Notes under the pieces: generated by a model
The model's database searches: none
Told to the model about the DNA's origin: nothing
Seen by the model: the letters and a program-made list of their open reading frames with translations, nothing else
IMG/VR virus record: IMGVR_UViG_3300045988_135886
Length of the DNA: 64,000 bases
DNA from: a virus
Reading direction: 5' to 3' (one strand)
Made by a program: the position numbers and the translations under genes
Part shown: piece by piece, positions 1 through 64,000 of the stretch
Layout: each line of letters starts with the position of its first letter
How positions within the stretch are numbered: position 1 is the stretch's first letter

Positions 1-2
1 CA

Positions 3-2465
3 CCAGAAACTACTCAGGTACGTGCAAAAGCCGGACAAGAATATCAGATTACTACGGACTTAACAAATATGGATGATACAGCTATTCTTATCTATGCTGC
101 ATCAAGAATTGAGGCACTAAATGACCTCTCTGCTTGTTATATTCATGATAATGATTTCTCAAAGGCTTCTAAGCTGAAAACTCTTATCATTGGTAATAAT
201 ACAGCTGGATATCAGAATACTTTTATGACATCTCTTAATATGGGTAATAATACTCTTCTTGAGACTTTGGATATTCGTAATTGTCCAAATCTTACAGGAT
301 CTGTTAACCTGTCTGCATGTGAAAATCTTATTAATCTTTATGCTGATGGAACTATTGTAACATCTGTATTATTTGCTAATCATGGTAAGATTGCTCATGC
401 TTCTCTCCCATCTTCTATCAACACTCTTACACTCAAGAACCTCAAAGACTTAACTGATCTTAAGGTTGCAGGATACGATAATTTACAGACATTTGTATGT
501 CAGAATTCTATCGTAGATGCTCTTGCTATCTTAAATGCTGCTATTAATACTCTTCGTACCGTAACAATTACTGGTATCTCATGGAATCTTGATGATACTA
601 CGCTTCTTCTGAAATTATCAAAACTTGCCGGTATTGATGATAATGGCGCTACTACTGAGCAGTCAATTCTTACTGGATCTGTTCATGTTCCTGTAGTCAG
701 ACAGCAGGAATATAAAGAATTTGTTGGTTCTGAAGATGAACCTGGAATCTGGACAGACCTTGTTCTTACTTACGATTCAATCATTACTCAGTTTAAAATT
801 ACATTTATAAATGATGATGAAAGTAATACTATCCTTGATATCCAGTACGTAGATAAAGGTGGAAACGCTGTTGATCCTACTACAAGAGAAGTTAATCCGA
901 TTCCTATTCCTACAAAGAAAAGCACAATTAAGCTTGATTATACCTTCAAAGGATGGGAAGGTTCAATGACAGGAATCTTTGCTGACAGAACTATTACTGC
1001 TGTATATGACAGTAAAATTCGTGAATATACTGTAAAATATGTTTCTAAAGGATTATCTCTTCAAGAATCTACTGCCCAGTATGGTTCTTATGTAAAATAT
1101 ACAGGTGATACTCCTGTATATACTGCTGAGGAATCTGCTTATAAGTACAATCTGTTTAAAGGATGGGATAAGTCAGGATTTGTCGATGGAAATAAAACGA
1201 TCAATGCAGTATATGAAACCTGCGAATATGTAGATGGATATTTTGATGGTAAGGATCTGGCCAATATGACACAGGTTGAGCTTTATACTCTTATGAAAAT
1301 GGGACTTGAAGCAAAATTATTATCATTAAAAGATACATTAGATTTCAAACTTGGTGTTGATTATAGCTATGGCGACATTGAAGAGCATGAAGTTATTTCA
1401 ACTGCGACTAAATTTGATGGAACAAACTATATTGACACCGGATTAAAGATCATGGAAAAAGACAGAGACTTTACGATTGCTATTGACTTTGAATTTGATT
1501 CAGGAAATAGTGTAAACTCCACTCTTGCTCAGTGTTTTCAGGGTGATGGTTCAAATGGATTCAGACTTTGGTATTCTCAGGAACCTCGTTTCTCATGGAA
1601 TACTGATAGTATAACTCCATCTGCTGGAACAAATCGAGAGATTATTGTATTCCGTCATGAAGCTGGAAGTCAGAAGCTTTATGTATACAATTCAAACATG
1701 ACTGGGAAAGAAGTGTCTTCTACTACTCTGAATGCGATTAGGATTCCAGAGCATAGTTCCACTCTCGTATTTGGATGTTCTAAAGCTGACGACGGAGCAT
1801 ATGAAAACTTTGCAAAAGGCACTATACATTGGGCTAAAGTATGGTACGCAGATCTTGGTGAAGAACAATGTATGGATATTGCTGCATGGATCCACGAAAT
1901 AATCCCTATGGAAGTGGCTAAGTTTAAAGGATATTATCTGTCTGACGTTGCTTCAAAGAGAGCTAACATTACATTTGTTGCTTCAAACCTGTTAGGTACT
2001 GAAAAGCCTTATAATAATAAGAGCACAAATGCAGGTGGATGGGCTGATTCTACATTAAATACATGGTTGAATACTCGTATGGTTAAGGCAATCTCTCCTT
2101 TATGGAAAGCTCTGATCAAACCTGTAAAAGTATACTCTTCTATTGGTAATAAATCAAATGATACATCCGTATCTAATTGCAGATTCTATGTTCCATCTCT
2201 GTACGAAATTGATCCTACTGCTACTTCTGAACCATATATTTCTGAAACAAATGCTCCTATTGCTTATTTCACAGATGATGATACCAGAAAGAAAGCAAAT
2301 TCTTCTACTCCTACGGAGTATAAATCTTACTGGACCAGATCTCCAAATGCTACAGTTGCAAACTGGCTGTATACAGTCAATGAAGCCGGTGGAACATATG
2401 GGTTCTCTTATCCAGGACAGAATTCTGGAATCTTACTTATGTTCTCAATTTCAAGTGAGGGGTAA
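3..2465 (+). CDS. Receptor-binding / tail-fibre protein with N-terminal leucine-rich-repeat region; 5' end probably outside the window
   Basis: The frame is open from nt 3 with no stop before the first Met at 69. LRR-like periodicity is visible ('NTLLETLDIRNCPNLTGSVNLSACENLINLYADGT', 'LTLKNLKDLTDLKVAGYDNLQTF'). The gene heads a run of fibre genes. Confidence 0.5.
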   Translation, partial: PETTQVRAKAGQEYQITTDLTNMDDTAILIYAASRIEALNDLSACYIHDNDFSKASKLKTLIIGNNTAGYQNTFMTSLNMGNNTLLETLDIRNCPNLTGSVNLSACENLINLYADGTIVTSVLFANHGKIAHASLPSSINTLTLKNLKDLTDLKVAGYDNLQTFVCQNSIVDALAILNAAINTLRTVTITGISWNLDDTTLLLKLSKLAGIDDNGATTEQSILTGSVHVPVVRQQEYKEFVGSEDEPGIWTDLVLTYDSIITQFKITFINDDESNTILDIQYVDKGGNAVDPTTREVNPIPIPTKKSTIKLDYTFKGWEGSMTGIFADRTITAVYDSKIREYTVKYVSKGLSLQESTAQYGSYVKYTGDTPVYTAEESAYKYNLFKGWDKSGFVDGNKTINAVYETCEYVDGYFDGKDLANMTQVELYTLMKMGLEAKLLSLKDTLDFKLGVDYSYGDIEEHEVISTATKFDGTNYIDTGLKIMEKDRDFTIAIDFEFDSGNSVNSTLAQCFQGDGSNGFRLWYSQEPRFSWNTDSITPSAGTNREIIVFRHEAGSQKLYVYNSNMTGKEVSSTTLNAIRIPEHSSTLVFGCSKADDGAYENFAKGTIHWAKVWYADLGEEQCMDIAAWIHEIIPMEVAKFKGYYLSDVASKRANITFVASNLLGTEKPYNNKSTNAGGWADSTLNTWLNTRMVKAISPLWKALIKPVKVYSSIGNKSNDTSVSNCRFYVPSLYEIDPTATSEPYISETNAPIAYFTDDDTRKKANSSTPTEYKSYWTRSPNATVANWLYTVNEAGGTYGFSYPGQNSGILLMFSISSEG

Positions 2466-2494
2466 CCATTCCCATCTTATAAGGAGGATATCAC

Positions 2495-2737
2495 ATGTAT
2501 TATAAAGTAATCAAAAATGATGAAGTCGTAGATGTCCTTAATCATATCCTGTATATCAAATATCAGGAGAAACATAGTCTGTTGCTTCTATGTGATATCA
2601 CAGAAGCACAGGCTATTTTAAGTTCAGACGGAAAATATGGATGGCACATTGAAGGTCTCTATAATTTTCCGCCTGATAATGACATCTATGCAATAAAAGA
2701 AATTTCAAAATATGAATATGACAAATTGAAGAGGTGA
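2495..2737 (+). CDS. Hypothetical protein (80 aa)
   Basis: ORF with an AAGGAGG SD about 8 nt upstream of the ATG. No recognisable motif. Confidence 0.5.
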   Translation: MYYKVIKNDEVVDVLNHILYIKYQEKHSLLLLCDITEAQAILSSDGKYGWHIEGLYNFPPDNDIYAIKEISKYEYDKLKR

Positions 2738-2744
2738 TCACAGC

Positions 2745-3608
2745 ATGGCGTTAATTCCAACCTGGTATTCTGCATCAACTAAGCAAATTGCAGAAAAGGC
2801 TTTACAAAGAGGGGTGCTAAAATACCCAGGACTTTGTTACATCCAAGACAGTAAGAGTATAGCGTGGGTGACCATCGACAACACATTAGAATATGTCAAA
2901 GGAGATAAACAGATTACAGATGTAAAATGCATCGGATCAAATCTTATGTTTTTCTCTGGAGATAAACTGCTTTTCTCTTATGACATATCTATGACTGACG
3001 AAGATAAAGGTCATATTATTGAAGAGGTCAAGAAAACAATCGGATTGGATAATTATGTCAAGTCTTCTGAGCTTTCTACTCTTTTAGATAATATAATCGG
3101 TAATCTTGAAGATAAGTCCACTGTTGTAGACTATATCAACAGCTTATCTTATAACAAATTATTTGACGTACCTATTGTAAATCTTATAGGTACACTTACT
3201 GTTCCTGTGAAGATATCATCACTCGATGATGGTATTTATAAAGTAAAAGGCCAATGTATCATTGGCGGAAACAATACTACTGTTCAATCTTCTGCAGACG
3301 ATGTTCTGTATCTTGTATCTCATGATGCTGATACTTCCAGCACAACAATCACAAAAATGCAAGGAAAATCTATTACATTGTATTTCATTCAGCAAGATGG
3401 TGAATATACGACTGATCGTTATGTCACTGAAAGCTGGATTAATGAACAGAATTTTGCAAGTGCTGATTCTGTAAAAGAATATGTTTCAAATATCATTGAA
3501 GAAACTGTTCTGGATGTTTTAGATGAACATATTGACTCTGCTTTAGACCGAAAACTCGGAGGTATTGATTCCGAAGATTTAACAAATATATTTCAAGGAG
3601 GAAACTAA
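2745..3608 (+). CDS. Hypothetical virion-module protein
   Basis: ORF tightly packed between neighbours with a GAGGTG SD. No recognisable motif. Confidence 0.45.
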   Translation: MALIPTWYSASTKQIAEKALQRGVLKYPGLCYIQDSKSIAWVTIDNTLEYVKGDKQITDVKCIGSNLMFFSGDKLLFSYDISMTDEDKGHIIEEVKKTIGLDNYVKSSELSTLLDNIIGNLEDKSTVVDYINSLSYNKLFDVPIVNLIGTLTVPVKISSLDDGIYKVKGQCIIGGNNTTVQSSADDVLYLVSHDADTSSTTITKMQGKSITLYFIQQDGEYTTDRYVTESWINEQNFASADSVKEYVSNIIEETVLDVLDEHIDSALDRKLGGIDSEDLTNIFQGGN

Positions 3609-3610
3609 TT

Positions 3611-4681
3611 ATGGCAAAATTACAGTTCGCTACACTTTCTAATCTTCAGGAGTTTTTAAATCTGCATAACGTACAGATCGACTCTAAAATCAGTGAGGCT
3701 GTCAAAAACTCAATTAAAACAGTATCTCAGTCAGAAGACGGATACACACTTTATTTCTACACAAAAACTGCTCCAGTAACTATTGATGAAGCAGCATTTA
3801 CTATTACTATTCCTCAGCCAACAGGAAAAGCTGACAAAGTAAAAGGTGCAGTAAAAGGTCATCTTGCAGGATTAGATGAAAATGGTAATCTGGTAGATTC
3901 TGGAAAGACTGTTGCAGATTTCGATGCTGCTGGCGCTGCTAACACAGCAAAAACAGAAGTAATGTCTTATGTTGGTACCATTCCTGCTGATGCAAAAGCT
4001 AAAAATGTAGTTGCTTATATCAAAGAAGCTGTTACTACTGGTCAGTATGATGATTCTGCATTAAAAGCAAGCGTTGCAGCTAATACAGCAGCTATTGGAA
4101 CACTGAATGGCACTGGTGACGGATCAGTAAAGAAAGCTGTTGCAGATGCAGTCGCTAAAATCGTCGCAGATGCTCCAGAAGCATATGATACACTGAAAGA
4201 GATTTCTGATTGGATTTCTACACATACATCTGATGCTGCTACAATGAATTCTCAGATCAAAACAAATAAAGAGGATATCACAAAGCTGAAGACTCTTATC
4301 GGTACTCTTCCAGAATCTGCTACATCTAAAGATATCGTAGGTTATATTGCAGAATACGTATCTAAAGCTCTTGCTGATTCTGATCTTTCTAAGTATGCAA
4401 AAGCTGCTGATCTTGAAGCTGCTGTAGGCAGAATTGATGCTATCGAAAAGAAATTACCTACATTAGAGGCTGCTGATAAAAAGAATGCCGAAGATATTAC
4501 TGCTGTTAAAGGTAGAATGGATACAGCGGAAGGCAAAATTACTGCTGTAGAAAAAGATCTTGCTACTGAAAAACCGAAGATTGCTAAAAACACATCTGAT
4601 ATTGCCGCTCTTAAGGGACTTGTTGGAGATGGATATGAAGCAATTCCAAGTGCGTCTATCAAAGGTTTATTTAGTGCGTAA
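3611..4681 (+). CDS. Ala/Lys/Asp-rich fibrous (coiled-coil-like) virion protein
   Basis: AAGGAGG SD. Long low-complexity helical segments such as 'AADLEAAVGRIDAIEKKLPTLEAADKKNAEDITAVKGRMDTAEGKITAVEKDLATEK'. Confidence 0.45.
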   Translation: MAKLQFATLSNLQEFLNLHNVQIDSKISEAVKNSIKTVSQSEDGYTLYFYTKTAPVTIDEAAFTITIPQPTGKADKVKGAVKGHLAGLDENGNLVDSGKTVADFDAAGAANTAKTEVMSYVGTIPADAKAKNVVAYIKEAVTTGQYDDSALKASVAANTAAIGTLNGTGDGSVKKAVADAVAKIVADAPEAYDTLKEISDWISTHTSDAATMNSQIKTNKEDITKLKTLIGTLPESATSKDIVGYIAEYVSKALADSDLSKYAKAADLEAAVGRIDAIEKKLPTLEAADKKNAEDITAVKGRMDTAEGKITAVEKDLATEKPKIAKNTSDIAALKGLVGDGYEAIPSASIKGLFSA

Positions 4682-4684
4682 AGT

Positions 4685-4701
4685 AAGGGGTTACTCCCCT
4701 T
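4685..4701 (+). terminator. Weak hairpin after the coiled-coil fibre gene
   Basis: AAGGGG-ttact-CCCCTT stem-loop 4 nt after the stop codon. The downstream T tract is poor (gctttaatt). Confidence 0.3.
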
Positions 4702-4732
4702 GCTTTAATTAAAGCGAAGGGATGTGCAGATA

Positions 4733-4990
4733 ATGAAAGAACAATTTCTTAATTTACAAGGTCTTACTGAGCTTGTTGATTATATTAAAAAATATATAGC
4801 TGATCAGCAAGAAGTCATCCCTTATGCATCTTATACATTGTTTCCAACAATTGGTAAAACAAACGCAATTTATGTGGACACAACCACAAATGCAATCTAT
4901 AGATGGGATGATAATAATATCAAATATTATGCATTGGCATTTGATCCTGAAAAGGAATTCATCATGCAATGCGGTAGCTCGAAAGGATGA
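4733..4990 (+). CDS. Hypothetical small protein
   Basis: The track ORF starts at GTG 4724. The ATG at 4733 has a GAAGGGA SD about 10 nt upstream. Confidence 0.4.
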   Translation: MKEQFLNLQGLTELVDYIKKYIADQQEVIPYASYTLFPTIGKTNAIYVDTTTNAIYRWDDNNIKYYALAFDPEKEFIMQCGSSKG

Positions 4991-4995
4991 TGTAA

Positions 4996-6765
4996 ATGGC
5001 TACACAGACATTGAATACTCGTATTGCCCTTAAATCGGATACAACCGCTAATTGGGCGAAATCTACGCTTGTTCTTTTAAAGGGTGAACAAGCGATTGAA
5101 ATTACAGAATCTGGTGCTTACAAAATTAAAATTGGTGATGGAGTTAAAACATTTGCTGAATTGCCATATGCAACTATGACACCAGAAGAAATCTCTGCAC
5201 TGATTGGTGATGGTTCAGTACAGAACGTAACTCTTGCTTCCGGTACTAACAACGGTACATTAAAACTGACTGTAGATGGAACAACTACAGATAATATTGC
5301 GGTAAAAGGATTAGGAAGTGCTGCATATACAAATACTTCTGCTTATGCAACTGCCGCACAGGGTGCTCTTGCTACAAACGCAGTCCGTAAAGTAGTTTCT
5401 GGCACTGCGAACGGTACAATCTCTGTAACAACAGGAACTGGAGCAGCAACAGATATAGCAGTAAAAGGATTGGGATCTGCTGCATATAAAGGAGCTGGAG
5501 CTTCACAGGGACAAGTTCCTGTAAATGGAGCCGCTCTTGGAACGACAGCCAATGTTCCTGTAGTAACAAATACTTCCGGACAGTTAGTTCCGCATGCCTC
5601 TGGTGCTCTTGGTTCTGCCGCATTTAAAGGTGCCGAGACATTTGCAACAGCTGCACAAGGTGCTAAAGCAGATAAATCAGTTCAGTCTGTATCTATTACT
5701 TCTGGAACTAATAACGGCACAATTAAATTAACTGTTAACGGCAATGCTACTGACAATATTGCTGTTAAAGGGCTAGGTTCTGCTGCTTACACAGCTTCAG
5801 GTGCCTATGCTACATCCGCTCAGGGTGCAAAAGCAGACGCGGCTATGCCAAAAGCCGGTGGTACATTCACAGGTACAGTAACGCTTGCAGCCGATCCAAC
5901 TGATGCTTTACAGCCAACAACAAAACAGTATGTAGATGCCAAAATTTCAAGTTCTATTGCTGCTTCTGATGCAATGGTGTTTAAAGGAACACTTGGAACT
6001 AATGGTACTGCTACTGCTCTTCCTACATCTTCTGTTGTAATAGGCGATACATATAAAGTAATTACTCAGGTTTCTGTAGTTGCTGATAATTCTTATACAG
6101 GAGCTGCTGTGACAGCTAAGGTCGGTGACTTAGTAGTCGCTATGTCAAAGGATCCAAAATGGATTGTTGTACCATCTGGTGATGAAATCGTTACTACTGT
6201 TAAGTATTCCACTACAACACAGAATCTTACAACAAGTGCTAAATCTGGAGAAATTACAGTAGGTGAAGCTGCTACAAAACAGGTAGATTCTTCTATCGCA
6301 GCCGCTTCTACTTCTACTAAGCTTCCAACTTCAAAAGCTGTTGCCGCTTTTGTTGAAGGAAAAGGTTACAAAACAACTGACCAGAAAGTAAAGAATACTC
6401 TTAATACTACTGCAAAGGCTTATGTAACTGGTACTACAAGTGCAACAACTGGTATTGGAGAACAGGTATTTGATACAGGTGTATATCTTGATACAACTGC
6501 TGGGAAACTTGTTGCTACTACTTTTGCAGGTGCTCTTCAGGGTAACGCAACGACTGCTACTTCTGCGGCTGCTTGTACAGGTAATGCTGCTTCTGCAACA
6601 AAACTTGCAGCATCAAGAAATTTCTCTCTTACTGGAGGTGCCGTTGCTGATGCTGTAGCATTTAACGGTGGAGGAAATGTTGCTCTTAGTGTTAAAAGTT
6701 TAAATACTGATTATTTAACTAATGGAGCCAATACTCTTATTTTAAATTGTGGGACATCTGTTTAA
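4996..6765 (+). CDS. Tail fibre protein with internal repeats
   Basis: The N-terminal motif 'LNTRIALKSDTTANWAKSTLVLLKGEQAIE..GDGVKTFAELPYA' is shared with the next gene. There are three copies of '..SGT.NGT(L/I)..T..G..TD(N)IAVKGLGSAAY..'. Composition is Ala/Thr/Gly-rich. Confidence 0.65.
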   Translation: MATQTLNTRIALKSDTTANWAKSTLVLLKGEQAIEITESGAYKIKIGDGVKTFAELPYATMTPEEISALIGDGSVQNVTLASGTNNGTLKLTVDGTTTDNIAVKGLGSAAYTNTSAYATAAQGALATNAVRKVVSGTANGTISVTTGTGAATDIAVKGLGSAAYKGAGASQGQVPVNGAALGTTANVPVVTNTSGQLVPHASGALGSAAFKGAETFATAAQGAKADKSVQSVSITSGTNNGTIKLTVNGNATDNIAVKGLGSAAYTASGAYATSAQGAKADAAMPKAGGTFTGTVTLAADPTDALQPTTKQYVDAKISSSIAASDAMVFKGTLGTNGTATALPTSSVVIGDTYKVITQVSVVADNSYTGAAVTAKVGDLVVAMSKDPKWIVVPSGDEIVTTVKYSTTTQNLTTSAKSGEITVGEAATKQVDSSIAAASTSTKLPTSKAVAAFVEGKGYKTTDQKVKNTLNTTAKAYVTGTTSATTGIGEQVFDTGVYLDTTAGKLVATTFAGALQGNATTATSAAACTGNAASATKLAASRNFSLTGGAVADAVAFNGGGNVALSVKSLNTDYLTNGANTLILNCGTSV

Positions 6766-6858
6766 ATGAAAGTGGCCTCTTTTATGGGGCTGCTTTACTA
6801 AATATGAAAATTATAGATTATATCTATTTAAATAAAAATTAAAAAAGGGAGGTGCACA

Positions 6859-8274
6859 ATGGGAGAACAAAATCTCAATATACGAATCAAACATAAATAT
6901 GATACGGAAGCTAATTGGAATAAAAATAATCCTGTTCTTTTAAGTGGAGAAATAGCAATTACAAGTGATAAATTCGGTAAACATAAAGTGGGAGATGGAA
7001 CACATAAATGGTCTGAACTATCTTATGCAAAAGCTGAACTTACAAAAGGCGATGTAACAGGCGCTCTTGGCTATACGCCTCCTTCAAGTGACACTTGGCG
7101 AGGTATTCAGGATAATCTAATAAGCAGCTCTACAACTGAGTCTCTATCTGCTGCACAGGGTAAAATATTAAAAGAGTTAGTTGACGGGAAAGCTCCGTCT
7201 TCACATACGCATACTAAAAGCGAAGTCGGATTAGGCAACGTTGACAATACTGCTGATGCCACAAAAAGTGTTAAATATGCTATTTCTGCAGGTAGCGCAT
7301 CATCTGCCGCTGCTCTTACTTCTAATGCTGGATCATCAACTCAGCCAGTATATTTCTCAGGTGGTAAACCAGTAGCTTGTTCATATACACTTGGTAAGTC
7401 AGTGCCTGCAGATGCATTATTTACCGATCATACTTATGGAAACATGAAGGGTGCTACTTCTTCTTCTGCCGGAAGTGCTGGTCTTGTTCCTGCACCTAAT
7501 ATAGGAGAACAATTAAAGTTTCTTCGTGCAGATGGTGCATGGGTAATCCCTACAAATACGACATATTCTGTAGGTACATCAAGTTACTTAGGAATAACTA
7601 AGCTTTATACTGAAACTGGGTCGGCTACAGATGGTACCATGACTCAAAATGCTATTACTTCTGCTCTTAACGGGAAATCTCCTACCTCTCATACGCACAA
7701 TTATGCAGGAAGTTCTTCTGCTGGCGGTGCTGCTACATCAGCAATTAAATTATCCACACCTAGAAAAATTGGTAACGCATCTTTTGATGGTACTGCTGAT
7801 ATTACCTTATCTCAGATGGGACTTAATGTTCCTGTTGAAATTACAAAAGCTAACTATCTTGCAAAAAAGAAAGCTGGAACTTTAAATGCAAATACCTATT
7901 ACAATGTTATTGATGAATATGATTCTGCAAATGTTATTAACGACTCATCTGTAACAGCCAACAGTGCGTTTTCAAGTACTAAATCAGAAAAAACATATGC
8001 GAAGAAAAGTACACTTGTTAATACTACTCTCACAGCAAGTAAATGGACTGGATCTTCTGCTCCATATAGTTATGTATTATCCGTATCTGGAGTAACTTCT
8101 TCAAATATTGTAGAAATAGATTATGCTTCTAATGCTTCATCTGCTGCTATTGAAGCTTATCAAAATGCAATGTTAGCTGACGGAGGACAGACTACAAATC
8201 AAATTACTATAAAAGCAACCGAGAAACCAACTGTAGATATTCCCATTACTATTGTTATAAGAAATGATTTATAA
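6859..8274 (+). CDS. Tail fibre protein (paralogous N-terminus)
   Basis: 'LNIRIKHKYDTEANWNKNNPVLLSGEIAI..GDGTHKWSELSYA' parallels the N-terminus of the 4996 gene. Fibre-type motifs include 'SHTHTKSEVGLGNVDNTADATK', 'SHTHNYAG' and 'KLSTPRKIGNASFDGTADIT'. Confidence 0.65.
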   Translation: MGEQNLNIRIKHKYDTEANWNKNNPVLLSGEIAITSDKFGKHKVGDGTHKWSELSYAKAELTKGDVTGALGYTPPSSDTWRGIQDNLISSSTTESLSAAQGKILKELVDGKAPSSHTHTKSEVGLGNVDNTADATKSVKYAISAGSASSAAALTSNAGSSTQPVYFSGGKPVACSYTLGKSVPADALFTDHTYGNMKGATSSSAGSAGLVPAPNIGEQLKFLRADGAWVIPTNTTYSVGTSSYLGITKLYTETGSATDGTMTQNAITSALNGKSPTSHTHNYAGSSSAGGAATSAIKLSTPRKIGNASFDGTADITLSQMGLNVPVEITKANYLAKKKAGTLNANTYYNVIDEYDSANVINDSSVTANSAFSSTKSEKTYAKKSTLVNTTLTASKWTGSSAPYSYVLSVSGVTSSNIVEIDYASNASSAAIEAYQNAMLADGGQTTNQITIKATEKPTVDIPITIVIRNDL

Positions 8275-8288
8275 AAGGAGGCGATAAC

Positions 8289-8831
8289 ATGGCAATTTAT
8301 AAAGGTGAACAATGTCTTGCCGGAGTTGGTAAGAATGCAACTATTAAAATTGGTACTGCTAAAACAGGTACTTCGGCTGCGGTAACTAATTCTGGTACTG
8401 ATACAGATGCTATATTGAATTTTACATTACCTAAAGGTGATCAGGGAGTTGGAATTTCAAGTGTTATCCCTCATTATCTTGCAAGTCCTAAATCGCAGGG
8501 AGTGACCAGATCAACTACTGGATGGGCGACTTCCGCTCAAGTTATGACATCTACAAATAAATATTTGTGGTGTTATCATGAATTTGTTTTGACAAACAAT
8601 AATCATTTGTATACAGATGCAACCGTTATAGGTGTTTATGGAGATAAAGGTGATCCGGGTACAACTGATTACAATGGATTGAAGAATAAACCGGTCGTTA
8701 ATGGAGCTGTAACTGCTTATCAGTCAGATATTATGAAATCTCAGTTGAGAAATGTGACATTCTCTACTGAAGAACCTAAGACAACTGATGGTAAACCTGG
8801 TGATATGTGGGTGGTGTATGGCGATGAGTAA
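8289..8831 (+). CDS. Small fibre-associated protein
   Basis: AAGGAGG SD. Ends in 'EEPKTTDGKPGDMWVVYGDE', a motif repeated at the C-terminus of the 10606 gene. Its stop overlaps the start region of the next gene. Confidence 0.45.
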   Translation: MAIYKGEQCLAGVGKNATIKIGTAKTGTSAAVTNSGTDTDAILNFTLPKGDQGVGISSVIPHYLASPKSQGVTRSTTGWATSAQVMTSTNKYLWCYHEFVLTNNNHLYTDATVIGVYGDKGDPGTTDYNGLKNKPVVNGAVTAYQSDIMKSQLRNVTFSTEEPKTTDGKPGDMWVVYGDE

Positions 8832-10590
8832 TATTAAAACTGGAGATATATTGAACTTTGATTATACTGGTGCTGTTCAGAGCGTAACATTGAAACCTGG
8901 AAAATATGTGCTTGAGTGTTGGGGTGCTCAAGGTGGAAATGGATGTACGGGAAATTCATATAAAGGCGGTGCCGGAGGATATTCCAAAGGTACTCTCACA
9001 CTAGCCAAAACAGAAACTTTATACATATATGTTGGTGGACAAGGAGTTAGCGCTGCAGCTTCTGGCAATGGAAATATTCGAGAAGGTGGATTCAACGGTG
9101 GTGGATCTGGACGTGATTGGGGTAGTACTGGTAATGGCGGTGGCGGAGGTGGTGGCGCCTCTGATATTCGAATTATAACTGATAACTTCTATGCTCGTGT
9201 TATAGTCGCCGGCGCTGGTGGTGGAGCTTCTGATAATGGAGCAGGCGGTGCTGGCGGCGGCACTTCTGGGATTTCATCATCCTCTTCCGCTGGAACAGCA
9301 ACTGGAGGCAGCGGTTTTGGTCAAGCGGCGGCATCAAGTTACACTTCAGGTGAATGTGGTGGCGGTGGCGGTGGCTGGTATGGAGGTTATGGCGGATCCT
9401 CAGAAAATTATTCTGGCGGTGGTGGATCAGGTTATGTCTACACTTCTTCTTCTGCTTCTAACTACCCTTCTGGATGCCTACTAAATTCTACTTATTATCT
9501 TTCTAATGCTCAAACCATTGCAGGAAATCAAACTTTTAAATCGCCTACTAATACAAATGAAACCGGTCACTCTGGTAACGGCTATTGTCGAATTACTGTT
9601 ATTGAATGCAGTAATACAGCACTATATGTCAGAATAAACAATTCTATGAAAAAAGCTACTGCTTTCTATTTCAAATTAAATAACAACAAAATGTACGGTG
9701 TTGGTTCTGCTAATTATAATGGTTCTGTTATGAATTTTGATTATACTGGTTCGGTTCAAACTGCTACATTGACTCCTGGTACATATACAATAGAATGCTG
9801 GGGTGGCCAAGGAGGAAGTTATAATAGTTACATAGGCGGATATGGTGGTTACTCCAAAGGCACAATTACTCTTACTAAAGCAACTACTGTTTATATATCT
9901 GTTGGTGGAGCTGGATCTTCCTCTTCTACTGCTGCAGGATTCAATGGTGGAGGAACTGGTATTTCTTCTGGTAGAGGTGGTGGAGGAGCTACAGATGTTC
10001 GTATAGGTCAAAATTCTCTATATTCAAGAGTTATCGTAGCCGGAGGTGGCGGCGGAGCTGGTGTAACAAGTGCCAATGCTAATCCTTGTGGTTGTGGTGG
10101 TGGAGAATATGGTGGAGATGGCTATTATAATAACACTACCGGTTCTTATACTACTGGTCAAAATAGATCTGGCGGTAGTGCCTCACAAACTGCAGGTGGT
10201 ATAACTTGGAGTACAGGCACCCAGGCTACTTTTGGTCAAGGCGGAAATGCTTCCGGCTACTCTTGTGGTGGCGGCGGAGGCGGCTGGTATGGAGGCGGCG
10301 GAGCCTATGACAATGATTCTGACTCTGATGGACGTTGGGGTGGAGGAGGATCAGGATATGTTTATACCTCTTCTACAGCTAAAAATTACCCTAACGGATG
10401 CCTACTAAATTCTACTTATTATCTTTCTAATGCTCAAACCATCGCAGGAAACACTTCTTTTACTTCTCCTACAGGATCAGCAGAAACTGGTCACACAGGC
10501 AGTGGATTCTGCAGAATTACAAATTTGAACCCAACACAATATGGATTATACGTAAAAACGAACTCTGGTTGGAAACACATAGATTTATAA
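8824..10590 (+). CDS. Glycine-rich protein with two tandem ALK/LTK-type glycine-rich domains
   Basis: Two copies of 'FDYTG.VQ..TL.PG.Y..ECWG.QGG ... YVGG.G ... GFNGGG ... GGGA(S/T)D(I/V)RI ... ARVIVAGGGGG ... GGGGGWYGG ... GGGSGYVYT ... YYLSNAQTIAGN..F.SP....ETGH.G.G.CRIT'. The start was chosen at ATG 8824 (7 nt after GGGTGGTG). ATG 8818 is also possible. Confidence 0.7.
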   Translation: MSNIKTGDILNFDYTGAVQSVTLKPGKYVLECWGAQGGNGCTGNSYKGGAGGYSKGTLTLAKTETLYIYVGGQGVSAAASGNGNIREGGFNGGGSGRDWGSTGNGGGGGGGASDIRIITDNFYARVIVAGAGGGASDNGAGGAGGGTSGISSSSSAGTATGGSGFGQAAASSYTSGECGGGGGGWYGGYGGSSENYSGGGGSGYVYTSSSASNYPSGCLLNSTYYLSNAQTIAGNQTFKSPTNTNETGHSGNGYCRITVIECSNTALYVRINNSMKKATAFYFKLNNNKMYGVGSANYNGSVMNFDYTGSVQTATLTPGTYTIECWGGQGGSYNSYIGGYGGYSKGTITLTKATTVYISVGGAGSSSSTAAGFNGGGTGISSGRGGGGATDVRIGQNSLYSRVIVAGGGGGAGVTSANANPCGCGGGEYGGDGYYNNTTGSYTTGQNRSGGSASQTAGGITWSTGTQATFGQGGNASGYSCGGGGGGWYGGGGAYDNDSDSDGRWGGGGSGYVYTSSTAKNYPNGCLLNSTYYLSNAQTIAGNTSFTSPTGSAETGHTGSGFCRITNLNPTQYGLYVKTNSGWKHIDL

Positions 10591-10605
10591 AAGGAGGGCT
10601 TAACT

Positions 10606-10881
10606 ATGCCGATTATATTTCACGGAACAGGTAGTGGCGGCTCTGCTAAAAAACTAAAAACCGCACGAACTATTAATGGTACGAATTTTGATGGTACAGC
10701 TAATATTACTACTGCTAATTGGGGAACAACAAGAACCGTTACTGTAGGAAATACAAGTAAATCTGTAAATGGATCTGGAAACGTAAGTTGGTCGTTAGCT
10801 GAAATAGGTATTCATCTTTCAACAACGGAACCTGCAGCTAGTGACGGAAAGAATGGAGATATTTGGATTACTTATGAATAA
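10606..10881 (+). CDS. Small fibre-associated protein (paralogous role to the 8289 gene)
   Basis: AAGGAGG SD. Contains 'KLKTARTINGTNFDGTANIT' (compare the 6859 gene). The C-terminal 'EPAASDGKNGDIWITYE' matches the C-terminus of the 8289 gene. Confidence 0.45.
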   Translation: MPIIFHGTGSGGSAKKLKTARTINGTNFDGTANITTANWGTTRTVTVGNTSKSVNGSGNVSWSLAEIGIHLSTTEPAASDGKNGDIWITYE

Positions 10882-10905
10882 AAGACTGAAAGGAAGGTGA
10901 GGCTT

Positions 10906-13347
10906 ATGGCTTGTTCTGGTGGATGTGGAACTTCTTGTTCTACTGACTGCACTCATTCATCATCTGGTGGATGTGGTGGTTCTTGTGGTGGTTCTTGCTC
11001 TACTAACTGTACTGGTGGATGTTCTGGATATTGTGATGGAACTTGTAAGGGAGGTTCAGGAAGTACTTGTTCTGACTGTACTGCCAAATGTGCTAATGAC
11101 TGTACCGGAGCTTGTACAAATGCTTGTGTAACCGGATGCACTGGCTGTGGGAACAACTGTGATGGAGACTGTACAAGCGCCTGTGCTCAAAGGTGCTCTA
11201 ATGATTGCAATGCTGCATGTACTGCTACTTGTGCTTATGATTGCGAACATACTTGCACTGCTTCTTGTGCCAACGACTGCACCAGTTGTGGTGGATCTTG
11301 CTCAAGTAATTGCTCAGGAAATTGTGATTCCGGTTGTTATACTGGTTGTTCCGGTTGTGATTCTACCTGTTCTGGATCCTGCACTGGTACTTGTAATACT
11401 ACTTGCACTACCACTTGTGCCAATGACTGCACTGGCGGGTGCAAAGGAACCTGTACAGGTGGATGTGGTGGTTCTTGTGATAATTCATGCGGCTTTTCTT
11501 GTGAAGCTTCATGTGATAACAATTGTACTGCTGTTTGTTCTGTATCTTCTGTGTATGGTGGAAACTCAGAGAAGAGTGTATTGAATTTTGCTTATACAGG
11601 TAAAGCTCAATCTGTAACCCTTGAGCCTGGAAAATATGTTCTTGAATGCTGGGGAGCACAGGGAGGTTATCGTTCTAATTCTAGTTATGGTGGAAAAGGT
11701 GGCTATTCTACAGGGACTTTAACATTGACTCAAAAAACTACTATATACATATATGTCGGTGGATCTGGAAATTCTGTTACATCAGCATCAAATTCAATCT
11801 ATCCCGGAGGTTTCAATGGTGGTGGATATAGATACAATTATAAAGGTGGTGGTGGCGCTACTGATATTCGTATTGGAAGTGCTTCTTTATATGCCCGTGT
11901 TATCGTTGCAGGTGGCGGTGGTTCTGATGGTAGTCCTAATTATAGTGGTGGGTATGCAGGTGGTGTATCTGGTACTAGGGGAAATTTTGGATGTGGTTCA
12001 TATGGATATGGTGGATCTCAAACTGCTTCATATTCATCTTTAAGTGCTATTAATTCACAAGGCACCACAAATTCTTCTTCTAACTGTGCTGCTGGTTTTG
12101 GTTTCGGTGGTTTTGGATGTTATTACGCTTCAGGTTACGGTGGAGCTGGCGGCGGAGGATGGTACGGTGGACAAGGTACTTATCCTGATGGTTCTGGAGA
12201 TGATGATGGCGGTGGCGGAGGTGGATCTGGTTACGTTTATACTTCCTCTTCTGCTTCTAACTATCCTCAAGGCTGTCTCCTAAATTCATCTTACTATCTT
12301 TCTGATGCTTCTAATTTATCTGGCAATGAATCTTTCAAATCTCCTTCTGGTGCTACAGAAACTGGTCATTCTGATAATGGCTATTGTAGGATTACCTGTT
12401 ATATCAAAAAGAAAACTCTACATTGTAAAATGAACAATGAAATTAAAAAAGCAGCTCCAGTATTTATGAAAATGAACAATAAAATTTATGATGCTGGCGC
12501 TAATGCTGTAATGGATTTTGCTTATACAGGAACAGCTCAAGCTATATCACTTCCAAGAGGAAAATATATTATAGAATGCTGGGGCGCTCAAGGCGGTTCA
12601 TATAGTAGTTATTATGGTGGTGCTGGAGGATATTCTGTCGGAACCATAACTCTAACTAAAAATTCTACGGATTTATATATTTATGTTGGTGGACAACCAG
12701 AAGCTACAACTTCAACAGGTGAAACACCTGGTGGATTTAACGGAGGAGGAAAAGGTTGTTCAAGAACTTATAATTATAGTAGTTATGGACAAGGTGGCGG
12801 CGGTGCAACCGATGTTCGTATAGGAAAAAATGATCTTTATGCTAGAGTTATTGTCGCTGGTGGCGGCGGAGGTTCATCATCAGAAAATTCGCTTACAACA
12901 AAATATGGCGGTGGAACTACTGGTGGTTCTTCTGCTTCTGGATATGGAGCTACACAAACTGCTGCAGGTACAAATGGTTCGTTTGGTCAAGGTGGTTCTG
13001 CAACAACTTCTGGAACTAATTATAATTATGGTTCCGGCGGTGGTGGAGGTGGATGGTATGGTGGTGGTGCATGTTCTGATTATAGTGACAGCACTAACTA
13101 CCAAGGCTATAATGGCGGAGGTTCAGGATATGTTTACACTTCAGCTACTGCTGCTAATTATCCAAGTGGTAATTATGTAAATTCTTCTTACTACCTTACC
13201 GATGCGCAAACTATAGCAGGAAATCAATCATTTAAATCACCTAATGGAACAAATGAAACAGGCCATACCGGAAATGGTTTCTGTCGTATCACACGTAAAT
13301 CAGGAAAAATATTTGTAAAACAAAACGGTTCATGGATCAAAGTATAA
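10906..13347 (+). CDS. Virion-module protein: N-terminal CXXX (Cys-every-4th-residue) array fused to two ALK-type glycine-rich domains
   Basis: The ATG at 10906 lies 8 nt after AGGAAGG (the track uses GTG 10897). The first ~210 aa contain 52 Cys, mostly spaced CX3. They are followed by two glycine-rich domain copies with the same motifs as the 8824 gene. Confidence 0.75.
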   Translation: MACSGGCGTSCSTDCTHSSSGGCGGSCGGSCSTNCTGGCSGYCDGTCKGGSGSTCSDCTAKCANDCTGACTNACVTGCTGCGNNCDGDCTSACAQRCSNDCNAACTATCAYDCEHTCTASCANDCTSCGGSCSSNCSGNCDSGCYTGCSGCDSTCSGSCTGTCNTTCTTTCANDCTGGCKGTCTGGCGGSCDNSCGFSCEASCDNNCTAVCSVSSVYGGNSEKSVLNFAYTGKAQSVTLEPGKYVLECWGAQGGYRSNSSYGGKGGYSTGTLTLTQKTTIYIYVGGSGNSVTSASNSIYPGGFNGGGYRYNYKGGGGATDIRIGSASLYARVIVAGGGGSDGSPNYSGGYAGGVSGTRGNFGCGSYGYGGSQTASYSSLSAINSQGTTNSSSNCAAGFGFGGFGCYYASGYGGAGGGGWYGGQGTYPDGSGDDDGGGGGGSGYVYTSSSASNYPQGCLLNSSYYLSDASNLSGNESFKSPSGATETGHSDNGYCRITCYIKKKTLHCKMNNEIKKAAPVFMKMNNKIYDAGANAVMDFAYTGTAQAISLPRGKYIIECWGAQGGSYSSYYGGAGGYSVGTITLTKNSTDLYIYVGGQPEATTSTGETPGGFNGGGKGCSRTYNYSSYGQGGGGATDVRIGKNDLYARVIVAGGGGGSSSENSLTTKYGGGTTGGSSASGYGATQTAAGTNGSFGQGGSATTSGTNYNYGSGGGGGGWYGGGACSDYSDSTNYQGYNGGGSGYVYTSATAANYPSGNYVNSSYYLTDAQTIAGNQSFKSPNGTNETGHTGNGFCRITRKSGKIFVKQNGSWIKV
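10912..11538 (+). repeat. Coding-level CXXX repeat array (TGT/TGC about every 12 nt)
   Basis: 52 Cys codons give 51 spacers: 45 of three residues, 4 of two (SD, TG, TS, SG) and 2 of seven (THSSSGG, KGGSGST). Spacers are almost entirely G/S/T/D/N/A. Confidence 0.9.
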
Positions 13348-13385
13348 CACTTTGGTCCATATTTAAATTACAAGGAGGAATTGTT

Positions 13386-13784
13386 ATGAAACTTATTTTG
13401 AAAGACGGACAAGAATTAGTTATTACTCGTGCTAACGATACATATTCATATGAAGGATATAAAGATGGGTTGGGAAATGATATGAACAAAAATATTGTAG
13501 CTACTATTTCTATCTTCAATTCTGATAAATCTTTAAACACTATTAAGGATATGATTACTGATGACAATAGAACAGGTTTTAAAATTATTTATGGGAATAC
13601 CCAGAAAGATTATACTGGAATGAAAATTGAAAGTATTTCAGAAGAAATCTCCAATGAAAGAAGTGTTATTAATATCTCATTAGCTACAGATAAAACCATA
13701 GCTCCTACTGAGACCACTGGAACAACAACAGAAAAAACTAAAGAAGAAACTAAAGAAAAAACGGAAACAGCTTCTGATAAATAA
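13386..13784 (+). CDS. Hypothetical protein with Thr/Glu/Lys-rich tail
   Basis: The ATG at 13386 is preceded by AAGGAGG (the track start at 13332 is an alternative codon without an SD). No recognisable motif. Confidence 0.45.
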   Translation: MKLILKDGQELVITRANDTYSYEGYKDGLGNDMNKNIVATISIFNSDKSLNTIKDMITDDNRTGFKIIYGNTQKDYTGMKIESISEEISNERSVINISLATDKTIAPTETTGTTTEKTKEETKEKTETASDK

Positions 13785-13809
13785 TTAAGAATGAAAGGAA
13801 TATAAGGAT

Positions 13810-14148
13810 ATGAGAAAAATAATCGTAAAGATTGATAAAGAAAAAGCTACAGAGCTTGAAAGAGTTAATTTTGAATTAAACTTCGTAAAAGACATTGTAC
13901 AGAGAGTTATTGAATCACATCCAAGCGATTTAGAACTCATCAATGGAGATACTCTTATGTCTTACAATAAACGTGGTGCAGAATTACAGAGAAAGTATGC
14001 TGCTCTTGCAAATGAGATGGAAAAGGAATACATCCCAGAATACCTCGAAGGTCATCAGTATAGTTGGATTATTCCAAATAATTCTGATGAAATGACTATT
14101 ACTATTAAATGTAATTGTGAGATTCCAGAATTAGAGGAAATAGCATGA
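13810..14148 (+). CDS. Small acidic protein translationally coupled to the radical SAM gene (candidate maturase accessory protein)
   Basis: GAAAGGA SD. ATGA stop/start overlap with the radical SAM gene at 14145-14148. No catalytic motif. Ends '..TIKCNCEIPELEEIA'. Confidence 0.4.
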   Translation: MRKIIVKIDKEKATELERVNFELNFVKDIVQRVIESHPSDLELINGDTLMSYNKRGAELQRKYAALANEMEKEYIPEYLEGHQYSWIIPNNSDEMTITIKCNCEIPELEEIA

Positions 14149-16544
14149 AAAGGACAGAACAATATTCGGATCAGATAGCTAGACTTTATCCATCTAAGAA
14201 GGTAAAAACCGATGACGGACAAAGAATATTAACACAGAGTATCACTTTTCAAGTAACTGATGATTGTAACCTTGCATGTAGTTATTGCCTTAGTGGAGAT
14301 ACAAAAATCCGTATGGCAGATTATTCGTTAAAATCAATCAAAGATATTCAGTTGGGAGATAAAGTGTTAGGATTTGAGGAATATCCTCAAAAAGGGAAAC
14401 AGACTAAGGTAATTGTTTCAGACGTAGAGAAATTATATTGTCATGAAGCATCAACTATCGAGTTAACATTTAATGACGGACAAATTCTTAATATTACTCC
14501 TAATCATAAAATTTTAGTTCGAAGAAATTCTTATGATAATAGATATGACTATGTTGAAGCTGGTAAACTAAATATAGGCAGTGAAGTGTATTACCTCCCT
14601 ATTATTGATTCAAAATTACATATAGAAGAGCCGATACATGACATAAATTATAAAATAGGATACCTTATTGCAATGATTAAAGGTGACGGTTCATTAAAAC
14701 ATTATAATCGAAAGTCTGATGGTTGTGATGTATTCAAGTTTAGAATAGCTGTAAAAGATACGGAAATAATCGAACGTTGTAAGAAGTATCTTGATGATTT
14801 AGATATTCCGGTTTATTTGAAACCGTATAATGTATCTAAAAAATACGATATATGGAACAATGCTATTTTTGCAAATACAAGATACGTATATAATAAATTA
14901 AATCAATTAATTAGCGATAATTTCTCTCAAAATACTTCTCTTTCATATTATCAAGGATATCTTGCAGGATTTTACGATGCTGAAGGTCATATTTCAAAAG
15001 AACGTGTTATCAGAATTTGCAATACAGATATTAAGATGATTAATGAGGCTACCTTAGGATTGGATTTGTTAAAGATTCCATACATAATCGAAGTTGATGC
15101 AAAAGGAACTGTGAATAAACCATTAAAATACAATATTCGAATAACTGATAACTTAAATTCTATATCTACATATCGTTTTATCAAATCTGTTCATCCAGCA
15201 ATAAAAAGAAAATCTTTTGATAATTTCCTTAATTATTCTCCATTAAAAAAGACTAAAATTATAGATATAAAAAAAAATCCTATTAGTACTACGGTATATA
15301 ACATAGGAACTTCATCTCGTACTTATATCGCAAACACTATTGCTGTACATAATTGTTACCAAGGACATAAAGGAAAAAATCGAATGTCGTTTGAAACAGC
15401 TAAGAAATTCTTTGATTTAGTTGTATCAGGTGAAAAAGGTTTTAAATCTTATATCAATCCAGAGAAATCTCCTGGATTGGTTGTAGATTTCATTGGAGGA
15501 GAACCTTTTCTTGAGATAGAGCTTATAGATCAAATCTGTACTTATATTATGGATAAACTCATAGAGTTGGATCATCCTTGGGCCATGAAAACTATGTTCT
15601 CTATTTGTTCAAATGGTGTTTTATACAGGGACGAAAAAGTACAAGCATTTCTTCGTAAGTGGGCCAATAGATTATCTTTCTCAGTTACTATTGATGGGAA
15701 TAAAGAATTACATGATTCCTGTCGAGTATTCCCAGATGGCAGTCCAAGTTATGACATAGCTGTCGATGCTGCGTCTGATTGGATGAAACGTGGAAATCAT
15801 ATGGGAAGCAAGATCACAATTGCTCCAGGTAATATCAGCTTTCTATACGATGCTATTAAGCATATGGTCGATCTTGGATATGATGAAATCAATGCCAATT
15901 GTGTATATGAAAAGGGTTGGACACCTGTACATGCAACTGTTCTTTACGATCAAATGAAACGCATATCTGATTATTTCTTGGAACAGAATTTTGATTTTGA
16001 ACGTGATTTCTTCTGTTCCCTTTATAATGAAGATTTCTTTCATCCTAAAGATCCTGATGATTTACAAAGCTGGTGCGGAGGCGTTGGTAATTCAATGATT
16101 GCTTGCGATCCTCAAGGTCGCATATTTCCATGTATCAGATATATGGAATCTTCTCTTAATGGAGAGCAAGAACCGTACTCTATTGGTGATGTAGATAATG
16201 GTATAGGATGCACAGAATGTTATAAATGCAGAATTAATTGTATGGCAAAAATAGATAGAAGGACACAGAGTACAGATGAATGTTTCTATTGTCCTATAGC
16301 TGCAGGATGTTCTAATTGTTCTGGTTATGATTATCAAGTGAATGGTACTCCTGACTCAAAAGCTACTTATATATGTGTTATGCATAAAGCTCGTGCTCTT
16401 GGAAACCTGTATTTCTGGAATAAATATTATAGAAAAAATAATATGAATAAACGAATGAAAAACTATGTGCCAGATGAATGGGCGCTTGAGATTATTTCTG
16501 AATCAGAACTTAATATGTTGAAAGAACTTGAAAGAGAGGATTAA
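14145..16544 (+). CDS. Radical SAM / SPASM-domain enzyme (anSME/peptide-maturase-like) interrupted by an intein
   Basis: After removing the intein the cluster motif reads 'CNLACSY|CYQGH' (CX3CX2C). Also present: 'DFIGGEPFL', 'SICSNG' and a C-terminal Cys-rich SPASM-like region ('CGGVGNSMIACDPQGRIFPCIRY', 'CFYCPIAAGCSNCSG'). Confidence 0.8.
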   Translation: MKRTEQYSDQIARLYPSKKVKTDDGQRILTQSITFQVTDDCNLACSYCLSGDTKIRMADYSLKSIKDIQLGDKVLGFEEYPQKGKQTKVIVSDVEKLYCHEASTIELTFNDGQILNITPNHKILVRRNSYDNRYDYVEAGKLNIGSEVYYLPIIDSKLHIEEPIHDINYKIGYLIAMIKGDGSLKHYNRKSDGCDVFKFRIAVKDTEIIERCKKYLDDLDIPVYLKPYNVSKKYDIWNNAIFANTRYVYNKLNQLISDNFSQNTSLSYYQGYLAGFYDAEGHISKERVIRICNTDIKMINEATLGLDLLKIPYIIEVDAKGTVNKPLKYNIRITDNLNSISTYRFIKSVHPAIKRKSFDNFLNYSPLKKTKIIDIKKNPISTTVYNIGTSSRTYIANTIAVHNCYQGHKGKNRMSFETAKKFFDLVVSGEKGFKSYINPEKSPGLVVDFIGGEPFLEIELIDQICTYIMDKLIELDHPWAMKTMFSICSNGVLYRDEKVQAFLRKWANRLSFSVTIDGNKELHDSCRVFPDGSPSYDIAVDAASDWMKRGNHMGSKITIAPGNISFLYDAIKHMVDLGYDEINANCVYEKGWTPVHATVLYDQMKRISDYFLEQNFDFERDFFCSLYNEDFFHPKDPDDLQSWCGGVGNSMIACDPQGRIFPCIRYMESSLNGEQEPYSIGDVDNGIGCTECYKCRINCMAKIDRRTQSTDECFYCPIAAGCSNCSGYDYQVNGTPDSKATYICVMHKARALGNLYFWNKYYRKNNMNKRMKNYVPDEWALEIISESELNMLKELERED
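14286..15353 (+). mobile_element. Intein (356 aa) with LAGLIDADG homing-endonuclease domain
   Basis: Begins 'CLSGDTKIRMADYS' (block A) and ends 'AVHN' followed by a +1 Cys. Two LAGLIDADG motifs are present ('IGYLIAMIKGDGSL', 'YLAGFYDAEGHI'). It is in frame with no stop codons. Confidence 0.85.
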
Positions 16545-16561
16545 AAGCCTCTCTTTTTTAT
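16533..16561 (+). terminator. Candidate intrinsic terminator after the radical SAM gene
   Basis: AGAGAGG-attaaaag-CCTCTCT followed by TTTTTTATT. It overlaps the stop codon. Confidence 0.45.
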
Positions 16562-16584
16562 TGACTAAAAGGAGGCTTGATATT

Positions 16585-18255
16585 ATGGCAGAAATTAAAG
16601 GAATTGATGTTTCCAGATGGAATGGAAACATCGACTGGAAAACTGTTGCTAGTTATGGAATGGGCTTCGCTATCCTAAGAATTACAGAAAAAGGAAATAT
16701 TGTTGATAGCACATTCGAACCTAATTATAAAGGCTGTATTGAGAATAAAATTCCTGTTGGAGTCTATAAATACAGCTATGCTACTACTATTGCTCAAATT
16801 AAAAATGAAGCAAATGTAGTTATTAAAACATTGAATAAAAGAAAACTGGATTATCCAGTGTTTCTTGATATAGAGGATAAATGTCAGGAGAATTTATCTG
16901 ACAATTTAATGATGAAAATGATCGAAGCGTTTAGAGCTATTATTGTCAAAGCTGGATATAAATTTGGTATTTACTGTGGTTATTCTTGGTATCAGTATCA
17001 ACTACCAGAAGGTGCTAAAAAGTATGATTGTTGGGTTGCCCGATATCCTAATAATGATACCGGTGAATTACAGGAAAGATTAAGAGTTCCTGCTTCTACT
17101 GGTGTTATTGGATGGCAATATTCTAGTAAGGCAACCATTCCTGGAATTCCAACAAAAACTGATCGAAGTGTATTCTATAAAGACTATTCTAAATCTTCTA
17201 CTACTTCTACAGACTCTCCCAAACCAACAACTACACAAGGAAGTGATACTATGAATAAAGATAAAGCTATTGATGCTCTTATTGCTTGCGCTGAAAATGA
17301 GGTTGGATATTTAGAGAAGAAATCTAATTCTCAGCTTGATGATAAAACTGCAAATGCAGGTTACAATAACTACACTAAATACTGGAGAGACGTATATCCT
17401 CAGTATCAGGCACAGGCTTGGTGTGCAGCGTTTGTGAGTTGGTGCATGATGAAAACATTCGGTCTTGATGTAGCTAAAAAACTCCTTAAACATTGGCCTT
17501 ATGTATACTGTCCTACTCTTGGAAATCTCTTTACAAAGTATGCAAATCCACAGCGAGGAGACATTGTGATCTTCTATCGTAACGGTACTTTTGCACATAC
17601 AGGAATTGTCACAAAAGTTGAAGGTGATAAGTTTTATACTATTGAAGGGAATACTTCAGCTGGCTCTACTGTTGTTCCAAATGGTGGAGGAGTTTTTGCT
17701 AAATCTTATTACAATTCTAATCTTCCAGGCACTAAATTCTGTCGTCCAGACTATTCTATTGTCACATCTATTTTAACATCTACTGCACCTGTACAGCCAT
17801 CTTATACTGCATGGGTAGGTTCTTGTACAGCTAATGGAACAGATGTATTCTCAGGCGCTACAGGAGCTTCTAAGTTAAGTACATATCCTAAACTTAATGC
17901 AGGTAATCTTGTGGATATCATCGGTGAATCTGGTACAAGATATCAGGTTCGTATCGCTGCAAAATATATAGGGTATGTAGAAAAATCTAACATTAAAAAT
18001 CCTAATACTCCTGCTGCAACAACTACAAAAAAATATCCATTTGTAGGAAAAGTAACTGCAAGTAAATTGAATGTTCGCAAAAAACCCGGTACTGAACATC
18101 CGGTACTTCCAGAGTATCCGATGTTAAATAAAGACAATCTTATTAATGTCCTCGGAGTTACAAAAGATACTAAAGGTGACAGATGGTACAAAGTATCAAT
18201 CACTAAAAAAGAATATGTTGGCTATGTATCAGCCAAATATATTACTAAGGCATAA
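16585..18255 (+). CDS. Multidomain endolysin: GH25 muramidase + CHAP/NlpC-P60-like amidase/peptidase + two SH3-like wall-binding domains
   Basis: The ATG at 16585 follows AAAGGAGG. The sequence shows 'IKGIDVSRWNGNIDW..FLDIED' (GH25-like), 'AWCAAFVSWC...FAHTGIV' (Cys/His of a CHAP/NlpC fold) and two C-terminal SH3-like repeats ('..RYQVRIAAKYIGYVEKSNI', '..RWYKVSITKKEYVGYVSAKYI'). Confidence 0.75.
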   Translation: MAEIKGIDVSRWNGNIDWKTVASYGMGFAILRITEKGNIVDSTFEPNYKGCIENKIPVGVYKYSYATTIAQIKNEANVVIKTLNKRKLDYPVFLDIEDKCQENLSDNLMMKMIEAFRAIIVKAGYKFGIYCGYSWYQYQLPEGAKKYDCWVARYPNNDTGELQERLRVPASTGVIGWQYSSKATIPGIPTKTDRSVFYKDYSKSSTTSTDSPKPTTTQGSDTMNKDKAIDALIACAENEVGYLEKKSNSQLDDKTANAGYNNYTKYWRDVYPQYQAQAWCAAFVSWCMMKTFGLDVAKKLLKHWPYVYCPTLGNLFTKYANPQRGDIVIFYRNGTFAHTGIVTKVEGDKFYTIEGNTSAGSTVVPNGGGVFAKSYYNSNLPGTKFCRPDYSIVTSILTSTAPVQPSYTAWVGSCTANGTDVFSGATGASKLSTYPKLNAGNLVDIIGESGTRYQVRIAAKYIGYVEKSNIKNPNTPAATTTKKYPFVGKVTASKLNVRKKPGTEHPVLPEYPMLNKDNLINVLGVTKDTKGDRWYKVSITKKEYVGYVSAKYITKA

Positions 18256-18266
18256 GGAGGTATATC

Positions 18267-18815
18267 ATGGGTATTGAACAGATACAGAAAATCCATGAGT
18301 TTGGTGAGATCAATGTGATCATATCTTTACTTCTTTGTGCAATGCTTGTTATAGCTTTAAAAGCTGGATGGGAGAAACTTCTTGATGTTCTTGGTCTCGA
18401 AACAAAAGCATCTCTACAGAAGAAAGCTTTAGAGAAGAAGTTGTCTGATATGGAACAGAAAATTGCTGATTTTGAGCAGTCTCAACATAATTATCATGAC
18501 CAGTCCATTAATATCAGAGATGATCTGAGAACAAATCAAAATACTCTAAGCACACAGCTTACTGATCTTACAACTTTGATGCAGAACTTTATAACTAATC
18601 AAGATGAGTGTACTGTAGCATCATTTAGAAGTTCTCTCTGGAGAATGCATAGAGACTTTATGGCACAAGGGTACATCACACCGGATGGATTAAAGACATT
18701 CCTAGAGATGGGAAAGCTTTATGAAAAGGCTGGTGGAAATGATATTTATCATGAGAAATTACTTCCAGATATTGAATCTCTGGAAGTCAGATATACAAAA
18801 GACAATGTACTATAA
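18267..18815 (+). CDS. Membrane-anchored protein next to the endolysin (candidate holin / lysis accessory)
   Basis: AAGGAGG SD. One N-terminal hydrophobic helix ('INVIISLLLCAMLVIALKAGW') followed by a soluble coiled-coil-like region. The lysis role is suggested by position only. Confidence 0.3.
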   Translation: MGIEQIQKIHEFGEINVIISLLLCAMLVIALKAGWEKLLDVLGLETKASLQKKALEKKLSDMEQKIADFEQSQHNYHDQSINIRDDLRTNQNTLSTQLTDLTTLMQNFITNQDECTVASFRSSLWRMHRDFMAQGYITPDGLKTFLEMGKLYEKAGGNDIYHEKLLPDIESLEVRYTKDNVL

Positions 18816-18820
18816 TTTAT

Positions 18821-18858
18821 GGGTAGTCAAGCATTATACTTGGCTACCCATTTTTTTA
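18821..18858. terminator. Bidirectional intrinsic terminator between convergent genes
   Basis: 12-bp stem TGGGTAGTCAAG / CTTGGCTACCCA (one G-U pair) with a 7-nt loop and a TTTTTTT tract. It lies between the + gene ending at 18815 and the - gene ending at 18856. Confidence 0.7.
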
Positions 18859-19122
18859 CTTTGATTCTTTATCAAGCATATTCCGAACGTCTTCTACAGA
18901 AAGTCCTTTTTCTCGAAGTAATTTGGCAAGATCTTTCATAGACTGTTCTTCTTTTACGGCTGCTTCTTTCTTCTCTGCTGCAACAAGATCTTTAGAAAGA
19001 TTCTTTTTCTGCACTCTCAAGCCTTTGATATCTTCTGTAAGCTTAGTAATTTGTTCTTCTATAGATGTAATTTGTGCCTTAATTTCTTCTGATGTAAGCT
19101 CTACTTTTCTTACTCTTGCCAT
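18856..19122 (-). CDS. Small Lys/Glu-rich coiled-coil protein with a C-terminal HeH/SAP-like motif
   Basis: Isolated reverse-strand ORF between the lysis genes and attP. 'LAKLLREKGLSVEDVRNML' resembles a helix-extension-helix motif. Function unknown. Confidence 0.35.
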   Translation of the reverse strand: MARVRKVELTSEEIKAQITSIEEQITKLTEDIKGLRVQKKNLSKDLVAAEKKEAAVKEEQSMKDLAKLLREKGLSVEDVRNMLDKESK

Positions 19123-19146
19123 TTTTTAACTACCTCTTTTCGATTT

Positions 19147-19170
19147 AATAAGGGTGAAATAAGGGTGAAG
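19147..19170. repeat. Two 11-bp-phased copies of TAAGGGTGAA (candidate arm-type integrase sites, left arm)
   Basis: TAAGGGTGAA occurs at 19149-19158 and 19160-19169. The units are related to those at 19385-19467. Confidence 0.6.
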
Positions 19171-19217
19171 TTTTTAAGAAGTGCTTGTTTTATAAGGCTC
19201 TAAGTCGGTTTTTCATG

Positions 19218-19258
19218 GGTACCGGAAACCACTGCTCTATCCACTGAGCTACAGGCGC
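19218..19258 (-). other. 5' fragment (~41 nt) of a tRNA-Arg(CCG)-like gene; candidate attP core
   Basis: The minus strand reads GCGCCTG-TA-GCTC-AGTGGATA-GAGC-A-GTGGT-TTCCGGT-ACC, i.e. acceptor 5' strand, complete D arm, anticodon stem and a loop with CCG. No T arm or acceptor 3' strand follows. Confidence 0.6.
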
Positions 19259-19384
19259 GTATCTTGAAAATCAATCTTTTGAAACCTTTGTAAATACTGA
19301 AAAGTATTGATTTTACTGGCTTTAAAGCCACTTTATAAGAGATATTCAGTTGTCAAACTTGATACCTAGTCGTGTTAGTTTATA

Positions 19385-19467
19385 CCCTTTTCACCCTATT
19401 AAATTTAATTCATAAGGGGGAAATAAGGGGGAATATTTCATTTTCCGCATTGATAAGGGGGAAATAA
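19385..19467. repeat. Cluster of TAAGGGGGAA / AGGGTGAAAAGGG-type repeats (candidate arm-type sites, right arm)
   Basis: An inverted copy lies at 19385-19399 (reverse complement ATAGGGTGAAAAGGG). Direct copies of TAAGGGGGAA lie at 19413-19422, 19424-19433 (11-bp phase) and 19454-19463. Confidence 0.6.
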
Positions 19468-19470
19468 TTA

Positions 19471-19499
19471 TTGCTTCATCCTTATCCTTATGCTATAAT
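19471..19499 (+). promoter_or_regulatory. Candidate sigma-70-type promoter with extended -10, upstream of the integrase
   Basis: TTGCTT, then a 17-nt spacer ending in TGc, then TATAAT (19494-19499). It lies about 100 nt upstream of the int start. Confidence 0.4.
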
Positions 19500-19600
19500 T
19501 TACTTAACACATAATTCATATTATCATAATTTTGGAAAAAAGTAAAGTTTTTTATTTTGTAAGTAAAATTAGTGTAATTTTGTACAACGGAGGGATGTAT

Positions 19601-20794
19601 ATGGCAAGAAGGGAAAAAGGTTCAGGATCATGGGATACTGTAACAAAGAATGACATTACATACTATAGGTACCGTAAGAAATATAATGGTATGACAAGCC
19701 GGAAAGAATTTGTAGGAAGGACAAAAGCTGATGTAAAACGCAAGATACAAGAATTTGAAGCTAAGAGTATGAGGGTTAACCAAAAAGATTATCGTAAGAT
19801 GACTCTTGGGGAATGTATAGATAATATCCTGCAGACGTTGGAGCCGACTTTCAAGACAAATAACTATGCTACTCTTCAGTCTACAAATCGCTGCTATATT
19901 AAAACTAATCCGATTGCTGATGTTCAGATGGCTGCTATAGACAAGATTGTCATTCAAACATACTATACAAATATGTCGAAGAAATATTCTGAGAGCACTG
20001 TTAAAAAGACACGCACTCTTTTCAATATTGTTTTCGACTATCTTGTATCCTGTAACATTATCACAGAGAATCCTGCAAAAGGGATTAAGATGCCGCATAA
20101 GTCAAAATATGCAGTACAGAAGAAAGAACACTCTTTCTTATCTTTAGAAGAAGCTGAGAAGTTTTATAAGACGGCTCTTATGAAAGCAAATTCTGCTTTG
20201 CCAGGCGTAAAGACAGGTGATTACATCTATGGACGTAATGCTAGGTTCTGTCTGTTAGTTCTTTATACTGGTATGCGTATAGGAGAAGCTTATGCTCTCA
20301 CATGGAAAGATATAGATTTTAAGAATAATACCATTAACATAGATAAGACAATGGAGCGTATCAAAGTAGATAGCAAATATCAGTGGCTCATAGATACACC
20401 AAAACGTCCTAAGTCAATCAGAGTTATTCCTCTGGCAAATCGTGCAAAGGAACAGCTGCTCTGGCTTAAAACTGTGTCTCCTGGACTGGAAGCATCCGGA
20501 GATGACCATATATTCGTAACTAAGAACAATATTCCACCATCACAGTCAACTCTTACCAGGACGCTTAAAGCGATCCTCAAGAGAGCCGGCATCGAATCTA
20601 ATGGTTTCGGCCTACATGATCTTAGGCATTCGTTCGGATCTATGCTGCTGCAGAAAGGATGGGAACAGAACCAGCCTGTAGATATTAAGGTAATATCAGA
20701 GATACTTGGACATGAAGATGTTTCCACAACTTATAACATATATATGCATATCATGAATAAACATAAATCAGAAGTCATAAATTTACTTGATTAA
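19601..20794 (+). CDS. int: Tyrosine recombinase / phage integrase
   Basis: The ATG at 19601 lies 6 nt after GGAGGG (the track start at 19532 is TTG without an SD). Catalytic-region motifs are 'YTGMRIGEAYALTWKDID', 'HDLRHSFGS' and 'LGHEDVSTTYNIYMH'. Confidence 0.85.
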   Translation: MARREKGSGSWDTVTKNDITYYRYRKKYNGMTSRKEFVGRTKADVKRKIQEFEAKSMRVNQKDYRKMTLGECIDNILQTLEPTFKTNNYATLQSTNRCYIKTNPIADVQMAAIDKIVIQTYYTNMSKKYSESTVKKTRTLFNIVFDYLVSCNIITENPAKGIKMPHKSKYAVQKKEHSFLSLEEAEKFYKTALMKANSALPGVKTGDYIYGRNARFCLLVLYTGMRIGEAYALTWKDIDFKNNTINIDKTMERIKVDSKYQWLIDTPKRPKSIRVIPLANRAKEQLLWLKTVSPGLEASGDDHIFVTKNNIPPSQSTLTRTLKAILKRAGIESNGFGLHDLRHSFGSMLLQKGWEQNQPVDIKVISEILGHEDVSTTYNIYMHIMNKHKSEVINLLD

Positions 20795-20800
20795 AAATAA

Positions 20801-20836
20801 GGGAGTTATATCATTTCGATATAGCTCCCATTTTTT
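20801..20836. terminator. Bidirectional intrinsic terminator between int and the Xis-like gene
   Basis: GGGAGTTATATC-atttc-GATATAGCTCCC followed by TTTTTT. An A-rich tract lies on the other side. Confidence 0.7.
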
Positions 20837-20837
20837 A

Positions 20838-21011
20838 CTATAAAAATATTGTTTTACGTATATTATCAGATATCCATTTAAGATACTTTTCTTTAGGAAT
20901 CCTGTATGTATTTCCTATTTTTATTTTAGGAAAAGAACTTAGTTGAATAAGCTGATATGTTTTGTTACGTCCTATTTTTAGATGTTTTTGTATATCTGTT
21001 GGAGTTAACAT
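20838..21011 (-). CDS. Excisionase-like / HTH_17-type DNA-binding protein
   Basis: 'MLTPTDIQKHLKIGRNKTYQLIQLSSFPKIKIGNTYRIPKEKYLKWI' has the typical Xis/MerR-like winged-helix pattern. The start is moved to ATG 21011, which overlaps the stop of the upstream gene. Confidence 0.55.
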   Translation of the reverse strand: MLTPTDIQKHLKIGRNKTYQLIQLSSFPKIKIGNTYRIPKEKYLKWISDNIRKTIFL

Positions 21012-21538
21012 TTCATCCATTCCATACTCCTTTTGATTATATGAGCCATATTTAAAGGACTCCATGAATAGCCTTTATTTGAAATTACATAATCTACTTC
21101 ATCCTTAATACCATCAAATTGACCCACATCAGATAGATTTCTCCTATAGGCTTCTTCTATGTCGTCACCACGTTCCAGAATTTTAATTAATCTATCCCTT
21201 CGAGGAACATCAATATAGAAAGATATAATATGCAAATCTTTGTTCTTCTTTAATTGTCTGAGCCCATGAGGAGTCAAGACAACTACTTTATCATCTGTAC
21301 AGTCTTCTTTGGCTGTTCCATATTGCCAACCATTGTAAGAAGCATGTTCAGCAAAAAGATCTTTTTCTATCATATCATTAAATTGCTCTTCTGTAATAAA
21401 ATGATATGTTTCTCCATCTACATCTTCTTTTCTCATAGGTCTAGTAGTATATGTAACTATTTTATTAAAACCTAAAGCAATAAGCTCTCTTTCGATAGAA
21501 CTTTTACCTGATGCTGATTCTCCTACAAGTACTATCAT
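21005..21538 (-). CDS. Guanylate-kinase-like nucleoside/deoxynucleoside monophosphate kinase
   Basis: P-loop 'GESASGKSS' followed by 'TTRPMRKEDVDGETYHF', the guanylate-kinase signature region. Confidence 0.65.
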   Translation of the reverse strand: MIVLVGESASGKSSIERELIALGFNKIVTYTTRPMRKEDVDGETYHFITEEQFNDMIEKDLFAEHASYNGWQYGTAKEDCTDDKVVVLTPHGLRQLKKNKDLHIISFYIDVPRRDRLIKILERGDDIEEAYRRNLSDVGQFDGIKDEVDYVISNKGYSWSPLNMAHIIKRSMEWMKC

Positions 21539-22215
21539 TCTTTAGTCTCCTTTGTATAAGTAATTAACTCTTTAGCATAAGGAAGAGTTAAAATCCAATC
21601 ACAGAACTGATGCCATTCAGTTAATTTATGAGACTTCCTCTGAAAATACATAGAACGAAGATTCTCATAATTCAAACTGAGAGTTCTTGTCTGAAGCCAT
21701 CCATTAGGCAACCAACGTACTAAAGCTTTCCAATAGCGTTTGTCTTTAGTCTCAAGATATTTCTGTCTATAATGCTCACACTGATTAATAATAGTTGTTG
21801 GGTCTTCAATCTCTGAATCGAAATCGTCTGTTTCAAAACATTCCAAAGTAATAGGTGTACTAGCAAGTTTGTGCATTGTACTGGAACTATTAGCTACTGT
21901 TCCTACTTTGTATGTATCGTACTCTTTCCACCAATAAAGCGGTGCGGTAATAGTAACAGCTACAGAAATCTGTCTTAAAAATTTTCTATGCTCTGGTCCG
22001 GCACTGATAAGTCTCTGACATAAATCCATATCGTTTGGACCAATAATATAATCCGTCATACCACACTGGTCATAAGGCCCGTCATCAAATGGGCATTCAC
22101 CACATTCGGCAAGCACACAAGAAACACTATCACTCTTATTATGAGACATTAACGGCAGTCTCATTCCATAAAGTGCTTCCTCAAAGTTATATACATGTGT
22201 TCTTTCAAATTTCAT
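21535..22215 (-). CDS. Divergent ThyX-like (flavin-dependent thymidylate synthase family) protein
   Basis: The ATG at 22215 follows GGAGGG. 'GPEHRKFLRQISVAVTITAPLYWWKEYDTYKVGTVANSSSTMH' loosely parallels the ThyX core (…GH.S..EH..F.F…RH…S..S.RY). The canonical RHR motif is not present. Confidence 0.4.
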   Translation of the reverse strand: MKFERTHVYNFEEALYGMRLPLMSHNKSDSVSCVLAECGECPFDDGPYDQCGMTDYIIGPNDMDLCQRLISAGPEHRKFLRQISVAVTITAPLYWWKEYDTYKVGTVANSSSTMHKLASTPITLECFETDDFDSEIEDPTTIINQCEHYRQKYLETKDKRYWKALVRWLPNGWLQTRTLSLNYENLRSMYFQRKSHKLTEWHQFCDWILTLPYAKELITYTKETKE

Positions 22216-22217
22216 AA

Positions 22218-22445
22218 TTAAACCCTCCACTTTTTAATAGCTTTATTAAAAATTTCTATATCTATTTCTGGACCCATAATATTTATGTCAATATCTTTTG
22301 GTAATCCAAAAGATAAGACTCCCAGAATAGACTTTAAATCAATAACATATCTTCCGAACTGTGCATCAATATCACAATTTTTAAATCTATTGGCAATACT
22401 GACGATTTCTGTAGCATCTGTTGAATCATTCAGTCGAATTTTCAT
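22218..22445 (-). CDS. HPr/Crh-like protein lacking the His15 phosphorylation site
   Basis: 'ATEIVSIANRFKNCDIDAQFGRYVIDLKSILGVLSFGLPKDIDINI' aligns by eye with HPr '..[45 protein letters not shown]'. The N-terminal 'GIHARPA' region is replaced by 'NDSTDA'. Confidence 0.55.
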   Translation of the reverse strand: MKIRLNDSTDATEIVSIANRFKNCDIDAQFGRYVIDLKSILGVLSFGLPKDIDINIMGPEIDIEIFNKAIKKWRV

Positions 22446-22537
22446 CTTTATCCTTTCTTTTTGTTAAATAGTATGATATAGCGTAGATGGTTGTTCTATA
22501 CGCTTCACTTATACACAACCAATACACATTTTTCTTT

Positions 22538-22568
22538 AGAGGCACTCTATTCAGCGCCTCTATTTTTT
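22538..22568 (+). terminator. Hairpin plus T tract oriented for the + strand in a minus-strand gene region
   Basis: AGAGGCaCT...AGcGCCTCT followed by ATTTTTTAT. On the minus strand the hairpin is followed by A residues and so is not a canonical terminator there. Confidence 0.3.
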
Positions 22569-23082
22569 ATTTATCTGTACTTCCAAATCCACCATTACGA
22601 GTACCCTCAGTATTATCATCTTCTGTAATTCCATAAGGTAAGAAAATCCCCTGACAGAAGCCATCACCTTTAGCTACTTTCATAGTTTTAACTCCTTCAT
22701 TGGTAATTTTAACCATAATATGGCCTTCGTTATCTGAATAGAAATAATCACTGTCAATGATGCCAACTGTGTTCTCAAGTCTTATTCTATATTTAAAACC
22801 TAAACCACTTCTTGGAAACAACATTAGCACCCAATCATTGTTCATTCCGCAACGAATACCAGTTGGAATCTTAATTGTTTCTCCCGGCTCTAACACAAAT
22901 GACAATGGTGAATAGAAGTCATAGCCAGCACTACCTTTAGTTGCTCTCTGAGGAAGTTCAATAGGGTAATATGCATCTTTAATTGTTTTATCAGTAATCA
23001 TTGATGGCTTACTGAATGAATCTTTCCATGCTGTTTCAAACTGTTCATAAGATACTTTTTCAAATTTTGCAACTCTTTTCAT
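22567..23082 (-). CDS. dut: dUTP diphosphatase (trimeric dUTPase family)
   Basis: 'GSAGYDFYSP', 'FPRSGLG', 'GIIDSDY' and the C-terminal 'RNGGFGSTDK' match dUTPase motifs. Confidence 0.8.
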   Translation of the reverse strand: MKRVAKFEKVSYEQFETAWKDSFSKPSMITDKTIKDAYYPIELPQRATKGSAGYDFYSPLSFVLEPGETIKIPTGIRCGMNNDWVLMLFPRSGLGFKYRIRLENTVGIIDSDYFYSDNEGHIMVKITNEGVKTMKVAKGDGFCQGIFLPYGITEDDNTEGTRNGGFGSTDK

Positions 23083-23771
23083 TTACAAATCTCCTTTTTT
23101 AAATATTCAATATATTTGTCCCATTCACCCAATGAATGGATATATTCTTTAGTTTTTAAACATTTTTTCTTCATATCTTTTTTCAAATCAATTGTCCTAT
23201 ACTGCTTACTTTTTTGAAGTTTATTGGTCAAAAAAGCGTCAGTTACCCTAGAGACTAACAAGTAATCCTTGTTGTCCATAGAATCCAAAATAGCATTGTA
23301 TTCTGCTAAATCTTCCTCAGGAATAGGGTAATCACATTTGGGTAAGTTCTTAGTCGAGAAAGGACTAATATCTGATCCTGCAGTTGCAGGTTTAAGAAAA
23401 GATGCTATGTATTCTAACTTACGAGCATGGAACTTAAATTCTATTTCTTTATCATTTTCCATGATACTTCGTACAGTTCCTTCATCTTCAAGTGCTTTGT
23501 ATAATTCTTCATAAGTCTTATATTCCGGCAACCCAATATCATTAGCTATAGCTTTTAAAATATTGTGTCCTCTTCCTATAGATGGGATATAAGCTACAAG
23601 AGTAGAAAAACCATAATGATATATCTGAGCACCACCATAACATTTAATATAAATATCATCAAAACTTGGATCTATTCCTCCAGAATCATCTCTGGGATAA
23701 TCATTGGTACTTTGATCTATTGCAGCTTTTAGTCTGTAAGTACCTTTATATTTCATTAGATATTTTGCCAT
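23079..23771 (-). CDS. Hypothetical protein
   Basis: 230-aa ORF with ATGA-type coupling to dut. No recognisable motif. Confidence 0.4.
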   Translation of the reverse strand: MAKYLMKYKGTYRLKAAIDQSTNDYPRDDSGGIDPSFDDIYIKCYGGAQIYHYGFSTLVAYIPSIGRGHNILKAIANDIGLPEYKTYEELYKALEDEGTVRSIMENDKEIEFKFHARKLEYIASFLKPATAGSDISPFSTKNLPKCDYPIPEEDLAEYNAILDSMDNKDYLLVSRVTDAFLTNKLQKSKQYRTIDLKKDMKKKCLKTKEYIHSLGEWDKYIEYLKKEICK

Positions 23772-23962
23772 TTAAAAACCTCTTTAGAATCAGTTCCTTT
23801 CTTAAATCCAAAGAACGGAACATCTTCTTTAAAAATATAATCATCATTAATATAGTAACATGGATGCTCTTTTGTTTTTATAAAGAAGCATTCCTCTTGC
23901 GTTAACTCACAACAGTTAAATAAATAGCTTTCTCTATAATAATCACAATTGAGACAATTCAT
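23756..23962 (-). CDS. Small Cys-rich hypothetical protein
   Basis: 'MNCLNCDYYRESYLFNCCELTQEEC' suggests a possible metal-binding protein. Packed in the operon. Confidence 0.35.
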   Translation of the reverse strand: MNCLNCDYYRESYLFNCCELTQEECFFIKTKEHPCYYINDDYIFKEDVPFFGFKKGTDSKEVFKWQNI

Positions 23963-23966
23963 TAAA

Positions 23967-24224
23967 TCACTGTCCTCTCATTTCCTTAATAATTTCTTTA
24001 TATATTGGATTGCAATCTTTATATTTACTTGATTGCAAAATTTCTAAGACCAATGTTTCTTTGTCTGTATTAAATCCAAGCGTAAATTTAGGAAATAATA
24101 TACCTCCTGATACTCTAAATGGAGGACTAATTTTTACTGAATTAATCTTTTTTAGTCTTTTGATACAGTCGTGATATGAATATACTGGATTCACTTGATA
24201 ATACTTTCTATTTCTCCAATCCAT
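23967..24224 (-). CDS. Hypothetical protein
   Basis: ORF in an operon context. No motif. Confidence 0.35.
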   Translation of the reverse strand: MDWRNRKYYQVNPVYSYHDCIKRLKKINSVKISPPFRVSGGILFPKFTLGFNTDKETLVLEILQSSKYKDCNPIYKEIIKEMRGQ

Positions 24225-24442
24225 TAAATCCTTGCCTCCATATTTATAAAATCTATAATCTCACCATTGTCTTTCTTCTCTTCCATATCCTTTATAGCAT
24301 CTTCAATTGAATCAAATTTACAAGTGCAAATGTGTCCTTTTGTAAGATTTACGAAAGAATATGTATGGTCTAATTTATTCATCATAATAGACACAACTAC
24401 ATTATCTTTTTCTCTTATAACTAAATATATATTATCCTTCAT
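24224..24442 (-). CDS. Hypothetical protein
   Basis: ORF with a 1-nt overlap with its downstream neighbour. No motif. Confidence 0.35.
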   Translation of the reverse strand: MKDNIYLVIREKDNVVVSIMMNKLDHTYSFVNLTKGHICTCKFDSIEDAIKDMEEKKDNGEIIDFINMEARI

Positions 24443-24497
24443 CTTTTAAACTCCTCTGCTAAGATTTCAAATTCCACATCCACATTATCACGTAACT

Positions 24498-24617
24498 TTA
24501 ACTCATTAATAATGGTAATAAAAACGCCCATAAGCACCATGGCGATTCTGTAATTTTCATACCTATTATTACTGCTACAGCAGTTGAAATCCATGCTATT
24601 GCTTTTGCAAATTCCAT
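24498..24617 (-). CDS. Possible 39-aa membrane peptide (below the ORF-track threshold)
   Basis: 'MEFAKAIAWISTAVAVIIGMKITESPWCLWAFLLPLLMS' fills the gap between 24442 and 24621. Hydrophobic. Confidence 0.3.
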   Translation of the reverse strand: MEFAKAIAWISTAVAVIIGMKITESPWCLWAFLLPLLMS

Positions 24618-24620
24618 ATT

Positions 24621-24842
24621 CTAATTCTCCTTCAATACCATAATAACTGCATTACACATACCAATAATCTTTTGAAATTTTTCATCTTTCGAATGAACGT
24701 TTGCACTAGATAAGGCATATCCATTTTCTGCAATTTCTTTTATTGCTGACATCCATTCAACAACAATGTTACTACCAGATTTTTCTTTAAGCTGATTTTC
24801 AGCATACATTCTTTCTTTATCAATAACTTCTTTATCAATCAT
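24621..24842 (-). CDS. Hypothetical protein
   Basis: ORF in an operon context. No motif. Confidence 0.35.
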   Translation of the reverse strand: MIDKEVIDKERMYAENQLKEKSGSNIVVEWMSAIKEIAENGYALSSANVHSKDEKFQKIIGMCNAVIMVLKEN

Positions 24843-24844
24843 TG

Positions 24845-25114
24845 TTAATATTCCTCATAGTCAGTCTCATCACTGATATTTAATTTATGTTTCTCAGCTT
24901 CATGTACTTTATTCAATGCGACTTTTTTACTATCAAATACTACTTCTCCTACAGTATTAAATCCTAAGAGATACTCATGTTTATCTCTTTTATCCATACC
25001 TACAAAGTAGGTGTCTGTGACTGTACGAACAGTCAAATCACAGACATCATAGATACCTACTGTAGGGAAAATTCTTGTATAATAGAGCTTGTCACCTTTT
25101 TCTATTACTTTCAT
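24845..25114 (-). CDS. Hypothetical protein
   Basis: ORF with a 1-nt overlap with the RNR gene stop. No motif. Confidence 0.35.
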   Translation of the reverse strand: MKVIEKGDKLYYTRIFPTVGIYDVCDLTVRTVTDTYFVGMDKRDKHEYLLGFNTVGEVVFDSKKVALNKVHEAEKHKLNISDETDYEEY

Positions 25115-27363
25115 TAATCACATTTACTCCATCCACAATTCTTGCAAGTGTTACAGCCACCTTCAAAGACTAATTCTCCACCACACTGAGGACATTTCGC
25201 CTTAGAAACTGGTACAATTTTAGGTGTAATAACTTCTAATTCTTTTTCTTCAATATCTGAAAAACCTACTTCATCCATCATCTCTTCATACATTTCAAGA
25301 AGAGCATTTCCAATAGCTACAGGGCAACTGCTGCCTTTAGATGTATCGTGCTTAGTAGCTGTTCTAACCGCATATGATGGACAGGTACCAGAAGATTTTA
25401 ACTGATCTACTATGGAATAAACATCAATTCCGCCTCTAGCTGCCAAAGAAATCATTCTCGAAAGTCCAATCATAAAATTATTACACCCACCGGAAGACCC
25501 TTTACTGAAATAAGTTTCAAGCAACTGGCCATTGTCTGGATCAAAGAAAGCTTCACAATGGAGTGTTCCACAACCTGTCCTAAGAGTTCTCTTTTTGCCA
25601 ATGCAATTATCATCTGCTTTGATGATCATTCCTCTTTCTAATCTGTGAGGTTTTTCTACAATATCTTCTACATTCTCTTTAATAGTAAGAATACCTGCAC
25701 GTTTACATCCATCTCTAAAGATAGTTACACCTTTTAATCCTGCATCCCATGCAGTCATGTATAATCCTTCCACCTGTTCAACTGTAAAATCATTTGGAAC
25801 ATTAACAGTAGAACTGATAGATGCATCAATGTGTGACTGCCAAATACTTTGCATATAGATTCTGTTCTTATAATCCAGTGTCTGAGCTGTTACAAAGTAA
25901 TCTGGTAATTCAGAATCATCTTTTAATCCATGTTTATCCATATATTCTTTTACAATTGAAGTGTAGACTTTATAATATTCATCATGACCTTTAAGAGACT
26001 CTGTTTTTCTTGTATAGTAGTTTGCAAAAATAGGTTCAATACCACCAGACACACCAAGCATAGTTGAAAGAGATCCAGTTGGTGCAATTGTAAGTAACTG
26101 AGAGTTTCTAAGTCCAAATGATTCTACTAATTCTTTTGTTTCTCCTAATGCATTTTTACTATAAAACGCTGATTGTTCTACCGCTTCTGGTTTATATTTA
26201 GGATATACACCATATTCTTTTGCTAACACAGCAGATGTTTTAATTGCCATATCTGCCATAGTATGTCCAATCATGTCACATAAATCAATGGCTTCTGGAC
26301 TACCATATTTAATTCCCAGTTTAATAAGCAAATCGGCAAGACCAAAGATTCCAAGTCCAATCTGTCTCCAATCATATACAGATTCTCTTTGTTCTTTTAA
26401 TGGATGGAGTGGAAGTCCTTCATCTAATACTTCATTTAATGCAATAACAGACGATTTGACACAATGCTTAAAACTCTCAAAATCAAATCCTGTATCACAT
26501 GCAAATTCAGCTAGGTTAATGCTACCAAGAAGGCATGAACCTCCCGCTGGCAAAGGTTCTTCTGCGCATGGATTTGTTCCTGCATATTCAAACTCATCAT
26601 CACAACTAAGTAAATTCCAGTTATTGATTCTGTCCCAGAAAAGCATTCCAGGTTCAGCATAATCCCAGTTCATTTCACACATTTTATGAAACATTTCATA
26701 TGCATCAATTTCTTTAGTGATGGTTTCTCCTGTTTCTAACCTAGTAAATGATAAAGTAAATGGAGTTTTATTCTTTACCGCAGCCATAAACTTGTCTGTA
26801 ATTCTAATAGAAATATTAGCTTTTGTGACTCTATCAAGGTCTGATTTAATACCAATAAACTCTTCTAAGTCTGGATGCTCACATGAAAGACTAAGCATTA
26901 AAGCTCCTCTACGTCCCGCTTGCCCGATTAATCCAGTAACCATAGAATATAAGTCCATAAATGATACAGAACCAGTTGTTTCTTTAGCGGCATTATTGAC
27001 CTTTGCACCTCTTGGAGATAATTTACTAATATCAACTCCACATCCACCACCATAGCTATATGTACGAGCAAGTTTTTTAGCGCAGTCAAAGATACTTTCA
27101 ATATTGTCTTCCGGTGGTTCAATTACATAGCAATTACTGAGACTAATTTTACGTCCTTTATTCTCAAGACCTCTATTAGCAAGAATGCGACCTCCAAATA
27201 AGAACTTTTTCTCTTTAATTAAATTAGCAATTTCTGAATTTCCACCAGATACACGATTAATCCACTCATCAAAAGTTTCATTTTCATATCTGTATTTTCT
27301 TTCCCAAATATCTTGTCCTAATTGATTCTCTGTTCCTAACCATTCCTGTACTGTCATACACAT
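25114..27363 (-). CDS. nrdJ: Class II (adenosylcobalamin-dependent) ribonucleotide reductase
   Basis: 'LSNCYVIEPPEDNIESIF', 'GGGCGVDISKLSPRGA', 'GTNPCAEEPLPAGGSCLLGSINL' and the C-terminal Zn-ribbon 'CPQCGGELVFEGGCNTCKNCGWSKC' are characteristic of monomeric class II RNRs. Confidence 0.8.
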   Translation of the reverse strand: MCMTVQEWLGTENQLGQDIWERKYRYENETFDEWINRVSGGNSEIANLIKEKKFLFGGRILANRGLENKGRKISLSNCYVIEPPEDNIESIFDCAKKLARTYSYGGGCGVDISKLSPRGAKVNNAAKETTGSVSFMDLYSMVTGLIGQAGRRGALMLSLSCEHPDLEEFIGIKSDLDRVTKANISIRITDKFMAAVKNKTPFTLSFTRLETGETITKEIDAYEMFHKMCEMNWDYAEPGMLFWDRINNWNLLSCDDEFEYAGTNPCAEEPLPAGGSCLLGSINLAEFACDTGFDFESFKHCVKSSVIALNEVLDEGLPLHPLKEQRESVYDWRQIGLGIFGLADLLIKLGIKYGSPEAIDLCDMIGHTMADMAIKTSAVLAKEYGVYPKYKPEAVEQSAFYSKNALGETKELVESFGLRNSQLLTIAPTGSLSTMLGVSGGIEPIFANYYTRKTESLKGHDEYYKVYTSIVKEYMDKHGLKDDSELPDYFVTAQTLDYKNRIYMQSIWQSHIDASISSTVNVPNDFTVEQVEGLYMTAWDAGLKGVTIFRDGCKRAGILTIKENVEDIVEKPHRLERGMIIKADDNCIGKKRTLRTGCGTLHCEAFFDPDNGQLLETYFSKGSSGGCNNFMIGLSRMISLAARGGIDVYSIVDQLKSSGTCPSYAVRTATKHDTSKGSSCPVAIGNALLEMYEEMMDEVGFSDIEEKELEVITPKIVPVSKAKCPQCGGELVFEGGCNTCKNCGWSKCD

Positions 27364-27368
27364 TCTCC

Positions 27369-27794
27369 TTAATCGTAATAATTAATAATATAATCAACAG
27401 CTTCTTCAAGAGTATCAAACACTACATCACAATCTTCAGGAAGCCATTCATATACATTCTGTTTCCCAAATCCAATAACAGGTATCCCTTTATCAACTGC
27501 ATATTGTAATTCCTGTCCAGTTCCCACAGAATTTTCAGTATTATTAAGGTTTACTAAAATCAAATCACTATTGGCGATGAGATACTTTATATAGAAATTT
27601 TTTGTCTGCTTGGCTGTAATAGATTTAGAGCCATCTCTAGGAAAATACTCTGTTGGATCATATAAGTGATATGCAATAAGATCTAAATACTTTTGTGCTA
27701 AAATAAATCTCTCAAAAGCTTCATTCCTCCAAGATGTCCCTTCATCAACTAATCCTTTGCAAGCACCAGCTAAATAAATATTTAATCTTTTCAT
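27369..27794 (-). CDS. Nucleoside 2-deoxyribosyltransferase-like protein
   Basis: The 'MKRLNIYLAGA' N-terminus, the size (141 aa) and '..GTGQELQYAVDKGIPVIGF' fit the Rossmann-like NDT fold pattern. Confidence 0.5.
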   Translation of the reverse strand: MKRLNIYLAGACKGLVDEGTSWRNEAFERFILAQKYLDLIAYHLYDPTEYFPRDGSKSITAKQTKNFYIKYLIANSDLILVNLNNTENSVGTGQELQYAVDKGIPVIGFGKQNVYEWLPEDCDVVFDTLEEAVDYIINYYD

Positions 27795-27795
27795 T

Positions 27796-28032
27796 TTATT
27801 CCTCCATCATATATTTAATAAACAAAGCTGCATCATCAGGGTTCTCACAATGCAATTCAAGAGTATCTAATAAAGTGTCCCCTGACTGTACCAAAGCAGT
27901 TAAAACAAATCTGCATAACTGACTGTTAAGGACAATATTGTCACCTTCCGGTGAGACAATATCTACTCTTCCTTTACATTTATCTACTACTTTAAAAAAT
28001 GATTCAAAATCTTTAATTCTATTAATTTTCAC
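27796..28032 (-). CDS. Hypothetical protein, possibly a second HPr-fold paralogue
   Basis: 'FFKVVDKCKGRVDIVSPEGDNIVLNSQLCRFVLTALVQSGDTLLDTLELHCENPDDAALF' has the same hydrophobic pattern as the HPr core. The similarity is weak. Confidence 0.25.
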   Translation of the reverse strand: MKINRIKDFESFFKVVDKCKGRVDIVSPEGDNIVLNSQLCRFVLTALVQSGDTLLDTLELHCENPDDAALFIKYMMEE

Positions 28033-28050
28033 TCTTGTCCTCCTTATCTC

Positions 28051-28404
28051 TCAAATCATCTTTTCTAAACATACTGCGTAATCAACTTTTCGTGAAATTT
28101 CATTGAATACTACATCCTCAGATACTTTGCCAACATACCAAAAATAAGGACTAATACCTTCGTTCATTTTTTCTGCTAATTTATCTGCTCTTTCCTGGTG
28201 CTCATATGCTATATTGCCATATTTAAGTTTCTCTGAATCCCATACAGTATTCCCTATTTTTGTTTTAAATGTTAAATATGATTCATACTCTTTAATATAT
28301 TCTTTAACTACCGAAAGCATTTTAGGGATATTTTCTTCTAGCACTGGATCACCAATAAATTCCACTGGATACACGACAATGATGTTGATATGTGGCGGTT
28401 CCAT
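28051..28404 (-). CDS. Hypothetical protein
   Basis: ORF in an operon context. No motif. Confidence 0.35.
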   Translation of the reverse strand: MEPPHINIIVVYPVEFIGDPVLEENIPKMLSVVKEYIKEYESYLTFKTKIGNTVWDSEKLKYGNIAYEHQERADKLAEKMNEGISPYFWYVGKVSEDVVFNEISRKVDYAVCLEKMI

Positions 28405-28457
28405 ACTAGCAACTTCTTTTACACAAAAGTTTTTGTCATCTAAAACTATTATTTTAG

Positions 28458-28730
28458 TTACTTCCCTTCTACTAATTCAAATTCTTCTTTAAATTCTTCG
28501 TCTGTATAGCAACTCCATGTATAATCTTCTAATCCTAAAACATACCACCGATTATAGAAGTAATATGATCTATACCAACCAAGATGTTCAACAATACAAT
28601 GCCTGTCATTATCTTCTTTGATAAATATATGTTCACCATCAATATTAGGCTCAAATATTTTCAAAACTTCTTCTCGATTTTGTTTTGTTAAATATATACA
28701 TTCATATTGTTCTTTCCTCACACATTTCAT
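28458..28730 (-). CDS. Hypothetical protein
   Basis: ORF in an operon context. No motif. Confidence 0.35.
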   Translation of the reverse strand: MKCVRKEQYECIYLTKQNREEVLKIFEPNIDGEHIFIKEDNDRHCIVEHLGWYRSYYFYNRWYVLGLEDYTWSCYTDEEFKEEFELVEGK

Positions 28731-28914
28731 TGTTGTCTCCTATAAATAATTGAAAATCATTAGCTTCACAACAAGCTGCTTTATATAGAGTAGCCATAGA
28801 AAATACTTCTCCTGGCTGGAATCTATCTACTTCTTTGTATCTATAACAGGATTCTTTTTTAGGACAATCCACTAACTCTCCTGCACAGAAAGTAATATCG
28901 TGACTAAACGCCAT
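28702..28914 (-). CDS. Small Cys-containing hypothetical protein
   Basis: The start is moved to ATG 28914 ('MAFSHDITFCAGELVDCPKKESC'), which removes most of the overlap with the upstream gene. Confidence 0.35.
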   Translation of the reverse strand: MAFSHDITFCAGELVDCPKKESCYRYKEVDRFQPGEVFSMATLYKAACCEANDFQLFIGDNNEMCEERTI

Positions 28915-29101
28915 AATACCCGCCTCCCATCGGTTCATTAATAAATTCATCTATTGATCTATAGTCTTTAAGCATAGCAATTGCTCTACATAAGATGCCT
29001 TCTATTTCACAATATTGAGCACTATCAGCAATATCTGATAATCTATCAATCACCTGTGTAATTGTCATATTCTTATATGATGGCTCTTTGTATTCATCCA
29101 T
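28904..29101 (-). CDS. Hypothetical protein
   Basis: ORF in an operon context. No motif. Confidence 0.35.
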   Translation of the reverse strand: MDEYKEPSYKNMTITQVIDRLSDIADSAQYCEIEGILCRAIAMLKDYRSIDEFINEPMGGGYYGV

Positions 29102-29112
29102 ATTTATACCTC

Positions 29113-31272
29113 CTAAAAATCAAATTTCTTGTTACATAATTCATCTAAATCATCCATAAGATAAGTTTGTCTATGGATAATCTGTTCTTTAGTAATTGCG
29201 TATTGCAGAGCCTTAGTCTGAGCACATAGTATAAATTTTTTACTGGCTCTAGTAATCATGGTGTATAAGAGTTCTTTATTAAGCATAATAAACATTGAAA
29301 AGTCTATTCCTCCAATAACTGTATCAAACTGACTTCCTTGAGCTGAATGACAAGTTATTGCATATCCAAGCTCTATATAAGGAGCATGTGATTTAGGTAC
29401 TTCTACATAGCCAATTCCTTGAAAATCTATCAGGATATAGTCATTTTTTATATCTTTTATGATGCCTAAATTCCCGTTGAAAATATCTACAACTGAACCA
29501 TCAGAATTAATTATCTGGTACTTATTCTGTTTGTTTATAACTTTATCTCCTACTTTTAATACCCATTGAACTACTCCACTTTTCATAATTTTGTATTGCT
29601 TTTTTGATTTGGGGTTGTATATCTGTTGAGCTATATGATTTAAAGAAGCTACTGAAGACACTCCTTGTTTACAAGGAACAATGATTTGCACATCCAGAAT
29701 AGATTTAGCATGTTTGATTTCTTCTTTAAAATACTGCACTATATTATGATATGTATTAGATTTATCAGTATAGCAATTAAGAATCATGTCCTGAAGTTCA
29801 CCTCTTGTTTCTTCTCCAGTCCACCCATCAGAAGTTAATTGTTTTCCTTGTCTCACTCGAATACTTTCAGTAATAATCGCTGATTTCTGAGCTTGTCTAT
29901 GAATTTTATCAAGGAAAATTGAAGATATATATTTAGATTCAAGCATATCAGCAGCTACTGCACAGGAACCTATAGATTCTAGCTGCCCCACATCTCCAAT
30001 AAAGATTACTTTTGTTCCAGTAGCACACGCTTTCAGTAATTGCTTAAAAAGATAACCATCAATCATAGACATTTCGTCCACTACAATAATGTCATAATCT
30101 AAAGGATCATACTCATAGTCAAATGGTGTTCTTGGATCTCCATATTTGAGTTTGAGTAACTTATGAATTGTTTGACTTTCTTTACCAGAAGCTTCACTAA
30201 TTCTCGCCGCAGCTCTTCCGGCTAAAGCTACTGTTACACTTTTATAATCTTGCAGGATAGTAAGAATACCATCAATAATACTCGTCTTACCTGTTCCGCC
30301 GTAACCGGAGATACAGCATAACTGATTATCGAGAACCATTTTAATACCCTCAAGCTGTTGCTCTGTATAATCCCATCCTTGAGCTTTTTCTTTCTTTTTA
30401 ATTATCTCTAGCCAGTTACTATACTTAAATTTATTAGGGGCATTTTTTAATCTTACTAAATGTTCAGCTATCGAATATTCTAAGTCATAATACCATTTCA
30501 ATCCTATCTTAGTTTTTTCTTTATTCCATACAATCATTTGGGAATCTTGTAAATCATGTATCGCTTCAGCGATATTCAAATCAGGTACTTCTTCTCCTAT
30601 TTTATCTATTAACTCTTGCATGATTTCTTCTGAATAACTAAATGATTTTCCATTCTCTCCTTGATTCCTTAGAAACATTTTAATACAAGTTTCAATCCGA
30701 TCTATACCATAAGGATCAGCTCCATTCTGCAGTGCTATATCATCGGCTGTTTTCCAACCTATCCCTCTTATGATTGTCAAATCATATGGATGATTTTTTA
30801 CTACATCAACGGCTTTATCTACATCTTCATGATAGTATTTAATAATCTTTTCTATCAATTTATCAGTAATAGAATATCTGGCTAAATCAATATAAGCTTT
30901 GTGTTTGTCATAAGTATCATTAAATTTCTCAATCCACTTAGTAGCTACGTTAGGGCCACATCCTTTAATTTTTGTAAGTTCTTTTACGTTCCCTTCTTTT
31001 AAAGCTAAGTAAGGATTATCTAAAGTCTCATACATTCTTTGTACATGTTTGGGGAATAGTTTGCAGAGAATATATTTTTGACCTCTAATATCAGTTTCAG
31101 CTAAATCATTATTCATAGAGCTTTCAAGAATACTAATTTGCTCTCCCCAGGTGGGGCTATAATCCATTTCACCTTTTATGTCGTAAACTTTTCCTATAAT
31201 AGGCGTATGAATATTTCCTTTAATACAATATCTCATGCCTTTTGTAAGATTTCCTACAGTTATTTCTCTCAC
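29113..31272 (-). CDS. RecD/RecD2-like SF1 helicase
   Basis: Walker A 'ISGYGGTGKTS', Walker B 'IIVVDEMSMID' and an HhH-like region 'IRGIGWKTADDIA'. The open frame extends 32 codons upstream of the GTG with no canonical start codon. Confidence 0.75.
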   Translation of the reverse strand: MREITVGNLTKGMRYCIKGNIHTPIIGKVYDIKGEMDYSPTWGEQISILESSMNNDLAETDIRGQKYILCKLFPKHVQRMYETLDNPYLALKEGNVKELTKIKGCGPNVATKWIEKFNDTYDKHKAYIDLARYSITDKLIEKIIKYYHEDVDKAVDVVKNHPYDLTIIRGIGWKTADDIALQNGADPYGIDRIETCIKMFLRNQGENGKSFSYSEEIMQELIDKIGEEVPDLNIAEAIHDLQDSQMIVWNKEKTKIGLKWYYDLEYSIAEHLVRLKNAPNKFKYSNWLEIIKKKEKAQGWDYTEQQLEGIKMVLDNQLCCISGYGGTGKTSIIDGILTILQDYKSVTVALAGRAAARISEASGKESQTIHKLLKLKYGDPRTPFDYEYDPLDYDIIVVDEMSMIDGYLFKQLLKACATGTKVIFIGDVGQLESIGSCAVAADMLESKYISSIFLDKIHRQAQKSAIITESIRVRQGKQLTSDGWTGEETRGELQDMILNCYTDKSNTYHNIVQYFKEEIKHAKSILDVQIIVPCKQGVSSVASLNHIAQQIYNPKSKKQYKIMKSGVVQWVLKVGDKVINKQNKYQIINSDGSVVDIFNGNLGIIKDIKNDYILIDFQGIGYVEVPKSHAPYIELGYAITCHSAQGSQFDTVIGGIDFSMFIMLNKELLYTMITRASKKFILCAQTKALQYAITKEQIIHRQTYLMDDLDELCNKKFDF

Positions 31273-31367
31273 TGTTGCATAAAATATGCCCCAGTGAGTA
31301 GAATCATTATAGTATTTTTGCTCTTCTAAAAGACCTTTGAACTGTACCTGTTCAACTACAGTTTCTA

Positions 31368-33935
31368 TTATCCTTCACCAACTTTCTTTCTATCTGTTTG
31401 AGCCAATATTGTTCCATCATTGTAAATTTCCTCAATTCTATTAGTTGTATGAGTATAAACAGTGTCTGCATATTTCGTGACAACAAATTGATCCTCACGC
31501 CTATAACCACAAACAATGATTTTAGAACCTCTTTTAAACCAAGACTCTTCCAGAACTTTTTTCTTGCCTGCAGGTGTCTGCTCAGAAATTCTTTTATTAT
31601 AATAACTATACTGACCTTTGTTATATTTACAGGTCACTACACCATGATTAGTGAGTAAAGTTACCAAATGTTTGTTGTTATCAGAATCTAAAACAGTTCC
31701 AGCTAATCGAACAATCTGGAATTTAGGAGTATGCTTAATTTCTCCTCGTATTCTTCTCGTAATATATTGATATACGAGAGGAGTTTCAGAGAGTGAATTA
31801 TAATCAACTACTCCATATTTTGGCTCATTCAAATTCCACAACTCATGTCGATCCGGGTAATAGCTTAATGATTCCATATCCCATTGTTCTAATGATCCAG
31901 ATGCATAAGATTCCATTGTTGAGTCAAGTTTTTTCTGGTTATATAATTGAAGTGTCTCAGGTAAAGCCATATAATCTTTCAATGGTTGGATAAGAGCGTC
32001 CCATTCTTTATTAAAGAGCTTCTCTGAAATAATTACTCCATCCTCCTTTGTACCCACAATACATGTATTAAAGTGCTCCATCAAAAATTCTGTACCTCTT
32101 TCATCAAGAGCAAAATATCTGTCATGATATCCTTTTTTAGGTACCTTTTTTTCTTCGTCTATTATGTTTTTCAAGAAGAAACTCTCATGTAAAGCATACG
32201 CTTTGAAATTCTTGATTCTAATCATTGTTTCCATCTCTTTTGGAAAGATGTCATATTCCAACGCTGAGTTAAACTGTTGCATAGTCAGCTTATCTGTAGG
32301 CGTAAATACATTACGAGAAAGAAACTTTTTCATTGTTTCCATGCGATCTGGAGAATCAAGTTCATTGAAACAACCAGCTTTAATTAGAATAATCATTTTA
32401 GCAGTACCAATAATCTTAGTGTCTACCATACGTTTACAGAAATCTTCAAATGAACTATAAGGCTGGTGCTCTACAATGGCACGAGCTATATCATCACCTA
32501 TTCCACAAAGTCCTTTAAAAGAGAAAATAATACGATTGTTCTTTTCATCTGGGACAAAAGAAAACTTTGCTTCATTGATAAGAGGTCTGTCTACTATGAT
32601 TGAACGCTGCTTAAAATTGGCTATTGCTGAAGCTATCTTTCCATACTTAGTCGATTTATTATCTTCTATCTCTTCATTAGCACCAGCATCAACAATAAGG
32701 TTAGCTGCATTCCAATAAATCAATGGATAATGATAAGCTAAATTCATTTCTTGTACTGCAATAGTTGAATAAGCAACGATATGAGGGAGACTAAAACTAT
32801 ATCCAAGCTGTTTTCTTATAACTTCGTTCCATACATAATCAAGCATATTAATTCGTGTACCTATCTCTAATCCATGCTTATAAAATTTATCATGTGCTTC
32901 TTTCTGTAGTTTTTTCTTTTTCTTTGCGATACTTTTACGTAAGTAGTTAGCTTCAGTCATAGTAAAATCTGATATATGTTTATCCATAGATAGTTGCATT
33001 ACTTCTTCCTGCATTGTTGCCATACCATGAACAGATTTCAAATATTTTTCTATAATTCCTATTTCGCTATCATTTAACTGATATTTTTGCTTCATACATT
33101 TGTACCATTCATTGATATTGTTTTTATACCTAACAAAGGTATCAATTGGCTGTTCTTCATCTTCTCCCTGTACCATAAGACGCATAGCAGCATTAGCAGT
33201 ACCCAGTTCAGTTAAAGATCTAGGTTTAATTGTTTGGATAGCTTTAGCTCCTACCTGAGTCTGAAACTGGAATAAGTTTACAATTTCAAGATTCTCTGCC
33301 ATCTTCCACATCTCTTCTGAATCATAATCTAATACATCAGGATGAAGATATTTATTATAGGTATCTCTTAAAGTACCTTGCCATTCAATATATCCATATT
33401 TGGCTAAAAAGTCTAAACATAAATGCATGGCATCTAAGTTTTGAATAGTTAAGTAATCAAATTTAAGTCCACCACAATAAGATGAATTATCCATATCCCA
33501 TTGTGTAACAGGCTGTCCATTTGGGGCCTTCATCATTGCATTGTGTTCTAAGTAAGGAGCATCAAATATGATTACTCCACTGGCATGTATTGATCTGCCA
33601 CAAACTAGGCCCTCTATTGCCATAGCAGTATCCAATAAGCCAGGATATTTCTTACATTCATTTAAAAATTCTGTTGCAGGTTTCACATTATCTTCTTCGT
33701 TACCATATTTCATTTCAGTCAAAGAAGCTGTTTTTCCTCTGGTAACCGGAATCATTCCAGCTAAATATTGTGCTATGTCATTATCTATCCTCATTCCTCT
33801 AGCAGTAGTAAGAATTGCCGATTTACTTCCTTCTGTCTTAAATGTACAAATGTTAAGTACTTTATCATATCCATATCTTTTTCTTGTTGCTTCTATAATC
33901 CTTTGCCTTTTTGAGGCTTCTGTATCAATATCTAC
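31368..33935 (-). CDS. dnaE: DNA polymerase III alpha subunit (DnaE-type), exon 2
   Basis: The frame is open from 33935 ('VDIDTEASKRQRIIEATRKRYGYDKVLNICTFKTEGSKSAIL...'), 47 codons upstream of the track Met. This continues the 'PD(F/I)D(I/V)D' motif begun in exon 1. A stop codon lies 4 codons upstream of the junction. Confidence 0.75.
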   Translation of the reverse strand, partial: VDIDTEASKRQRIIEATRKRYGYDKVLNICTFKTEGSKSAILTTARGMRIDNDIAQYLAGMIPVTRGKTASLTEMKYGNEEDNVKPATEFLNECKKYPGLLDTAMAIEGLVCGRSIHASGVIIFDAPYLEHNAMMKAPNGQPVTQWDMDNSSYCGGLKFDYLTIQNLDAMHLCLDFLAKYGYIEWQGTLRDTYNKYLHPDVLDYDSEEMWKMAENLEIVNLFQFQTQVGAKAIQTIKPRSLTELGTANAAMRLMVQGEDEEQPIDTFVRYKNNINEWYKCMKQKYQLNDSEIGIIEKYLKSVHGMATMQEEVMQLSMDKHISDFTMTEANYLRKSIAKKKKKLQKEAHDKFYKHGLEIGTRINMLDYVWNEVIRKQLGYSFSLPHIVAYSTIAVQEMNLAYHYPLIYWNAANLIVDAGANEEIEDNKSTKYGKIASAIANFKQRSIIVDRPLINEAKFSFVPDEKNNRIIFSFKGLCGIGDDIARAIVEHQPYSSFEDFCKRMVDTKIIGTAKMIILIKAGCFNELDSPDRMETMKKFLSRNVFTPTDKLTMQQFNSALEYDIFPKEMETMIRIKNFKAYALHESFFLKNIIDEEKKVPKKGYHDRYFALDERGTEFLMEHFNTCIVGTKEDGVIISEKLFNKEWDALIQPLKDYMALPETLQLYNQKKLDSTMESYASGSLEQWDMESLSYYPDRHELWNLNEPKYGVVDYNSLSETPLVYQYITRRIRGEIKHTPKFQIVRLAGTVLDSDNNKHLVTLLTNHGVVTCKYNKGQYSYYNKRISEQTPAGKKKVLEESWFKRGSKIIVCGYRREDQFVVTKYADTVYTHTTNRIEEIYNDGTILAQTDRKKVGEG

Positions 33936-35187
33936 CGAGATACTTTATGTTTCCATAAAGACTAGACTATATTTTCACCTTCGTCTTTAGCGGTCAGGTG
34001 TTTCATCTTTCAAGTGGTAGCAATCTCCACCTTACTCTCCTTTGAGATAGTCGTTACACATACATCTTGTATAGCACGGTATTACCACAGCTATCTTACG
34101 AAAGACCTTCAGGTTCTCTTAGTCAGCTTATTCGCCTTTGGACAAATGGCTTATAATTGTCATATAAGCAGTCTTAGTTCACTGATACCGTTAGCAGCTT
34201 TCGCTACACCTCTTTGCAATCAGAGTTTATGAAACTTAACACCAAATATTTCTATTCAGCTCGACCCGTTTTAAAATACTCATTTACTATTAATCTATAC
34301 TTCTGATATTTTCTATCCATATAAGTTGTAGCATGTCCATAGAGCCTATAGCACATTTCAATTGTTTGCATTGAACCGCCAATATTAAGTGCATAAATAT
34401 TGTCGTTTCTGTCCCTATATCTTTTGTCTAATTCTAATTTACTTTTTCCAAGATAGTTTTTTAGTCCGGTTAAAAATTCTTTTGTGCCAGTAAAACCAAT
34501 ATAAGCATTAATGACCTTATCATTTTTTATATCAACCGTTATACTTCCATCCCCGTCTAAATATCCACGTATAAAATCATACTTATATTGTTTTGGTACA
34601 ATAGAATCGTCTGGGAAAACAAGTTGTTTGGTCTTTTGCTCAATGCAGCCTTTTTCGATAAGTTGTTGGGCCATATGTTCACTCGCAATCAATACTCTTC
34701 CATAAACAGTATTTTCTTTATAAGAACTATTGGTGGTATATATTTTTATAGGTCCGGTAAAATTAATATCTTCTGTAAAAGCTTCTAATCGTTCCATATC
34801 TTTAATGCTTAAAGCAAGTCCCACTTTTCTGCTGTTGTGTTTTCTTTTGGATACTATATAGCCGTCTGCATATAAGAATCCCAACCAATAAGCTTTATGC
34901 TCGGAATCTATTACATCAAAATAATGTTCATTAGCACTATATTTTAAAGCTTGTTCCCTATCTGTTCTTATGTGTATATTATTTTCTTTTAATTTTTTAG
35001 ACACTGAACCCGGAGAAGTTTTAATTTCTTTTGCTATATTTGCTATTGATTTTTTATTATTGACATATTGTTCAACAATATAATTTATGCACTCTTGAGT
35101 CCATAATATTTTATTGTTAATACGCTCAACCTCCATCTAGCACTCCCTCCTTTCTTTAGATTTTTATGAGTATTTTAAATAAATTGA
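33936..35187 (-). mobile_element. Group-I-like self-splicing intron carrying a homing endonuclease ORF
   Basis: Exon 1 ends in ..GAU (U before the 5' splice site). The intron's last base is G. The 3' part contains S-like 'AAAATATAGTCT' and R-like 'GTGAACTAAGACTG' elements that can pair (AGACT/AGTCT, P7) and a GAAA-capped hairpin (AGC-GAAA-GCT). Confidence 0.65.
34252..35136 (-). CDS. LAGLIDADG homing endonuclease (double-motif) with N-terminal HTH
   Basis: 'YWLGFLYADGYI' and 'FIRGYLDGDGSI' motifs, plus an N-terminal 'SIANIAKEIKTSPGSVSKKLKEN' HTH. It lies entirely inside the dnaE interruption. Confidence 0.8.
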   Translation of the reverse strand: MEVERINNKILWTQECINYIVEQYVNNKKSIANIAKEIKTSPGSVSKKLKENNIHIRTDREQALKYSANEHYFDVIDSEHKAYWLGFLYADGYIVSKRKHNSRKVGLALSIKDMERLEAFTEDINFTGPIKIYTTNSSYKENTVYGRVLIASEHMAQQLIEKGCIEQKTKQLVFPDDSIVPKQYKYDFIRGYLDGDGSITVDIKNDKVINAYIGFTGTKEFLTGLKNYLGKSKLELDKRYRDRNDNIYALNIGGSMQTIEMCYRLYGHATTYMDRKYQKYRLIVNEYFKTGRAE

Positions 35188-36549
35188 ATCTGGCATCTCT
35201 GGTCTACTGGCATGTAAATGCCTCCACCAAGGGATGTTATATTTTAAAGGATTAATTTGTTGCAAATTTATAAGATATGATATATAAAAAGAAGCAATAG
35301 ATCCTCGTGATGGACCAACTAAAGATCCCCCACCATCTTCTGAGTCATCCCACATCATATTGATAATATCCAATGCTGTAATATAATAAGAAGAAACTCT
35401 ATCATTTAATTTTTCACTGGTTTCCCAAATGGCTCCCAACTCATCATTAATTCTTAACATCATTGATTTTATTTCTTCTTTTGTAAGTGACTCCGAATAT
35501 TGCTTTGTCCACCATCCATCTTCGATAAGATATAATAAATATCTGTCACTCTTTTCCTTTGAGTAGGCAAAATTCTTAATATAAGGACAAAAGTCATAAG
35601 CTGTTTCAAAAGAATGACTCATTGTAAATTCTGGTATTTTAGCTTTAGGTACAATTTGTGTATGATACAAGTCATACTCTTCAACCTTCTCACCAATCTC
35701 CAGAGAACACTTCAATGCATCTTCCACTTCTTCATACCCAAGATAATCCATCCTCTGATGAATTTGCTCATTGGTCATCATCCAAGTTGATTCATAGAAA
35801 TCACCTAACTCTCTTTCTTCATCATCGCGACTGTTAAGATAAGCAGCATGAATTTCTCTATCCTCTTGTTTCAAATAGTGAACATCACAGGCAATAGTAG
35901 CTTTTATTCCTAATTGATGCTTTAATTTTACAATCTCTCGATTCAACTTTATCTGTTCTTCTGACAGCCCCGGTTGCATTTCTAAATAGAAATCTTTACC
36001 AAATAACTGCTGGTTCCAGAGGAGAAAATCCATATAATTTTCTCCTGCCAATAGAGACTTGCCTAATTCTCCTCCTAAACATGCTGTCGTTGAAATCAGA
36101 TGTCCAGGATTAGATTTAACCACATGTTCCAGATCACTTTTCAATGTAGGAACACGTTCCATCCTTCCTGTATAAAAACTGTTATCCCATGCTAATGAAC
36201 TAAGTTCTCTTAACTGCTTATGCCCTATTTCATCTTTAGCCAGAAGAATATAATGATAAAATGGAGAATCACAAGACTTCTTTCCATCTTCTGATATATT
36301 TAATTTGTCAACTAAATATATTTCATTACCAAGTATTCCTTTGAAATCTTCCGGCAGTTCACCGGAAGACTTCATGGATTTAATTGTTTGAATAAATCTC
36401 ACATGACCAGATACAGACTCATGGTCAGTGATAGCAACTCCTGAAAGTCCAAGAGATGCAGCTTGTTTTATTAATTGAGGTACTTTTACGATGCAGTCCA
36501 ACATACGAAGCTGACTAAATTCTGTATGCGCATGTGTCTCTATTCTCAC
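35188..36549 (-). CDS. dnaE: DNA polymerase III alpha subunit (DnaE-type), exon 1 (PHP domain and start of the polymerase core)
   Basis: PHP motifs 'HAHTEFSQL..D' and 'GVAITDHESVSGH'. The exon ends '...WWRHLHASRPEMPD'. The track ORF then runs 7 more codons into the intron before a stop. Confidence 0.75.
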
Positions 36550-37535
36550 TAGAACACCAACTTTCTCTTAGTTTCTTTCTTTATTTCTTGTCCATAAGGA
36601 TTAAGTACTGCAAATGATTTTTTCTCAGGTGTCCATAAGCTATGATACTGGCATAGACCAGAAAACTTAGGATCAGCATTTGGGGAAGTGCTGTGGAATG
36701 GACACCAGTAGCATAATGGAGTTGGTTTGGGAGGATACTCGCCTTTAATTTCCATTTCATCCATTTCATTTAAGACCTTGTCCAGTTTCTTAATTCCTCT
36801 GTTAAGATAACCTTTGGTACATACACCTTCGTCAGCTCCTTGAATAGCATCTATAAGAATAAAATCATACACATGGTCTGTTGCAGGTTGTCCATATAAG
36901 TGAATACATGCCAGATCATAAATTACATGTTGCATAGGTGTTTTTATATCTGCATCTCTAAACACGGCCTTTGAGGATTTATAGTCAGTAATCCTTAGCT
37001 GTTCTTTTGCATTCTTATCCACTCTATCAATAAAACCATGTATAATAACTCTGTCGTCATATACAAATTCAAATCTCTGTTCTACTGCTACGGGAGTCCA
37101 CTCTTTACTATCAATCCTAGATGGCAATACTTTGTTATAAAAGATATCCATCTTTTCTGAATAGTTCATACCTGACTTACTATCAGCAGTAAAAAACTCA
37201 TCAAAATATTTCTTTTTGAGGTCTTTTATACCGAGAATGTGATTATCCGACTTCTCATCAGTCTCTAAATAGCCCTCTTCTGTAATGCTTTTAAGATAGT
37301 CATAATCTACTGTCTTACCTTCCATTATCATTCTCCCCTTAAGCTCTAATGCCTTATGTAAAATAGAACCAATTTCCATAGGAAGAGACGATTTCTTTGA
37401 AAAGTTTTTGTCTACATATTTTAATTTGTGACTCAGTGGACAGTGATCAAAGTTACTCTCTTTACTGTAGGAGAGATAAGGCAGCCCCTTATCCTCCTCA
37501 GTTACTTGTCGGATTTTCTGACTGATTTCAGTCAA
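36549..37535 (-). CDS. PD-(D/E)XK nuclease, Cas4/RecB-like, with a 4-Cys cluster
   Basis: 'GFIDRVD...LRITDYKSSK' (D..D.K core). One N-terminal Cys ('FDHCPLSHKL') and three C-terminal Cys ('CYWCPF...GLCQYH') match the Fe-S arrangement of Cas4/AddB-type nucleases. Confidence 0.65.
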   Translation of the reverse strand: MTEISQKIRQVTEEDKGLPYLSYSKESNFDHCPLSHKLKYVDKNFSKKSSLPMEIGSILHKALELKGRMIMEGKTVDYDYLKSITEEGYLETDEKSDNHILGIKDLKKKYFDEFFTADSKSGMNYSEKMDIFYNKVLPSRIDSKEWTPVAVEQRFEFVYDDRVIIHGFIDRVDKNAKEQLRITDYKSSKAVFRDADIKTPMQHVIYDLACIHLYGQPATDHVYDFILIDAIQGADEGVCTKGYLNRGIKKLDKVLNEMDEMEIKGEYPPKPTPLCYWCPFHSTSPNADPKFSGLCQYHSLWTPEKKSFAVLNPYGQEIKKETKRKLVF

Positions 37536-37546
37536 TTAATGCCTTT

Positions 37547-38683
37547 CTATACATAATACGTTCCCTCCAACGCGATATCTTCCATAGTTATTTCTACTTT
37601 GTTGTCAAGCAGTTTTAATAATGTTTCTTTGCCTTTATCTGTAGGCGCATCCTTATAATCTAATACCCCATCTTTATCCCATAAGATTGATACTTTACAA
37701 TATGGAATAATCGGACGTATTTTCTTAAACAATTTATTTTTGTACAGCTCACCGTCCCATCCATACGGATCCTTATATTCCTTGTCAAAACCAAGAATTA
37801 ATTCTTCTATCTTCAAATAATCGAGTAGCAATTTGATTTGTTCATCTGAAATTTCACTGCCACATACAGCTAAAGAAAAGTCATCATCACCAAAATACGA
37901 ATGATTTTGCATAACTCCTTTCTCAGACTCAAGTAGTAAACATTTCCTACAAGTCTTAATCTTATTCTGGTTAATATGAATACCATAAAGATTATGTGAT
38001 AACTTGTGGCTTAGAAATTTTCCTTCTATATTAAGAGGTACATATTTTCCAATGTTCTCTACGTCTTCTTCATCGAGATATCTTCCTCTTATACCAATAA
38101 GATTTTGATGTCTATCTCTATGAGGAATAACTATTTGATTTGTATTACCCCAATAAGATATTTCAAATGTAGATAACGTCTCTCTGGAAATATGGTCGTT
38201 TAAAAACACTTCATGAGGAGTATATTCAAACATTTCTAATACATGCTCATCTATAGGTTCACAGTCTATAATGTCTGTAGATTTGTTTTTCCCAAACTTC
38301 TTGAGCCACGACATATCACATATATGTTTTGGTCTCTCAATATGTTCAACAGCTTTCATATCTATTTGATTAGCAATATAAGATACCGCCTGATACCAAG
38401 TATAAGTAATCCCTTGTACTCTTTTAGCTCTGATTACTAATTCAAAAATAGAGAATGATTCGCTACATGAGGTGTAGCAATGAAATGTTCTTCCAGAATA
38501 CTGATCTGTAGGTTCATGATAGTAATAAAGCTTATAACTATCGCCACCATGACAGATTGTTTGAAAGATAAGATTCCCAGATGAGTCTGTTCTATATCCT
38601 TTTGATCCTAAATCGGTAACTATCTTGATTACCTGTTCCTTTGTAAGAGCCTTTAATATTGCATTTTTATCATAGTAAGGCAT
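37547..38683 (-). CDS. dnaG: DnaG-like DNA primase (zinc-binding + TOPRIM)
   Basis: 'CHGGDSYKLYYY....FHCYTSC' zinc-finger-like motif and a downstream 'LLLESEKG' TOPRIM-like Glu. Adjacent to the helicase gene. Confidence 0.6.
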   Translation of the reverse strand: MPYYDKNAILKALTKEQVIKIVTDLGSKGYRTDSSGNLIFQTICHGGDSYKLYYYHEPTDQYSGRTFHCYTSCSESFSIFELVIRAKRVQGITYTWYQAVSYIANQIDMKAVEHIERPKHICDMSWLKKFGKNKSTDIIDCEPIDEHVLEMFEYTPHEVFLNDHISRETLSTFEISYWGNTNQIVIPHRDRHQNLIGIRGRYLDEEDVENIGKYVPLNIEGKFLSHKLSHNLYGIHINQNKIKTCRKCLLLESEKGVMQNHSYFGDDDFSLAVCGSEISDEQIKLLLDYLKIEELILGFDKEYKDPYGWDGELYKNKLFKKIRPIIPYCKVSILWDKDGVLDYKDAPTDKGKETLLKLLDNKVEITMEDIALEGTYYV

Positions 38684-38691
38684 CAGTACAC

Positions 38692-40308
38692 CTAAAAATC
38701 AAATGGCATTGATCCCAATAAAGTACTCGTAGCTTCTTGTTGCTCATCATCAGTAATCTGGATATCATCAAGGCTCTCAGAATGTTCCTCAATTACTTTC
38801 TCAATTTGAGCTACAGCCACTTCAGTTTCGATCAGGTTATAATAGTTGTCTGTAATAAATAAATCTTTAGTTCTACCAGTAGAGAGATCAGCATATTGCC
38901 ATAAACGGATTTTTGTCAGTTTTCCTCTTCGTACTTTATATATGTGTCTTACAAGATTGGGTATTGGCACTCCATACATATTGTGCATAAGTTTCTTTAC
39001 ACACTCTAACTCTGCACTTGTTGGCCTCAGTGAAATTTCACCTAAGTCAATTCTATCTGCTAGAGATTTTGCACCTCTTAACATTGTTTCGTCTTTAATC
39101 TGACTATCTTTGTATGTACCATTTAACTGAGTCATTGTTAGAATAAAGATATCCAATTTCATAGCCAAATTCTTAAGAGTGTCCATGAATAAGAACAAAG
39201 TCTGATCTTCTCTCAATTTCATTCCTTTACTCATAGAAGCAACTTCAGCAATTAATTTAGCTGACATATGTATATAATCGAATACGAAATAATGACATCC
39301 TTTTTCTCTCTTATAAGTTTTAATGATATTTGATATATCTTCTATACCAAAATCATTAATAATTTCTATATATAAAGGATAAGTAGCAATATATTCAATA
39401 GCTTTATCTACTCGTTCTTCCTCATCTCCTTCATAGTCTCCATCAAGAATCTTGTTCTCTGGTACTCCGGAAACGTATGCCATAATGATAGTCTGTACTT
39501 CGTCTTCCTCTAACTCAGTAGAGATGAATAGAGATGGTTCCTCACACCCAGTGTAAATCCATTCTTTTTTATCTGTATCATAGAAATAAGGGATTGAAAT
39601 ATTACAGATATCTGCCAATGCAGTCCTTGTCTTTCCTCCACCAGAATCAGCAGAACGAAGATAGACCTTTTTAAGTCTCGCCCCTCTAGCAATAGTAGTC
39701 ATCATAGGGCTCTGTAAAGGTATTCCAAACTCTGGTTCTTCTTTCAATCTTTCTTTCAGTTCTTTCATCCCCTTACCGGCAAGCTGACCCTTTCTCGAAG
39801 AATCCATTCCATAGAGCATTTTTGCTTTCGTAATGAGCAGATCCTCTTCTTCCAGAATCATATCATTTATTGAAGTTGCATCTAATTTAGCTGCTTGCTG
39901 TTCTTGTCTGCTAGGATCAATGATTGTTTGATCATAGATGTTCCTTATGTCTACTCCACATGAATCCCAATATCTTAAAAGACTAAATTTCTTCAAGCGT
40001 TCCAGGTAGTAACTAAAATTTTCCAATTCAGCCAAACGAATGGCATCGTCACAATAATCAATTCCTTGATTATCGTTGAAAATTTTATATTGTTTCTCAT
40101 ATCTTGAAAGAAAACTATCTATAGCAAATGTATCTATAATCTCTACCCCTTGGTTGTAGAGATTATACACACATGAAAATAATATTGCGTAAAATTGTTC
40201 TTCTTCAAAGTCATACTGTGTAAGTGTGTATTCTTCCAAAAGGGAAGGTTTCTTCATAATACATCCTAAACATTGAAGAGTGGCGTGTTTGTCAATTAAC
40301 ATATTCAC
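38692..40308 (-). CDS. dnaB: DnaB-like replicative helicase
   Basis: An N-terminal DnaB-type helical domain ('LQCLGCIMKKPSLL') and a RecA-like core with 'RSADSGGGKTRTAL' (Walker A). Confidence 0.7.
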   Translation of the reverse strand: MNMLIDKHATLQCLGCIMKKPSLLEEYTLTQYDFEEEQFYAILFSCVYNLYNQGVEIIDTFAIDSFLSRYEKQYKIFNDNQGIDYCDDAIRLAELENFSYYLERLKKFSLLRYWDSCGVDIRNIYDQTIIDPSRQEQQAAKLDATSINDMILEEEDLLITKAKMLYGMDSSRKGQLAGKGMKELKERLKEEPEFGIPLQSPMMTTIARGARLKKVYLRSADSGGGKTRTALADICNISIPYFYDTDKKEWIYTGCEEPSLFISTELEEDEVQTIIMAYVSGVPENKILDGDYEGDEEERVDKAIEYIATYPLYIEIINDFGIEDISNIIKTYKREKGCHYFVFDYIHMSAKLIAEVASMSKGMKLREDQTLFLFMDTLKNLAMKLDIFILTMTQLNGTYKDSQIKDETMLRGAKSLADRIDLGEISLRPTSAELECVKKLMHNMYGVPIPNLVRHIYKVRRGKLTKIRLWQYADLSTGRTKDLFITDNYYNLIETEVAVAQIEKVIEEHSESLDDIQITDDEQQEATSTLLGSMPFDF

Positions 40309-40898
40309 TCCCCTATTTTGCTTATATCAATCAAATCTACATTTTTCTTTTTAGGCGATACTTTTATATGCTTCTTTTTATAAATCTTATCCAAATCTAC
40401 TTTTGAAGGTTCTATACTGTCTAGCTGTGCATAAAATGCCTGAGCTTGATCATAATACCAAGGAATTAATCCAACAATGTCACTATCTTCATCTTTCCTG
40501 GCTTCTAATCCAACTATAGAAAAACAATATTCTAAAGTCTGTTCCATTCCTTCCCAAGTAAATCCTTCATACATTTTTTTGTATTTATAAGCCATTGCTG
40601 AACTTTTCGCTGTGCATTTACCCTGTATTTGCTCCACTTTACTAAAGAATTTTTCTGCTGCCTGGGCTTCACTTTCTGGAACTGCTTCAGGGATTTCAGG
40701 GAGAGCACTTTGTTTCAGCGCTCTCTCATATTGTTCCCTTTGCTTCTTCGTCAGTTTATCATTGTCAATCTTTTCTTTTTCTTTCTTGATTTTTTTATCA
40801 AGACAAGCTTTATGATAGTATCTGGTTTTTATATGAATAGCTTTCGAAGCAAGTACATTTTTATGACATACCGGGCAAATGTACATTGCCCTTGGCAT
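40305..40898 (-). CDS. Zn-ribbon protein of the replication module (function unknown)
   Basis: 'CPVCHKNV...YYHKAC' at the N-terminus and a basic linker. ATGA-coupled to both neighbours. Confidence 0.3.
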   Translation of the reverse strand: MPRAMYICPVCHKNVLASKAIHIKTRYYHKACLDKKIKKEKEKIDNDKLTKKQREQYERALKQSALPEIPEAVPESEAQAAEKFFSKVEQIQGKCTAKSSAMAYKYKKMYEGFTWEGMEQTLEYCFSIVGLEARKDEDSDIVGLIPWYYDQAQAFYAQLDSIEPSKVDLDKIYKKKHIKVSPKKKNVDLIDISKIGE

Positions 40899-41896
40899 TA
40901 CGCCACTCCTAATTCAGCACAAGCATCCTTAATGTCTTCGAGAATAATACTCATAGCCTCAGTCTGCTTTTTAGTACACTGAGATACTTTCTTCCCGACA
41001 CCAAGAGTCTGCTCTACAATATCTGTCAATGTTTCCATATGATCTGAGGCAGCTAGTTTACCTCCCCAAAGGGCAATCTCTTCCTGAAGCTGTTCAAAGG
41101 ACATTGTTTCTTTTTCTTCATACATAGACTGCTGCTCATCATAGGATACTGATTTAATACCGTCAGCTTCTTCCTGTTTAGTGATTGCATCAGAAATTGC
41201 TTTCTCTAAATTATCTGCTGTAAACTCTTCAATTTTAGTTACCATGAAATCATATCTTGAACGAGCGAAGAACTTATCTGTCTGTGCAAAATAAGCAGAA
41301 GATTTAATTACATGTCCATCTTCATCTACGCCATTTGGCTCAAGGTAAGCCACTACGTCACAATTATCTACAATTGGTTTAATACAGCGCTTGTCTCCCT
41401 TAGGCTGAATAAAGCCATCTTTTTCGTCTGCATGTGCAACGAATACCACTGTATACCCGGAAGTTACTAATTTCTGAATCTGTTCCCAATAAATACGTTC
41501 ATAAATCTGATAAAGATTTACTTTGCTGTTTTCATTGGCTCCAAGAGAAATGCATCCTCCACCATATGTGTCACATACGAATTTCTGGCAAAACAGAGAG
41601 GAAGCATATACTTCATCAATAACAATAGTGGAATAAATCTCTTTAGCTCTTTCTACTGTTTTAGGATCAGTAAGTTCTTTGATGTACTTAGTGAACATTC
41701 TCCAGTTGTTAATCATTTTATGTTTAACTCCTGCCTGAGCACCTAAACCATTCTCACACATGAAGAACAAAGCATTCTTCATCTTTGCGCAATTATAAGT
41801 TTTTCCCGTATTGTTTGTGCCATAAAGCATAATTACTTTTCCTTCAAGACCATGTGCTACAACGCTTACTTCTGGTTCAAAAATACTATCTGTCAT
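40898..41896 (-). CDS. Sak4-like / AAA_24-type recombination ATPase
   Basis: Walker A 'LYGTNNTGKTYN' and Walker B-like 'TIVIDEV'. Size and position next to an SSB-like gene fit this call. Confidence 0.55.
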   Translation of the reverse strand: MTDSIFEPEVSVVAHGLEGKVIMLYGTNNTGKTYNCAKMKNALFFMCENGLGAQAGVKHKMINNWRMFTKYIKELTDPKTVERAKEIYSTIVIDEVYASSLFCQKFVCDTYGGGCISLGANENSKVNLYQIYERIYWEQIQKLVTSGYTVVFVAHADEKDGFIQPKGDKRCIKPIVDNCDVVAYLEPNGVDEDGHVIKSSAYFAQTDKFFARSRYDFMVTKIEEFTADNLEKAISDAITKQEEADGIKSVSYDEQQSMYEEKETMSFEQLQEEIALWGGKLAASDHMETLTDIVEQTLGVGKKVSQCTKKQTEAMSIILEDIKDACAELGVA

Positions 41897-41949
41897 ATGT
41901 AATCTCCTTTGATTTTACTATTTATATTTTTTACAAACTTGTTTATAGA

Positions 41950-42870
41950 TTAAAAATTAGGAAGTTTTGGTCTAGCTTTAGTTGTTGCGGCAGAAGCTGC
42001 TGTCTCTGGCTGTTTAGCTTTTGCTTTCTCTTCCTCTAAGCGAACTTCTCTATCAGTAATTGCCTGAGAAATTGCACCAATGTCATATGGTTCTGGAGTT
42101 GGTGTTTCACTATCCTCGCCGTAAGCATCAGAAGCATTTGTAATAATCATCTCATTTTTATAGATAGTTTTCTTCTCAAATCTTGGTTTACCAATTTTTA
42201 CAGGAATTTCTTTTGTGATTTCTGCACGACTATTTACAATATCACCATAGAACTTAACAGTCTGATTTGGTGTATAATCATCTAAAATTGCTTCTGCAAT
42301 TCCATCTTCTGCTGGAGCAACTAAAGTCATTGGTTCAATTCCTGAATAAGTAGGAACCCATCCTTTTACGATAGCACGACCTGTCTCTTCACCTTTATTC
42401 TCGCCAGATGTATAAAGTTCTGGTGTAATAGAAGCAATTGCCATTTCTACTTCAAACCAAGCACGAGGCTCAAATTTCTCTGGATCTCCATCATAACGAT
42501 TAAAAAACATTGTCTGGTAGGAGACACCTACATGCACCTGTTTGTCTTTTCCGACATAAGAGCGAGGTCTGATCTGACCATTTGTAACAGTTACTCTTGT
42601 AGCTGCATCTTTACCAACTTTAGCAATAGACTGATATTCTCTCATTACAGTTTCAATGCCTGCATAACAGCCATTATCTGTACCGTCATTTTTCTTTTCA
42701 TTCACATATACTCTAAATGTTACGAAATTAATGTCTCCTGTCTGCACTGTAATGTCACCACTAATGACTTTTTTACCATCTCTTACTGATTCTTCCAGTG
42801 TGTTTTCGCTTACAATACCAACTACTTCTACTTTTGTGTCTGCCTGTCTTAAATTTGTTTTTTCACTCAT
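41950..42870 (-). CDS. Putative ssDNA-binding protein
   Basis: The call rests on position beside the Sak4-like ATPase, a beta-rich N-terminal half, and a low-complexity C-terminal tail ending in '..PKLPNF'. No diagnostic motif. Confidence 0.3.
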   Translation of the reverse strand: MSEKTNLRQADTKVEVVGIVSENTLEESVRDGKKVISGDITVQTGDINFVTFRVYVNEKKNDGTDNGCYAGIETVMREYQSIAKVGKDAATRVTVTNGQIRPRSYVGKDKQVHVGVSYQTMFFNRYDGDPEKFEPRAWFEVEMAIASITPELYTSGENKGEETGRAIVKGWVPTYSGIEPMTLVAPAEDGIAEAILDDYTPNQTVKFYGDIVNSRAEITKEIPVKIGKPRFEKKTIYKNEMIITNASDAYGEDSETPTPEPYDIGAISQAITDREVRLEEEKAKAKQPETAASAATTKARPKLPNF

Positions 42871-42935
42871 AAATAATGTCTCCTCTTATAAATAATATTG
42901 TTTGGTATATTGATAAGCGTTCATGATTGAACGAC

Positions 42936-43109
42936 TTATTCACTAAATCTCATGCTAACTCTATCTAAATATTCTTCATCTGACAGATTAGCGAATCTAA
43001 TAACTGTATATATGCCTTTGCATTCTGGGCATCTATTATTTTTTCTTTCATTCCATTCAAATACTGAAGCACAACGAGTGCACTGGCATAATGTTGTTCG
43101 TGTTTCCAT
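42936..43109 (-). CDS. Small Zn-ribbon protein
   Basis: The ATG at 43109 lies 6 nt after GAGGAGG. Motif 'CQCTRC....NRCPEC'. Confidence 0.4.
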   Translation of the reverse strand: METRTTLCQCTRCASVFEWNERKNNRCPECKGIYTVIRFANLSDEEYLDRVSMRFSE

Positions 43110-43110
43110 C

Positions 43111-43881
43111 TCATGCCTCCTCTTCAAAGATGCTTCCGCTAATGCCTAAGGCTTCAGCAAGTAGTGTTTTCAGAGGCTCTGATGGATTCTGATCATTCAA
43201 CCATCCTAAATAACTATCTGGAATTTCAGAGAGTGGTTCTCCCTTATGTTTGCCGAATGGCATAAGATATGTTTCTGGTGTAGGTTTGAATTCTTTCATC
43301 AGTTCATCTACTTCAGTTTCATCAAAAGATACTGTTAAATCTTTTCTTGATGCTAAATAATCTGCTAAGTGAACTATCATCTGACCTTTTGTTTCTGGTA
43401 ATGGCAGCTCATCTTTACTTCTTTTATCTGTGTTCCATTCACCCATATGTGAGGCGCAACAGTTTGCAATATAATCCAATTCTTCATCTGGCAACCATTC
43501 AAATCCTTTATAGGATTTTATTCTCTCAGCTATAAGTAACGGGTGTTTAAAAAGAGTATATTGACTGCCATTACGCCCAAGTTTTTCATCATCATGGTTC
43601 ATAATAGCTGTTCGTAGCATATCTCTTTCTCTTGATGTAAACTGACTCTTGATACAATCAATTGACAGCATATGGTTTAAGAATCTAGTTGCCCCTTTTA
43701 CATGTTTAGCAAGTCCCATAAAACCAACTGTATAATCAGGGTGATACTTGTTAGTACTTGAAGCAGACACTTGCCAGAAATATGTAGGCGCAGTATCTAG
43801 TAATTCAATACAAAATTCCTGAATATCATCATTTTCAAATACTTCTAATTCTTCCTTAAAAAATCTCTCTGCTAATGTCAT
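43111..43881 (-). CDS. HD-domain phosphohydrolase with a C-terminal DUF3820-like motif
   Basis: 'KYHPDY' ... 'IMNHDDEK' (H..HD..D pattern). The C-terminal 'MPFGKHKGEPLSEIPDSYLGWL' resembles the DUF3820 signature. Confidence 0.55.
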   Translation of the reverse strand: MTLAERFFKEELEVFENDDIQEFCIELLDTAPTYFWQVSASSTNKYHPDYTVGFMGLAKHVKGATRFLNHMLSIDCIKSQFTSRERDMLRTAIMNHDDEKLGRNGSQYTLFKHPLLIAERIKSYKGFEWLPDEELDYIANCCASHMGEWNTDKRSKDELPLPETKGQMIVHLADYLASRKDLTVSFDETEVDELMKEFKPTPETYLMPFGKHKGEPLSEIPDSYLGWLNDQNPSEPLKTLLAEALGISGSIFEEEA

Positions 43882-45167
43882 ACAGTTTCCTCCTCAATAA
43901 TTTCTTGTGCCTCTTCCATATCCGGTGTATCAGAGGAATCTTTTATCAATCCTTCAAGGACCTTGAAAGTGAAATTCTTGTGCTTATAAGCCTTAAAGCT
44001 ACTTCTATTATCAATTCTTACAACTACACCTTCTCTAACATGTGTCACCCCTATTGGATCAGGCCCATCATAATATTTTTCCACACGCTCCATAAGATCT
44101 TCTTTAGTAGTAAACAGGAATTTATCAAATTCAGGTACATGTTTAACTCCTAAACGATCACACCAATTCTTTACTTCTTCCCATGGAATCTCTGTAATAA
44201 CTCCATCTTCATTGGTCATAGTCATTCTATAAACATAAATATCAGAAGTACCAGGAGTACACCCATAAGAGAACACTGTTTCATCACCGTAAAGCTTCTT
44301 AACTTCTTTATCTTTAATTTTAGCGTTGGAACAGGTTCCCATAATGGTCTGCTCTGTACCATCAACCCATCCTACAATTTCATAAAATACTTCCATTCCT
44401 TTTGGCAGTCTGTCAATAAAGTAGTCATGATATTTCTGTCTAAATTTATCATTCCCATAGTAACCGCCTTCAAATACAACTCTTCTTGTTCCAGTAACTA
44501 TTTTCCATTCTTTGATAACAGGAGCCGGTCTACAAAAAAGTTTCTGTAGTAGAGTCTTTTTCTTAGTAGTTACTTCTATTGCATTTGCTGTTCGACCAGA
44601 TGTGCCATGCATTTTCAAAGTAATGTAACAAGTATCTCCTGGTTTAAAGGCATTTAAGTTATATGCTAACTGTTCTGTATCAGCATGTTCTTTAAAATAA
44701 GGAAATTTGTTTTTTAAATTTGGAGTTTTTACTTTCGGACCATTGTTAGATTTTTTATGATTTGATCTTGGAATATATTTTTTACAGATAACTGTCCCAT
44801 TAAGTACAGTAATTTGATCTCCTAAAGATAACTTATTTATATCAGTCCATTTGCTAAGAGATTCTACTGGTAAAACCAATCCTTCTGATTTTTCACCTCG
44901 CAGTCTCATAGCTTTAATGTTTCGTTTTACAGGATCAAGATATCCACCTGTAGTTGTTCCATCTTCATTTTTAATACGCAGCAAATTGTTTTCTTTTGCA
45001 AATTCTTCTCCTAGCTGACCATCAACCGGGAAAAATACAACTTTCTGCCCTTCGTAATAACTTAAATCAACAATAACCGTATTTCCAAAAACGGTACCAA
45101 GCTGGAGCCTATCAGCATTGCTGTGTTTACGAAGTTGCTTAAGCTCAGTAATGTAAGCACAATACAT
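43878..45167 (-). CDS. ATP-dependent RNA ligase-like nucleotidyltransferase with an N-terminal OB/tRNA-binding-like domain
   Basis: 'KHSNADRLQLGTVFGNTVIV' (tRNA_bind-like) and 'ITLKMHGTSGR' (lysine nucleotidyltransferase motif I, K-x-(D/H)-G). Confidence 0.5.
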   Translation of the reverse strand: MYCAYITELKQLRKHSNADRLQLGTVFGNTVIVDLSYYEGQKVVFFPVDGQLGEEFAKENNLLRIKNEDGTTTGGYLDPVKRNIKAMRLRGEKSEGLVLPVESLSKWTDINKLSLGDQITVLNGTVICKKYIPRSNHKKSNNGPKVKTPNLKNKFPYFKEHADTEQLAYNLNAFKPGDTCYITLKMHGTSGRTANAIEVTTKKKTLLQKLFCRPAPVIKEWKIVTGTRRVVFEGGYYGNDKFRQKYHDYFIDRLPKGMEVFYEIVGWVDGTEQTIMGTCSNAKIKDKEVKKLYGDETVFSYGCTPGTSDIYVYRMTMTNEDGVITEIPWEEVKNWCDRLGVKHVPEFDKFLFTTKEDLMERVEKYYDGPDPIGVTHVREGVVVRIDNRSSFKAYKHKNFTFKVLEGLIKDSSDTPDMEEAQEIIEEETV

Positions 45168-45322
45168 TAAGTATTGAATACCTCTTTCTCACTCATAATT
45201 CTCTTGCACAGATCAATTACATCTGTGTTGCCTCCTTTTACTTCGTTATATATTTTAGTAACACCATAAAGTTTTCCTATATGGAATCCTTTGTTATATG
45301 TATCAGTAATTTTCTTTTTCAT
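45167..45322 (-). CDS. Possible 51-aa protein (below the ORF-track threshold)
   Basis: 'MKKKITDTYNKGFHIGKLYGVTKIYNEVKGGNTDVIDLCKRIMSEKEVFNT'. Its stop overlaps the ligase ATG (TAATG). It fills an otherwise empty gap. Confidence 0.4.
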   Translation of the reverse strand: MKKKITDTYNKGFHIGKLYGVTKIYNEVKGGNTDVIDLCKRIMSEKEVFNT

Positions 45323-45333
45323 CTTTTTTCTAG

Positions 45334-45891
45334 TTATAAACACGTAGCTCCTCCTGTTATTTCTTCTAAAGTTCTAGGAGTATAATTCAGCAGCATTGCT
45401 CCGACATTATACATTTTACATGGTGTATTATATAGATTTTCCATTTCATACTTTGTTCTTTGCATCATATTATTTTCAAAACCTGTATGTACATGTCCAT
45501 ATAAATGATACCAACCATAGTAATGATTCTTAAAACAAGGAATCGGATAATGACAGAGAATAATACTCTCTTTTGGATTAAGGTATAGTTCTTTATAATC
45601 AACTATTTCTACAAACAAATTCTGTAAATCTTTGTTTTTCAGAATCTTATTATCATGATTTCCTTTTATTAAATGAATCCTACCATTTAGCTGGCTATAA
45701 TACTCTAATGTTTTAGTTGATCCATACCAACTAATATCTCCCAAAAGATAAACATCATCATCTAAGCCAACTACTGAATTCCAATTATTTTTAATAGTTT
45801 CATCGTTCTCTTCTATTGTCTTAAATGGTCTAGCATCGAATGCCAATGCATTTGTGTGACCAATATGTAAGTCTGAAATATAATAATTCAT
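45334..45891 (-). CDS. Calcineurin-like metallophosphoesterase
   Basis: The 'ISDLHIGH', 'LGDISW', 'GNHD' and 'GHVH' motif series. Confidence 0.7.
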   Translation of the reverse strand: MNYYISDLHIGHTNALAFDARPFKTIEENDETIKNNWNSVVGLDDDVYLLGDISWYGSTKTLEYYSQLNGRIHLIKGNHDNKILKNKDLQNLFVEIVDYKELYLNPKESIILCHYPIPCFKNHYYGWYHLYGHVHTGFENNMMQRTKYEMENLYNTPCKMYNVGAMLLNYTPRTLEEITGGATCL

Positions 45892-46040
45892 AAACTACTC
45901 ACCACAACACTAAGTATATCAATAACGCCAACAATTAGTAATATTATATAAAATCTTGTTCCATGTATCCCTATTGATGAACAATAAGCTCCTAGAATAC
46001 CCCAGCATAGAATATTCAAAATTGATAAAAATGTTTTCAT
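45888..46040 (-). CDS. Possible 50-aa membrane peptide (below the ORF-track threshold)
   Basis: 'MKTFLSILNILCWGILGAYCSSIGIHGTRFYIILLIVGVIDILSVVVSSL'. ATGA overlaps at both ends. Confidence 0.45.
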   Translation of the reverse strand: MKTFLSILNILCWGILGAYCSSIGIHGTRFYIILLIVGVIDILSVVVSSL

Positions 46041-46258
46041 AGCTCACCTACCCAATCCTCATAAATATTATCTGCATGTGCTTCAATGTCATCATGTAAC
46101 GTCTCTTCTGGATAATCAATAAGAGAATCTATTACATAAGAATCCATAACTAAACTTGATACTTTACTGTCTGACAACTGATATTTTGTTTTTAATGTAT
46201 CTTTCAAGGCTTCAATATAAGTTTTGGCACTTTTCGTAAGTTTTAATGCATCCGTCAT
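46037..46258 (-). CDS. Hypothetical acidic protein
   Basis: ORF in an operon context. No motif. Confidence 0.35.
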   Translation of the reverse strand: MTDALKLTKSAKTYIEALKDTLKTKYQLSDSKVSSLVMDSYVIDSLIDYPEETLHDDIEAHADNIYEDWVGEL

Positions 46259-46262
46259 CGTT

Positions 46263-47039
46263 CTACTCCTGTAATTTTCGTGCTGAATAACAAATTTCTT
46301 TATATTTCATGACTGCATCATACACTTCATCTGGAATTATATTTTTATATTGTTTGACGACAATTTCTATAATTTTCTTTTTAGCAATGTTATACGAATT
46401 ACTTGCTTCCTCTTCTGACTCGAAACGTCCCAAATAAATTTTTTCTCCATTAACTCCATTGCAACTTGCTATATATGCTCCAGACTTTATTTTTTGTACT
46501 CCTAAAGCATAATTACCTCTATCATTTTTTCTATCTAGCACAATTGTATTTAATCTATGGGGTAATAACAAACAGGTGTCGGGACTATATATTTTATTTC
46601 CAATAACTTTTATATCTTTGTCCAATTCAAGTGAGTCGTCCTTTGATAAGGCATATTTATGTTCGCTGTACCATTTTGCAAAATTTTGATAATTTTTCCA
46701 TTCGTCGCATACATAGCAATCAATATAATTTTGATTTTTAATATATTTATCGCTATAACATCTTGTTAACATAGATCCCCATTTTGTATATTCTTCTGTA
46801 TGAGAAACACCAACTTTAGTTTTAAAAGGACCATAACCTCTATAACCAACACCTAAATAAGTGGGAATATTATAGTTCATAATATTTCCTTTTTTGAAAT
46901 ATTGATAATAAGTGTGTCTCACAATAATTCCATCTTCGAATTGGATATCAATATCGTGGACATTTTTATATCTAATAATTTGCATCTTTAATCCTTGTTT
47001 ATTAATATTTTCTTCTCCGGTTCGGTCTATTTTTTGCAT
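46263..47039 (-). CDS. Free-standing AP2-domain homing-endonuclease-like protein
   Basis: The C-terminal 'YIASCNGVNGEKIYLGRFESEEEASNSYNIAKKK' is an AP2 DNA-binding signature typical of phage HNH/AP2 endonucleases. The nuclease motif itself was not confidently seen. Confidence 0.5.
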   Translation of the reverse strand: MQKIDRTGEENINKQGLKMQIIRYKNVHDIDIQFEDGIIVRHTYYQYFKKGNIMNYNIPTYLGVGYRGYGPFKTKVGVSHTEEYTKWGSMLTRCYSDKYIKNQNYIDCYVCDEWKNYQNFAKWYSEHKYALSKDDSLELDKDIKVIGNKIYSPDTCLLLPHRLNTIVLDRKNDRGNYALGVQKIKSGAYIASCNGVNGEKIYLGRFESEEEASNSYNIAKKKIIEIVVKQYKNIIPDEVYDAVMKYKEICYSARKLQE

Positions 47040-47041
47040 AG

Positions 47042-47887
47042 TTAATTCACCCTTATAATCTGTTCATACAAACAAATATCCTTATCAGAAACTGCAAGAT
47101 TTTGATGATAATGTCCAAAAATATTTTTTCTATAATCAACATTGCACCTTACTTCTTCCAGATAATTAGTTAACTTATCCGGTTTATACAATCCATGTGA
47201 TAATAATGCTGCTGTAGAAGAAGCTGTACAATGTGTTAGGATAAAATCTACTTTATTATCATGTTCTGCCAGGTTCTTTATACCTTCATCCATCTCTTCT
47301 TGATTCGGCATTTCTCGCTCCCACCATGAAATGTGATTGATGCGGTACATTTTATCCGGATCATCCCTCCATTCCTTTACTCTTGGATCGTCAATCTCTA
47401 ATACTCCATCTGAAATATCATGACTTGCAGCCCCTCCAAAGGTAAAGAATTTTAAATCGTCTATCTCAAACACCTGTCCTCTCATAAGATGAATTATTGA
47501 TGGTTTAATAAAATGCACCTTACCACCATGCCATTCTTCTACTGGATAAGAATCTAATATGTCGTAATTTTCATGATTACCATCAATAAAGAGTGTTGTG
47601 AAATGCTTCTCTTCAAGCCAATTCAAATACCATCTCTGTTGTGGTGAATCTCTCCATATCCCAAAATCTCCAAGAACAATTACATAATCATCTTTAGTCA
47701 TCTCTCTTTGTTCTGGGAACGAGTCCATATTTAATCTATGGATCCAACCCCCATGTGTATCACCCGTAATCCAAATTATTTCCACCACCTCCAACAATAT
47801 GTAGCGATTGAAAATCCTATAAGAATCATGAAATATGCTATAGGTATCGCAAAAAACATTTTCATAATTGAAATTAGTAAAATACAC
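47042..47887 (-). CDS. Calcineurin-like metallophosphoesterase (start uncertain)
   Basis: The 'ITGDTHGG', 'LGDFG', 'GNHEN' and 'GHYH' motifs. The track start overlaps the upstream membrane gene by ~110 nt. A TTG/GTG start near 47785-47797 is more plausible. Confidence 0.65.
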   Translation of the reverse strand: MYFTNFNYENVFCDTYSIFHDSYRIFNRYILLEVVEIIWITGDTHGGWIHRLNMDSFPEQREMTKDDYVIVLGDFGIWRDSPQQRWYLNWLEEKHFTTLFIDGNHENYDILDSYPVEEWHGGKVHFIKPSIIHLMRGQVFEIDDLKFFTFGGAASHDISDGVLEIDDPRVKEWRDDPDKMYRINHISWWEREMPNQEEMDEGIKNLAEHDNKVDFILTHCTASSTAALLSHGLYKPDKLTNYLEEVRCNVDYRKNIFGHYHQNLAVSDKDICLYEQIIRVN

Positions 47888-48018
47888 AGGTCTAATTTTT
47901 TATCCGCAATCATGTTTAATATTCTTACTACTGGCAAAAGCATTAACTTCCAACCACTACATATAGCTCCAATTACTCCACATATAGCAGAAATCCATCC
48001 CATGGTTTGCTTAATCAC
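47776..48018 (-). CDS. Small membrane protein
   Basis: GTG start 6 nt after TAGGAGGAA, with a GTGA overlap with the lipoprotein stop. Two to three hydrophobic helices. Confidence 0.5.
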   Translation of the reverse strand: MIKQTMGWISAICGVIGAICSGWKLMLLPVVRILNMIADKKLDLCILLISIMKMFFAIPIAYFMILIGFSIATYCWRWWK

Positions 48019-48380
48019 TTAATTCCTCCTAAACTATCAATCCATTGTTTTACCTTGCCATTATCGTATGTTTTTGTAATCAATACGGCAGACACTGTTT
48101 GCCCTATTCTTCCATGATATTTACGATATGTACTTTCATCACTAAGTGAATATTCAGTTCCGTTATAATTTACCGTAATTTCATATTCAGCATAATCAGT
48201 TCGAAATTGCGGAACATGATTAACCATACCTGTAAAACGGGTTTCTTTAGGTTTATAATATTCATTTACAACTGTGACCTTCACGCTTTCCTCTTTTTTA
48301 TCAATGCATTTAGCGCAACCAGTTAATGTTGAAATACTTATCAATAAAACTCCTAAAATACTTAATACTTTCTTTTTCAT
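48015..48380 (-). CDS. Lipoprotein
   Basis: From ATG 48380: 'MKKKVLSILGVLLISISTLTGC', a signal peptide plus lipobox (LTGC). Confidence 0.65.
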   Translation of the reverse strand: MKKKVLSILGVLLISISTLTGCAKCIDKKEESVKVTVVNEYYKPKETRFTGMVNHVPQFRTDYAEYEITVNYNGTEYSLSDESTYRKYHGRIGQTVSAVLITKTYDNGKVKQWIDSLGGIK

Positions 48381-48550
48381 AAACTCTCTCCTACATTTGT
48401 AGTTAAGGTCCAATCTTTTTGAGTTCCATAAGGATAAGAACCATATGTTATAGTATTATCCTCAGTAGTTTCAGTTCTGGTCGTCTCCTCAATAAGATGA
48501 CCTTCTTTATCATATTTCTTAGTAGTTTCCGTAATCGTAGTTTTTACCAT
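48377..48550 (-). CDS. Small Thr/Glu-rich hypothetical protein
   Basis: The ATG at 48550 follows AAAGGAGG (the track start at 48583 lacks an SD). ATGA overlap with the lipoprotein gene. Confidence 0.4.
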   Translation of the reverse strand: MVKTTITETTKKYDKEGHLIEETTRTETTEDNTITYGSYPYGTQKDWTLTTNVGESL

Positions 48551-48691
48551 TGTCTCCTCCTTTATATTGACAAACCACCTCACCTAAAGTACAATACGAT
48601 TGATCCCAGGTCTGTACCGGGTGAGGATCTTCTGAATGGGTAATGTGATATGGGATTGTATCACACATTATTTTTGAAGGAGGTGTTGCCT

Positions 48692-48847
48692 ATGGCAGCA
48701 GATATCATAACTATACTTACTTGCTTTTGGCCGACATTACAATTCGTAGTTGTTAACGTTATCCTCACCCTACGCAGCCACCTCATTATTACTGACGCAA
48801 AATCCCTATATTCGCTGTTTTTTCTACTACCGTCAGTGTTGGTATAG
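48692..48847 (+). CDS. Candidate 51-aa hydrophobic peptide encoded antisense to the surrounding operon
   Basis: The ATG at 48692 lies 8 nt after GAAGGAGGTG. 'MAADIITILTCFWPTLQFVVVNVILTLRSHLIITDAKSLYSLFFLLPSVLV'. It is the only + strand candidate in >25 kb of minus-strand genes. Confidence 0.3.
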   Translation: MAADIITILTCFWPTLQFVVVNVILTLRSHLIITDAKSLYSLFFLLPSVLV

Positions 48848-48922
48848 CTCCACACCGTTATTTTTAACAGCACTGTAATTACAGCCGGCTCCTATCTCGC
48901 TATACGTTACCCTCATTATTAA

Positions 48923-49894
48923 TTATTTATTTTCAACAGTTGCTACATTGCCTGATGTTAATTCTCCTGCGTCAACAATTGTTGCAGCGTTTCCACCCTG
49001 TACCTTCGGCACATCACCATTCCATTTATCAATTTTCTGTTTCTCAATAAGCTCTGGAGTAAGAGACTCGGCAATTTTCTTATTTGCTTCTGCTTCAGCA
49101 TCCGCTTTAATTCTTGTTGCTTCCGCTTTACCTTCAGCAGTAATCTTCGCCTGTTCAGCCTCAATAGCGGCCTTTTCTTTATCCTGTTCTGCTGCAATAA
49201 GAGCAACTTCTTTATCTTTATCTGCCTGTACCTTTGCAGTCTTAGCTTCAATATTTGCAAGTTCCAGTTCCTGCTGTGCATTTACTTTCTTCTGAATAGC
49301 TGCCTGAGTTTCGTCATCGGTTGAAATCGAAGTAAAGTTTACAGTATCAATGATAATTCCATATGGCTCAAATTTCTTTTTTAAGTATTTGTCAAGTGCT
49401 TCATTCAGTTCCTGGCGTTTATCACCAAATACATCTGTTACCGGATACTTAGCAGTCACTTCCTGTGTCCACGCTTTCATCTTTGGTTTAATGAAAGTAT
49501 TTTTTACACTTTCTCCGGACTGACCTTTAAATTTTGTAAATACATCAGCAACTTGATCCTGATCGAACTTATAAGAGAATTCCAAATCAACAAGAAGCTG
49601 TTTTCCATCAGCAGTAGGTGTCTTAAAACTCTCATCTTTTGGTGAATCACCTTTATCTTCTGAAGTCAGATAAGACTGTTCAATACCAATTGAATACAGT
49701 GATGTTTTTACTGTAGGTGAAATCAAATTCCATCCCTGTGGAAGAGTATCTTTTGAAATTCCACCGTTCATCTTGTATTCTACAGCTACATAACCAGCAG
49801 GAACTCTTACTGTGCACTTTGCTATACAAATTAATCCTGCTGCAATTATTACTGCTAATCCAACCCCACCTAAAAAACCTTTTTTCTTTTTCAT
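48923..49894 (-). CDS. SPFH/Band-7 (prohibitin/HflKC-like) membrane scaffold protein
   Basis: N-terminal TM ('GGVGLAVIIAAGLICIA'), an SPFH-like core ('VPAGYVAVEYKMNGG..') and a C-terminal Ala/Glu/Lys coiled coil ('EAEQAKITAEGKAEATRIKADAEAEANKKIAES'). Confidence 0.65.
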   Translation of the reverse strand: MKKKKGFLGGVGLAVIIAAGLICIAKCTVRVPAGYVAVEYKMNGGISKDTLPQGWNLISPTVKTSLYSIGIEQSYLTSEDKGDSPKDESFKTPTADGKQLLVDLEFSYKFDQDQVADVFTKFKGQSGESVKNTFIKPKMKAWTQEVTAKYPVTDVFGDKRQELNEALDKYLKKKFEPYGIIIDTVNFTSISTDDETQAAIQKKVNAQQELELANIEAKTAKVQADKDKEVALIAAEQDKEKAAIEAEQAKITAEGKAEATRIKADAEAEANKKIAESLTPELIEKQKIDKWNGDVPKVQGGNAATIVDAGELTSGNVATVENK

Positions 49895-50061
49895 TACTCA
49901 TTCCCCTTATCTTTTTCTTTATTTTCTTCTCTATTTATTTCGTCTGTTGCATCTTTCCAAATTCTATACAAGAATCGTCCGAATGGATAAAACAATGCAG
50001 ATAATAGGAACCATAAAATTACTGCTCCAACCAATACTAAAAATACAAATACTGGATTCAT
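49894..50061 (-). CDS. Small single-TM protein upstream of the SPFH gene
   Basis: The ATG at 50061 follows GGAGAGAG. 'MNPVFVFLVLVGAVILWFLLSALFYPFGRFLY' followed by an acidic/basic tail. 1-nt overlap with the SPFH start. Confidence 0.45.
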   Translation of the reverse strand: MNPVFVFLVLVGAVILWFLLSALFYPFGRFLYRIWKDATDEINREENKEKDKGNE

Positions 50062-50071
50062 ACTCTCTCCT

Positions 50072-50323
50072 TTATAATTCAATACCTTCCATAACAGCTC
50101 TAGCTTCTAAGATAGCTAAATAGTTTGCCATAGCATCAATCTGAATATTATAAGTACTTCTTGGACATGTTGGCTCAAAACTAAGAGTTCCATTGTCCCA
50201 TTTAAAAAGCATAGACTGTAAACCTCTGAATCTAAGCATTAACTGATAATACTCAGCTTTAAATCTTTCTTTATAATCTGGGCTAACCATCATTTCTGTT
50301 GTTTCTTTTAATGTTTTTACCAT
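50072..50323 (-). CDS. Hypothetical protein
   Basis: The ATG at 50323 follows AAAGGAG. No motif that could be confidently named. Confidence 0.4.
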   Translation of the reverse strand: MVKTLKETTEMMVSPDYKERFKAEYYQLMLRFRGLQSMLFKWDNGTLSFEPTCPRSTYNIQIDAMANYLAILEARAVMEGIEL

Positions 50324-50474
50324 GTTATTTATCTCCTTTATGTTCTTTAATATCATTTACGAGTGTCCAAGTGAAAAAAGCTACTAGCATTAAACTAAAT
50401 AAATTTTTATAAGTAATAAGATCTACTAATGATATTGCTATAAAAATAGCATATCAAGGATGATAAAAAATTTG

Positions 50475-50897
50475 TTAAACTTCATTTAATTCATCTCTCA
50501 CTCTCATAAGTATCTTCCCAAGCCTATTTTCACCAACTCCATCTACAGTTCCCCAAATAGTGTCTCCCCAAGTATTACCCTCTTCCAAATATTCATCTCC
50601 TGTAGCAAGTAATTTTTCCTTAAGGTCTGGATTCTGAGTGAATTTAGCCAGTACGATTTCATACATTACTTTATCTTTCACTTCTTCCCAATCTGATCTC
50701 AAATCAATCTTTCTACCTGCTGCCTTTGCCTCTGATGGGCTAGCTTGAGAAAATAACTGGAATTTTAGTCTACGATTTTTTGTTTTCTGTGCTTGAAAAG
50801 CTGCTTCATTATTTGTATAGTCCCATCCGTTATAACTTACCGGTGCCATATAAAAGTTACTTAAAAAGTAATAATCTCCAGTAAAACTATTAATCAT
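50475..50897 (-). CDS. NADAR (YbiA/DUF1768) family protein
   Basis: 'YFLSNFYMAPVSYNGWDYTNNEAAFQAQKT' and '..GNTWGDTIWG' match the NADAR signature. The ATG at 50897 lies 7 nt after AAGGAAGGA. Confidence 0.7.
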   Translation of the reverse strand: MINSFTGDYYFLSNFYMAPVSYNGWDYTNNEAAFQAQKTKNRRLKFQLFSQASPSEAKAAGRKIDLRSDWEEVKDKVMYEIVLAKFTQNPDLKEKLLATGDEYLEEGNTWGDTIWGTVDGVGENRLGKILMRVRDELNEV

Positions 50898-50910
50898 TCT
50901 TTTTCCTTCC

Positions 50911-51093
50911 TTAATAATCACTACAAGTTACTGTCAAACTTACAAATCCATCATTTTGCTCAAAAGATGTAATAAGCTCATCTTTTACCAATTCTTCTAC
51001 TATATCTCTGTCAGTTATTTTTGTTCCAATTAATTCAGGATCAGTCAAGTTGTATTCAGCTTCTACAGTGATCACTCTTTTTGTTGGTATCAA
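50911..51093 (-). CDS. Small hypothetical protein (start unclear)
   Basis: The track start is TTG. The frame is open much further upstream but has no ATG/GTG/TTG there. Confidence 0.25.
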   Translation of the reverse strand: MIPTKRVITVEAEYNLTDPELIGTKITDRDIVEELVKDELITSFEQNDGFVSLTVTCSDY

Positions 51094-51200
51094 AATTTCT
51101 TTCTCACATGCATCATCAATTGGTTTATTTAATATTCTTTTTCCTCTTTGCGTAATATCACCTCCATATTTTATTTCATTGTTTAACCTCCTTAAGTGTA

Positions 51201-51221
51201 GGTGAGGAATCGAACCTCACC
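51201..51221 (-). other. tRNA T-arm-like hairpin (not an intact tRNA)
   Basis: The minus strand reads GGTGAGG-TTCGATT-CCTCACC, a perfect T-loop consensus. No D arm or anticodon arm could be folded upstream. Confidence 0.4.
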
Positions 51222-51326
51222 TTAACCTTTTGTTACTACACTTATTTTCTCTTCCCTACAAAGAACCCAACTAAGAAACAGGCTAATAAGCATACCGCAA
51301 ACACGCCTATATTCAACACTATCATT

Positions 51327-52076
51327 TTATTTGCCTTTCTTTGCTTTCAGTTCCTGCAGCTTTTTATCAATTTCATCATCTTTCATTTTCTTATCCAGAC
51401 GCTGTTTCTGTACAGTAGTAGAACTTTCATAAGCGATCCTAGCTCCATCAGCAGCTTCTTTCTGCTTTTTAACTCCGTCACGTACTTTCTCTAACATCTT
51501 TTCCTCTTCGCTGGAACATACTCCTGGCGTTACATTAAAAGCTTTTGATGCCTGAGCAGTCTCCAAAGTTAAAACAGCACTTTCTTTTTCTGCTTTTAAA
51601 TCATTAAGTTGCTGCTGTAATACTTCTACTTTTTCTTTCTGTACATCAGCATTTTCTTTCCATTCTTTTAATGTATTTTTAATAAAATCAATCTTATCAT
51701 TCAGCTCCTGTTGTTCTTTTAAGTAGACTTTTGCCGCTTCGTCATCTCCTCGATCCACACAAGCATTTACATTTACATCTGCTTTCATGGCATCTTTCTT
51801 CAAATGGAACAAATCATCTTCATAATTAGAAATCTTACCAAGCATCTGCTGATATCTTACATTTTCCTGCTGAAGTTCATCTTCTTTCTTCTCAATAGCG
51901 GCATTATAATATGCTTTAGCTCCTTCAGGTGTAGACGCATCTTTCTGAATCGCTTCGTTTGCCGTGCCAGATGCTCTTATCCTTACTCTTTTTCCAATTT
52001 TACTATTAAAAAAGAAACAAAGTCCTACGAGTACTAAAATAACAATTATAATAATTGCTCCAGCTGTAATATTCAT
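51327..52076 (-). CDS. PspA/IM30-like coiled-coil protein with an N-terminal TM helix
   Basis: N-terminal 'AGAIIIIVILVLVGLCFFF', then a long heptad-rich helix with PspA-like segments ('..CVDRGDDEAAKVYLKEQQELNDKI..', '..QQQLNDLKAEKESAVLTLETAQASKAF'). Confidence 0.45.
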   Translation of the reverse strand: MNITAGAIIIIVILVLVGLCFFFNSKIGKRVRIRASGTANEAIQKDASTPEGAKAYYNAAIEKKEDELQQENVRYQQMLGKISNYEDDLFHLKKDAMKADVNVNACVDRGDDEAAKVYLKEQQELNDKIDFIKNTLKEWKENADVQKEKVEVLQQQLNDLKAEKESAVLTLETAQASKAFNVTPGVCSSEEEKMLEKVRDGVKKQKEAADGARIAYESSTTVQKQRLDKKMKDDEIDKKLQELKAKKGK

Positions 52077-52714
52077 TAGTCTCTCCCCTCATCAATATCA
52101 AGCCCAAAGTTTTTAAACAGTTCTGTCATACCTCCTACATAACCGGAACCTAATGCCTGGAATTTGAATCCATCTCCGTAACGGTATAATTTACCCATTT
52201 CTACTGCATTCAATTTTTCAAAGTTTTCATTCTCAGACAGATCATATTCATACTTATCACCATCTGGATTGTCGTAATCACAAATTGTCATAATTGCATT
52301 GGAGACCATTCCAAAATTCTGCATACGCTGTAAGGCCCTAAAAATTGTTAAGCAGATAGTAAATTCTGTTTTATCTTTCGGGAAAGTATCAGCATGCACA
52401 ATGAAATATTCGTCATAATGCTTTCCATTGAAAATCATTCCCTGAGAATCATCACCAGTTTTATTGTCTCCTGAATAGTCTACCCAAGGATATGCAGAAC
52501 CATCTTCATAGGTTTTATAGTTTACTAAATCTTCTGGATACACTACTTTACGACTTGAATCTGTTAAAAATCCATTGATATCAAAGTCAATGTCTGCTTC
52601 ACCAGCATAACGGTTCTGATCCCAATTGACTCCAATAAAGAAATTCTTAATGCCTGTACCATCTTCTTTTACCATACTAATTTTCTGATTTTTGCTCATG
52701 TTGATTACTGCCAT
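52076..52714 (-). CDS. TerD-family (tellurium-resistance/stress, Ca2+-binding fold) protein
   Basis: 'FFIGVNWD', 'DIDFDINGFL' and 'SGDNKTGDDSQG' correspond to the TerD signature (..GLGWD.., ..DLD.., ..GDN.TG.G.GD). Confidence 0.75.
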   Translation of the reverse strand: MAVINMSKNQKISMVKEDGTGIKNFFIGVNWDQNRYAGEADIDFDINGFLTDSSRKVVYPEDLVNYKTYEDGSAYPWVDYSGDNKTGDDSQGMIFNGKHYDEYFIVHADTFPKDKTEFTICLTIFRALQRMQNFGMVSNAIMTICDYDNPDGDKYEYDLSENENFEKLNAVEMGKLYRYGDGFKFQALGSGYVGGMTELFKNFGLDIDEGRD

Positions 52715-52731
52715 ATTTCTTTATCTCCTTT

Positions 52732-53499
52732 TTATTTATTATTCAGCCAGTCTTTATACTGACGAAGAATCTCTGTATATAACTGTTCATCAGACATTTT
52801 ATTCATGTCTTTTACTGCTGTAAAACCAGTGTTATCATGTTTTCTACCTTTCATATCATCAAGAGATTTTAAATAGTCAAAATCTTCATCTCCAATTCCT
52901 ATGAACTGCACGAAGATGTTGTACTCTGAAAGCTCTTTAATAACTGCATTGGTGGCAAAAGTATCACTGTTCTCACCATCTGTAATAAAAATGATAAATG
53001 CTGGAATCTCACTTGGCTCAATATCTTTATAATATGTAACCATTTCTTTCAATACAGGAGCATAATTAGTACCACCCATATACATATGAGCTTTTTTCAT
53101 AACATTTTTAACATAACTACTATAATTATCAGCGTTAGCAGCTTTTAAGCGCTCTGCTCCATTTGAGAACAGCCAACTCTCAAGTTCTCCATTATCGTCA
53201 AATCTTAGAGCAATAGGCAACAAACGAGAAATGGTTTCCTGTACAGATCCATTATCATACAGCCAATCCATACTTCCTGAATAATCCATTGCAAGAGCTA
53301 CTCTAGCCGTATGTTTTGTCATATCAATCTTGCTTCCCTTAGACATATCAATAAGTACTTTGCCAAGATTTTCATTGTGCTTAGACATATCAATTGTCTG
53401 TAACTTTTCTTCATATACAGGTTGCTGAGTTACAGCAGAAGATAACTCTACTGCTGCTTCCTCATCTTTTTTTCCGAATAATTTTCCCAAAAATCCCAT
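52732..53499 (-). CDS. vWA-domain protein of the TerF-C-terminal/TerY type
   Basis: MIDAS motif 'ALAMDYSGSM', 'GGTNYAPVL' and 'AFIIFITDGEN'. Adjacent to TerD. Confidence 0.65.
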   Translation of the reverse strand: MGFLGKLFGKKDEEAAVELSSAVTQQPVYEEKLQTIDMSKHNENLGKVLIDMSKGSKIDMTKHTARVALAMDYSGSMDWLYDNGSVQETISRLLPIALRFDDNGELESWLFSNGAERLKAANADNYSSYVKNVMKKAHMYMGGTNYAPVLKEMVTYYKDIEPSEIPAFIIFITDGENSDTFATNAVIKELSEYNIFVQFIGIGDEDFDYLKSLDDMKGRKHDNTGFTAVKDMNKMSDEQLYTEILRQYKDWLNNK

Positions 53500-53500
53500 T

Positions 53501-56122
53501 TTAGTTACTTCCTTTCTTACAAATTGCTTTTCTAATCCAATCTACAGGCACAACCATAAATGCTGTCACTAAGACTACAATCCACTGTTTAGCATCCATT
53601 GGAGTTGTCTGTACTAGATTTCCTACAAAGTTACACAAAACTACAGTCATTGCAAAAATACCCAATGCGATATACACAAATAATTTGTTATTTTTAATTC
53701 CTTTGAAAAGATTCATACTATCTGTTCTAATAGTGAATCCATTAAATACTGCCATTAGACACAATAAAGCGAATCTCGCTGTCATAGCCGAAAGTTTTGT
53801 TGTAAACATATTTCCAACTGGACCAAATGTAATTACACCAAATAAAGCAATAAATACAATTGAACTTAATGCAATTCTCCCTTTCGCTCCACGGATAAAT
53901 AATCCGGATCCTTTCATGATAGGCTCTTCATTCATATATTCCTCTTTTGGCGGTTCTCCACCAAAGCTTAATGAGTTAAGTGAATCCATGATGATATTTA
54001 CAATAAGGATCTGAACTGCTGCTAATAGAGCAGAGCCACCAGAAATAATTGGAAATACCATACTTAAGATCAACAACGAAATATTGATAGGTAGCTGGAA
54101 TTCAAGGAACATCATAATGTTATGCATAAATGTTCTACCAAGTTCGACTGCCTTTACCACACTTGCAAAATTATTGTCTGTCAAAACAATATCTGCTGCT
54201 TCTTTTGCTACATCAGATCCGTCTTGCATTCCAAAGCCTACATCTGCTTTCTTTAGTGCAGGAGCATCGTTCACACCGTCTCCGGTCATTGCCACAGACA
54301 TTCCAATTTCTTGCGCTAATGTTACAAGACGAAGCTTCGTATTCGGTGAGCATCTGGAAATTACTCTTAACTGTGGAATAATTTCTTTTACTTTTACATC
54401 TGACATTGCCTCAAACTCATCATTGGTAACTGCTAAGTCTCCAGGCTTATAAATGCCAGCTTCCATAGCAACAGCCTTAGCAGTCTCCATACAGTCACCA
54501 GTAATTTCAATTACCTGAATTCCAGCTTTATGAGCAATTTTTACTGCTTCTGGAACTTCATTCCTAACCGGGTCAACAACTCCAATGACTCCAAGGAGAT
54601 TCATTTCATCGGGGAGACCATCATCAGTTTTATCTGAGATAGTCAATGCAATACATCTCATTGCCTTCTCTGTCAATCCCTTAATATGGCTCTTTAAAGC
54701 TTTTCTTTTTTCTTCTGTCAGCTCAGTTGCAATGCCATCATTATCAAGATAAAATTTACACTTCTCAATTAATTTCTCTGGTGCGCCTTTATAAACAGTA
54801 AAATCATTTGCTCCATTATTTAAAGTAACTGCAGAGAATTTATTTTCACTACTAAATGGAACACGTTTTTTCATGATAGCTTTATTCTGTATTTTTTGTG
54901 CATCTTCAGGAGAAAGCATATCAAGCACTGCTCGATCAATTGAATTGCCACCAGTGATATTCCCATTAGAATCAAACACTGCACTATTATTCATACAAAT
55001 GTTTAAATCAATTAGCTCGTTGAGCGGACTTTCCTTATTAAAAATATCCTGACAGTTACCGTTAATCATAACTGTAGAAGTCATTTCACCTGTTGTGAGA
55101 GTTCCTGTCTTATCCGTACAAATTAAATTAACATATGCCAATTCAGGAATTTTACCAGTATTCTTCGCAAGAATATTGAATTTTTCCATTGTCGATACAT
55201 TCTGTTTAGTTACAAGTTTTACAATGAGTGGCAGACCTTCCGGTACAGCCGCAACAATAATTGTTAATGCATTTGAGATATTCTGTGCTACTTTCTGAAT
55301 ATTTTCAAGAATGTTTCCTGAGAAATACTGACTTAAACTTCCAGCATTTAAGATACCTGTAATTGTCATAATTACAAATGCTAATACTGCCGCAATTGTT
55401 CCCCATTTTGAAATAAAATCACACAAATGATCCAGAGCAATATCAAGAGCTGTCTTAGGAGGCTCTAAAGTCTGCATTTTGACAAGAGTATCACCGTTAA
55501 CTGTATTAACACCAACATCTGTAACAATCATTTTTCCTTCACCAGACATAATAACTGTTCCTGCAAAGAGCGAACACTGATCCGTATATGCAGCAGTAGA
55601 TGTTGTTTTAACATGCTTATAATTAGCACTAGGAATTTTTCTACATTCTTTTGTCTCTCCATTGATAGCGGCATTATTAACAGAAATTTCTCCTTCAACA
55701 ATAAAACCATCTGCAAAAATCTCTTGTCCAGTTCTCAATAAAACTAAATCACCTACTACCAGATCATCTTTATTAATTGTCTGTACGCTTCCATCTCGAA
55801 CAACATCACAATATCTAACTGCCGTTTTTGCTCTTAACTCTGCTGCAGATTTCTGTATTCCTAGACCTGTCTTAACAGCAATTTCAGTAACAATAGCTAA
55901 AACTACTATAATCATTACAGGTTCAGAAAGAGCCATTACTCCCATAGCTCCTAGAACTAACTGGAATAAAGCAATTATTATTAGAATCATAGTAATTGGC
56001 TCAGTTAATGCTTCCTTAGCAAAATGATACCATTTTTTCAATTCAGGTTCCGGAAGCTTATTACTTCCATATGTAGTCCTACTAACCCCTACTTCGCTAC
56101 TTTTTAATCCATTAAAATTCAT
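53501..56122 (-). CDS. P-type cation-transporting ATPase (type IIA, Ca2+-ATPase-like)
   Basis: 'ICTDKTGTLT' (phosphorylation site), 'PEGLPLIV' (the TM4 motif of Ca2+ pumps), 'TGDGVNDAPALKKADVG', and an N-terminal cation-ATPase-N-like segment. Confidence 0.8.
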   Translation of the reverse strand: MNFNGLKSSEVGVSRTTYGSNKLPEPELKKWYHFAKEALTEPITMILIIIALFQLVLGAMGVMALSEPVMIIVVLAIVTEIAVKTGLGIQKSAAELRAKTAVRYCDVVRDGSVQTINKDDLVVGDLVLLRTGQEIFADGFIVEGEISVNNAAINGETKECRKIPSANYKHVKTTSTAAYTDQCSLFAGTVIMSGEGKMIVTDVGVNTVNGDTLVKMQTLEPPKTALDIALDHLCDFISKWGTIAAVLAFVIMTITGILNAGSLSQYFSGNILENIQKVAQNISNALTIIVAAVPEGLPLIVKLVTKQNVSTMEKFNILAKNTGKIPELAYVNLICTDKTGTLTTGEMTSTVMINGNCQDIFNKESPLNELIDLNICMNNSAVFDSNGNITGGNSIDRAVLDMLSPEDAQKIQNKAIMKKRVPFSSENKFSAVTLNNGANDFTVYKGAPEKLIEKCKFYLDNDGIATELTEEKRKALKSHIKGLTEKAMRCIALTISDKTDDGLPDEMNLLGVIGVVDPVRNEVPEAVKIAHKAGIQVIEITGDCMETAKAVAMEAGIYKPGDLAVTNDEFEAMSDVKVKEIIPQLRVISRCSPNTKLRLVTLAQEIGMSVAMTGDGVNDAPALKKADVGFGMQDGSDVAKEAADIVLTDNNFASVVKAVELGRTFMHNIMMFLEFQLPINISLLILSMVFPIISGGSALLAAVQILIVNIIMDSLNSLSFGGEPPKEEYMNEEPIMKGSGLFIRGAKGRIALSSIVFIALFGVITFGPVGNMFTTKLSAMTARFALLCLMAVFNGFTIRTDSMNLFKGIKNNKLFVYIALGIFAMTVVLCNFVGNLVQTTPMDAKQWIVVLVTAFMVVPVDWIRKAICKKGSN

Positions 56123-56124
56123 TC

Positions 56125-57159
56125 TTAAATCTCTCCTAATACAATTCTTTCATTGACAGACATTACAAACTCTTCTATAGCTTTATAATTTGGTTTATCA
56201 GGCAATGAGGTATTCTTTGAATCATACTCAAGTCTTTTCTCTAACTCGTTTACCATTTCAAAAAATTCTGGGATAGGCTGACTGTTTGCATCCAAATATT
56301 CTCCATTACGTAGAGCCATAAGAAGCTCATGATCATCTTCTCTATATGTAATAATTTTGCCTTTTTCAAGAATATCAAAACACATAAGATACAATCTCAC
56401 TAAATGGCACATATGCTTTCCTAGCTTATTATGTTCTATGGCATGTCTGTTTCTTTTTCCAACTTTAGAGTAATCCTTAACAATATTTTTCATTTCAGCC
56501 CACATCCCCTGATAATCATTCAAAGGATAGTGCTTCAACTGGATATCCATAAATACTTCTGTTTCATAATCTTCCTGAATACCTTTATCTACATAAAGCT
56601 TTATTGCATCTTCTGGAAAATTGAAATACTTTTCAGGGAAAGTATAAAAAGCATTCATAATACTATTAAGAACATGCTGCATTCTTTCTTCTTGCCCTAG
56701 CTTTCTAGCAGCTTTATTATCAAGCCTTCTTAGCTGGCTTGTAGCATAGCCTCCAAAAGAATAGATCGCTTTCTTAGATAAAAACATTTCAGCATTATCA
56801 AGAAGTTCTTGACCAATTGGATGAATATAAAGATAATGTTCCGGCTTCAATCCTATCAGCTCAATTGTGTTTGGGTTGCAGTTTGACAATAGAGTTATCA
56901 ATTTATTAAAAGAATAGATTGTTGTATCTGTTGTTTCTTCCGTTACCTGATCAAAATTATGTGTAGGAATCAGGATTTCTTCTCTTTTATTTAAAGCACA
57001 ACCCCTAATATCCAGATCGGAGCTTTCTGTATCTGTACCATAAGCATGAGACCCACCTAAGCCTAATAGAATTATGTTGCTCCCCAGGTGCTCGTCCGCT
57101 CTTAAGAAATCATAATGTTCACTTTTCAACAACTTCTTGATTTTCTCTATCTTCATCAA
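56125..57159 (-). CDS. Pol-beta-superfamily nucleotidyltransferase (RlaP-like?)
   Basis: 'LGLGGSHAYGTDTESSDLDIRG' is the GS...DxD minimal nucleotidyltransferase motif, followed by a ~250-aa helical C-terminal region. Confidence 0.55.
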   Translation of the reverse strand: MMKIEKIKKLLKSEHYDFLRADEHLGSNIILLGLGGSHAYGTDTESSDLDIRGCALNKREEILIPTHNFDQVTEETTDTTIYSFNKLITLLSNCNPNTIELIGLKPEHYLYIHPIGQELLDNAEMFLSKKAIYSFGGYATSQLRRLDNKAARKLGQEERMQHVLNSIMNAFYTFPEKYFNFPEDAIKLYVDKGIQEDYETEVFMDIQLKHYPLNDYQGMWAEMKNIVKDYSKVGKRNRHAIEHNKLGKHMCHLVRLYLMCFDILEKGKIITYREDDHELLMALRNGEYLDANSQPIPEFFEMVNELEKRLEYDSKNTSLPDKPNYKAIEEFVMSVNERIVLGEI

Positions 57160-57637
57160 TTTCTCCTGTTGAATAATAATAATTTACTATATCGTCTAAG
57201 TTCCTTATCTCTTTTTCTAACTCTGCACACTTTTTCTTGCTATCACATGCCCATAACTGTTTTCGTAGCTTCGTTGCAACCTCAGATACCTTTTCTGCTT
57301 CTTCTGTTTTATCAATGGTTTCTATGACATCAACTTCAATTGGTTCTCCGCAAAATGGACAGAATTTAAGAGGGTAATAATAGTCTTCAGGCCATGTATC
57401 TTCCCAGTCTTGGACTTCTTCGCTTACGTAAAAGAAAATTCCAAAAGTTTCATCAGTTTTATAGTCACAACCATGGCATTCTATAGTTTCACAAGTTCTA
57501 CATAAATAGTTATCAGGATATTCATTAGAAATAACTATCCTAGGATTCTCTTCCAATGCTTTGCAACAGAATTTAGGTTTATAATATTTATAAGATGTGC
57601 TCCTATCTACAATTATTTGCTTTGCTTTTATTTCCAT
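57119..57637 (-). CDS. Cys-rich (Zn-binding-like) protein
   Basis: 'FCCKAL', 'CRTCETIECHGCDYK' and 'CPFCGEPIEV' cysteine pairs, with a coiled-coil tail. Confidence 0.4.
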   Translation of the reverse strand: MEIKAKQIIVDRSTSYKYYKPKFCCKALEENPRIVISNEYPDNYLCRTCETIECHGCDYKTDETFGIFFYVSEEVQDWEDTWPEDYYYPLKFCPFCGEPIEVDVIETIDKTEEAEKVSEVATKLRKQLWACDSKKKCAELEKEIRNLDDIVNYYYSTGEIDEDRENQEVVEK

Positions 57638-57646
57638 GTTTACACC

Positions 57647-58030
57647 TCAGATAATCTGTAAGTTTTCATCACCAATAAGCCATGCAGAATCTAAAATAAA
57701 ATTTTCATATGGATCACCATTGTCATTCCAGAACTCATCCGATCCAACCTCCCAATCGCCCAATGTTCCAGCATTAAAGTTACCGTATAAATAATCTGCC
57801 ACATATTCTAAAAACGCATCTGCAGCCTTATCATAATCTTCTTTTCTTATTAACTCTTCTACATCCGGCTCAAGATCAATCCATTTATGCTGTTCAATCA
57901 AAAAAGATTTAGCGTTGTCTCTTACTTTCAGCAGTGAGTTTTTAATGTCTGTCAATGTTGCATCTTTCTTTTTTGCAATGATATAACTTGAAGACGAACT
58001 ATTAGTAACAAATCCTCTTCTTATTTTCAT
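57647..58030 (-). CDS. 'GFVTNSSSSS' N-terminal-motif protein, paralogue A
   Basis: Begins 'MKIRRGFVTNSSSSSYIIAKKK'. The acidic/aromatic C-terminal half has diverged from the neighbouring paralogue. Confidence 0.45.
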   Translation of the reverse strand: MKIRRGFVTNSSSSSYIIAKKKDATLTDIKNSLLKVRDNAKSFLIEQHKWIDLEPDVEELIRKEDYDKAADAFLEYVADYLYGNFNAGTLGDWEVGSDEFWNDNGDPYENFILDSAWLIGDENLQII

Positions 58031-58425
58031 TAACCATCTCTCCCTTCTCCTTCAGCAACTTCTATATCAGCAAATCCATTTACTTCCGTAATAGCATCTA
58101 TTGCTTCATTCATAGAGAAATCATAATCATATACAGCATCACCCCATTCATCATAATAAGCATCGTTCCTGTCCTCAATTACGATATATTCTCCATCAGG
58201 GTGCTTTTCTAAAATGTCATCAACTCCATAAATGACCGCTCCGCACCAACTAGCACCAAGCTCACCGGACCAGTTTCTTTCATCATTTACACCAGTGACA
58301 TCTAATACATCAAGATTGAACTGATCAATTATCTTCTGAGCTTTTTCTTTGTCAGCAATCCTTGCAAAGCAAATAATGAAACTGCTAGAGCTTGAATTAG
58401 TAACAAATCCTTTCCGTATTTTCAT
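58030..58425 (-). CDS. 'GFVTNSSSSS' N-terminal-motif protein, paralogue B
   Basis: Begins 'MKIRKGFVTNSSSSSFIICFARIAD'. 1-nt overlap with paralogue A. Confidence 0.45.
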   Translation of the reverse strand: MKIRKGFVTNSSSSSFIICFARIADKEKAQKIIDQFNLDVLDVTGVNDERNWSGELGASWCGAVIYGVDDILEKHPDGEYIVIEDRNDAYYDEWGDAVYDYDFSMNEAIDAITEVNGFADIEVAEGEGRDG

Positions 58426-58437
58426 GAGCCCTCCTTT

Positions 58438-58626
58438 CTAGTGGCTCTCGCCACTAGATTTCTTATTCCACTTAGGTTTATCGACTTTTATTTTATTTAC
58501 ATGTTTAGAGAATGCAAGTGACTTCTTAGACTGCTTCATTCCATGTTTAACCATCCTAGTATGTTTCTTTCCATTTTTATCTACTTTTGTCTCATACTCT
58601 TTGTTCCAGGAATTCTTTGATCTCAT
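58438..58626 (-). CDS. Very basic small protein (Lys-rich)
   Basis: 'MRSKNSWNKEYETKVDKNGKKHTRMVKHGMKQSKKSLAFSKHVNKIKVDKPKWNKK'. Possible nucleic-acid binder. No motif. Confidence 0.35.
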   Translation of the reverse strand: MRSKNSWNKEYETKVDKNGKKHTRMVKHGMKQSKKSLAFSKHVNKIKVDKPKWNKKSSGESH

Positions 58627-58627
58627 A

Positions 58628-59776
58628 TTACATGTCCTCCATTGAATAAATTACTCTTTCTAAACTTCTTTTTGATTTGAAACACTTCTTAAGTAAACAC
58701 CACATAATGGCTTTTTCAGTATCATCTTCGTCTTCCCAATCATTTAAGACTACAGAAGTCTGTGTTCCATCTTTGAATCCTACAGTAGTTCTAATTTTCC
58801 CTGTAGCAATATCTTTTGTTCTTCCTACAAATGAAATATCATCTTTAGACAATGTTTTATAAACACGTTTATCAAAATCATCTTTAGATATAATGTATAC
58901 ATCAACGCCTAAAGCCTCTTTAATTTGACGTTCACAGCTCCTAAACTCTTTATCGAGTGCATGCTTATGATTAATAGTTTCTTGAGCCTTCTCTAAAGCT
59001 ACAGCAATATCTTCTGGTGAGCAACAATATGTCATATTATTATCCTCCTTGTAATTGAAATACGGCATTGGTTTCATTTTAAACTTATTTTTTGTATGTA
59101 AACGATCAATCCGTCTTTTAATTTCCGGATCATCGCAAATACCTGTACGAATATATCTATCTAATACTGCATAGGTAAATCCGAAGTTATCTTCATCTGA
59201 TTTACCGCATAACCCATCTGATGGTGTTTTCTCTACATATTTTTTAGGTAATCCTAAGTAATAACCGATTCTTTTTACTTCACTCTTTGTGAACTGTGCC
59301 AATGGAGCAAAGTCTCCTGCTGAGTCACCATATCTAGTGGAGTATCCGATGTAATCCTCACTAAGGTTACATGTATTAACCACTCTTCCATTGTGTGACT
59401 GCGATACCCCGTATAGAGTGGCCATTCTTAGTCTAGGAGCGAGATTAATTAATGTCTGATCTGTTACATTAAATGCAGCATCAATTTGATCAATAATATC
59501 ATCATAAGCTGATCCAATATTAATAGTAAGATAATCAATGTTTAATACATGCTGGCAAATATCATAAGCCACACAAATATCATCCTGTTTATAATTTGGC
59601 ATAATTACTCCAAGAACCTTGTCAGCTCCAATAGCTTCTACACATAACTCAGCAGCCACTAAAGAATCAACACCACCGGAGATACCTACTATAAAATTAC
59701 ATCCTGGGCCGTTCTCTTCTCTCCAATCTCTAATCCACTGAATACAATCATTTGTTGCTTTTTCTACATTAAACAT
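58628..59776 (-). CDS. nadE: NH3-dependent NAD+ synthetase (NadE-like) fused in frame to a ~135-aa C-terminal domain
   Basis: PP-loop 'GISGGVDS', 'APRLRMATLYG' and 'TPSDGL' match NadE. An internal AAGGAGG + ATG (59035) precedes the extra C-terminal domain. Confidence 0.7.
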   Translation of the reverse strand: MFNVEKATNDCIQWIRDWREENGPGCNFIVGISGGVDSLVAAELCVEAIGADKVLGVIMPNYKQDDICVAYDICQHVLNIDYLTINIGSAYDDIIDQIDAAFNVTDQTLINLAPRLRMATLYGVSQSHNGRVVNTCNLSEDYIGYSTRYGDSAGDFAPLAQFTKSEVKRIGYYLGLPKKYVEKTPSDGLCGKSDEDNFGFTYAVLDRYIRTGICDDPEIKRRIDRLHTKNKFKMKPMPYFNYKEDNNMTYCCSPEDIAVALEKAQETINHKHALDKEFRSCERQIKEALGVDVYIISKDDFDKRVYKTLSKDDISFVGRTKDIATGKIRTTVGFKDGTQTSVVLNDWEDEDDTEKAIMWCLLKKCFKSKRSLERVIYSMEDM

Positions 59777-60269
59777 TCTGCTCCTCCAATTTCCACAATT
59801 CTACTTTAAAACTACTTAATTCTTCTTCTATAATCTTATAAACCACTTCCCAGTCTGCTCCTCCTCTTCCGCAGCCTATTTTGTATGGGAGTGCAATGGT
59901 TGTCTTATGAGGCCTGTTATCAGCATCAAACCAATAAACAGGTATTTGTTGTTGAATGAAATTTAATCCTTCTCGAAAAGCTTTAACATCAGTATATTGT
60001 TTCCCATCATATTCGTATTTATCTTGTGCAAATAAGGATAATATTCCTTGATTTTTCCTTCTGATAAAGTATTCGTCATATGTTCCAAGAAGTAATTCTG
60101 GATTAAACTCACGTAATTTACAGACGTTTCTATAATGTATATAAATACCTTCGTCATAATCTCTTAATGCTTTAGCAACTCCAGTATTCATTTTTCCTTG
60201 GCAATTAACTTGATGAATTATATAGTCGGTCTGCGCATCTACAATGTTACCTTCAATAATTTTAATCAT
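59769..60269 (-). CDS. Macro-domain protein (ADP-ribose binding/hydrolase fold)
   Basis: From ATG 60269: 'MIKIIEGNIVDAQTDYIIHQVNCQGKMNTGVAKAL' and '..LPYKIGCGRGGADW' are typical macro-domain segments. Confidence 0.65.
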   Translation of the reverse strand: MIKIIEGNIVDAQTDYIIHQVNCQGKMNTGVAKALRDYDEGIYIHYRNVCKLREFNPELLLGTYDEYFIRRKNQGILSLFAQDKYEYDGKQYTDVKAFREGLNFIQQQIPVYWFDADNRPHKTTIALPYKIGCGRGGADWEVVYKIIEEELSSFKVELWKLEEQNV

Positions 60270-60279
60270 AAATCTTTTC

Positions 60280-60687
60280 CTATAAATCCTGAAATGTAAA
60301 CTTCTCGCCACAGGAGCAAATCACTTCTCCAATAGTTCCTATTGATGTTGGTGTAAAGCACCATGTAAGAGAACCGCCTATGCAACCATGTCCCATTGCT
60401 CTCTGTTTAGAAGTTTTCAGACCATGTTTCTCAGCATCATGTTTTAATTCCCACTCTCTGATTTTCTCTTGTTCTTTTTCTGAAATTGGAAATCCTCTAT
60501 ATAAATCGTCTTTTGCTTCTTTTAACTCAGCTTCCATTCTTTGCATTTCAGAATCTTTATAATGCTCATCTTTGAGCTTCTTGTTTTCTTCTTCTAAGTA
60601 TTTAATTCGTTTTTCATAAGTGTCTACTTTATCAACAATCCCCTGACAAAGATCTGAAACTGAATCAGTAAAATATGTACTACTCAT
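60280..60687 (-). CDS. Coiled-coil protein with a C-terminal Cys/Gly motif
   Basis: An N-terminal coiled coil. The C-terminal 'GHGCIGGSLTWCFTPTSIGTIGEVICSCGEKFTF' is unassigned. Confidence 0.35.
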   Translation of the reverse strand: MSSTYFTDSVSDLCQGIVDKVDTYEKRIKYLEEENKKLKDEHYKDSEMQRMEAELKEAKDDLYRGFPISEKEQEKIREWELKHDAEKHGLKTSKQRAMGHGCIGGSLTWCFTPTSIGTIGEVICSCGEKFTFQDL

Positions 60688-60704
60688 TTTTTATACCTCC
60701 ATAT

Positions 60705-61178
60705 CTACTCCATAAATGATGAAACATGTACGGTTACAAAATCACTATGTGCACGAATATAATCCAAAGTTTTAACTGTATCTTCTACAATTGCAATCTG
60801 AGATGGCTTAAGTCCGAGCTTTTGTTGCAGCGTTTGAAGCACAGTAAGTTTTTCTGTCTTTTCTAAAGTGAAATAGATATTATCATCTGGCAGATCATAA
60901 TTGTCTTTTATAAAAGCTCTTTTACCAGGAATTTCATTTAAAGGACTCTTTGAACAGGTATATACTTTATTCACGCCTTTATTCTGAATAAACTCCTGCA
61001 TTAATTTGATCGGACGCACATCTTTATACGGATTCTCACCGGAAGCTACAAGTCTGTCCCATTCATCGTCAGTCATACTATGACTTAATTCAGAAAACTC
61101 ATACGGAGCAAGTACTCCATCTACATCCATTACTACAATCACATCATCTTTTAATAAATAATCTGTAATTTTACTCAT
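60705..61178 (-). CDS. HAD-superfamily phosphatase / 5'(3')-nucleotidase-like
   Basis: The 'VVMDVDGVLA' DxDG motif I at the N-terminus. The size (157 aa) fits a small cap-less HAD or NT5C-like enzyme. Confidence 0.5.
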   Translation of the reverse strand: MSKITDYLLKDDVIVVMDVDGVLAPYEFSELSHSMTDDEWDRLVASGENPYKDVRPIKLMQEFIQNKGVNKVYTCSKSPLNEIPGKRAFIKDNYDLPDDNIYFTLEKTEKLTVLQTLQQKLGLKPSQIAIVEDTVKTLDYIRAHSDFVTVHVSSFME

Positions 61179-62646
61179 CTTTGTTTCTTCCGTTTAATCT
61201 GTCTCTGATTTCTTTAAATATTTCTGTATGATATATTTCACCGTCTTTAAATACAGTTTTTAATGCCCCATCATAAACAAAGCTGTCATATCCATCTCTG
61301 CACCTTAATTCTCCATTTTCATCGTAATATACATGACAACATCCTTTATGAGATTTCTTTAAATGGCTTACATCTGTCTTTGGATCTTTGTAAATCATAA
61401 TCGGTTGTCCGTTAACTTCTCCAAATGTAGCTTTCATAGCAATGCCGAACATATCTCTGGTTACAACGACCATACGTCCATCAGGTTCTACAACTGCCGA
61501 GAAACAAAAAGCCCCAACTCCAAATACAATGTTGTTTGCAGCGAATCCTTTCTTCTCAAGTTCTTCCCATACCTTTTTTACATTGTTAAGAGTACAGCCA
61601 TCACCATAGATAATTCCAATATGAGGGTCCAGTACTTTGTAACCTTTGCTATTTACTGATCCTTTAAATGTATTCCAGAGTTTTTCGATAGTCTTAACTG
61701 AAATCTCTACCATATCACCAGAATCCGGACGAACCAAGAGCTTACCATTGTGCTGCATAATTTCTTTTTTGCAAGCTGGAAGAATATTGTCAATCATGTT
61801 CCAGTAATCATATGTATCAGATACCATGCTGAAAGATGCATTCGGATATAATTCTGTAAGTAGTCTTTTCACAAATGTAATTTCGTCTCCGTCCACAGCA
61901 TAATTTGAAGCCATGACCGCATGTTCGGTAGAAATCGCACCAATTCCAATATGACTCACGCTACAGTCATTGAAATAATATTTGTCCAAATAATCAATTG
62001 CCGGGATCGTACTTGTCTTATCAAAGGATAATAGCCAAGCAACGGAGCATCTCTCTGCTTCTTCCATACAGGACATTCCACGCATTCCAAAGTCTGAGCA
62101 GGCCATTTCAGGTCTTAAAATGTCGTCGCAGGTCTTTTTATAGTAGAAATTTGCCAGTTCTCTGTACATATGTCCAATTGTTGCATGAGCACACGGCTTC
62201 CAAAGCTCAACCTGCAGAATACACTCAATCCACTGCACAACCCATGCAAAATCTGGATGTGTATTCGTGATTTCAATGCATGGCACTCCCATAGGCACTA
62301 ATGTACCTTCCGGCAATGCACGGATCTGAATCGGAAGATACCCTAATTCGTGAAGTTTAAGGATTGGAGAAATATCGTAATTTCCTTCTCCTAACTGAAT
62401 GTCCATACTAATTGTATAAAGTTCTTGAACTTCATCAGTGCTTAATTTAAAGAAATCTCTTTTAAAATATGTAATAAGATATTCTTTAATAAAAGCCTGC
62501 AGTCCGAAGAAAACCATATGATCCTGCTCCTTTAACATTGATCTTCTCGGAGTCCAATAAGAGACTAACTTCGTCAATCCTCTCGGAAACATATTGTGGT
62601 GTACTTGTTTGTAAGTATCGCTTAACAGAATTGCTAAGGTATCCAT
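61171..62646 (-). CDS. Nicotinamide phosphoribosyltransferase family protein (NAMPT/NadV-like; could be a NARP1 Namat)
   Basis: The size (491 aa) and 'LLSDTYKQVHHNMFP', 'FGMRGMS', 'SDTYDYW', 'VRPDSGD' and 'IIYGDG' follow the NAMPT pattern. Confidence 0.7.
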   Translation of the reverse strand: MDTLAILLSDTYKQVHHNMFPRGLTKLVSYWTPRRSMLKEQDHMVFFGLQAFIKEYLITYFKRDFFKLSTDEVQELYTISMDIQLGEGNYDISPILKLHELGYLPIQIRALPEGTLVPMGVPCIEITNTHPDFAWVVQWIECILQVELWKPCAHATIGHMYRELANFYYKKTCDDILRPEMACSDFGMRGMSCMEEAERCSVAWLLSFDKTSTIPAIDYLDKYYFNDCSVSHIGIGAISTEHAVMASNYAVDGDEITFVKRLLTELYPNASFSMVSDTYDYWNMIDNILPACKKEIMQHNGKLLVRPDSGDMVEISVKTIEKLWNTFKGSVNSKGYKVLDPHIGIIYGDGCTLNNVKKVWEELEKKGFAANNIVFGVGAFCFSAVVEPDGRMVVVTRDMFGIAMKATFGEVNGQPIMIYKDPKTDVSHLKKSHKGCCHVYYDENGELRCRDGYDSFVYDGALKTVFKDGEIYHTEIFKEIRDRLNGRNKDE

Positions 62647-63035
62647 TATTTTTTATCCTCCTCTTTGTCGTTTACAACTTTGTCAATCTGGTCAGTAATA
62701 TAATCAACTACATCTTTGCCGGTTTTCCCAATCGCTTGTATATTATCTGTAGTTACATTATCTAATACAATCATTGTATACATTGTGTCTTTCGATGGAA
62801 TTACTGTAAAAAGTAAACTACTAATACAAAACCAAATAATCGATTTCTTTAAATACTTTTTGCATTTAATAATTAAATTATCATCTATATTATATCCCAT
62901 AAAACATGAAAACCGAATAATTAACAAAACCACTATTGCACATCCAAGTGAAAACAATACAACACTAAGCAATACATTTAAATTATCAAACAAATTAATC
63001 AAATAAATCAACCAAGGGTTAATAATTGGTTTCAT
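62646..63035 (-). CDS. Membrane protein
   Basis: Three hydrophobic helices. 1-nt overlap with the NAMPT-like start. Confidence 0.45.
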   Translation of the reverse strand: MKPIINPWLIYLINLFDNLNVLLSVVLFSLGCAIVVLLIIRFSCFMGYNIDDNLIIKCKKYLKKSIIWFCISSLLFTVIPSKDTMYTMIVLDNVTTDNIQAIGKTGKDVVDYITDQIDKVVNDKEEDKK

Positions 63036-63154
63036 AGTTTCTCATCTCCTTTATAATTTTATCAACTTCATATTCTCTTAAAATATCATCCACATCTTCT
63101 GTATGAGAATATCTATTAATGTATCTATATGTAGCAATTTCATAATCCATTGAT

Positions 63155-63361
63155 TCAATCTTCCCATTTGTATGTTTCTGTACAGTAATCTGGTAATTCT
63201 CTTAATGGACATAATTTAGGAATCGTTGAATGTTCTTTCCTTTTTAAAGAATTAATGTATTTATTTAATAATTGGCAATAATATCCATACGTTTCTAATT
63301 CTGAAAATGGGCATTCGTCACATGAATTAGGTTCTTCTATAATCAACATAACTTTACTCAT
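63155..63361 (-). CDS. Small Cys-containing protein
   Basis: 'CDECPF....YYCQL....CPL' suggests a possible Zn-binding protein. Confidence 0.35.
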   Translation of the reverse strand: MSKVMLIIEEPNSCDECPFSELETYGYYCQLLNKYINSLKRKEHSTIPKLCPLRELPDYCTETYKWED

Positions 63362-63413
63362 TATTGCTTTCTCCTGTAATTTCTCTTAAGCAAATACTTA
63401 TATCATCTAACCT

Positions 63414-64000
63414 TTATCTAAACCTCTCAATCAGTTCAATCTTAGGACTTTCCAGATTTGTCAGAATCGTATCTGTCGTATAAATCTTCTCAATCAATCC
63501 ATTGTTTTTCAAAAGCTCACCGTCATAAATCGTGTTCTCGCAATGAGTTACATAGAGATAAATCTTATTCACTCCTGCTTCTTTTAGTTTCTTAGCACTA
63601 TAATAAAAAGTACCGCCTTTGCTGCAGATATCATCTACAATAAGGATATCTTTACCTGGTAACTGATCAATTTCACCTGATAAATCTAAACCTTTAATCT
63701 CTCCAGTTTCCCAATCTCTATTCTTAATACCAAAAGTATATGGAAGATGTACTGCTGAAGAATATCGCTTCATGGATCCCGCATCCGGATAAAACATCAT
63801 AAGATTATTACTCGCAATCTTCTTAACAGTATCCTCAATCATTCGATTCGGGGATTCTACATGTACTTTATTAAATAATGCGGCAGATACATCAGAATGC
63901 GGATCTAAAACTTCTACTCTTCCAAAATGTAATGAATTAATAGTCTGAGCAAAATATTTTAAAGTAAATAATTCGTTCTCATGTTTAACTCGGTCCATAC
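63414..64000 (-). CDS. Ribose-phosphate pyrophosphokinase (Prs)-like protein, C-terminal part; 5' end probably beyond the window
   Basis: 'VEVLDPHSD' and the PRPP-loop 'ILIVDDICSKGGTF' match the second half of Prs-family enzymes. The segment seen aligns only from about residue 100 of a typical Prs. Confidence 0.6.
   Translation of the reverse strand, partial: MDRVKHENELFTLKYFAQTINSLHFGRVEVLDPHSDVSAALFNKVHVESPNRMIEDTVKKIASNNLMMFYPDAGSMKRYSSAVHLPYTFGIKNRDWETGEIKGLDLSGEIDQLPGKDILIVDDICSKGGTFYYSAKKLKEAGVNKIYLYVTHCENTIYDGELLKNNGLIEKIYTTDTILTNLESPKIELIERFR

Follow-up and report, generated by a model that had tools for sequence, protein, structure and literature searches.

A probable mobile group I intron with a LAGLIDADG endonuclease gene in the DNA polymerase III alpha gene of an SPbeta-like phage

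Introduction

Group I introns located at a conserved motif of the replicative DNA polymerase have been described for the Bacillus phages SPO1/SP82 and Bastille and the cyanophage Pf-WMP3 (PMC3984707, PMC3428280), each with a homing endonuclease (I-HmuI, I-BasI and I-PfoP3I, respectively). These polymerases belong to family A (Pol I-like) and the enzymes are HNH nicking endonucleases, whereas the locus described here pairs a family C polymerase (Pol III alpha/YorL) with a LAGLIDADG protein. In SPbeta, which is of the same phage lineage, selfish elements also occupy nucleotide-metabolism and replication genes, as introns and an intein are described for the ribonucleotide reductase genes bnrdE and bnrdF (Lazarevic 1998, 2001, cited in PMC8270828), but the host gene is a different one. 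SPbeta's own yorL is uninterrupted, and so is the ribonucleotide reductase gene of the phage analyzed here.

The cyanobacterial DnaE split intein is another selfish element that breaks a Pol III alpha gene. It lies at a different site, and its two halves are translated separately and then joined by protein trans-splicing, whereas the halves described here are predicted to be joined at the RNA level and contain no intein sequence. We analyzed a 64,000-nucleotide viral sequence (IMG/VR record IMGVR_UViG_3300045988_135886; hereafter, the window) from an SPbeta-like phage or prophage of a kind common in the human gut, a lineage assigned from its replication module, which includes homologues of YorH, YorL and related proteins.

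Results

The interrupted polymerase gene

A preliminary description had reported a split polymerase gene in the window, and this observation was confirmed. The minus-strand Pol III alpha gene, of the SPbeta-YorL type, encodes 1309 aa and is interrupted after codon 454 (…RPEMPD|VDIDTE…; Table 1). As described, translation past RPEMPD yields seven unrelated codons (SIYLKYS) and a stop, and the frame that reopens downstream restores MPD|VDID and continues to the end of the protein. Exon 1 encodes the PHP domain and the Pfam DNA_pol3_alpha profile from position 10 to 103, and exon 2 the remainder of that profile (104 to 259, thus with no gap at the junction), the finger domain and HHH_6. The insert had been placed exactly at the active-site aspartates; it does adjoin the D-x-D pair (D456 and D458 when numbered along the ligated protein) but lies one codon upstream of D456 and not between the two.

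Table 1 Features of the interrupted Pol III alpha gene and its insert, in order of transcription.
Feature	Position	Strand	Remarks
Exon 1, Pol III alpha (YorL-type)	35188..36549	-	454 codons; last, ...RPEMPD (GAU)
P1 5' strand	35186..35190	-	exon GAU + intron UC; splice-site U at 35188 in U·G wobble; partner GGGUC
Group I intron, 1252 nt	33936..35187	-	begins UCAAUUUA..., finishes ...GUAUCUCG; terminal (omega) G at 33936
P1-extension helix, 5' strand (UUUAAAAUACUCAU)	35166..35179	-	14 bp with 34283..34270
Shine-Dalgarno AAAGGAGGG of endonuclease ORF	35145..35153	-	read from sequence
LAGLIDADG homing-endonuclease ORF, 294 aa	34252..35136	-	in loop closed by P1 extension
P1-extension helix, 3' strand (AUGAGUAUUUUAAA)	34270..34283	-	within 3' end of ORF
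Internal guide sequence GGGUC (P1 3' strand)	34263..34267	-	pairs with 35186..35190
P2 hairpin CUGAAUA-GAAA-UAUUUGG	34242..34259	-	includes ORF stop codon UAG
P3 5' strand GUUUCAU	34229..34235	-	partner AUGAAAC at 34006..34000
Extra hairpin A (CUCU-GAUUGCAA-AGAG)	34210..34225	-	between P3 and P4
Extra hairpin B (GUAGC-GAAA-GCUGC)	34194..34207	-	between P3 and P4; 3/5 pairs changed on both sides
P4 (ACGGUAU/AUACCGU) and enclosed 102-nt P5 extension	34076..34191	-	
P6 hairpin (AUAC-AAGAU-GUAU)	34060..34072	-	length varies among copies
R element GUGUAACGACUAUC, J6/7 + P7 5' strand	34046..34059	-	P7 = GACUAU at 34052..34047
P7.1 hairpin (CUC-AAAG-GAG)	34037..34046	-	
P7.2 hairpin (AGGUGG-AGAUUGCUA-CCACUU)	34012..34032	-	strong covariation over 57 sequences
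P3 3' strand AUGAAAC	34000..34006	-	pairs with GUUUCAU
P8 hairpin (ACCU ... AGGU)	33977..33999	-	
P7 3' strand AUAGUC	33965..33970	-	inside S element AAAAUAUAGUCUAGUC
P9 hairpin CUUUAUG-GAAA-CAUAAAG	33943..33960	-	
Exon 2, Pol III alpha	31368..33935	-	855 codons, first residues VDIDTE; frame reopens at 33935 with VDIDTEASKRQRIIEA

The uninterrupted allele exists in nature. P0001, a 1309-aa polymerase 98% identical to the ligated protein, reads RPEMPDVDIDTEASKRQ at a seamless junction, and its intron-less DNA (L011) and the exon flanks of the window are identical for 45 nt to either side of the junction, which delimits the insert precisely as 35187..33936. The base before it is U and its final base is G, as had been noted. 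Its presence is polymorphic: one protein cluster at ≥90% identity holds split forms (461 aa in 280 contigs and 808 aa in 147 contigs) together with unsplit proteins of 1309/1310 aa, and the intron-bearing allele is the commoner among the sampled contigs. The intron was identical or nearly so (0–2 differences) in all ten further natural copies examined, nine of them on assembly contigs and one on a viral contig of IMG/VR; in the index of the assembly collection, 919 blocks list the endonuclease protein.

Gene callers and GenBank annotate such loci as two genes; those of Staphylococcus phage SPbeta-like, for example, are named dnaE_1 and dnaE_2. 'Fractured' replication genes with endonuclease genes between the parts are known (PMC2677866). 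A 461-aa PHP polypeptide and a C-terminal one of ~808 aa might accordingly assemble without RNA splicing, around a free-standing endonuclease gene. However, a TAA four codons upstream closes the frame of exon 2, and no ATG, GTG or TTG occurs in that frame before Met48, so the D-x-D residues could not be translated without RNA splicing and VDID would be missing from both fragments. Split-intein halves are absent, exon 1 gaining just the seven extra codons and exon 2 no N-terminal extension, and the conserved, covarying group I core in the 316 nt 3' of the ORF would be left unexplained. Separate polypeptides, which the preliminary description had named as the refuting alternative, are thus extremely unlikely.

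An intein or a group II intron was rejected on the sequence and has a negligible likelihood. LAGLIDADG domains are common in inteins, and a related polymerase (P0113, 1734 aa) has an intein with LAGLIDADG domains in its PHP region, but the insert of the window is out of frame with the exons, with a stop seven codons past the junction. Its ORF is initiated separately, from a start codon and ribosome-binding site of its own, and Pfam showed no Hint/intein domain in it. Neither a reverse transcriptase nor a group II RNA match was found.

The group I RNA fold

No part of a group I intron is missing from the insert: P1, with its U·G wobble, is followed by P2–P9, including P7.1/P7.2, and the last base is G. 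The core is of the T4-td-like class, subgroup IA. R and S elements able to form P7 had been proposed earlier. The S element (AUAUAGUC) stands, and the strand pairing with it is GACUAU in the true R element, GUGUAACGACUAUC (34059..34046); the sequence originally taken for R, GTGAACTAAGACTG (34182..34169), was rejected, as it forms a small hairpin of its own (CAGU/ACUG) within the P5 extension. The GAAA tetraloop hairpin mentioned there is one of three (P2, hairpin B and P9). Hairpins A and B between P3 and P4 deviate from the textbook group I layout.

An Rfam match was found in part. A local search with RF00028 gave a significant hit (34194..33943, minus strand; 30.6 bits, E=1.9e-5) that falls below the curated cut-off of 50 bits, and no group I match was reported in whole-window Rfam scans. 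The homologue L036 occupies the same site, its endonuclease is homologous as well (42% identity, E=1e-60), and it scores 63 bits, above that cut-off. The motif AACGACUAUC...AUAUAGUCUAGUC was present in 86 viral contigs and fell inside RF00028 matches of 62–115 bits in at least 8 of the 20 tested, with AACGACUAUC at the J6/7-P7 position of these recognized introns.

Comparative evidence supports the fold. RNAalifold on 57 sequences (the window and 56 related phage introns) recovered P7, P7.1, P7.2, P8 and P9, with compensatory changes in 16 of the 23 pairs of the 3' domain, every one of which is formed by the window. The 5' domain (P3, P4, P6 and the two extra hairpins) remains complementary with differing sequences in nine introns of the same layout; P3 differs in sequence in all nine, and P4 covaries among other class members (ACAGUAU/AUACUGU, ACAGG/CCUGU).

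Diverged copies occupy the same site in other Pol III alpha genes (L099, L120, L121, L122 and L036), and all five share P1 with its U·G wobble, a P1 extension of 10–18 bp with unrelated sequences (wholly different from that of the window in the last four) and P2. The exon contributes just three base pairs to P1, whose +1 pair shows a UG to UA change; P2 has 7 bp in every copy, with both-side changes in three of seven pairs, and P3 has compensatory changes in five of seven. In a formal count, 97.3% of cells were paired (36–43% when slid) and double changes occurred in 19 of 75 pairs (1–5 when slid), and on four of five measures none of 500 shuffles reached the observed value. Because P4, P7 and P7.1 are invariant among the same-site copies, the support for these helices comes from the broader family. 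Aligning the window with L099 gave 6 differences over the 316 positions of the RNA core and 130 over the 888 of the ORF. Selection on the RNA may not be the sole cause of this contrast; recombination or co-conversion involving the exon flanks, which are as conserved as the core, may contribute.

The sub-threshold Rfam score, the non-canonical P3–P4 hairpins and the modest thermodynamic z-score of the core (-1.95; 4 of 100 shuffles fold equally well) could signal a decayed, non-splicing remnant, with the polymerase a pseudogene in a defective prophage. We regard this as very unlikely, since both exons are open across 1309 codons at 98% identity to the uninterrupted allele, all core helices are intact and kept up by compensatory changes, and the intron and its endonuclease gene recur nearly unchanged in the natural copies counted above.

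Relationship to known introns

With the T4 td intron and its relatives (IA2; Twort orf142; RF00028) the intron of the window shares the sequence AACGACUAUC at J6/7-P7 and (G)AUAUAGUC at P7', both of which td itself also has. In all of them P7.1 and P7.2 lie between P7 and P3', P4 follows the consensus UAA-CGG.../...CCGUGCUA, P9 has a GAAA loop, the 5' splice site carries a U·G wobble and the last base is G. In contrast to td, the window intron has two additional hairpins between the P3 5' strand and J3/4-P4 and a 102-nt P5 extension, and its ORF lies in the extended-P1 loop instead of P6a, encodes a LAGLIDADG rather than a GIY-YIG enzyme and sits in a polymerase rather than a thymidylate synthase gene.

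Homologous Pol III alpha genes contain introns of the same architectural class. Those of L036 and L120–L122 are at the same site, with homologous LAGLIDADG genes at the same P1-loop position. An intron of this class is located one codon upstream (LP|DIDID) in Staphylococcus phage SPbeta-like KT429160; the Staphylococcus introns are without a full-length endonuclease gene, and the interrupted gene is annotated as two dnaE genes. In L125/L126, an intron of the same class is at KQLG|YSFS, with a NUMOD4-domain ORF in the P8 region.

The LAGLIDADG protein

The double-motif LAGLIDADG ORF described earlier was found, with both motifs present (YWLGFLYADGYI and FIRGYLDGDGSI); its last ~16 codons overlap the 3' strand of the P1 extension, the guide sequence and P2. 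It matched Pfam LAGLIDADG_3 (31.6 bits; cut-off 22.5) and PHROG 4645 (E=6.6e-59). Across 50 homologues, D91/G92 and D194/G195/G197 do not vary. The confident AF2 model (pLDDT 92.9) is of a monomeric, double-motif LAGLIDADG enzyme. Its top Foldseek matches, all with probability 1.00 and TM about 0.45–0.56, were I-AniI (best), I-HjeMI, bI3 maturase, I-SmaMI and I-OnuI, which share the two α-β-β-α-β-β-α LAGLIDADG repeats in a single chain and are encoded inside group I introns. These proteins are organellar (I-AniI is from the Aspergillus nidulans mitochondrial cob intron), whereas the window protein is phage-borne, with predicted activity, just 11–17% identity to them and, at its N terminus, about 65 additional residues that form a helical module. 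Compared with an 86%-identical copy, dN/dS was 0.098, indicating purifying selection on the ORF.

I-AniI has been described as both a homing endonuclease and a splicing factor for group I introns, and bI3 is a maturase. The RNA may therefore be inefficient alone and require the LAGLIDADG protein as a maturase, or a host chaperone, in vivo, with the protein perhaps mainly a splicing factor. The short P1, the large peripheral additions on the core and strong purifying selection although the intron allele already predominates would fit such a role beyond homing. On the other hand, likeness to I-AniI reflects a shared fold and is no evidence of maturase activity; the acidic residues ending both LAGLIDADG helices (D91, family-invariant, and D196) are kept, as expected of an active nuclease; intron-less alleles persist, so homing is still selectable; and the phage group I introns studied (T4, SPO1, Twort) generally self-splice in vitro. 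We consider such a dependence of splicing on a protein rather unlikely.

Discussion

The proposed reading of a group I intron with a LAGLIDADG homing endonuclease withstood each of the tests applied. Computation established exactly where the insert begins and ends, that some alleles have it and others do not, that its RNA fold is conserved and covaries, and that its protein has an endonuclease fold and is under purifying selection; the Rfam evidence adds support. We conclude that the insert is very probably a mobile group I intron (IA, td-like core) in a family C polymerase gene, and infer that its RNA would splice, alone or protein-assisted, and that its protein would cleave the intron-less site.

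Transcription would run through the intron, and GAU|UC, the last three exon and first two intron bases, would pair with the guide GGGUC while the 14-bp P1 extension seals off a ~880-nt loop carrying the endonuclease gene. The core (P3–P9, with the P3/P7 pseudoknot, P7.1 and P7.2) would bind guanosine and cut 3' of the wobble-paired U, and exon joining after the terminal G would give a junction reading ...GCCAGAU-GUAGAUAUU... and restore ...MPD-VDID... in the 1309-aa polymerase. The LAGLIDADG protein, made from its own ribosome-binding site, would presumably cleave alleles that lack the intron, at GCCAGAT|GTAGATATT or close to it, and recombinational repair of the cut allele would copy the intron in (homing).

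In the literature searched, no group I intron was found described for a Pol III alpha gene. The novelty is nevertheless lower than first implied: the element is of a standard, fairly ordinary type among phage selfish elements.

The interrupted polymerase gene

A Pol III alpha gene of the SPbeta YorL type is divided in the window by a 1252-nt insert that follows codon 454. Pfam profiles identified a family C polymerase spread across the two exons, with PHP, DNA_pol3_alpha, finger and HHH_6 domains all present. Positions 10-103 of the DNA_pol3_alpha profile fall in exon 1 and positions 104-259 in exon 2, so that 103 and 104 meet at the junction with no polymerase residue missing or duplicated; the finger and HHH_6 domains follow downstream in exon 2. 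The motif PDVDID occupies residues 453-458 of the ligated protein, which shares 49% identity over the query with SPbeta YorL. By protein, its closest known relatives are the YorL polymerases, all uninterrupted, that are encoded by Bacillus phage SPbeta and related phages (49% identity). The neighboring genes (AAA_24, YorH, DnaB-type helicase, PD-(D/E)XK nuclease, RecD2-like helicase and RNR) are consistent with a replication module of the SPbeta-like kind. A megablast search against GenBank phages returned no near-identical phage, and the species-representative genomes scanned held only relatives of ~27% identity, narrowing the origin no further than the human gut. The ORFs, the Pfam domains and the content of the insert agree with the split gene as the preliminary description had read it from sequence, except for its placing of the R element (see below).

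Features of the interrupted polymerase locus, and P1-extension strands in same-site introns
Feature	Coordinates	Strand	Description
ORF with exon 1	36549..35164	minus	PHP and first part of the Pol III alpha domain; ends ...RPEMPD, then 7 unrelated codons and a stop
Insert between exons	35187..33936	minus	1252 nt
Endonuclease ORF	35136..34252	minus	294 aa; own Shine-Dalgarno; two LAGLIDADG motifs
Hairpin A	34210..34225	minus	between P3 5' strand and P4
Hairpin B	34194..34207	minus	between P3 5' strand and P4
Exon 2	33935..31368	minus	reopened frame starts VDIDTEASKRQRIIEA; 855 codons
P1-extension strands, window			UUUAAAAUACUCAU/AUGAGUAUUUUAAA
P1-extension strands, L120			AAAAUAUGCA/UGCAUAUUUU
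P1-extension strands, L121			AAAAUAUCCUUU/GAAGGAUAUUUU
P1-extension strands, L122			GAUAUCCUUUUAAUAAUU/AAUUAUUAAAAGGAUAUU
P1-extension strands, L036			UUACUUCUUUGUA/UACAAAGAAGUAA

Boundaries and presence/absence polymorphism of the insert

A search with the conceptually ligated protein retrieved an uninterrupted 1309-aa protein (P0001; 98% identical) that reads ...RPEMPDVDIDTEASKRQ... and is encoded on a contig (L011) with the same gene neighborhood as the window. Over 45 nt on each side of the junction (...GCCAGAT|GTAGATATT...), the L011 DNA is identical to the exon ends of the window, and its intron-less site reads ...GAGATGCCAGATGTAGATATTGATACA.... Because the bases flanking each boundary differ, the insert cannot be slid, and its limits are exact. 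Its removal restores the reading frame and gives a product that matches the natural uninterrupted allele at the junction, with identical DNA flanks, as expected for an intron in the homologue comparison proposed in the preliminary description. The spliced RNA would be predicted to read ...GCCAGAU-GUAGAUAUU... across the junction. A junction one base downstream (GAUU|...CGG|UAGAU, encoding Leu) was rejected because the intron-less allele reads GAT|GTA (Val). The interruption had been described as lying exactly at the active-site aspartates; it does lie at the PDxDxD motif, one codon before the first Asp of D-x-D rather than between the aspartates.

A single protein cluster at ≥90% identity contained split forms of 461 aa (280 contigs) and 808 aa (147 contigs) together with unsplit forms of 1309/1310 aa (few contigs each), indicating that presence or absence of the insert is a natural polymorphism. 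The endonuclease protein was found letter-for-letter in 919 blocks of the assembly collection, always in a split-polymerase context; these derive mostly from human-gut metagenomes and include one isolate assembly.

The alternative that the preliminary description set against an intron, namely that the polymerase is made as separate polypeptides, is excluded in practice by an in-frame TAA four codons upstream of exon 2 and by the lack of a start before Met48, so that D456 and D458 would never be made without splicing. An intein is likewise excluded, given that the frame meets a stop 7 codons past the junction, the ORF carries no intein domain (Pfam) and no in-frame Hint/splicing domain is present.

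The insert encodes a LAGLIDADG endonuclease

The double-motif LAGLIDADG ORF noticed in the insert was confirmed by a match to PF14528 (LAGLIDADG_3; 31.6 bits against a Pfam cut-off of 22.5), and the protein also matched PHROG 4645 ('endonuclease'; E = 6.6e-59). Its family numbers at least 1001 proteins, most of them free-standing and ~280-300 aa long. Residues D91/G92 and D194/G195/G197 are invariant in 50 aligned homologues; motif 1 reads ...FLYADG (D91) and motif 2 ...YLDGDG (with D196 present in the window), so each helix ends in an acidic residue, as in single-chain enzymes. A sequence search against the PDB gave a best match of only E = 0.17 (I-Tsp061I), and we therefore compared folds. 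In the AlphaFold2 model (pLDDT 92.9, pTM 0.77), a helical module at the N-terminus precedes two alpha-beta-beta-alpha-beta-beta-alpha repeats. Foldseek returned 75 PDB matches at E ≤ 0.001, and all 50 that were listed are monomeric LAGLIDADG enzymes (probability 1.00), the best being I-AniI, I-HjeMI, the bI3 maturase, I-SmaMI and I-OnuI (probability 1.00). Two maturases among these structural neighbors raise the prospect that the protein may assist splicing, which would then not be autonomous, but their presence reflects a shared fold, not function.

Diverged endonuclease homologues (86%, 70%, 60% and 59% identity, plus a 42%-identical protein on L036) all occur at the window's site in Pol III alpha genes. 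Comparison with the 86%-identical copy on L099 gave a dN/dS of 0.098 (dS 0.73), which indicates purifying selection on the endonuclease. This selection, together with the presence/absence polymorphism between identical flanks, lends indirect support to site-specific cleavage of the intron-less allele. The two introns differ at 6 of 316 positions in the RNA core and at 130 of 888 in the ORF; as the exon flanks are just as conserved as the core, recombination may account for part of this contrast.

Group I core of the subgroup IA type

We searched the insert with the Rfam group I model (RF00028; curated gathering score 50 bits), as the preliminary description had proposed, and the outcome was divided. 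The window's copy aligned at 34194..33943(-) with 30.6 bits (E = 1.9e-5) in a permissive 1.8-kb search, below the cut-off and with P7' and the P9 end well aligned and the middle poorly, whereas its same-site homologue on L036 passed with 63 bits and another member of the class, L089, with 60.1 bits. The shortfall is attributed to the extra hairpins, the P5 extension and mis-alignment of P3-P8 by the model. Scans of the whole window, in both gathering and E-value modes, gave no RF00028 match and never reached the gathering score; owing to the stricter filters applied to long input, they are silent on the presence of other introns. A two-block motif of the window (AACGACUAUC...AUAUAGUCUAGUC) was found in 86 viral contigs and lay within RF00028 matches of 62-115 bits in at least 8 of the 20 contigs tested.

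A template built from the Rfam alignments of three high-scoring introns has the order P2, P2.1, P3, UAA, P4-P5, P6, AACGACUA (J6/7-P7), P7.1, P7.2, P3', P8, GAUAUAGUC (P7') and P9 with a GAAA loop, the same core as in T4 td. Folding the 3' domain with RNAalifold, using a MAFFT alignment of 56 introns and the window (57 sequences), recovered P7, P7.1, P7.2, P8 and P9; the window forms all of the pairs, and 16 of 23 are maintained via two-sided changes. The segment at 34182..34169, previously taken for the R element, forms a hairpin within the P5 extension; the true R lies at 34059..34046.

The core helices P3-P9, including the P3/P7 pseudoknot, are present, and the insert ends in the expected terminal (omega) G at 33936, all related copies ending ...UCG| or ...CCG|. 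The pairings P7.1 and P7.2 between P7 and P3' mark subgroup IA in the Michel and Westhof classification; here CUC/GAG (P7.1) and AGGUGG/CCACUU (P7.2) stand at the expected position and covary strongly in the family. A group II intron is excluded, as there was no Rfam group II match and the ORF encodes a LAGLIDADG protein, not a reverse transcriptase. A decayed remnant is unlikely given intact exons, an abundant allele and maintained helices. Core helices, the P1 wobble (see below), the omega G and the restored frame all uphold the reading of a group I-like intron with a LAGLIDADG endonuclease splitting dnaE.

P1, its extension and the position of the endonuclease gene

P1 is formed by GAU|UC and G(G/A)GUC with a canonical U.G wobble and is conserved in the same-site copies. 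The window's guide is GGGUC at 34267..34263(-); across five same-site copies the U.G never varies, and the pair next to it goes from UG to UA. An extension helix of 10-18 bp, wholly different in sequence in each lineage, closes the loop containing the ORF, placing the endonuclease gene within the loop of an extended P1. The last ~16 ORF codons overlap the 3' strand of this extension, the guide sequence and P2, and the stop codon lies in P2, a 7-bp GAAA-capped hairpin found with compensatory changes in every same-site copy.

Pairing was counted formally in five same-site copies, aligned without the ORF. Two-sided changes were seen in 19 of 75 pairs (1-5 with slid partners), and 97.3% of cells were paired (36-43% with slid partners), a percentage that is inflated, unlike the compensatory counts, by derivation of the structure from one of the five sequences. 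On four of five measures, none of 500 shuffles reached the observed value.

A first P1 model, a 10-bp duplex of exon GAUGCCAGAU with intron positions 941-950 (AUUUGGUGUU), implied a non-canonical U-A at the splice site; it was rejected because L121 and L122 cannot form the duplex and the intron segment is the 3' strand of the covarying P2 hairpin. This P2 strand (34238-34247) can nonetheless pair over 10 bp with the end of exon 1 (35188-35197(-)) in the window as well as in L099 and L120, though in neither L121 nor L122; the duplex could be a lineage-specific pairing or a coincidence.

Two hairpins between P3 and P4

Locating the P3 5' strand in each relative via its complementarity to P3' divided the introns into two sets by P3 context. 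P3 adjoins AAU/AAA-P4 in the canonical set, and the second set (the window, L012, L022, L025, L035, L036, L065, L089 and the Staphylococcus introns) has the order P3, (G)AA(C), hairpin A, G(G)UGU, hairpin B, (GC)UA and then P4. Two hairpins after the P3 5' strand thus set the window's intron and at least 15 of its relatives apart from the subgroup IA order P2(-P2.1)-P3-J3/4-P4. A scripted check found the element order identical in 9 of 9 representatives of this layout, in which P3, hairpins A and B, P4, P6, P7, P7.1, P7.2, P8 and P9 remain complementary despite differing sequences. P4 of the window encloses a 102-nt P5 extension. Only 2 of the 16 tested introns with the two-hairpin layout passed the curated RF00028 threshold (L036 and L089), both with a compact P4-P5, indicating a blind spot of the standard model for such introns. 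Folded without constraints (MFE), the window's core gave P2, P3, hairpins A and B, P4, P6, P7.1 and P7.2, with a folding z-score of -1.95 that is weak taken alone.

The junctions flanking hairpins A and B (GUGAAC ... GGUGU ... GCUAAC) resemble the J6/7 element GUG(C/U)AAC, both in the window (34194-34225(-)) and at the equivalent positions of all seven contigs of the second set named above. This likeness in sequence hints at a partial duplication of a P4-P6/J6/7 module.

No relevant description of such hairpins ('P3.1/P3.2') was found in the literature covered. We consider it possible, if somewhat doubtful, that the window's intron represents a separate structural lineage among IA-type group I introns, one not described before. 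Such a lineage may be marked by the two hairpins from P3 to J3/4-P4 and, in the polymerase copies, by a long P1-extension helix enclosing the endonuclease gene. It may have entered SPbeta-type Pol III alpha genes at three or more conserved sites, and may also occur in a GyrB-type topoisomerase gene and in apparent ribonucleotide reductase and terminase genes of Firmicute and gut phages.

Related elements in polymerase and other phage genes

A second polymerase intron site, KQLG|YSFS, was detected in related gut phages (L125 6486-7354, L124, and L126 = GCA_003604395.1 QZLX01000544.1) whose uninterrupted representative polymerase shares ~79% identity with that of the window. The intron has the two-hairpin layout with a 214-aa NUMOD4-domain ORF in the P8 region, and Rfam gave no match to it even at E ≤ 0.01. 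Two proteins (P0098 and P0107) considered as exon-2 fragments of same-site introns were rejected as such, being N-terminal fragments that reveal this second site.

Staphylococcus phage SPbeta-like carries a same-class intron at LP|DIDID, a site that lies one codon upstream of that in the window. In L001 (KT429160.1) it spans ~480 nt (~3920-4401) between genes annotated dnaE_1 and dnaE_2 in GenBank and has only a 32-codon ORF; it is also present in L027, L057 and L068, the last two having short (~300-nt) versions without the internal insertion. An early MAFFT alignment of the window's and Staphylococcus introns was mis-registered by an internal insertion, and block-anchored comparisons were used instead.

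A same-class intron interrupts a GyrB/ParE-type topoisomerase gene at DAD|VDG (L065 ~7100-7517), where the target GAT|GTTGATGG resembles the polymerase site GAT|GTAGATATTGAT. Inteins were also seen: a polymerase homologue of 1734 aa (P0113) has one in its PHP domain, and an otherwise near-identical contig (L003 1-2445) encodes a DnaB-type helicase of 896 aa, against 536-538 aa, with Hom_end and LAGLIDADG_3 domains. The window's own DnaB-type helicase (38692-40308, minus) is without an intein. Elsewhere in the window, amid otherwise phage-like DNA, lies an unusual phage cargo, an 873-aa P-type cation-transporting ATPase (53501-56122(-); E1-E2 ATPase, Cation_ATPase_C and N domains), with genes for NAMPT (61171-62646) and an RNA ligase (43878-45167) nearby.

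Comparison with known phage introns and implications

The known phage polymerase introns of SPO1, Bastille and Pf-WMP3 (references in PMC3984707 and PMC3428280) lie in family-A polymerases and encode HNH enzymes, whereas the window's intron combines a family-C host polymerase with a LAGLIDADG enzyme. The introns known from SPbeta are in bnrdE and bnrdF (as cited in PMC8270828). According to a 2014 review, typical phage targets include DNA polymerases, RNRs and terminases, and the enzymes mostly carried by phage introns are of the GIY-YIG, HNH, PD-(D/E)xK or EDxHD kinds (PMC3984707). In the literature covered, which is incomplete, we found no Pol III alpha/YorL gene for which a group I intron had been reported earlier.

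We infer splicing, cleavage and homing from anatomy, comparison and population data. The arrangement is of the standard phage type, a group I intron with a homing endonuclease at a conserved replication-gene motif, and leaves the understanding of group I introns or homing unchanged; less ordinary are the pair of hairpins that separates P3 from P4 and the loop, closed by the P1 extension, in which the ORF is housed. The finding corrects gene models: in place of the two polymerase genes and a hypothetical protein given by gene callers and GenBank, the locus encodes a single replicative polymerase of 1309 aa and a homing endonuclease. The latter is itself a candidate new meganuclease, for which GCCAGAT|GTAGATATT would be the defined natural target. 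Should the proposed lineage prove widespread, many phage genes now recorded as 'split', dnaE_1/dnaE_2 of GenBank among them, would be intron-bearing genes that were mis-annotated. The family-C (Pol III alpha) polymerase joins the phage genes colonised by group I introns, as one polymerase family struck at several conserved motifs by related introns with different endonucleases, and by an intein.

Follow-up and report, generated by a model that had tools for sequence, protein, structure and literature searches.

Several of the parts brought together here are familiar from other phages. That jumbo phages carry Ter operons has been on record since 2021 (PMC7824862), those of Caulobacter having TerD-TerC-TerF-TelA (Iyer et al. 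2021, PMC7824862), and gut phages, including Jug, encode Ca2+ P-type ATPases and have terD adjoining a pspA-like gene (PMC12880540, Sci Adv 2026; preprint 2025). Jug phages keep the pump in one operon and terD/pspA in another, which means that linkage of pump to TerD/PspA is not universal; transcription of both sets in the gut is high (PMC12880540). On the bacterial side, B. subtilis PspA is tethered to the membrane by an SPFH protein (PMC8581546), and the main text of a survey of PSP systems makes no mention of partnership with TerD or a Ca2+ pump (PMC11237479).

The locus considered here lies in a window of 64,000 nucleotides, the whole stretch of DNA analysed, and has pump, vWA, TerD and PspA-like genes side by side. 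The preliminary description knew of no phage TerD-vWA-Ca2+-ATPase-PspA operon; each part proves to have been published already in phages (PMC7824862, PMC12880540), but the fused cassette is undescribed in the literature searched, where its joining as one unit is not reported. A phage-encoded Ca2+ P-type ATPase is common to this phage and to Jug and other gut huge phages, some of which are phages of Bacillota. However, pump, vWA/TerD and PspA-like genes are contiguous here, the cassette genomes are mostly ~90-250 kb and temperate, and their hosts are Lachnospiraceae rather than Bacteroides/Phocaeicola. In addition, the Jug-phage pump is co-transcribed with a small upstream protein of 77-91 aa (PMC12880540), whereas the cassette in this window stands behind a nucleotidyltransferase of 344 aa.

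The phage from which the window comes is large and temperate, with gut Lachnospiraceae (Blautia/Ruminococcus) as hosts. Among the window's products are tail fibres, endolysin, split PolA, RNR, primase, DnaB and RNA ligase, and a tyrosine integrase (19532-20794) marks the phage as temperate. The cassette is within a co-directional gene array on the early/replication side, and its neighbours include NAD-salvage, NADAR and RNA-repair genes.

Gene order and neighbourhood

The four genes, all on the minus strand within 51327-56122, encode in order of reading a P-type cation ATPase (56122..53501, 873 aa), a vWA protein of TerF C-terminal type (53499..52732, 255 aa), a TerD-domain protein (52714..52076, 212 aa) and a PspA-like protein (52076..51327, 249 aa). 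The pump and vWA genes are 1 nt apart, the vWA and TerD genes 17 nt, and the TerD and PspA-like genes overlap by 1 nt in a TAATG at 52076; reading of the junction sequences reveals a Shine-Dalgarno-like purine run before every cassette start. Coordinates and junctions alike thus confirm the co-orientation, spacings and operon-like packing claimed earlier. Scans of the cassette region for promoters and terminators gave no signal above chance level.

Continuity with the upstream gene, also claimed, is a more local matter. That gene, for an RlaP-type nucleotidyltransferase of Pol-beta fold (57159..56125, minus strand; PF10127 3e-16, phrog_388 2e-52), is 2 nt from the pump gene here, but it adjoins the cassette in 22 type-A loci and is elsewhere downstream, up to ~6 kb off, or absent: it stands next to the cassette in this phage, but the link between them is loose.

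Beginning 1 nt past the PspA-like stop is a candidate single-pass membrane peptide of 27 aa, MIVLNIGVFAVCLLACFLVGFFVGKRK (51242..51325, minus strand). Among the 20 closest relatives a strict search pattern found it in 10, with conservative substitutions only, and did not find it in deeper lineages; this is weak evidence, and the ORF may not be a true gene. Further on, 1.4 kb downstream of the PspA-like gene, is one for an SPFH/Band-7 membrane protein of 323 aa (48923..49894, minus strand; PF01145 2e-23, phrog_200), adjoined by a membrane ORF of 62 aa (49894-50082). Close relatives have both of these or neither, their presence being variable, and they are possibly a second membrane-organising unit near the cassette. 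The PspA-YdjI (SPFH) pair of B. subtilis is a parallel for an SPFH gene near a PspA-like one.

The four proteins

An HMM check run on each protein upheld the families first proposed, with a change of subclass for the pump and a qualification for the PspA-like protein. The pump has Pfam matches to E1-E2_ATPase (4e-32), Cation_ATPase_C (3e-31) and Cation_ATPase_N (9e-10), and matches phrog_12316 at 1e-122. It had been called type IIA, but among NCBIfam models it scores as PMCA-type IIB (TIGR01517, 508.3 bits, cut-off 507.05) and falls short of the SERCA-type (316.6 against 703.4) and PMR1-type (408.7 against 798.3) models. Its top PDB matches are ACA8 (8qmp, 9e-104), LMCA1 (6zhf/9euq, 2e-91) and SPCA1, and it is 31-48% identical to anything beyond the cassette clade. 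The full catalytic motif set is common to it and the single-site Ca2+ pumps ACA8/PMCA (P2B), Listeria LMCA1 and SPCA1 (INGET153, PEGLP294, DKTGT337, KGAPE445, DPVR517, TGD541, GDGVNDAP614, the M5 N and M6 N709..D713), as are PEGLP in M4 and N...D in M6. The A-domain differs in having NGET, not TGES, though NGET is common to the whole bacterial subfamily, and the 873-aa phage pump, aligned end to end, is without a calmodulin-binding or autoinhibitory extension. When its pocket residues are equated with SERCA ligand positions, a correspondence that we assume, the E of PEGLP and M6 N709/D713 are retained as site-II ligands, with L and A where two-site pumps have their extra acidic ligands. The protein is likely a PMCA/LMCA1-like single-site exporter of Ca2+, or possibly of Mn2+ or another divalent cation.

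The vWA protein matches PF10138 (vWA-TerF-like, 1.4e-59) and, also in Pfam, Copine (7e-11), and its MIDAS is complete (D72-x-S74-x-S76, T144, D174). Its N-terminus, MG[FL]FxKLFGKK (also read MGFLGKLFGKK), is conserved across the alignment and followed by a variable linker. There are 1149 homologues, and identity is 68% or more throughout the best 120 of the 1149, which are of similar length; to judge from its sequence the protein is a stand-alone version of the TerF C-terminal type. The TerD protein (PF02342 2e-34; Klebsiella TerD 2kxt 8.5e-23) retains D-x-D-x-D but has a variant metal loop, GDNKTGDDSQGMIFNGKHYDE, which the 2kxt alignment shows to have 8 residues inserted into the canonical GDNxTGxGDGDDE and which is kept in all vWA-containing cassettes. 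Because the loop is altered in this layout, Ca2+ binding by its TerD is not assured.

For the PspA-like protein the match to PF04012 (PspA_IM30; E 1e-6, 29.0 bits) is under the gathering score of 33.9 bits, a respect in which it differs from PspA/Vipp1/LiaH, the bacterial ESCRT-III proteins. Nevertheless, the best matches of its profile to PDB are Vipp1/PspA, in register (E 0.005), and with an AF2 model (pLDDT 73.8) the top 16 Foldseek PDB matches are all Vipp1/PspA (4whe, TM 0.78, rmsd 1.6 A), so that profile matches and predicted fold support the assignment despite the sub-threshold score. The hairpin and following helices are like those of PspA/Vipp1/LiaH, but a transmembrane helix (residues ~3-26), then a basic stretch, takes the place of the N-terminal amphipathic helix alpha0. 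It is accordingly predicted to be a transmembrane-anchored, PspA/IM30 (ESCRT-III superfamily)-like coiled-coil protein, in a cassette that, unlike PSP systems, has no PspB/C, LiaI/F or Toastrack partners.

Inheritance as a unit, with purifying selection

A survey seeded with the pump alone gave 80 IMG/VR loci, and 76 of them have pump, TerD and PspA-like genes together, with TerD and PspA-like directly downstream. Because of this the adjacency of the cassette genes is not chance, and their co-conservation in related phages, proposed as a check in the preliminary description, is strongly borne out. The layout is pump-vWA-TerD-PspA in 36 loci and pump-TerD x3-PspA in 40. A PspA-seeded search of 185,579 species genomes yielded five loci, every one with pump and TerD, and the PspA-like subfamily was observed inside the cassette only.

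Could these be four unrelated accessory genes of a variable island, co-inherited merely through kinship of the phages? The carriers found do all fall within a broad assemblage of related large gut phages, some loci share other window genes in their flanks, and the promoter and terminator scans gave no operon signal. Yet the cassette is retained while flanking genes vary, the same functional set is present in both alternative layouts, and where recombination has occurred inside it, between vWA and TerD (L010, L012 and L019), every function is kept. It is still intact at 48% pump identity (L091) and pump-TerD-TerD linkage reappears at 35% (MT840059), whereas the nearest cellular pump relatives, at 42-43% identity, are without TerD and PspA. 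With dN/dS of 0-0.16 for all four genes, purifying selection is strong. Mere co-inheritance is disfavoured and highly improbable; the cassette (pump, TerD, optional vWA and PspA-like protein) is a conserved accessory unit of large temperate gut Bacillota phages.

What the unit may do

The cassette looks like a Ter system with a P-type pump in TerC's place and PspA in TelA's. Like the Ter systems of Caulobacter jumbo phages and of the cultured Bacillus phage YungSlug, it combines TerD paralogues and a TerF-type vWA with a membrane transporter and a coiled-coil protein beneath the membrane, and it is carried by large phages. YungSlug, which has TerD...TerD...TerC and no pump, also has a nucleotidyltransferase a few genes on. 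In the cassette, by contrast, a P-type ATPase serves as transporter and a PspA/IM30-like protein as the coiled-coil component, the vWA is unfused to TerD, and TerD in the vWA layout carries the variant metal loop; a Pfam search of the window found no TerC, TerB, TerZ/A/E or TelA, and there are no paralogues. From sequence and analogy, the cassette may be a Ter-type, Ca2+-coupled membrane-protection unit, a reading that we put first while holding it tentatively. No PADLOC model matches it.

Eukaryotes have Ca2+-triggered ESCRT-III plasma-membrane repair, and their copines are C2 plus vWA. By analogy only, the phage set offers a Ca2+-binding beta-sandwich, a copine-like vWA, an ESCRT-III-superfamily polymer and a PMCA-type pump. 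However, the sensors are non-homologous (TerD is not C2 or ALG-2), and there is no Vps4-like ATPase.

A somewhat unlikely alternative, of a kind proposed for Ter systems of plasmids as well as of jumbo phages, is superinfection exclusion or inter-phage competition, in which altered Ca2+ at the membrane or periplasmic face and altered sub-membrane structure would leave incoming phages unable to inject or establish, so protecting the resident phage or prophage. Phage inhibition and colicin resistance are known effects of classical ter operons, many Gram-positive phages require Ca2+ to inject or establish, and, with an integrase present, selection would favour exclusion expressed from the prophage. 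The role was explicitly proposed for phage-borne Ter genes by Iyer et al. 2021 (PMC7824862, section 3.4.10), and the cassette, like accessory competition genes, sits at different positions in related phages. Nevertheless, in this window it is in an early/replication-side array, not beside immunity or integrase genes (though ~5 kb from the integrase in L085), the scans detected no promoter or terminator of its own, no known exclusion protein family is matched, and export would raise, not lower, Ca2+ outside the cell.

The integrase also bears on lysogenic conversion, by which the prophage would give its Lachnospiraceae host extra Ca2+/Mn2+ efflux and tolerance of envelope stress (bile acids, antimicrobial peptides, bacteriocins, metal/tellurite-type) in the gut. 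Some contigs with cassette proteins reach 1.4 Mb, and such proteins also occur in assemblies of isolates (Blautia faecis and Ruminococcus sp. AM36-2AA), which indicates an integrated (prophage) state; one PspA variant, found on more than 1000 contigs, is very highly prevalent. Envelope-stress roles are classical for Ter, PspA and SPFH, and the Jug-phage pump has been suggested to give its phage a competitive advantage via host Ca2+ (PMC12880540). This reading is unlikely: the gap to the preceding phage gene is 2 nt, no moron-like promoter/terminator pair was found, composition is wholly phage-like (GC 35.1% for the cassette, 34.9% for the phage), and the near absence of the PspA-like subfamily from cellular genomes beyond these phages is not what one would expect of a trait useful to hosts in general.

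In the membrane-protection reading, the cytoplasmic membrane of an infected or lysogenic cell would be perforated by phage DNA injection, superinfecting phages, pore-forming Abi effectors of the host or early holin leakage, and Ca2+ from outside would flow in. TerD and the MIDAS vWA would bind metal and, together with the transmembrane-anchored PspA-like polymer, form an assembly beneath the membrane; the transmembrane helix and the conserved N-terminus of the vWA are the evidence for membrane localisation. The polymer would seal or stabilise the bilayer, and the single-site pump, having no autoinhibitory tail, would expel Ca2+ and so reset the system. The sequences are compatible with the earlier suggestion of Ca2+ sensing or buffering and membrane stabilisation, whether against Abi, to time lysis or to exclude other phages, and since the phage is temperate a role of benefit to the host is equally natural. 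For the phage, the net effect would be a cell that stays energised until the lysis programme.

Setting of the four genes in the phage genome

The pump, a P-type ATPase (56122..53501, 873 aa), is followed on the minus strand by genes for a vWA protein (53499..52732, 255 aa), TerD (52714..52076, 212 aa) and a PspA-like protein (52076..51327, 249 aa), the cassette spanning ~4.8 kb, and it is preceded by an RlaP nucleotidyltransferase gene (57159..56125, minus strand, 344 aa). Going from the nucleotidyltransferase to TerD, adjacent genes lie 2 nt, 1 nt and 17 nt apart, TerD and the PspA-like gene share one base in a TAATG overlap, and direct inspection of the junctions revealed a purine-rich Shine-Dalgarno-like run ahead of every start. 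ORF coordinates and junctions agree exactly with the preliminary description of four co-oriented genes with these spacings. Promoter and terminator scans gave counts equal to the shuffled expectation, and so permit no statement on operon structure.

The window is phage, with genes for tail-fibre proteins, an endolysin, a split family-A DNA polymerase, RNR, primase, a DnaB-like helicase, Sak4, RNA ligase, NAD synthetase and NAMPT; it yielded no tRNA genes. At a strand switch after the endolysin sits a tyrosine integrase (19532-20794, plus strand; phrog_1, 5e-66), and the phage, which also brings a polymerase, primase, helicase and RNR of its own, is therefore temperate. The GC content of the cassette (35.1% vs 34.9% for the window) and its GC3, which is typical of the phage core genes, do not set it apart. 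It belongs to an extended early-type array of genes all reading in one direction, starts 2 nt after the gene before it and has NAD-salvage (NadE, NAMPT, PRPP-synthetase-like), NADAR and RNA-repair genes as neighbours, and both array position and neighbours favour, without proving, expression together with early lytic genes.

Several of these neighbours merit a word in their own right. The minus-strand NAD-related block, comprising NAD synthetase (58628-59776), NAMPT (61171-62646), a PRPP-synthetase-like gene cut at the window end (63414-63998) and a NADAR-domain protein (50475-50921), resembles a counter-defence set centred on NAD+/ADP-ribose; relatives additionally carry PARG. RNA-repair-type genes are scattered round the cassette, also on the minus strand: an RNA ligase (43878-45167), two metallophosphoesterases (45334-45891 and 47042-47887) and the RlaP nucleotidyltransferase (56125-57159). 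In four related loci (L081-L084) a gene for a CCA-adding enzyme comes immediately past the PspA-like gene. Two adjoining paralogous small proteins of 127 and 131 aa (57647-58425, minus), each starting MKIR(R/K)GFVTNSSSSS, have no Pfam matches, and a small protein at 50072-50356 (minus) matches a crAss001_48-related family (PF21825, 3e-17), here in a Bacillota phage.

The encoded proteins

All the motifs of type II P-type ATPases are present in the pump (DKTGT337, KGAPE445, DPVR517, TGD541, GDGVNDAP614), as are Pfam matches to the N, E1-E2, Hydrolase, Cation_ATPase and C domains, and it is a type II P-type (E1-E2) cation ATPase. Its earlier placement as type IIA (P2A, SERCA/PMR1) has to be given up. 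It falls short of the cut-offs of both the SERCA-type model TIGR01116 (316.6 vs 703.4 bits) and the PMR1-type model TIGR01522 (408.7 vs 798.3 bits), and the PMCA-type (P2B) model TIGR01517 comes first in the NCBIfam ranking, at 508.3 bits vs a curated cut-off of 507.05, a marginal pass yet one ~100 bits over the next model. The best PDB match is likewise PMCA-type, Arabidopsis ACA8 (9e-104), and the next closest solved relatives are Listeria LMCA1 (2e-91) and then SPCA1. The ion-site residues PEGLP294 (M4) and N709/D713 (M6) align with those of ACA8 and LMCA1, and the site-II ligands (the Glu of PEGLP in M4, Asn in M5, Asn and Asp in M6) are kept in that alignment. At the positions which we take to give SERCA-type pumps their second Ca2+ site there are L and A, and this suggests a pump of one ion per cycle, as in PMCA or LMCA1. 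Which ion? The same ligands bind Mn2+ in SPCA, and sequence alone does not settle the matter in favour of Ca2+. Neither terminus of the pump bears a regulatory extension. The A-domain motif is NGET (residues 153-157) and not TGES, the near-universal dephosphorylation motif. This is no phage-specific oddity or defect, since NGE[ST] is the norm among the closest 40+ bacterial representatives of the subfamily (proteins P0121-P0165).

Two further assignments of the preliminary description, a TerF-type vWA with a MIDAS and a TerD family member, are confirmed. The vWA protein matches PF10138 (vWA-TerF-like) at 1.4e-59, with 202 bits vs a gathering score of 29.4, Copine and VWA being weaker Pfam matches, and its MIDAS is complete (D72-x-S74-x-S76 as DYSGS, T144, D174) and invariant among homologues in alignment A3. 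It is not TerF proper, in which an N-terminal TerD is fused to the vWA: the vWA domain stands alone (residues 64-254) and the TerD domain is encoded by the next gene. A single database member that fuses the two (protein P0321, 438 aa) has them in the order vWA-TerD, the reverse of classical TerF, and is either a real fusion or the product of a lost stop codon. A conserved N-terminus, MG[FL]FxKLFGKK, possibly an amphipathic membrane-binding helix, is followed by a variable linker and then a conserved segment, IDMSK...VLIDMSKGSKIDMTKH. TerD itself matches PF02342 at 2e-34 (119 bits vs a gathering score of 25.3) and Klebsiella TerD (2kxt) at 8.5e-23; no further TerD paralogues are present in the window.

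For the PspA-like protein the proposed PspA/IM30 membership stands on fold and falls short on sequence score. Against PF04012 it reaches 29.0 bits (E 1e-6, profile positions 24-219), below the gathering score of 33.9, and many of its homologues carry precomputed PF04012 annotation. A profile of its family compared with the PDB places Vipp1/PspA at the top, in register, at E 0.005. An AlphaFold model (pLDDT 73.8) opens at the N-terminus with a hydrophobic helix (3-26), followed by a long hairpin (50-109 and 112-180) and two more helices; the top 16 Foldseek matches in the PDB are all Vipp1/PspA, with E. coli PspA 1-144 superposing at TM 0.78 and rmsd 1.6 A. Profile, model and Foldseek results together support a divergent PspA/IM30 member with the predicted fold, the missed sequence threshold notwithstanding. 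In place of the amphipathic helix alpha0, residues 3-26 form a hydrophobic transmembrane-type helix followed by KIGKRVRIR, both features being conserved in alignments A1 and A2, and from this anchor and basic stretch a cytoplasmic coiled-coil domain is predicted. That the coiled-coil protein might be TelA was considered and ruled out, as it has no TelA Pfam match at E <= 0.01 and structure and profile favour PspA/Vipp1.

The region beyond its stop codon has features of its own. One nt past it begins a candidate 27-aa hydrophobic ORF (51242-51325, minus); 10 of the 20 closest relatives have it with no more than conservative changes, and deeper lineages yielded no counterpart. It is followed by a hairpin (51196-51241, minus; GTGTAG...GGTGAGGTTCGATTCCTCACCTACAC) resembling the acceptor/T-arm minihelix of tRNA, with T-loop GGTTCGATTCC; as a tRNA-like element it was discarded, for ARAGORN reported none, Rfam offered only a tmRNA T-arm at E 0.38 and none of the 20 closest relatives has it. 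Further on, an SPFH/Band-7 protein and an overlapping 62-aa membrane ORF (48923-50082, minus) are co-present or co-absent among close relatives. They might, like YdjI in B. subtilis, cooperate with the PspA-like protein as a second pair that organises the membrane.

Conservation of the cassette as a unit

Searching IMG/VR with the pump as sole query yielded 160 relatives, and the best 80 (67-100% identity) were kept, their contigs being mostly ~90-250 kb with some much shorter fragments. Among these best 80 of 160, the layout pump-vWA-TerD-PspA is found at 36 loci and pump-TerD-TerD-TerD-PspA at 40; 3 end at a contig boundary inside the cassette, and one (L033) has pump-TerD and then unrelated genes. 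Gene lengths and short spacers are constant across these loci. The type of TerD follows the layout. Reportedly, according to Pan et al. in 2011, the Ca2+-binding TerD motif is the canonical 13-residue GDN(R/L)TG(E/A)GDGDDE. The window's TerD keeps the D-x-D-x-D element, GDNKTG and the following D/E, with an eight-residue insertion in place of the GxGDG of the acidic loop, and this variant loop (GDN[KL]TG[DN]DSQGxxF[ND]GKHYDE) is present in every vWA-layout cassette; in the TerD-only layout all three copies have the canonical GDNxTGxGDGDDE.

Flanking genes differ. Twelve of the loci (L010-L012, L017, L019 and L021-L027) have in common with the window only the cassette. Three of them (L010, L012, L019) are 89-98% identical to the window in the pump, 98-99% in the vWA, 84% in TerD and 60% in PspA, which shows recombination inside the cassette with all its predicted functions kept. 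For every cassette gene dN/dS is 0-0.16 against nine close relatives. More distantly, a representative with 48% pump identity has pump-vWA(255 aa)-TerD(212 aa)-246-aa protein, and MT840059, a GenBank gut-phage fragment whose pump is 35% identical, has pump-TerD-TerD. The closest pumps in a cellular context (42-43% identical) adjoin TatD/ThiF genes and are without Ter or PspA genes.

Starting from the other end of the cassette leads to the same association. Homologues of the PspA-like protein number 489, nearly all ~240-255 aa. Its gene contexts always read RlaP-pump-vWA-TerD-PspA. Its profile found only five loci in 185,579 species genomes, all with pump and TerD, and several of these are flanked by homologues of the window's phage genes, such as the integrase, dUTPase and RNA ligase; they are prophages of the same broad group. 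Source-named hosts are Blautia faecis and Ruminococcus sp., and one member was deposited as Caudoviricetes sp. With 76 of the 80 pump loci complete in one or other layout and five out of five PspA-seeded genome loci, the co-conservation on which the original proposal depended is borne out. Continuity with the nucleotidyltransferase gene, also claimed, holds for the 2-nt gap here, but that gene adjoins the pump in only 22 loci and elsewhere is downstream, ~6 kb off or missing; it is treated as a frequent neighbour rather than a component.

Human-gut metagenomes contain the cassette very commonly, in phages whose Lachnospiraceae hosts are abundant; one PspA variant (P0050) is on at least 1000 contigs and in 1644 collection blocks. 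Megablast of the 5.8-kb region against GenBank phages gave no match, and tblastn of the pump gave matches no more than 35% identical, most being short unannotated contigs that resemble host DNA. One 250-kb contig, IMGVR_UViG_3300029402_000234, bears two vWA-layout cassettes (L009 and L022) ~190 kb apart, with pumps 98% and 71% identical to that of the window; either the assembly has joined two phages into a chimera or the genome carries two copies. Occasionally the cassette is damaged (L083, 5758-8279; L084, 7008-8174): one contig has a pump broken into two ORFs, the other an IS110 transposase inserted between pump and vWA.

Known Ter systems and a possible function

Ter systems in jumbo phages, including abbreviated TerD-TerC-TerF-TelA operons in Caulobacter phages, were treated by Iyer, Anantharaman, Krishnan, Burroughs and Aravind (2021, PMC7824862, section 3.4.10), with a proposed role against superinfecting phages. 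PMC12880540 reports the pump from Jug phages, from a further 81 huge gut phages and from four phages of 159-197 kb, the bearers having affinities to Bacteroidaceae or Bacillota, as well as three terD genes, one adjoining a pspA-like gene. There the Jug pump is in an operon separate from terD, co-transcribed with a small protein of 77-91 aa encoded upstream, where the cassette here has the 344-aa RlaP nucleotidyltransferase instead. TerD, calcium and P-type ATPases go unmentioned in the main text of the comparative PSP survey PMC11237479. Among cultured phages, TerD is found in Bacillus phage YungSlug, Lysinibacillus phages, CcrColossus and Rhizobium phages. YungSlug has two TerD genes a few genes apart, then the membrane protein of the region, TerC (PF03741, 1e-52), and a few genes beyond it a nucleotidyltransferase; unlike the cassette, the region is without a pump. 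An 856-aa 'ATPase domain protein' beside its TerD was rejected as a P-type pump, having no Pfam match, and YungSlug is missing from the tblastn matches. Classical ter operons (terZABCDEF) and TelA systems combine TerC/TerB/TelA with TerD paralogues. The cassette differs: no Pfam match to TerC, TerB or TelA was found in it or the neighbours tested, nor did any defence or anti-defence model in PADLOC 2.0 (including TerY-P) match at E <= 0.01 for six proteins. The preliminary suggestion that no such phage operon had been described therefore needs narrowing. The components and their occurrence in phages are already known (PMC7824862 and PMC12880540); for the contiguous pump-TerD(/vWA)-PspA cassette, for its occurrence in two layouts and for its exclusivity, the literature searched gave no description.

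The cassette appears to follow the scheme of Ter systems, with TerD paralogues and/or a TerF-type vWA in the cytosol, a cation transporter in the membrane and a coiled-coil protein beneath it. Two non-orthologous substitutions appear to have been made, the P-type pump being in the place of TerC, whose position is seen in YungSlug, and the transmembrane-anchored PspA in that of TelA, given the role of TelA described in PMC7824862. We propose that the cassette is a Ca2+-coupled membrane-protection unit. A damaged membrane would let Ca2+ in, TerD and the vWA protein would bind it and act, together with a PspA-like polymer, at the membrane's inner face, and the pump would then remove the Ca2+. A literature search on Ca2+ influx in phage infection or defence yielded nothing specific. 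In lytic growth the beneficiary could be the infected cell, protected against pore-forming abortive-infection effectors, superinfection damage or premature leakage; in lysogeny it could be the lysogen, through exclusion of other phages or tolerance of envelope stress, readings kept alive by the integrase and the prophage occurrences. A more specific version, which we think improbable, would make the cassette a self-contained, phage-borne counterpart of Ca2+-triggered ESCRT-III membrane repair, with the TerD Ca2+ sensor (together with vWA or as three paralogues) nucleating a membrane-anchored PspA polymer at wounds and the PMCA-like pump, possibly regulated by TerD/vWA, ending the signal; phages would use it to disarm abortive-infection effectors that form pores. 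Were this so, the TerD family, enigmatic for so long, would gain a defined biochemical role, and a new class of counter-defence would emerge.

Ter/TerD systems have been without a mechanism for decades, and the cassette ties TerD by genetic linkage to a predicted Ca2+ pump and to a PspA/ESCRT-III-like protein. As the unit is compact and can be moved into model hosts, what TerD senses or controls becomes directly testable. The recent report of phage Ca2+ pumps is extended in that the pumps gain defined partners. Compactness, high prevalence and strong selection mark the cassette, and with its prevalence in the gut it would matter ecologically if it altered host Ca2+ homeostasis, envelope stress or competition among phages.

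Follow-up and report, generated by a model that had tools for sequence, protein, structure and literature searches.

The gene cluster at positions 58628-64000 of the window (the whole stretch of 64,000 nucleotides analysed here) probably encodes a NARP1-derived module that rebuilds NAD+ via nicotinate and NaAD, and not directly from nicotinamide. We give this reading a probability of about 0.55. The two core proteins resemble the enzymes of NARP1, but the nicotinamide-recognising residue of the transferase is gone, and its gene is constantly accompanied by those of a nicotinamidase and an NAD synthetase, so that the route probably runs via nicotinic acid. The phage that carries the module is large, temperate and SPbeta-like, with gut Clostridia as hosts. 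Its replication genes resemble those of SPbeta-like phages, a likeness to NARP1, whose type phage is SPbetaL1.

Gene content of the cluster

All module genes lie on the minus strand, and most have strong profile matches. A preliminary description had placed here a NadE-like synthetase, a macro domain, a HAD phosphatase, a 491-aa NAMPT-family enzyme and a Prs-like protein, with a NADAR gene about 10 kb away. All of these are present, but the two small ORFs that it counted between the Prs-like and NAMPT-like genes are in fact three (129, 43 and 68 aa). The sequence was extended past position 64000 with contig L008, which is 100% identical to the window over the last 8 kb. This gave 9.4 kb beyond the window edge, or about 73 kb in total, and revealed a gene for a PncA-like nicotinamidase 1.1 kb outside that edge. 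The features in the window are:

63414..64000 (-): Adps-like ADPR pyrophosphokinase, gene cut by the window edge (TIGR01251 4.4e-22; PHROG 619 7.7e-67)
63155..63361 (-): small Cys-rich ORF, 68 aa, no assigned function
63019..63150 (-): small ORF, 43 aa, no assigned function
62646..63035 (-): small membrane protein, 129 aa (PHROG 3878 6.1e-17, itself of unknown function)
61171..62646 (-): Namat-like transferase, non-Asp subtype, 491 aa (NF006629)
60705..61178 (-): capless HAD-superfamily phosphatase, 157 aa (DxD, K and ED motifs; AF2 model)
60280..60687 (-): coiled-coil protein with a C-terminal Cys-rich tail, 135 aa, no significant family match
59769..60269, ORF to 60311 (-): macro-domain protein, 166 aa from ATG (PHROG 335, DarG-type macro)
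58628..59776 (-): NH3-type NAD synthetase (NadE domain), 382 aa (PF02540 1.5e-47; TIGR00552 7.8e-48)
50475..50921 (-): NADAR-domain protein, 148 aa, a distal ADP-ribose-related gene (PF08719 1.5e-29)

The 68-aa ORF encodes an identical protein in 23 contigs, each time between the Adps-like and Namat-like genes, in a slot whose content changes among related phages. The gene of the 129-aa membrane protein shares one base with the start codon of the Namat-like gene. The 135-aa protein is found in most related loci and is conserved in the lineage of the window phage.

The macro-domain protein has no match in Pfam and is recognised by the NCBIfam DarG-type macro profile (6.9e-13) and by PHROG 335, annotated 'phosphatase' (2.7e-35). 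Its relatives' genes begin at the equivalent of the ATG at 60269. The best phage matches are annotated as Appr-1-p processing or Poa1p-like, and the protein aligns over its full length with gp172 of Vibrio phage Pontus (26% identity, E 3e-9), the gene of which sits between Adps and Namat. These matches make it a candidate Poa1p/Adpp-like ADPR-1''-phosphate phosphatase. Profile matches of the HAD protein are weak (TIGR01509 6.6e-06, below cutoff). Its residues D18-x-D20, K110 and E132-D133 are invariant among 26 homologs, and the best PDB matches of its AF2 model (pLDDT 92.4) are capless HAD phosphatases, Foldseek returning MDP-1 (2wm8, 1u7p), AphA and KDO8P phosphatase. The HAD and Namat-like genes overlap by 8 nt, and in abundant relatives they are fused (646-aa cluster P0012, 2406 members).

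The core pair resembles the enzymes of NARP1

NARP1 consists of Adps and Namat (Osterman et al. 2024; structures in PMC12774641 and PMC13586617). The cluster has the same arrangement, in which the phage genome encodes an Adps-clade pyrophosphokinase and, downstream on the same strand, a Namat-clade transferase, although three small ORFs separate the two core genes. The window holds only the C-terminal 194-195 of the 267 residues of the Adps-like protein; the complete gene (L008:9145-9948) is equivalent to 63414-64217. The protein is 41.5% identical to SPbetaL1 Adps by tblastn (E 1e-45; 40% in a MAFFT alignment), 34.7% to FADO Adps and 30% to ICP1 Adps, versus 22% to E. coli Prs. It shares with Adps the catalytic Lys and the acceptor residues as well as the PP loop and the aromatic lid: R73, H107, D145, K165 (ICP1 K185), D195 and D196 are kept, as are the loop IC-SKGGT and the lid F204/Y206. 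The C-terminal helices of Prs are lacking, and the protein falls under the cutoff of every NCBIfam Prs profile. SPbetaL1 Adps makes ADPR-PP, while a Prs-type control reaction gave no product.

The transferase scores 458 bits with NF006629 (cutoff 405 bits), 372 bits with SPbetaL1 Namat (PDB 9w5x) versus 188 bits with human NAMPT, and 150 bits with 7yqo, the next non-mammalian, bacterial-type entry, probably a Xanthomonas Nampt. It keeps the catalytic core of NARP1 transferases, i.e. the partner-protomer Asp and Tyr followed by Phe, Arg, His, Arg and Asp (D10, Y12, F186, R189, H242, R306, D308). These comparisons support the earlier proposal of a NARP1-type pair, since its closest phage relatives are the validated Adps and Namat of SPbetaL1, FADO and ICP1, and they argue against a classical Prs and NAMPT or a NARP2 system. 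The cluster shares with NARP2 (KVP40-type Nampt and Nmnat) a NAMPT-family enzyme, and sister phages also have a NadM-type NMNAT. However, the window transferase is about 28% identical to the NARP2-type Nampt of Va3 and KP27, and Adps is present. The window is also devoid of NMNAT, as already remarked from its sequence: it contains no GxFxPxHxGH motif and gives no tblastn match with the NadM-like NMNAT that sister phages carry, and no NMNAT or NadD was found in the 73 kb that include the region beyond its edge. NARP1, too, works without NMNAT.

An altered pocket with obligate partner genes

Relative to Namat, the transferase pocket carries four changes, D215 to S212, A242 to S239, H187 to S184 and G213 to K210. 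The first removes the Asp that recognises the amide group (D215 in Namat, D219 in human NAMPT). In Namat this residue forms a hydrogen bond with nicotinamide, and the mutation D215A cuts activity 8-fold (PMC12774641). In human NAMPT, D219 determines substrate specificity, and a table lists D219S as a substrate-affinity switch (PMC7096376, PMC4919578). The human D219A mutant is reported inactive, although Ala is the commonest residue at this position in the non-Asp clade. The preliminary description had the enzyme couple nicotinamide to ADPR-PP, against which speak the absence of the amide-binding Asp and the second pocket change, Ser239.

We aligned 161 sequences (150 representatives at 50% identity and 11 references). 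Columns 215 and 242 covary perfectly: 103 sequences have D/A and 52 have [A/S/V]/[S/T/G] (A/S 29; S/S 19; V/S, A/T and A/G one each), and none of the 161 combines D with S or [A/S] with A. The other top discriminating columns (187, 304, 271, 240, 239, 213, 182-185) lie in the sequence mostly next to F189, D215, A242 and R306, which belong to the pocket. In a tree with the Nampt of Va3 and KP27 as outgroup, nearly all non-Asp proteins (44/45) fall into a single clade.

The adenine (SCH) clamp of the window protein differs from that of NARP1 as well. G378-A379-F380 is kept, with Ala379 in place of Ser, but a 10-aa insertion precedes T396-R397-D398, the second aromatic (position Y396) is missing and R40 of Namat is Met37. 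Use of ADPR-PP is not assured, because the protein departs from the published clamp. Most of the non-Asp clade keeps GSF...[F/Y]TRD and R40.

Co-occurrence was counted across IMG/VR loci flanked on each side by 6 kb or more. Adps accompanies both subtypes (110/110 non-Asp and 48/48 Asp-type loci), whereas NadE occurs in 109/110 versus 0/48 and PncA in 110/110 versus 0/48. Dereplication at 60% identity left 8 non-Asp clusters (7 with NadE, 8 with PncA) and 14 Asp clusters with neither. Because the non-Asp proteins are essentially one clade, this pattern may stem from one ancestral gene cluster and not from repeated selection, and because nearly all examples come from gut samples, the trait cannot be separated from lineage and habitat. 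All partner genes share one strand, with NadE invariably downstream. The same genes recur in gut phage contig MT835544 (Adps, Ala-type transferase, macro, NadE and PncA, in direct succession) and in Phass-1 (nicotinamidase, Adps, Ala-type transferase and NadE). NadE had been regarded as a loose addition to a NARP1 pair; instead, NadE and nicotinamidase are obligate partners of the non-Asp subtype, absent from published NARP1 operons. Hence, the original interpretation stands for the type of the pair, as judged by sequence, but not for its nicotinamide substrate or for the role of NadE.

The NadE domain covers residues 1-238 of 382 and has the SGGxDS loop. The remaining C-terminal extension of about 140 aa (142) is lineage-specific, with relatives only at 75% identity or above; it has no family match and its model is poor (pLDDT 62). 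The PncA-like protein keeps the nicotinamidase Asp/Lys/Cys triad and the DxH...H metal site, and looks active.

A putative route through nicotinic acid and its alternatives

From the two pocket residues and the gene neighbours we infer that the transferase uses nicotinate. While gene content, families by sequence, pocket changes, covariation and co-occurrence are observed, every substrate and product, and a role against host defence, are inferred. The phage nicotinamidase would turn nicotinamide freed by NADase defences into nicotinate, and the Adps-like enzyme would pyrophosphorylate ADP-ribose with ATP to give ADPR-PP. The transferase, with Ser212 and Ser239, would join nicotinate and ADPR-PP into NaAD, which NadE would amidate to NAD+ at the expense of ATP. 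Such a route needs no adenylyltransferase. The macro-domain protein would return ADPR-1''-phosphate to ADPR, as in NARP1-AP, and the HAD phosphatase, closely linked with the transferase, probably dephosphorylates a further precursor or by-product. The pocket changes and the obligate NadE and nicotinamidase thus suggest a NARP1 derivative routed through nicotinate and NaAD, not NARP1 as published. The phage nicotinamidase could equally supply the host Preiss-Handler pathway.

It is unlikely, though the best of the alternatives, that the module is a canonical NARP1 (or NARP1-AP) making NAD+ from nicotinamide and ADPR-PP, in which the Ser/Ala pocket is neutral or tuning and PncA and NadE form a side branch that sends surplus nicotinamide through the host Preiss-Handler pathway. 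The affinities of both core proteins, the intact catalytic core and the macro domain fit this explanation, and Ser212 need not exclude nicotinamide because D219S is tabulated only as a switch in substrate affinity. However, it leaves unexplained both the perfect covariation and the partition of NadE and PncA between subtypes, it is at odds with the activity that Namat D215A loses with nicotinamide, and it would make the phage nicotinamidase and a nicotinamide-using Namat rivals for one substrate.

Less probable is a Preiss-Handler-type salvage on PRPP, in which the Prs-like enzyme makes PRPP, the non-Asp transferase makes NaMN, a host NadD or a NadM-like enzyme adenylates it and the phage NadE finishes. 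Namat keeps PRPP-dependent activity in vitro, and the clamp of the window protein is degenerate. In sister phages the NadM-type NMNAT adjoins NadE, which suggests that mononucleotide intermediates can also flow. Yet the Prs-like protein groups with Adps in identity, loop and lid and lacks the Prs C-terminus, Adps accompanies every non-Asp transferase, most of the clade keeps the clamp motifs, and an adenylyltransferase is found in 19/110 non-Asp loci only. Bacillus phage G, which encodes PncA, PncB, NadD and NadE in a similar neighbourhood, fits PRPP salvage and offers a precedent for a deamidated route in phages. It resembles the proposed pathway in having nicotinamidase and NadE as first and last steps, nicotinate and NaAD as proposed intermediates and a Tpt1 neighbour (as in sister phages). 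Its gp277 is a true PncB-family enzyme and its cluster has no Adps, whereas here Adps and a NAMPT-family transferase acting on ADPR-PP would stand in for PncB and NadD.

Least probable is an auxiliary metabolic module, and not a counter-defence, that raises or keeps up NAD+ for the phage's own NAD-consuming enzymes whether or not the host has NADase immunity. In its favour, L008 encodes an NAD-dependent DNA ligase 7 kb upstream, sister phages have NADAR and the NAD-consuming Tpt1/KptA inside the NAD cluster, and NadE occurs in marine cyanophages and pelagiphages that lack NARP genes. But pyrophosphorylating ADPR makes sense only if ADPR accumulates, i.e. after NAD+ cleavage, and NARP1 homologs are shown to overcome Thoeris, DSR1/2, SIR2-HerA and SEFIR. 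This explanation concerns purpose, not chemistry, and fits any of the proposed chemistries.

The macro gene links the cluster to NARP1-AP, which consists of Adps, the macro phosphatase Adpp and Namat and in which such a phosphatase is reported for 15% of NARP1 phages overall (Osterman et al. 2026 preprint). A Poa1p-like macro protein, compared via Pontus gp172, is likewise part of this operon-like cluster. However, its gene comes third after that of the transferase and does not lie between the core genes. Among IMG/VR loci, a macro gene is present in 66% of the non-Asp versus 15% of the Asp-type. If the nicotinate and NaAD reading is true, the rebuilding of NAD+ from ADPR through nicotinic acid would be a route so far undescribed.

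Gene content of the NAD+ locus and its surroundings

The preliminary description placed an island of NAD genes at 58628–64000, all on one strand. Profile searches recovered every gene named there, all on the minus strand and either separated by short gaps or overlapping. They also recovered the NADAR function noted some 10 kb away. The two small ORFs reported between the NAMPT-like and Prs-like genes proved to be three; they lie on the same strand as these genes and keep the pair well within the ten-gene distance used to define NARP1.

50475–50921: NADAR
58628–59776, minus: NadE-like (PF02540, 1.5e-47; TIGR00552, 7.8e-48), domain at aa 1–238 of 382
59769–60269 (ORF to 60311), minus: macro domain (NCBIfam DarG-type macro, 6.9e-13; PHROG 335 'phosphatase', 2.7e-35)
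60280–60687, minus: 135-aa protein without family match
60705–61178, minus: HAD-like protein, 157 aa (weak profile call; motifs and model)
61171–62646, minus: NAMPT-family protein, 491 aa (NF006629, 458 bits against a cutoff of 405 bits)
Between the NAMPT-family and Prs-like genes, minus: three small ORFs (129, 43 and 68 aa)
63414 to the window edge, minus: Prs-like fragment (TIGR01251, 4.4e-22)

As the preliminary description had proposed, we obtained the sequence beyond nucleotide 64000, from a contig (L008) that matches the final 8 kb of the window at 100% identity and reaches 9.4 kb further. It completed the Prs-like gene, which encodes 267 aa (L008:9145–9948). Upstream of it are two small ORFs followed by an isochorismatase-family gene (L008:7717–8250) and, farther upstream, genes for an AAA protein, a kinase/HD protein and an NAD-dependent DNA ligase. 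Promoter and terminator counts in the 57–64 kb region were not above shuffled expectation (37 vs 32 and 3 vs 2.6, respectively).

The window comes from a large phage, and its remaining genes encode tail fibres, a ribonucleotide reductase, a RecD2-like helicase and a PolIII-alpha-like polymerase. The collection has the identical 491-aa transferase in 220 blocks; of the 25 contigs examined, the longest measures 308 kb. Related prophages occur in genomes of Ruminococcus, Lachnospiraceae, Acutalibacteraceae and Clostridium, and some relatives terminate in an integrase adjoining host genes. A megablast search of the 6-kb region against GenBank phages returned no match, hence the phage has no close cultured relative among them.

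Several other features of the window deserve mention. A radical-SAM protein at 14145–16544 is split by an intein that contains a LAGLIDADG homing-endonuclease domain (Hint, 1.5e-09; LAGLIDADG_3, 9.8e-09). Near the tail-fibre genes, two large proteins (8788–10590 and 10897–13347) match the ALK/LTK glycine-rich domain (PF12810, E ~1e-95; very strong matches), a domain chiefly familiar from receptor kinases of animals. At 51327–56122, the phage strand encodes, in order, an 873-aa P-type cation ATPase and vWA/TerF-like, TerD and PspA-like proteins (Pfam calls taken from identical genes in the related contig L001), a module for ion or membrane stress that is unusual among phages. Finally, two adjacent paralogous small proteins without family (57647–58030 and 58030–58425) both begin with MKIR(R/K)GFVTNSSSSS and are kept downstream of NadE in related phages.

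The Prs-like protein has the features of an Adps

The preliminary description suggested comparing the Prs-like protein with Prs and with Adps. Identity, residues and family cutoffs all place it with Adps. It is 40% identical to SPbetaL1 Adps in the alignment (41.5% by tblastn, E 1e-45), ~35% to FADO Adps (34.7%), 30% to ICP1 Adps and 22% to E. coli Prs, the single cellular Prs included as outgroup. Among annotated phage proteins it matches SPbetaL1 Adps best and FADO Adps next, both experimentally validated NARP1 enzymes, and it scores under all NCBIfam Prs cutoffs (86.5 bits vs 113). A search of the PDB retrieved Prs entries only (E at least 2e-13) and no Adps structure, although that of ICP1 is published; we therefore judged the features against the published description and an alignment with ICP1. 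The hallmarks of ICP1 Adps are catalytic K185, R87, H121, D161, D212 and D213, a remodelled PP loop, an aromatic lid and the absence of helices alpha11–alpha12. The window protein keeps K165, R73, H107, D145, D195 and D196, the PP loop I-C-S-K-G-G-T and the lid F204/Y206, and lacks the C-terminal Prs helices. Two adenine contacts differ (F18 is Tyr14 and F92 is Lys78), of which F92 also varies among validated Adps. Judged by its sequence, the protein is thus Adps-like in every feature tested.

A Namat-family transferase with an altered nicotinamide pocket

Compared in the same way with NAMPT and Namat, the NAMPT-like protein groups with the Adps-associated Namat. Its score is 372 bits against SPbetaL1 Namat (the sequence of PDB 9w5x), 188 against human NAMPT and 150 against 7yqo, the next non-mammalian bacterial-type entry. 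Its identity is ~40% to Bacillus-phage Namat and ~28% to the T4-like NARP2 Nampt of Va3/KP27, and a neighbour-joining tree with NARP2 Nampt as outgroup puts it within the Adps-associated sequences. The suggestion that the pair forms a NARP1-type system therefore stands for both proteins by family, but the nicotinamide pocket and the clamp motif of the transferase are altered.

The nicotinamide pocket of Namat comprises F189, R192, D215, A242, R306, D13' and Y15'. Of these, D215 forms a hydrogen bond with the amide, and the D215A variant has 8-fold lower activity (PMC12774641). The equivalent D219 sets substrate specificity in human NAMPT, where, according to reviews, D219S switches substrate affinity (PMC7096376, PMC4919578). 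In the window transferase, D215 is replaced by Ser212 and A242 by Ser239, while F186, R189, R306, D10, Y12 and the remaining catalytic core are intact. Asp and Ala occupy columns 215 and 242 (Namat numbering) in 6/6 NARP1 Namat and 2/2 NARP2 Nampt; two other gut-phage sequences, MT835544 and Phass-1, have Ala and Ser. We call transferases with the amide-recognising Asp the Asp type, and those without it, like that of the window, the non-Asp type.

The NARP1 selectivity clamp consists of a helix motif, GS-X-phi-X-phi-X-phi-TRD with aromatic X, and the SCL-loop stacking residue R40. Most of the non-Asp clade keeps GSF...(F/Y)TRD, with both the first aromatic and the aromatic before TRD, as well as Arg at the R40 position, and most of the subfamily has a 9–10-residue insertion in the clamp helix. 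The window's own branch is more divergent (GAF...VVTRD): its protein reads G-A-F-C-F-S-A, a 10-aa insertion and V-V-T-R-D, with Met37 at R40, and keeps the F392 of Namat as F380.

Two pocket positions covary across the family

We analysed the best 150 matches in a search of 1.84 billion representatives together with 11 reference sequences. Across these 161 sequences, columns 215 and 242 covary without exception.

Residues at columns 215/242 in the 161 sequences
D/A: 103
A/S: 29
S/S: 19
V/S, A/T, A/G: 1 each
E/A: 2
D/G: 1
D with S, or A or S with A: 0
Fragments or outliers (K/D, or a gap in one or both columns): 3

The next most discriminating columns are 187 (a near-invariant His in the Asp type), 304, 271, 240, 239, 213 and 182–185, and most discriminating columns flank F189, D215, A242 and R306 in sequence. 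When the two diagnostic columns were left out of a neighbour-joining tree, one pure clade within the Adps-associated Namat took up 44 of the 45 non-Asp sequences. The exception is Phass-1, a recoded phage, and because its position wanders, strict monophyly of all 45 was recovered in only 12 of 30 bootstraps. Its placement points either to a pocket change acquired independently or to a long-branch artefact.

Two further sets of homologs stand out. Two proteins (P0186 and P0258; loci L237 and L248) carry Glu at the amide-binding position and Ala at 242 and group as a small sister to the non-Asp clade; Adps is present at their loci, with no NadE or PncA nearby. Six Namat homologs (P0166, P0181, P0204, P0205, P0218 and P0243) contain an insertion of ~285 aa, with Cys first, right after the Ala of the catalytic ATEH(S) motif, which is probably an intein.

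Non-Asp transferases co-occur with NadE and PncA

We scanned the ORFs of 230 loci with small HMMs: 226 from IMG/VR, with up to 10 kb of flank, and four related contigs (L002, L008, L013 and L016).

Partner genes in loci with at least 6 kb on each side of the transferase gene
Type; loci; Adps; NadE; PncA-like; macro; NadM-like NMNAT
Non-Asp; 110; 110; 109; 110; 73; 19
Asp; 48; 48; 0; 0; 7; 1

Adps adjoins the transferase in all 158 full-flank loci. The partner genes are always on the transferase strand, with NadE downstream in every case. The pattern persists after dereplication at 70% identity (NadE in 10 and PncA in 11 of 11 non-Asp clusters vs neither in 40 Asp clusters) and at 60% (7 and 8 of 8 vs neither in 14). 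It is important to highlight that the non-Asp sequences are confined to the gut and form, in essence, a single clade. As a consequence of this shared ancestry, the association may represent few independent events, which is the main caveat for a nicotinate-routed reading of the locus.

GenBank phage records include 1524 with Adps-like proteins, 39 with NadE and nine with PncA-like proteins. Among the Adps-bearing records examined, the full set occurs only in the human-gut entries MT835544 and Phass-1, hence surveys of cultured phages may have missed the association. In Phass-1 (genetic code 15; L013, 90899–109756) the genes encode a nicotinamidase, Adps, an Ala-type transferase and NadE.

A sister lineage (L002, L004, L005, L006, L009 and many IMG/VR loci; e.g. 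L002:11958–17066) has Adps and a non-Asp transferase (82–100% identical), a shorter NadE (253 aa, sharing only ~56% identity with that of the window) and a NadM-type NMNAT with the motif GRFQTFHKGH, as well as Tpt1/KptA, YAcAr, NADAR and adenylosuccinate synthetase. The 2024 survey found no phage with NARP1 and NARP2 together, and NARP2 Nmnat partners KVP40-clade Nampt; an Adps-bearing phage with an NMNAT is therefore unexpected.

Accessory proteins

The isochorismatase-family protein is PncA-like, with the Asp/Lys/Cys triad and the DxH...H metal site of nicotinamidases. The macro protein finds its best phage matches among proteins annotated as Appr-1-p-processing or Poa1p-like, and aligns end to end, at 26% identity, with gp172 of Vibrio phage Pontus, a macro gene between Adps and Namat. 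This Adps-macro-Namat arrangement defines NARP1-AP (2026), in which the macro protein dephosphorylates ADPR-1''P. The locus agrees with NARP1-AP in having such a macro gene, which lies three genes downstream of the transferase, just beyond the two-gene distance of those authors.

The DxD, Lys and ED motifs of the HAD protein are invariant in 26 homologs. Its model (pLDDT 92.4) matches the capless HAD phosphatases MDP-1, AphA and KDO8P phosphatase, and the fold search gave only such generic matches, with no specific substrate assignment. The gene overlaps that of the transferase by 8 nt, which would couple the two translationally, and in-frame transferase-HAD fusions of 646 aa are abundant (L007:10716–12656; clusters P0002–P0012, one with 2406 members). 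Overlap and fusions together argue for a role of the HAD phosphatase in the transferase's pathway. The 142-aa C-terminal extension of NadE (58628–59056) is found in the lineage without NadM-like NMNAT. Its only relatives are at least 75% identical; it gave no family match, and its AF2 model (pLDDT 62) was too poor for a fold search.

Comparison with known NAD+ pathways

No NMNAT had been seen in the window, and both a motif regex and a tblastn search with the sister-phage NadM-like protein agreed; the same searches found none in the 9.4 kb of L008 beyond its edge. The sole HxGH match (45334–45891) was rejected, as its context, DLHIGH, is presumably that of a metallophosphoesterase-like protein. 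The locus thus differs from NARP2 (KVP40-clade Nampt with Nmnat), the window transferase being distant from the Va3/KP27 enzymes, and from NARP3 (a PnuC-like transporter with a NadR-like bifunctional enzyme), with no HxGH adenylyltransferase in 73 kb. It shares PncA-like and NadE genes with the Preiss-Handler pathway, but its phosphoribosyltransferase belongs to the NAMPT family instead of the PncB family and no NadD was found.

Bacillus phage G, which also has NadE and PncA-like genes, was considered as a cultured example and set aside as an ordinary Preiss-Handler set: its transferase is a classical PncB and its cluster has no Adps. The cluster (L257, 200123–207372) groups Nudix, PncA-like, a true PncB-family NAPRT, KptA/Tpt1, NadD and NadE; by gene content, this cultured jumbo phage encodes the whole Preiss-Handler pathway. 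We met no study of it in literature searches, which were aimed at other subjects.

A proposed nicotinate-routed variant of NARP1 and its alternatives

The most economical reading of these sequence data is a nicotinate-routed NARP1. In NARP1 itself, Adps forms ADPR-PP from ADPR and ATP, and Namat couples ADPR-PP with nicotinamide into NAD+. Here PncA would convert nicotinamide to nicotinate and Adps would make ADPR-PP. The modified, nicotinate-specific transferase would then join the two into NaAD and PPi, a new reaction, and NadE would amidate NaAD to NAD+. Loss of the Asp would remove charge repulsion of the carboxylate, Ser239 could serve as hydrogen-bond donor, and the macro protein would add ADPR-1''P to the sources of ADPR. 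Such a route needs no adenylyltransferase, which fits the absence of one here. One may speculate that charged nicotinate is retained in the cell while nicotinamide diffuses out, that NadE, by spending ATP, renders the pathway irreversible, or that the route suits hosts with nicotinate salvage. We give a probability of about one half to this 'deamidated NARP1' being a fourth phage NAD+ route, rebuilding NAD+ from the products of NADase immunity without an adenylyltransferase, and being widespread among large temperate phages that infect Clostridia of the human gut.

One alternative, a canonical NARP1 beside which PncA and NadE form a parallel branch, is unlikely. It would leave unexplained the covariation and the all-or-none co-occurrence, and its PncA would compete with Namat for nicotinamide. 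We find a PRPP-based analogue of the Preiss-Handler pathway less probable still: the degenerate clamp of the window's branch and the NadM-like NMNAT of the sister phages would fit it, but the Prs-like protein is Adps-like in all tested features and SPbetaL1 Adps gave no product in a Prs-type control reaction. A general NAD+ supply module, which ranks last, is a reading of purpose and would fit any of these chemistries.

NARP1, NARP1-AP, NARP2 and NARP3 are already published. Nicotinamidase and NadE are absent from the accessible NARP papers, and the NARP3 paper mentions nicotinate solely in its general remarks on cellular salvage. Full-text searches, whose coverage stops short of subscription journals, returned no paper tying NARP1, Adps or Namat to nicotinamidase, NadE or nicotinate. 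On comparative evidence, the proposed nicotinate-routed variant thus appears new relative to the literature found.

Few antiviral strategies of bacteria are commoner than NAD+ depletion and, to our knowledge, NARP1 is the main known metabolic countermeasure; we know of almost nothing tested on this arms race in gut Firmicutes. If the nicotinate-routed reading is true, the arms race reaches these bacteria, and a large and abundant branch of NARP1, whose transferase clusters have from hundreds to thousands of members in gut metagenomes, uses a different chemistry: a previously unknown enzymatic reaction followed by an obligatory ATP-driven amidation. This would explain the presence of nicotinamidase and NadE in phages, and would change NARP annotation through a simple rule combining the two diagnostic columns with NadE/PncA neighbours. 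Such phages would be predicted to be insensitive to loss of nicotinamide and sensitive to inhibition of NadE.
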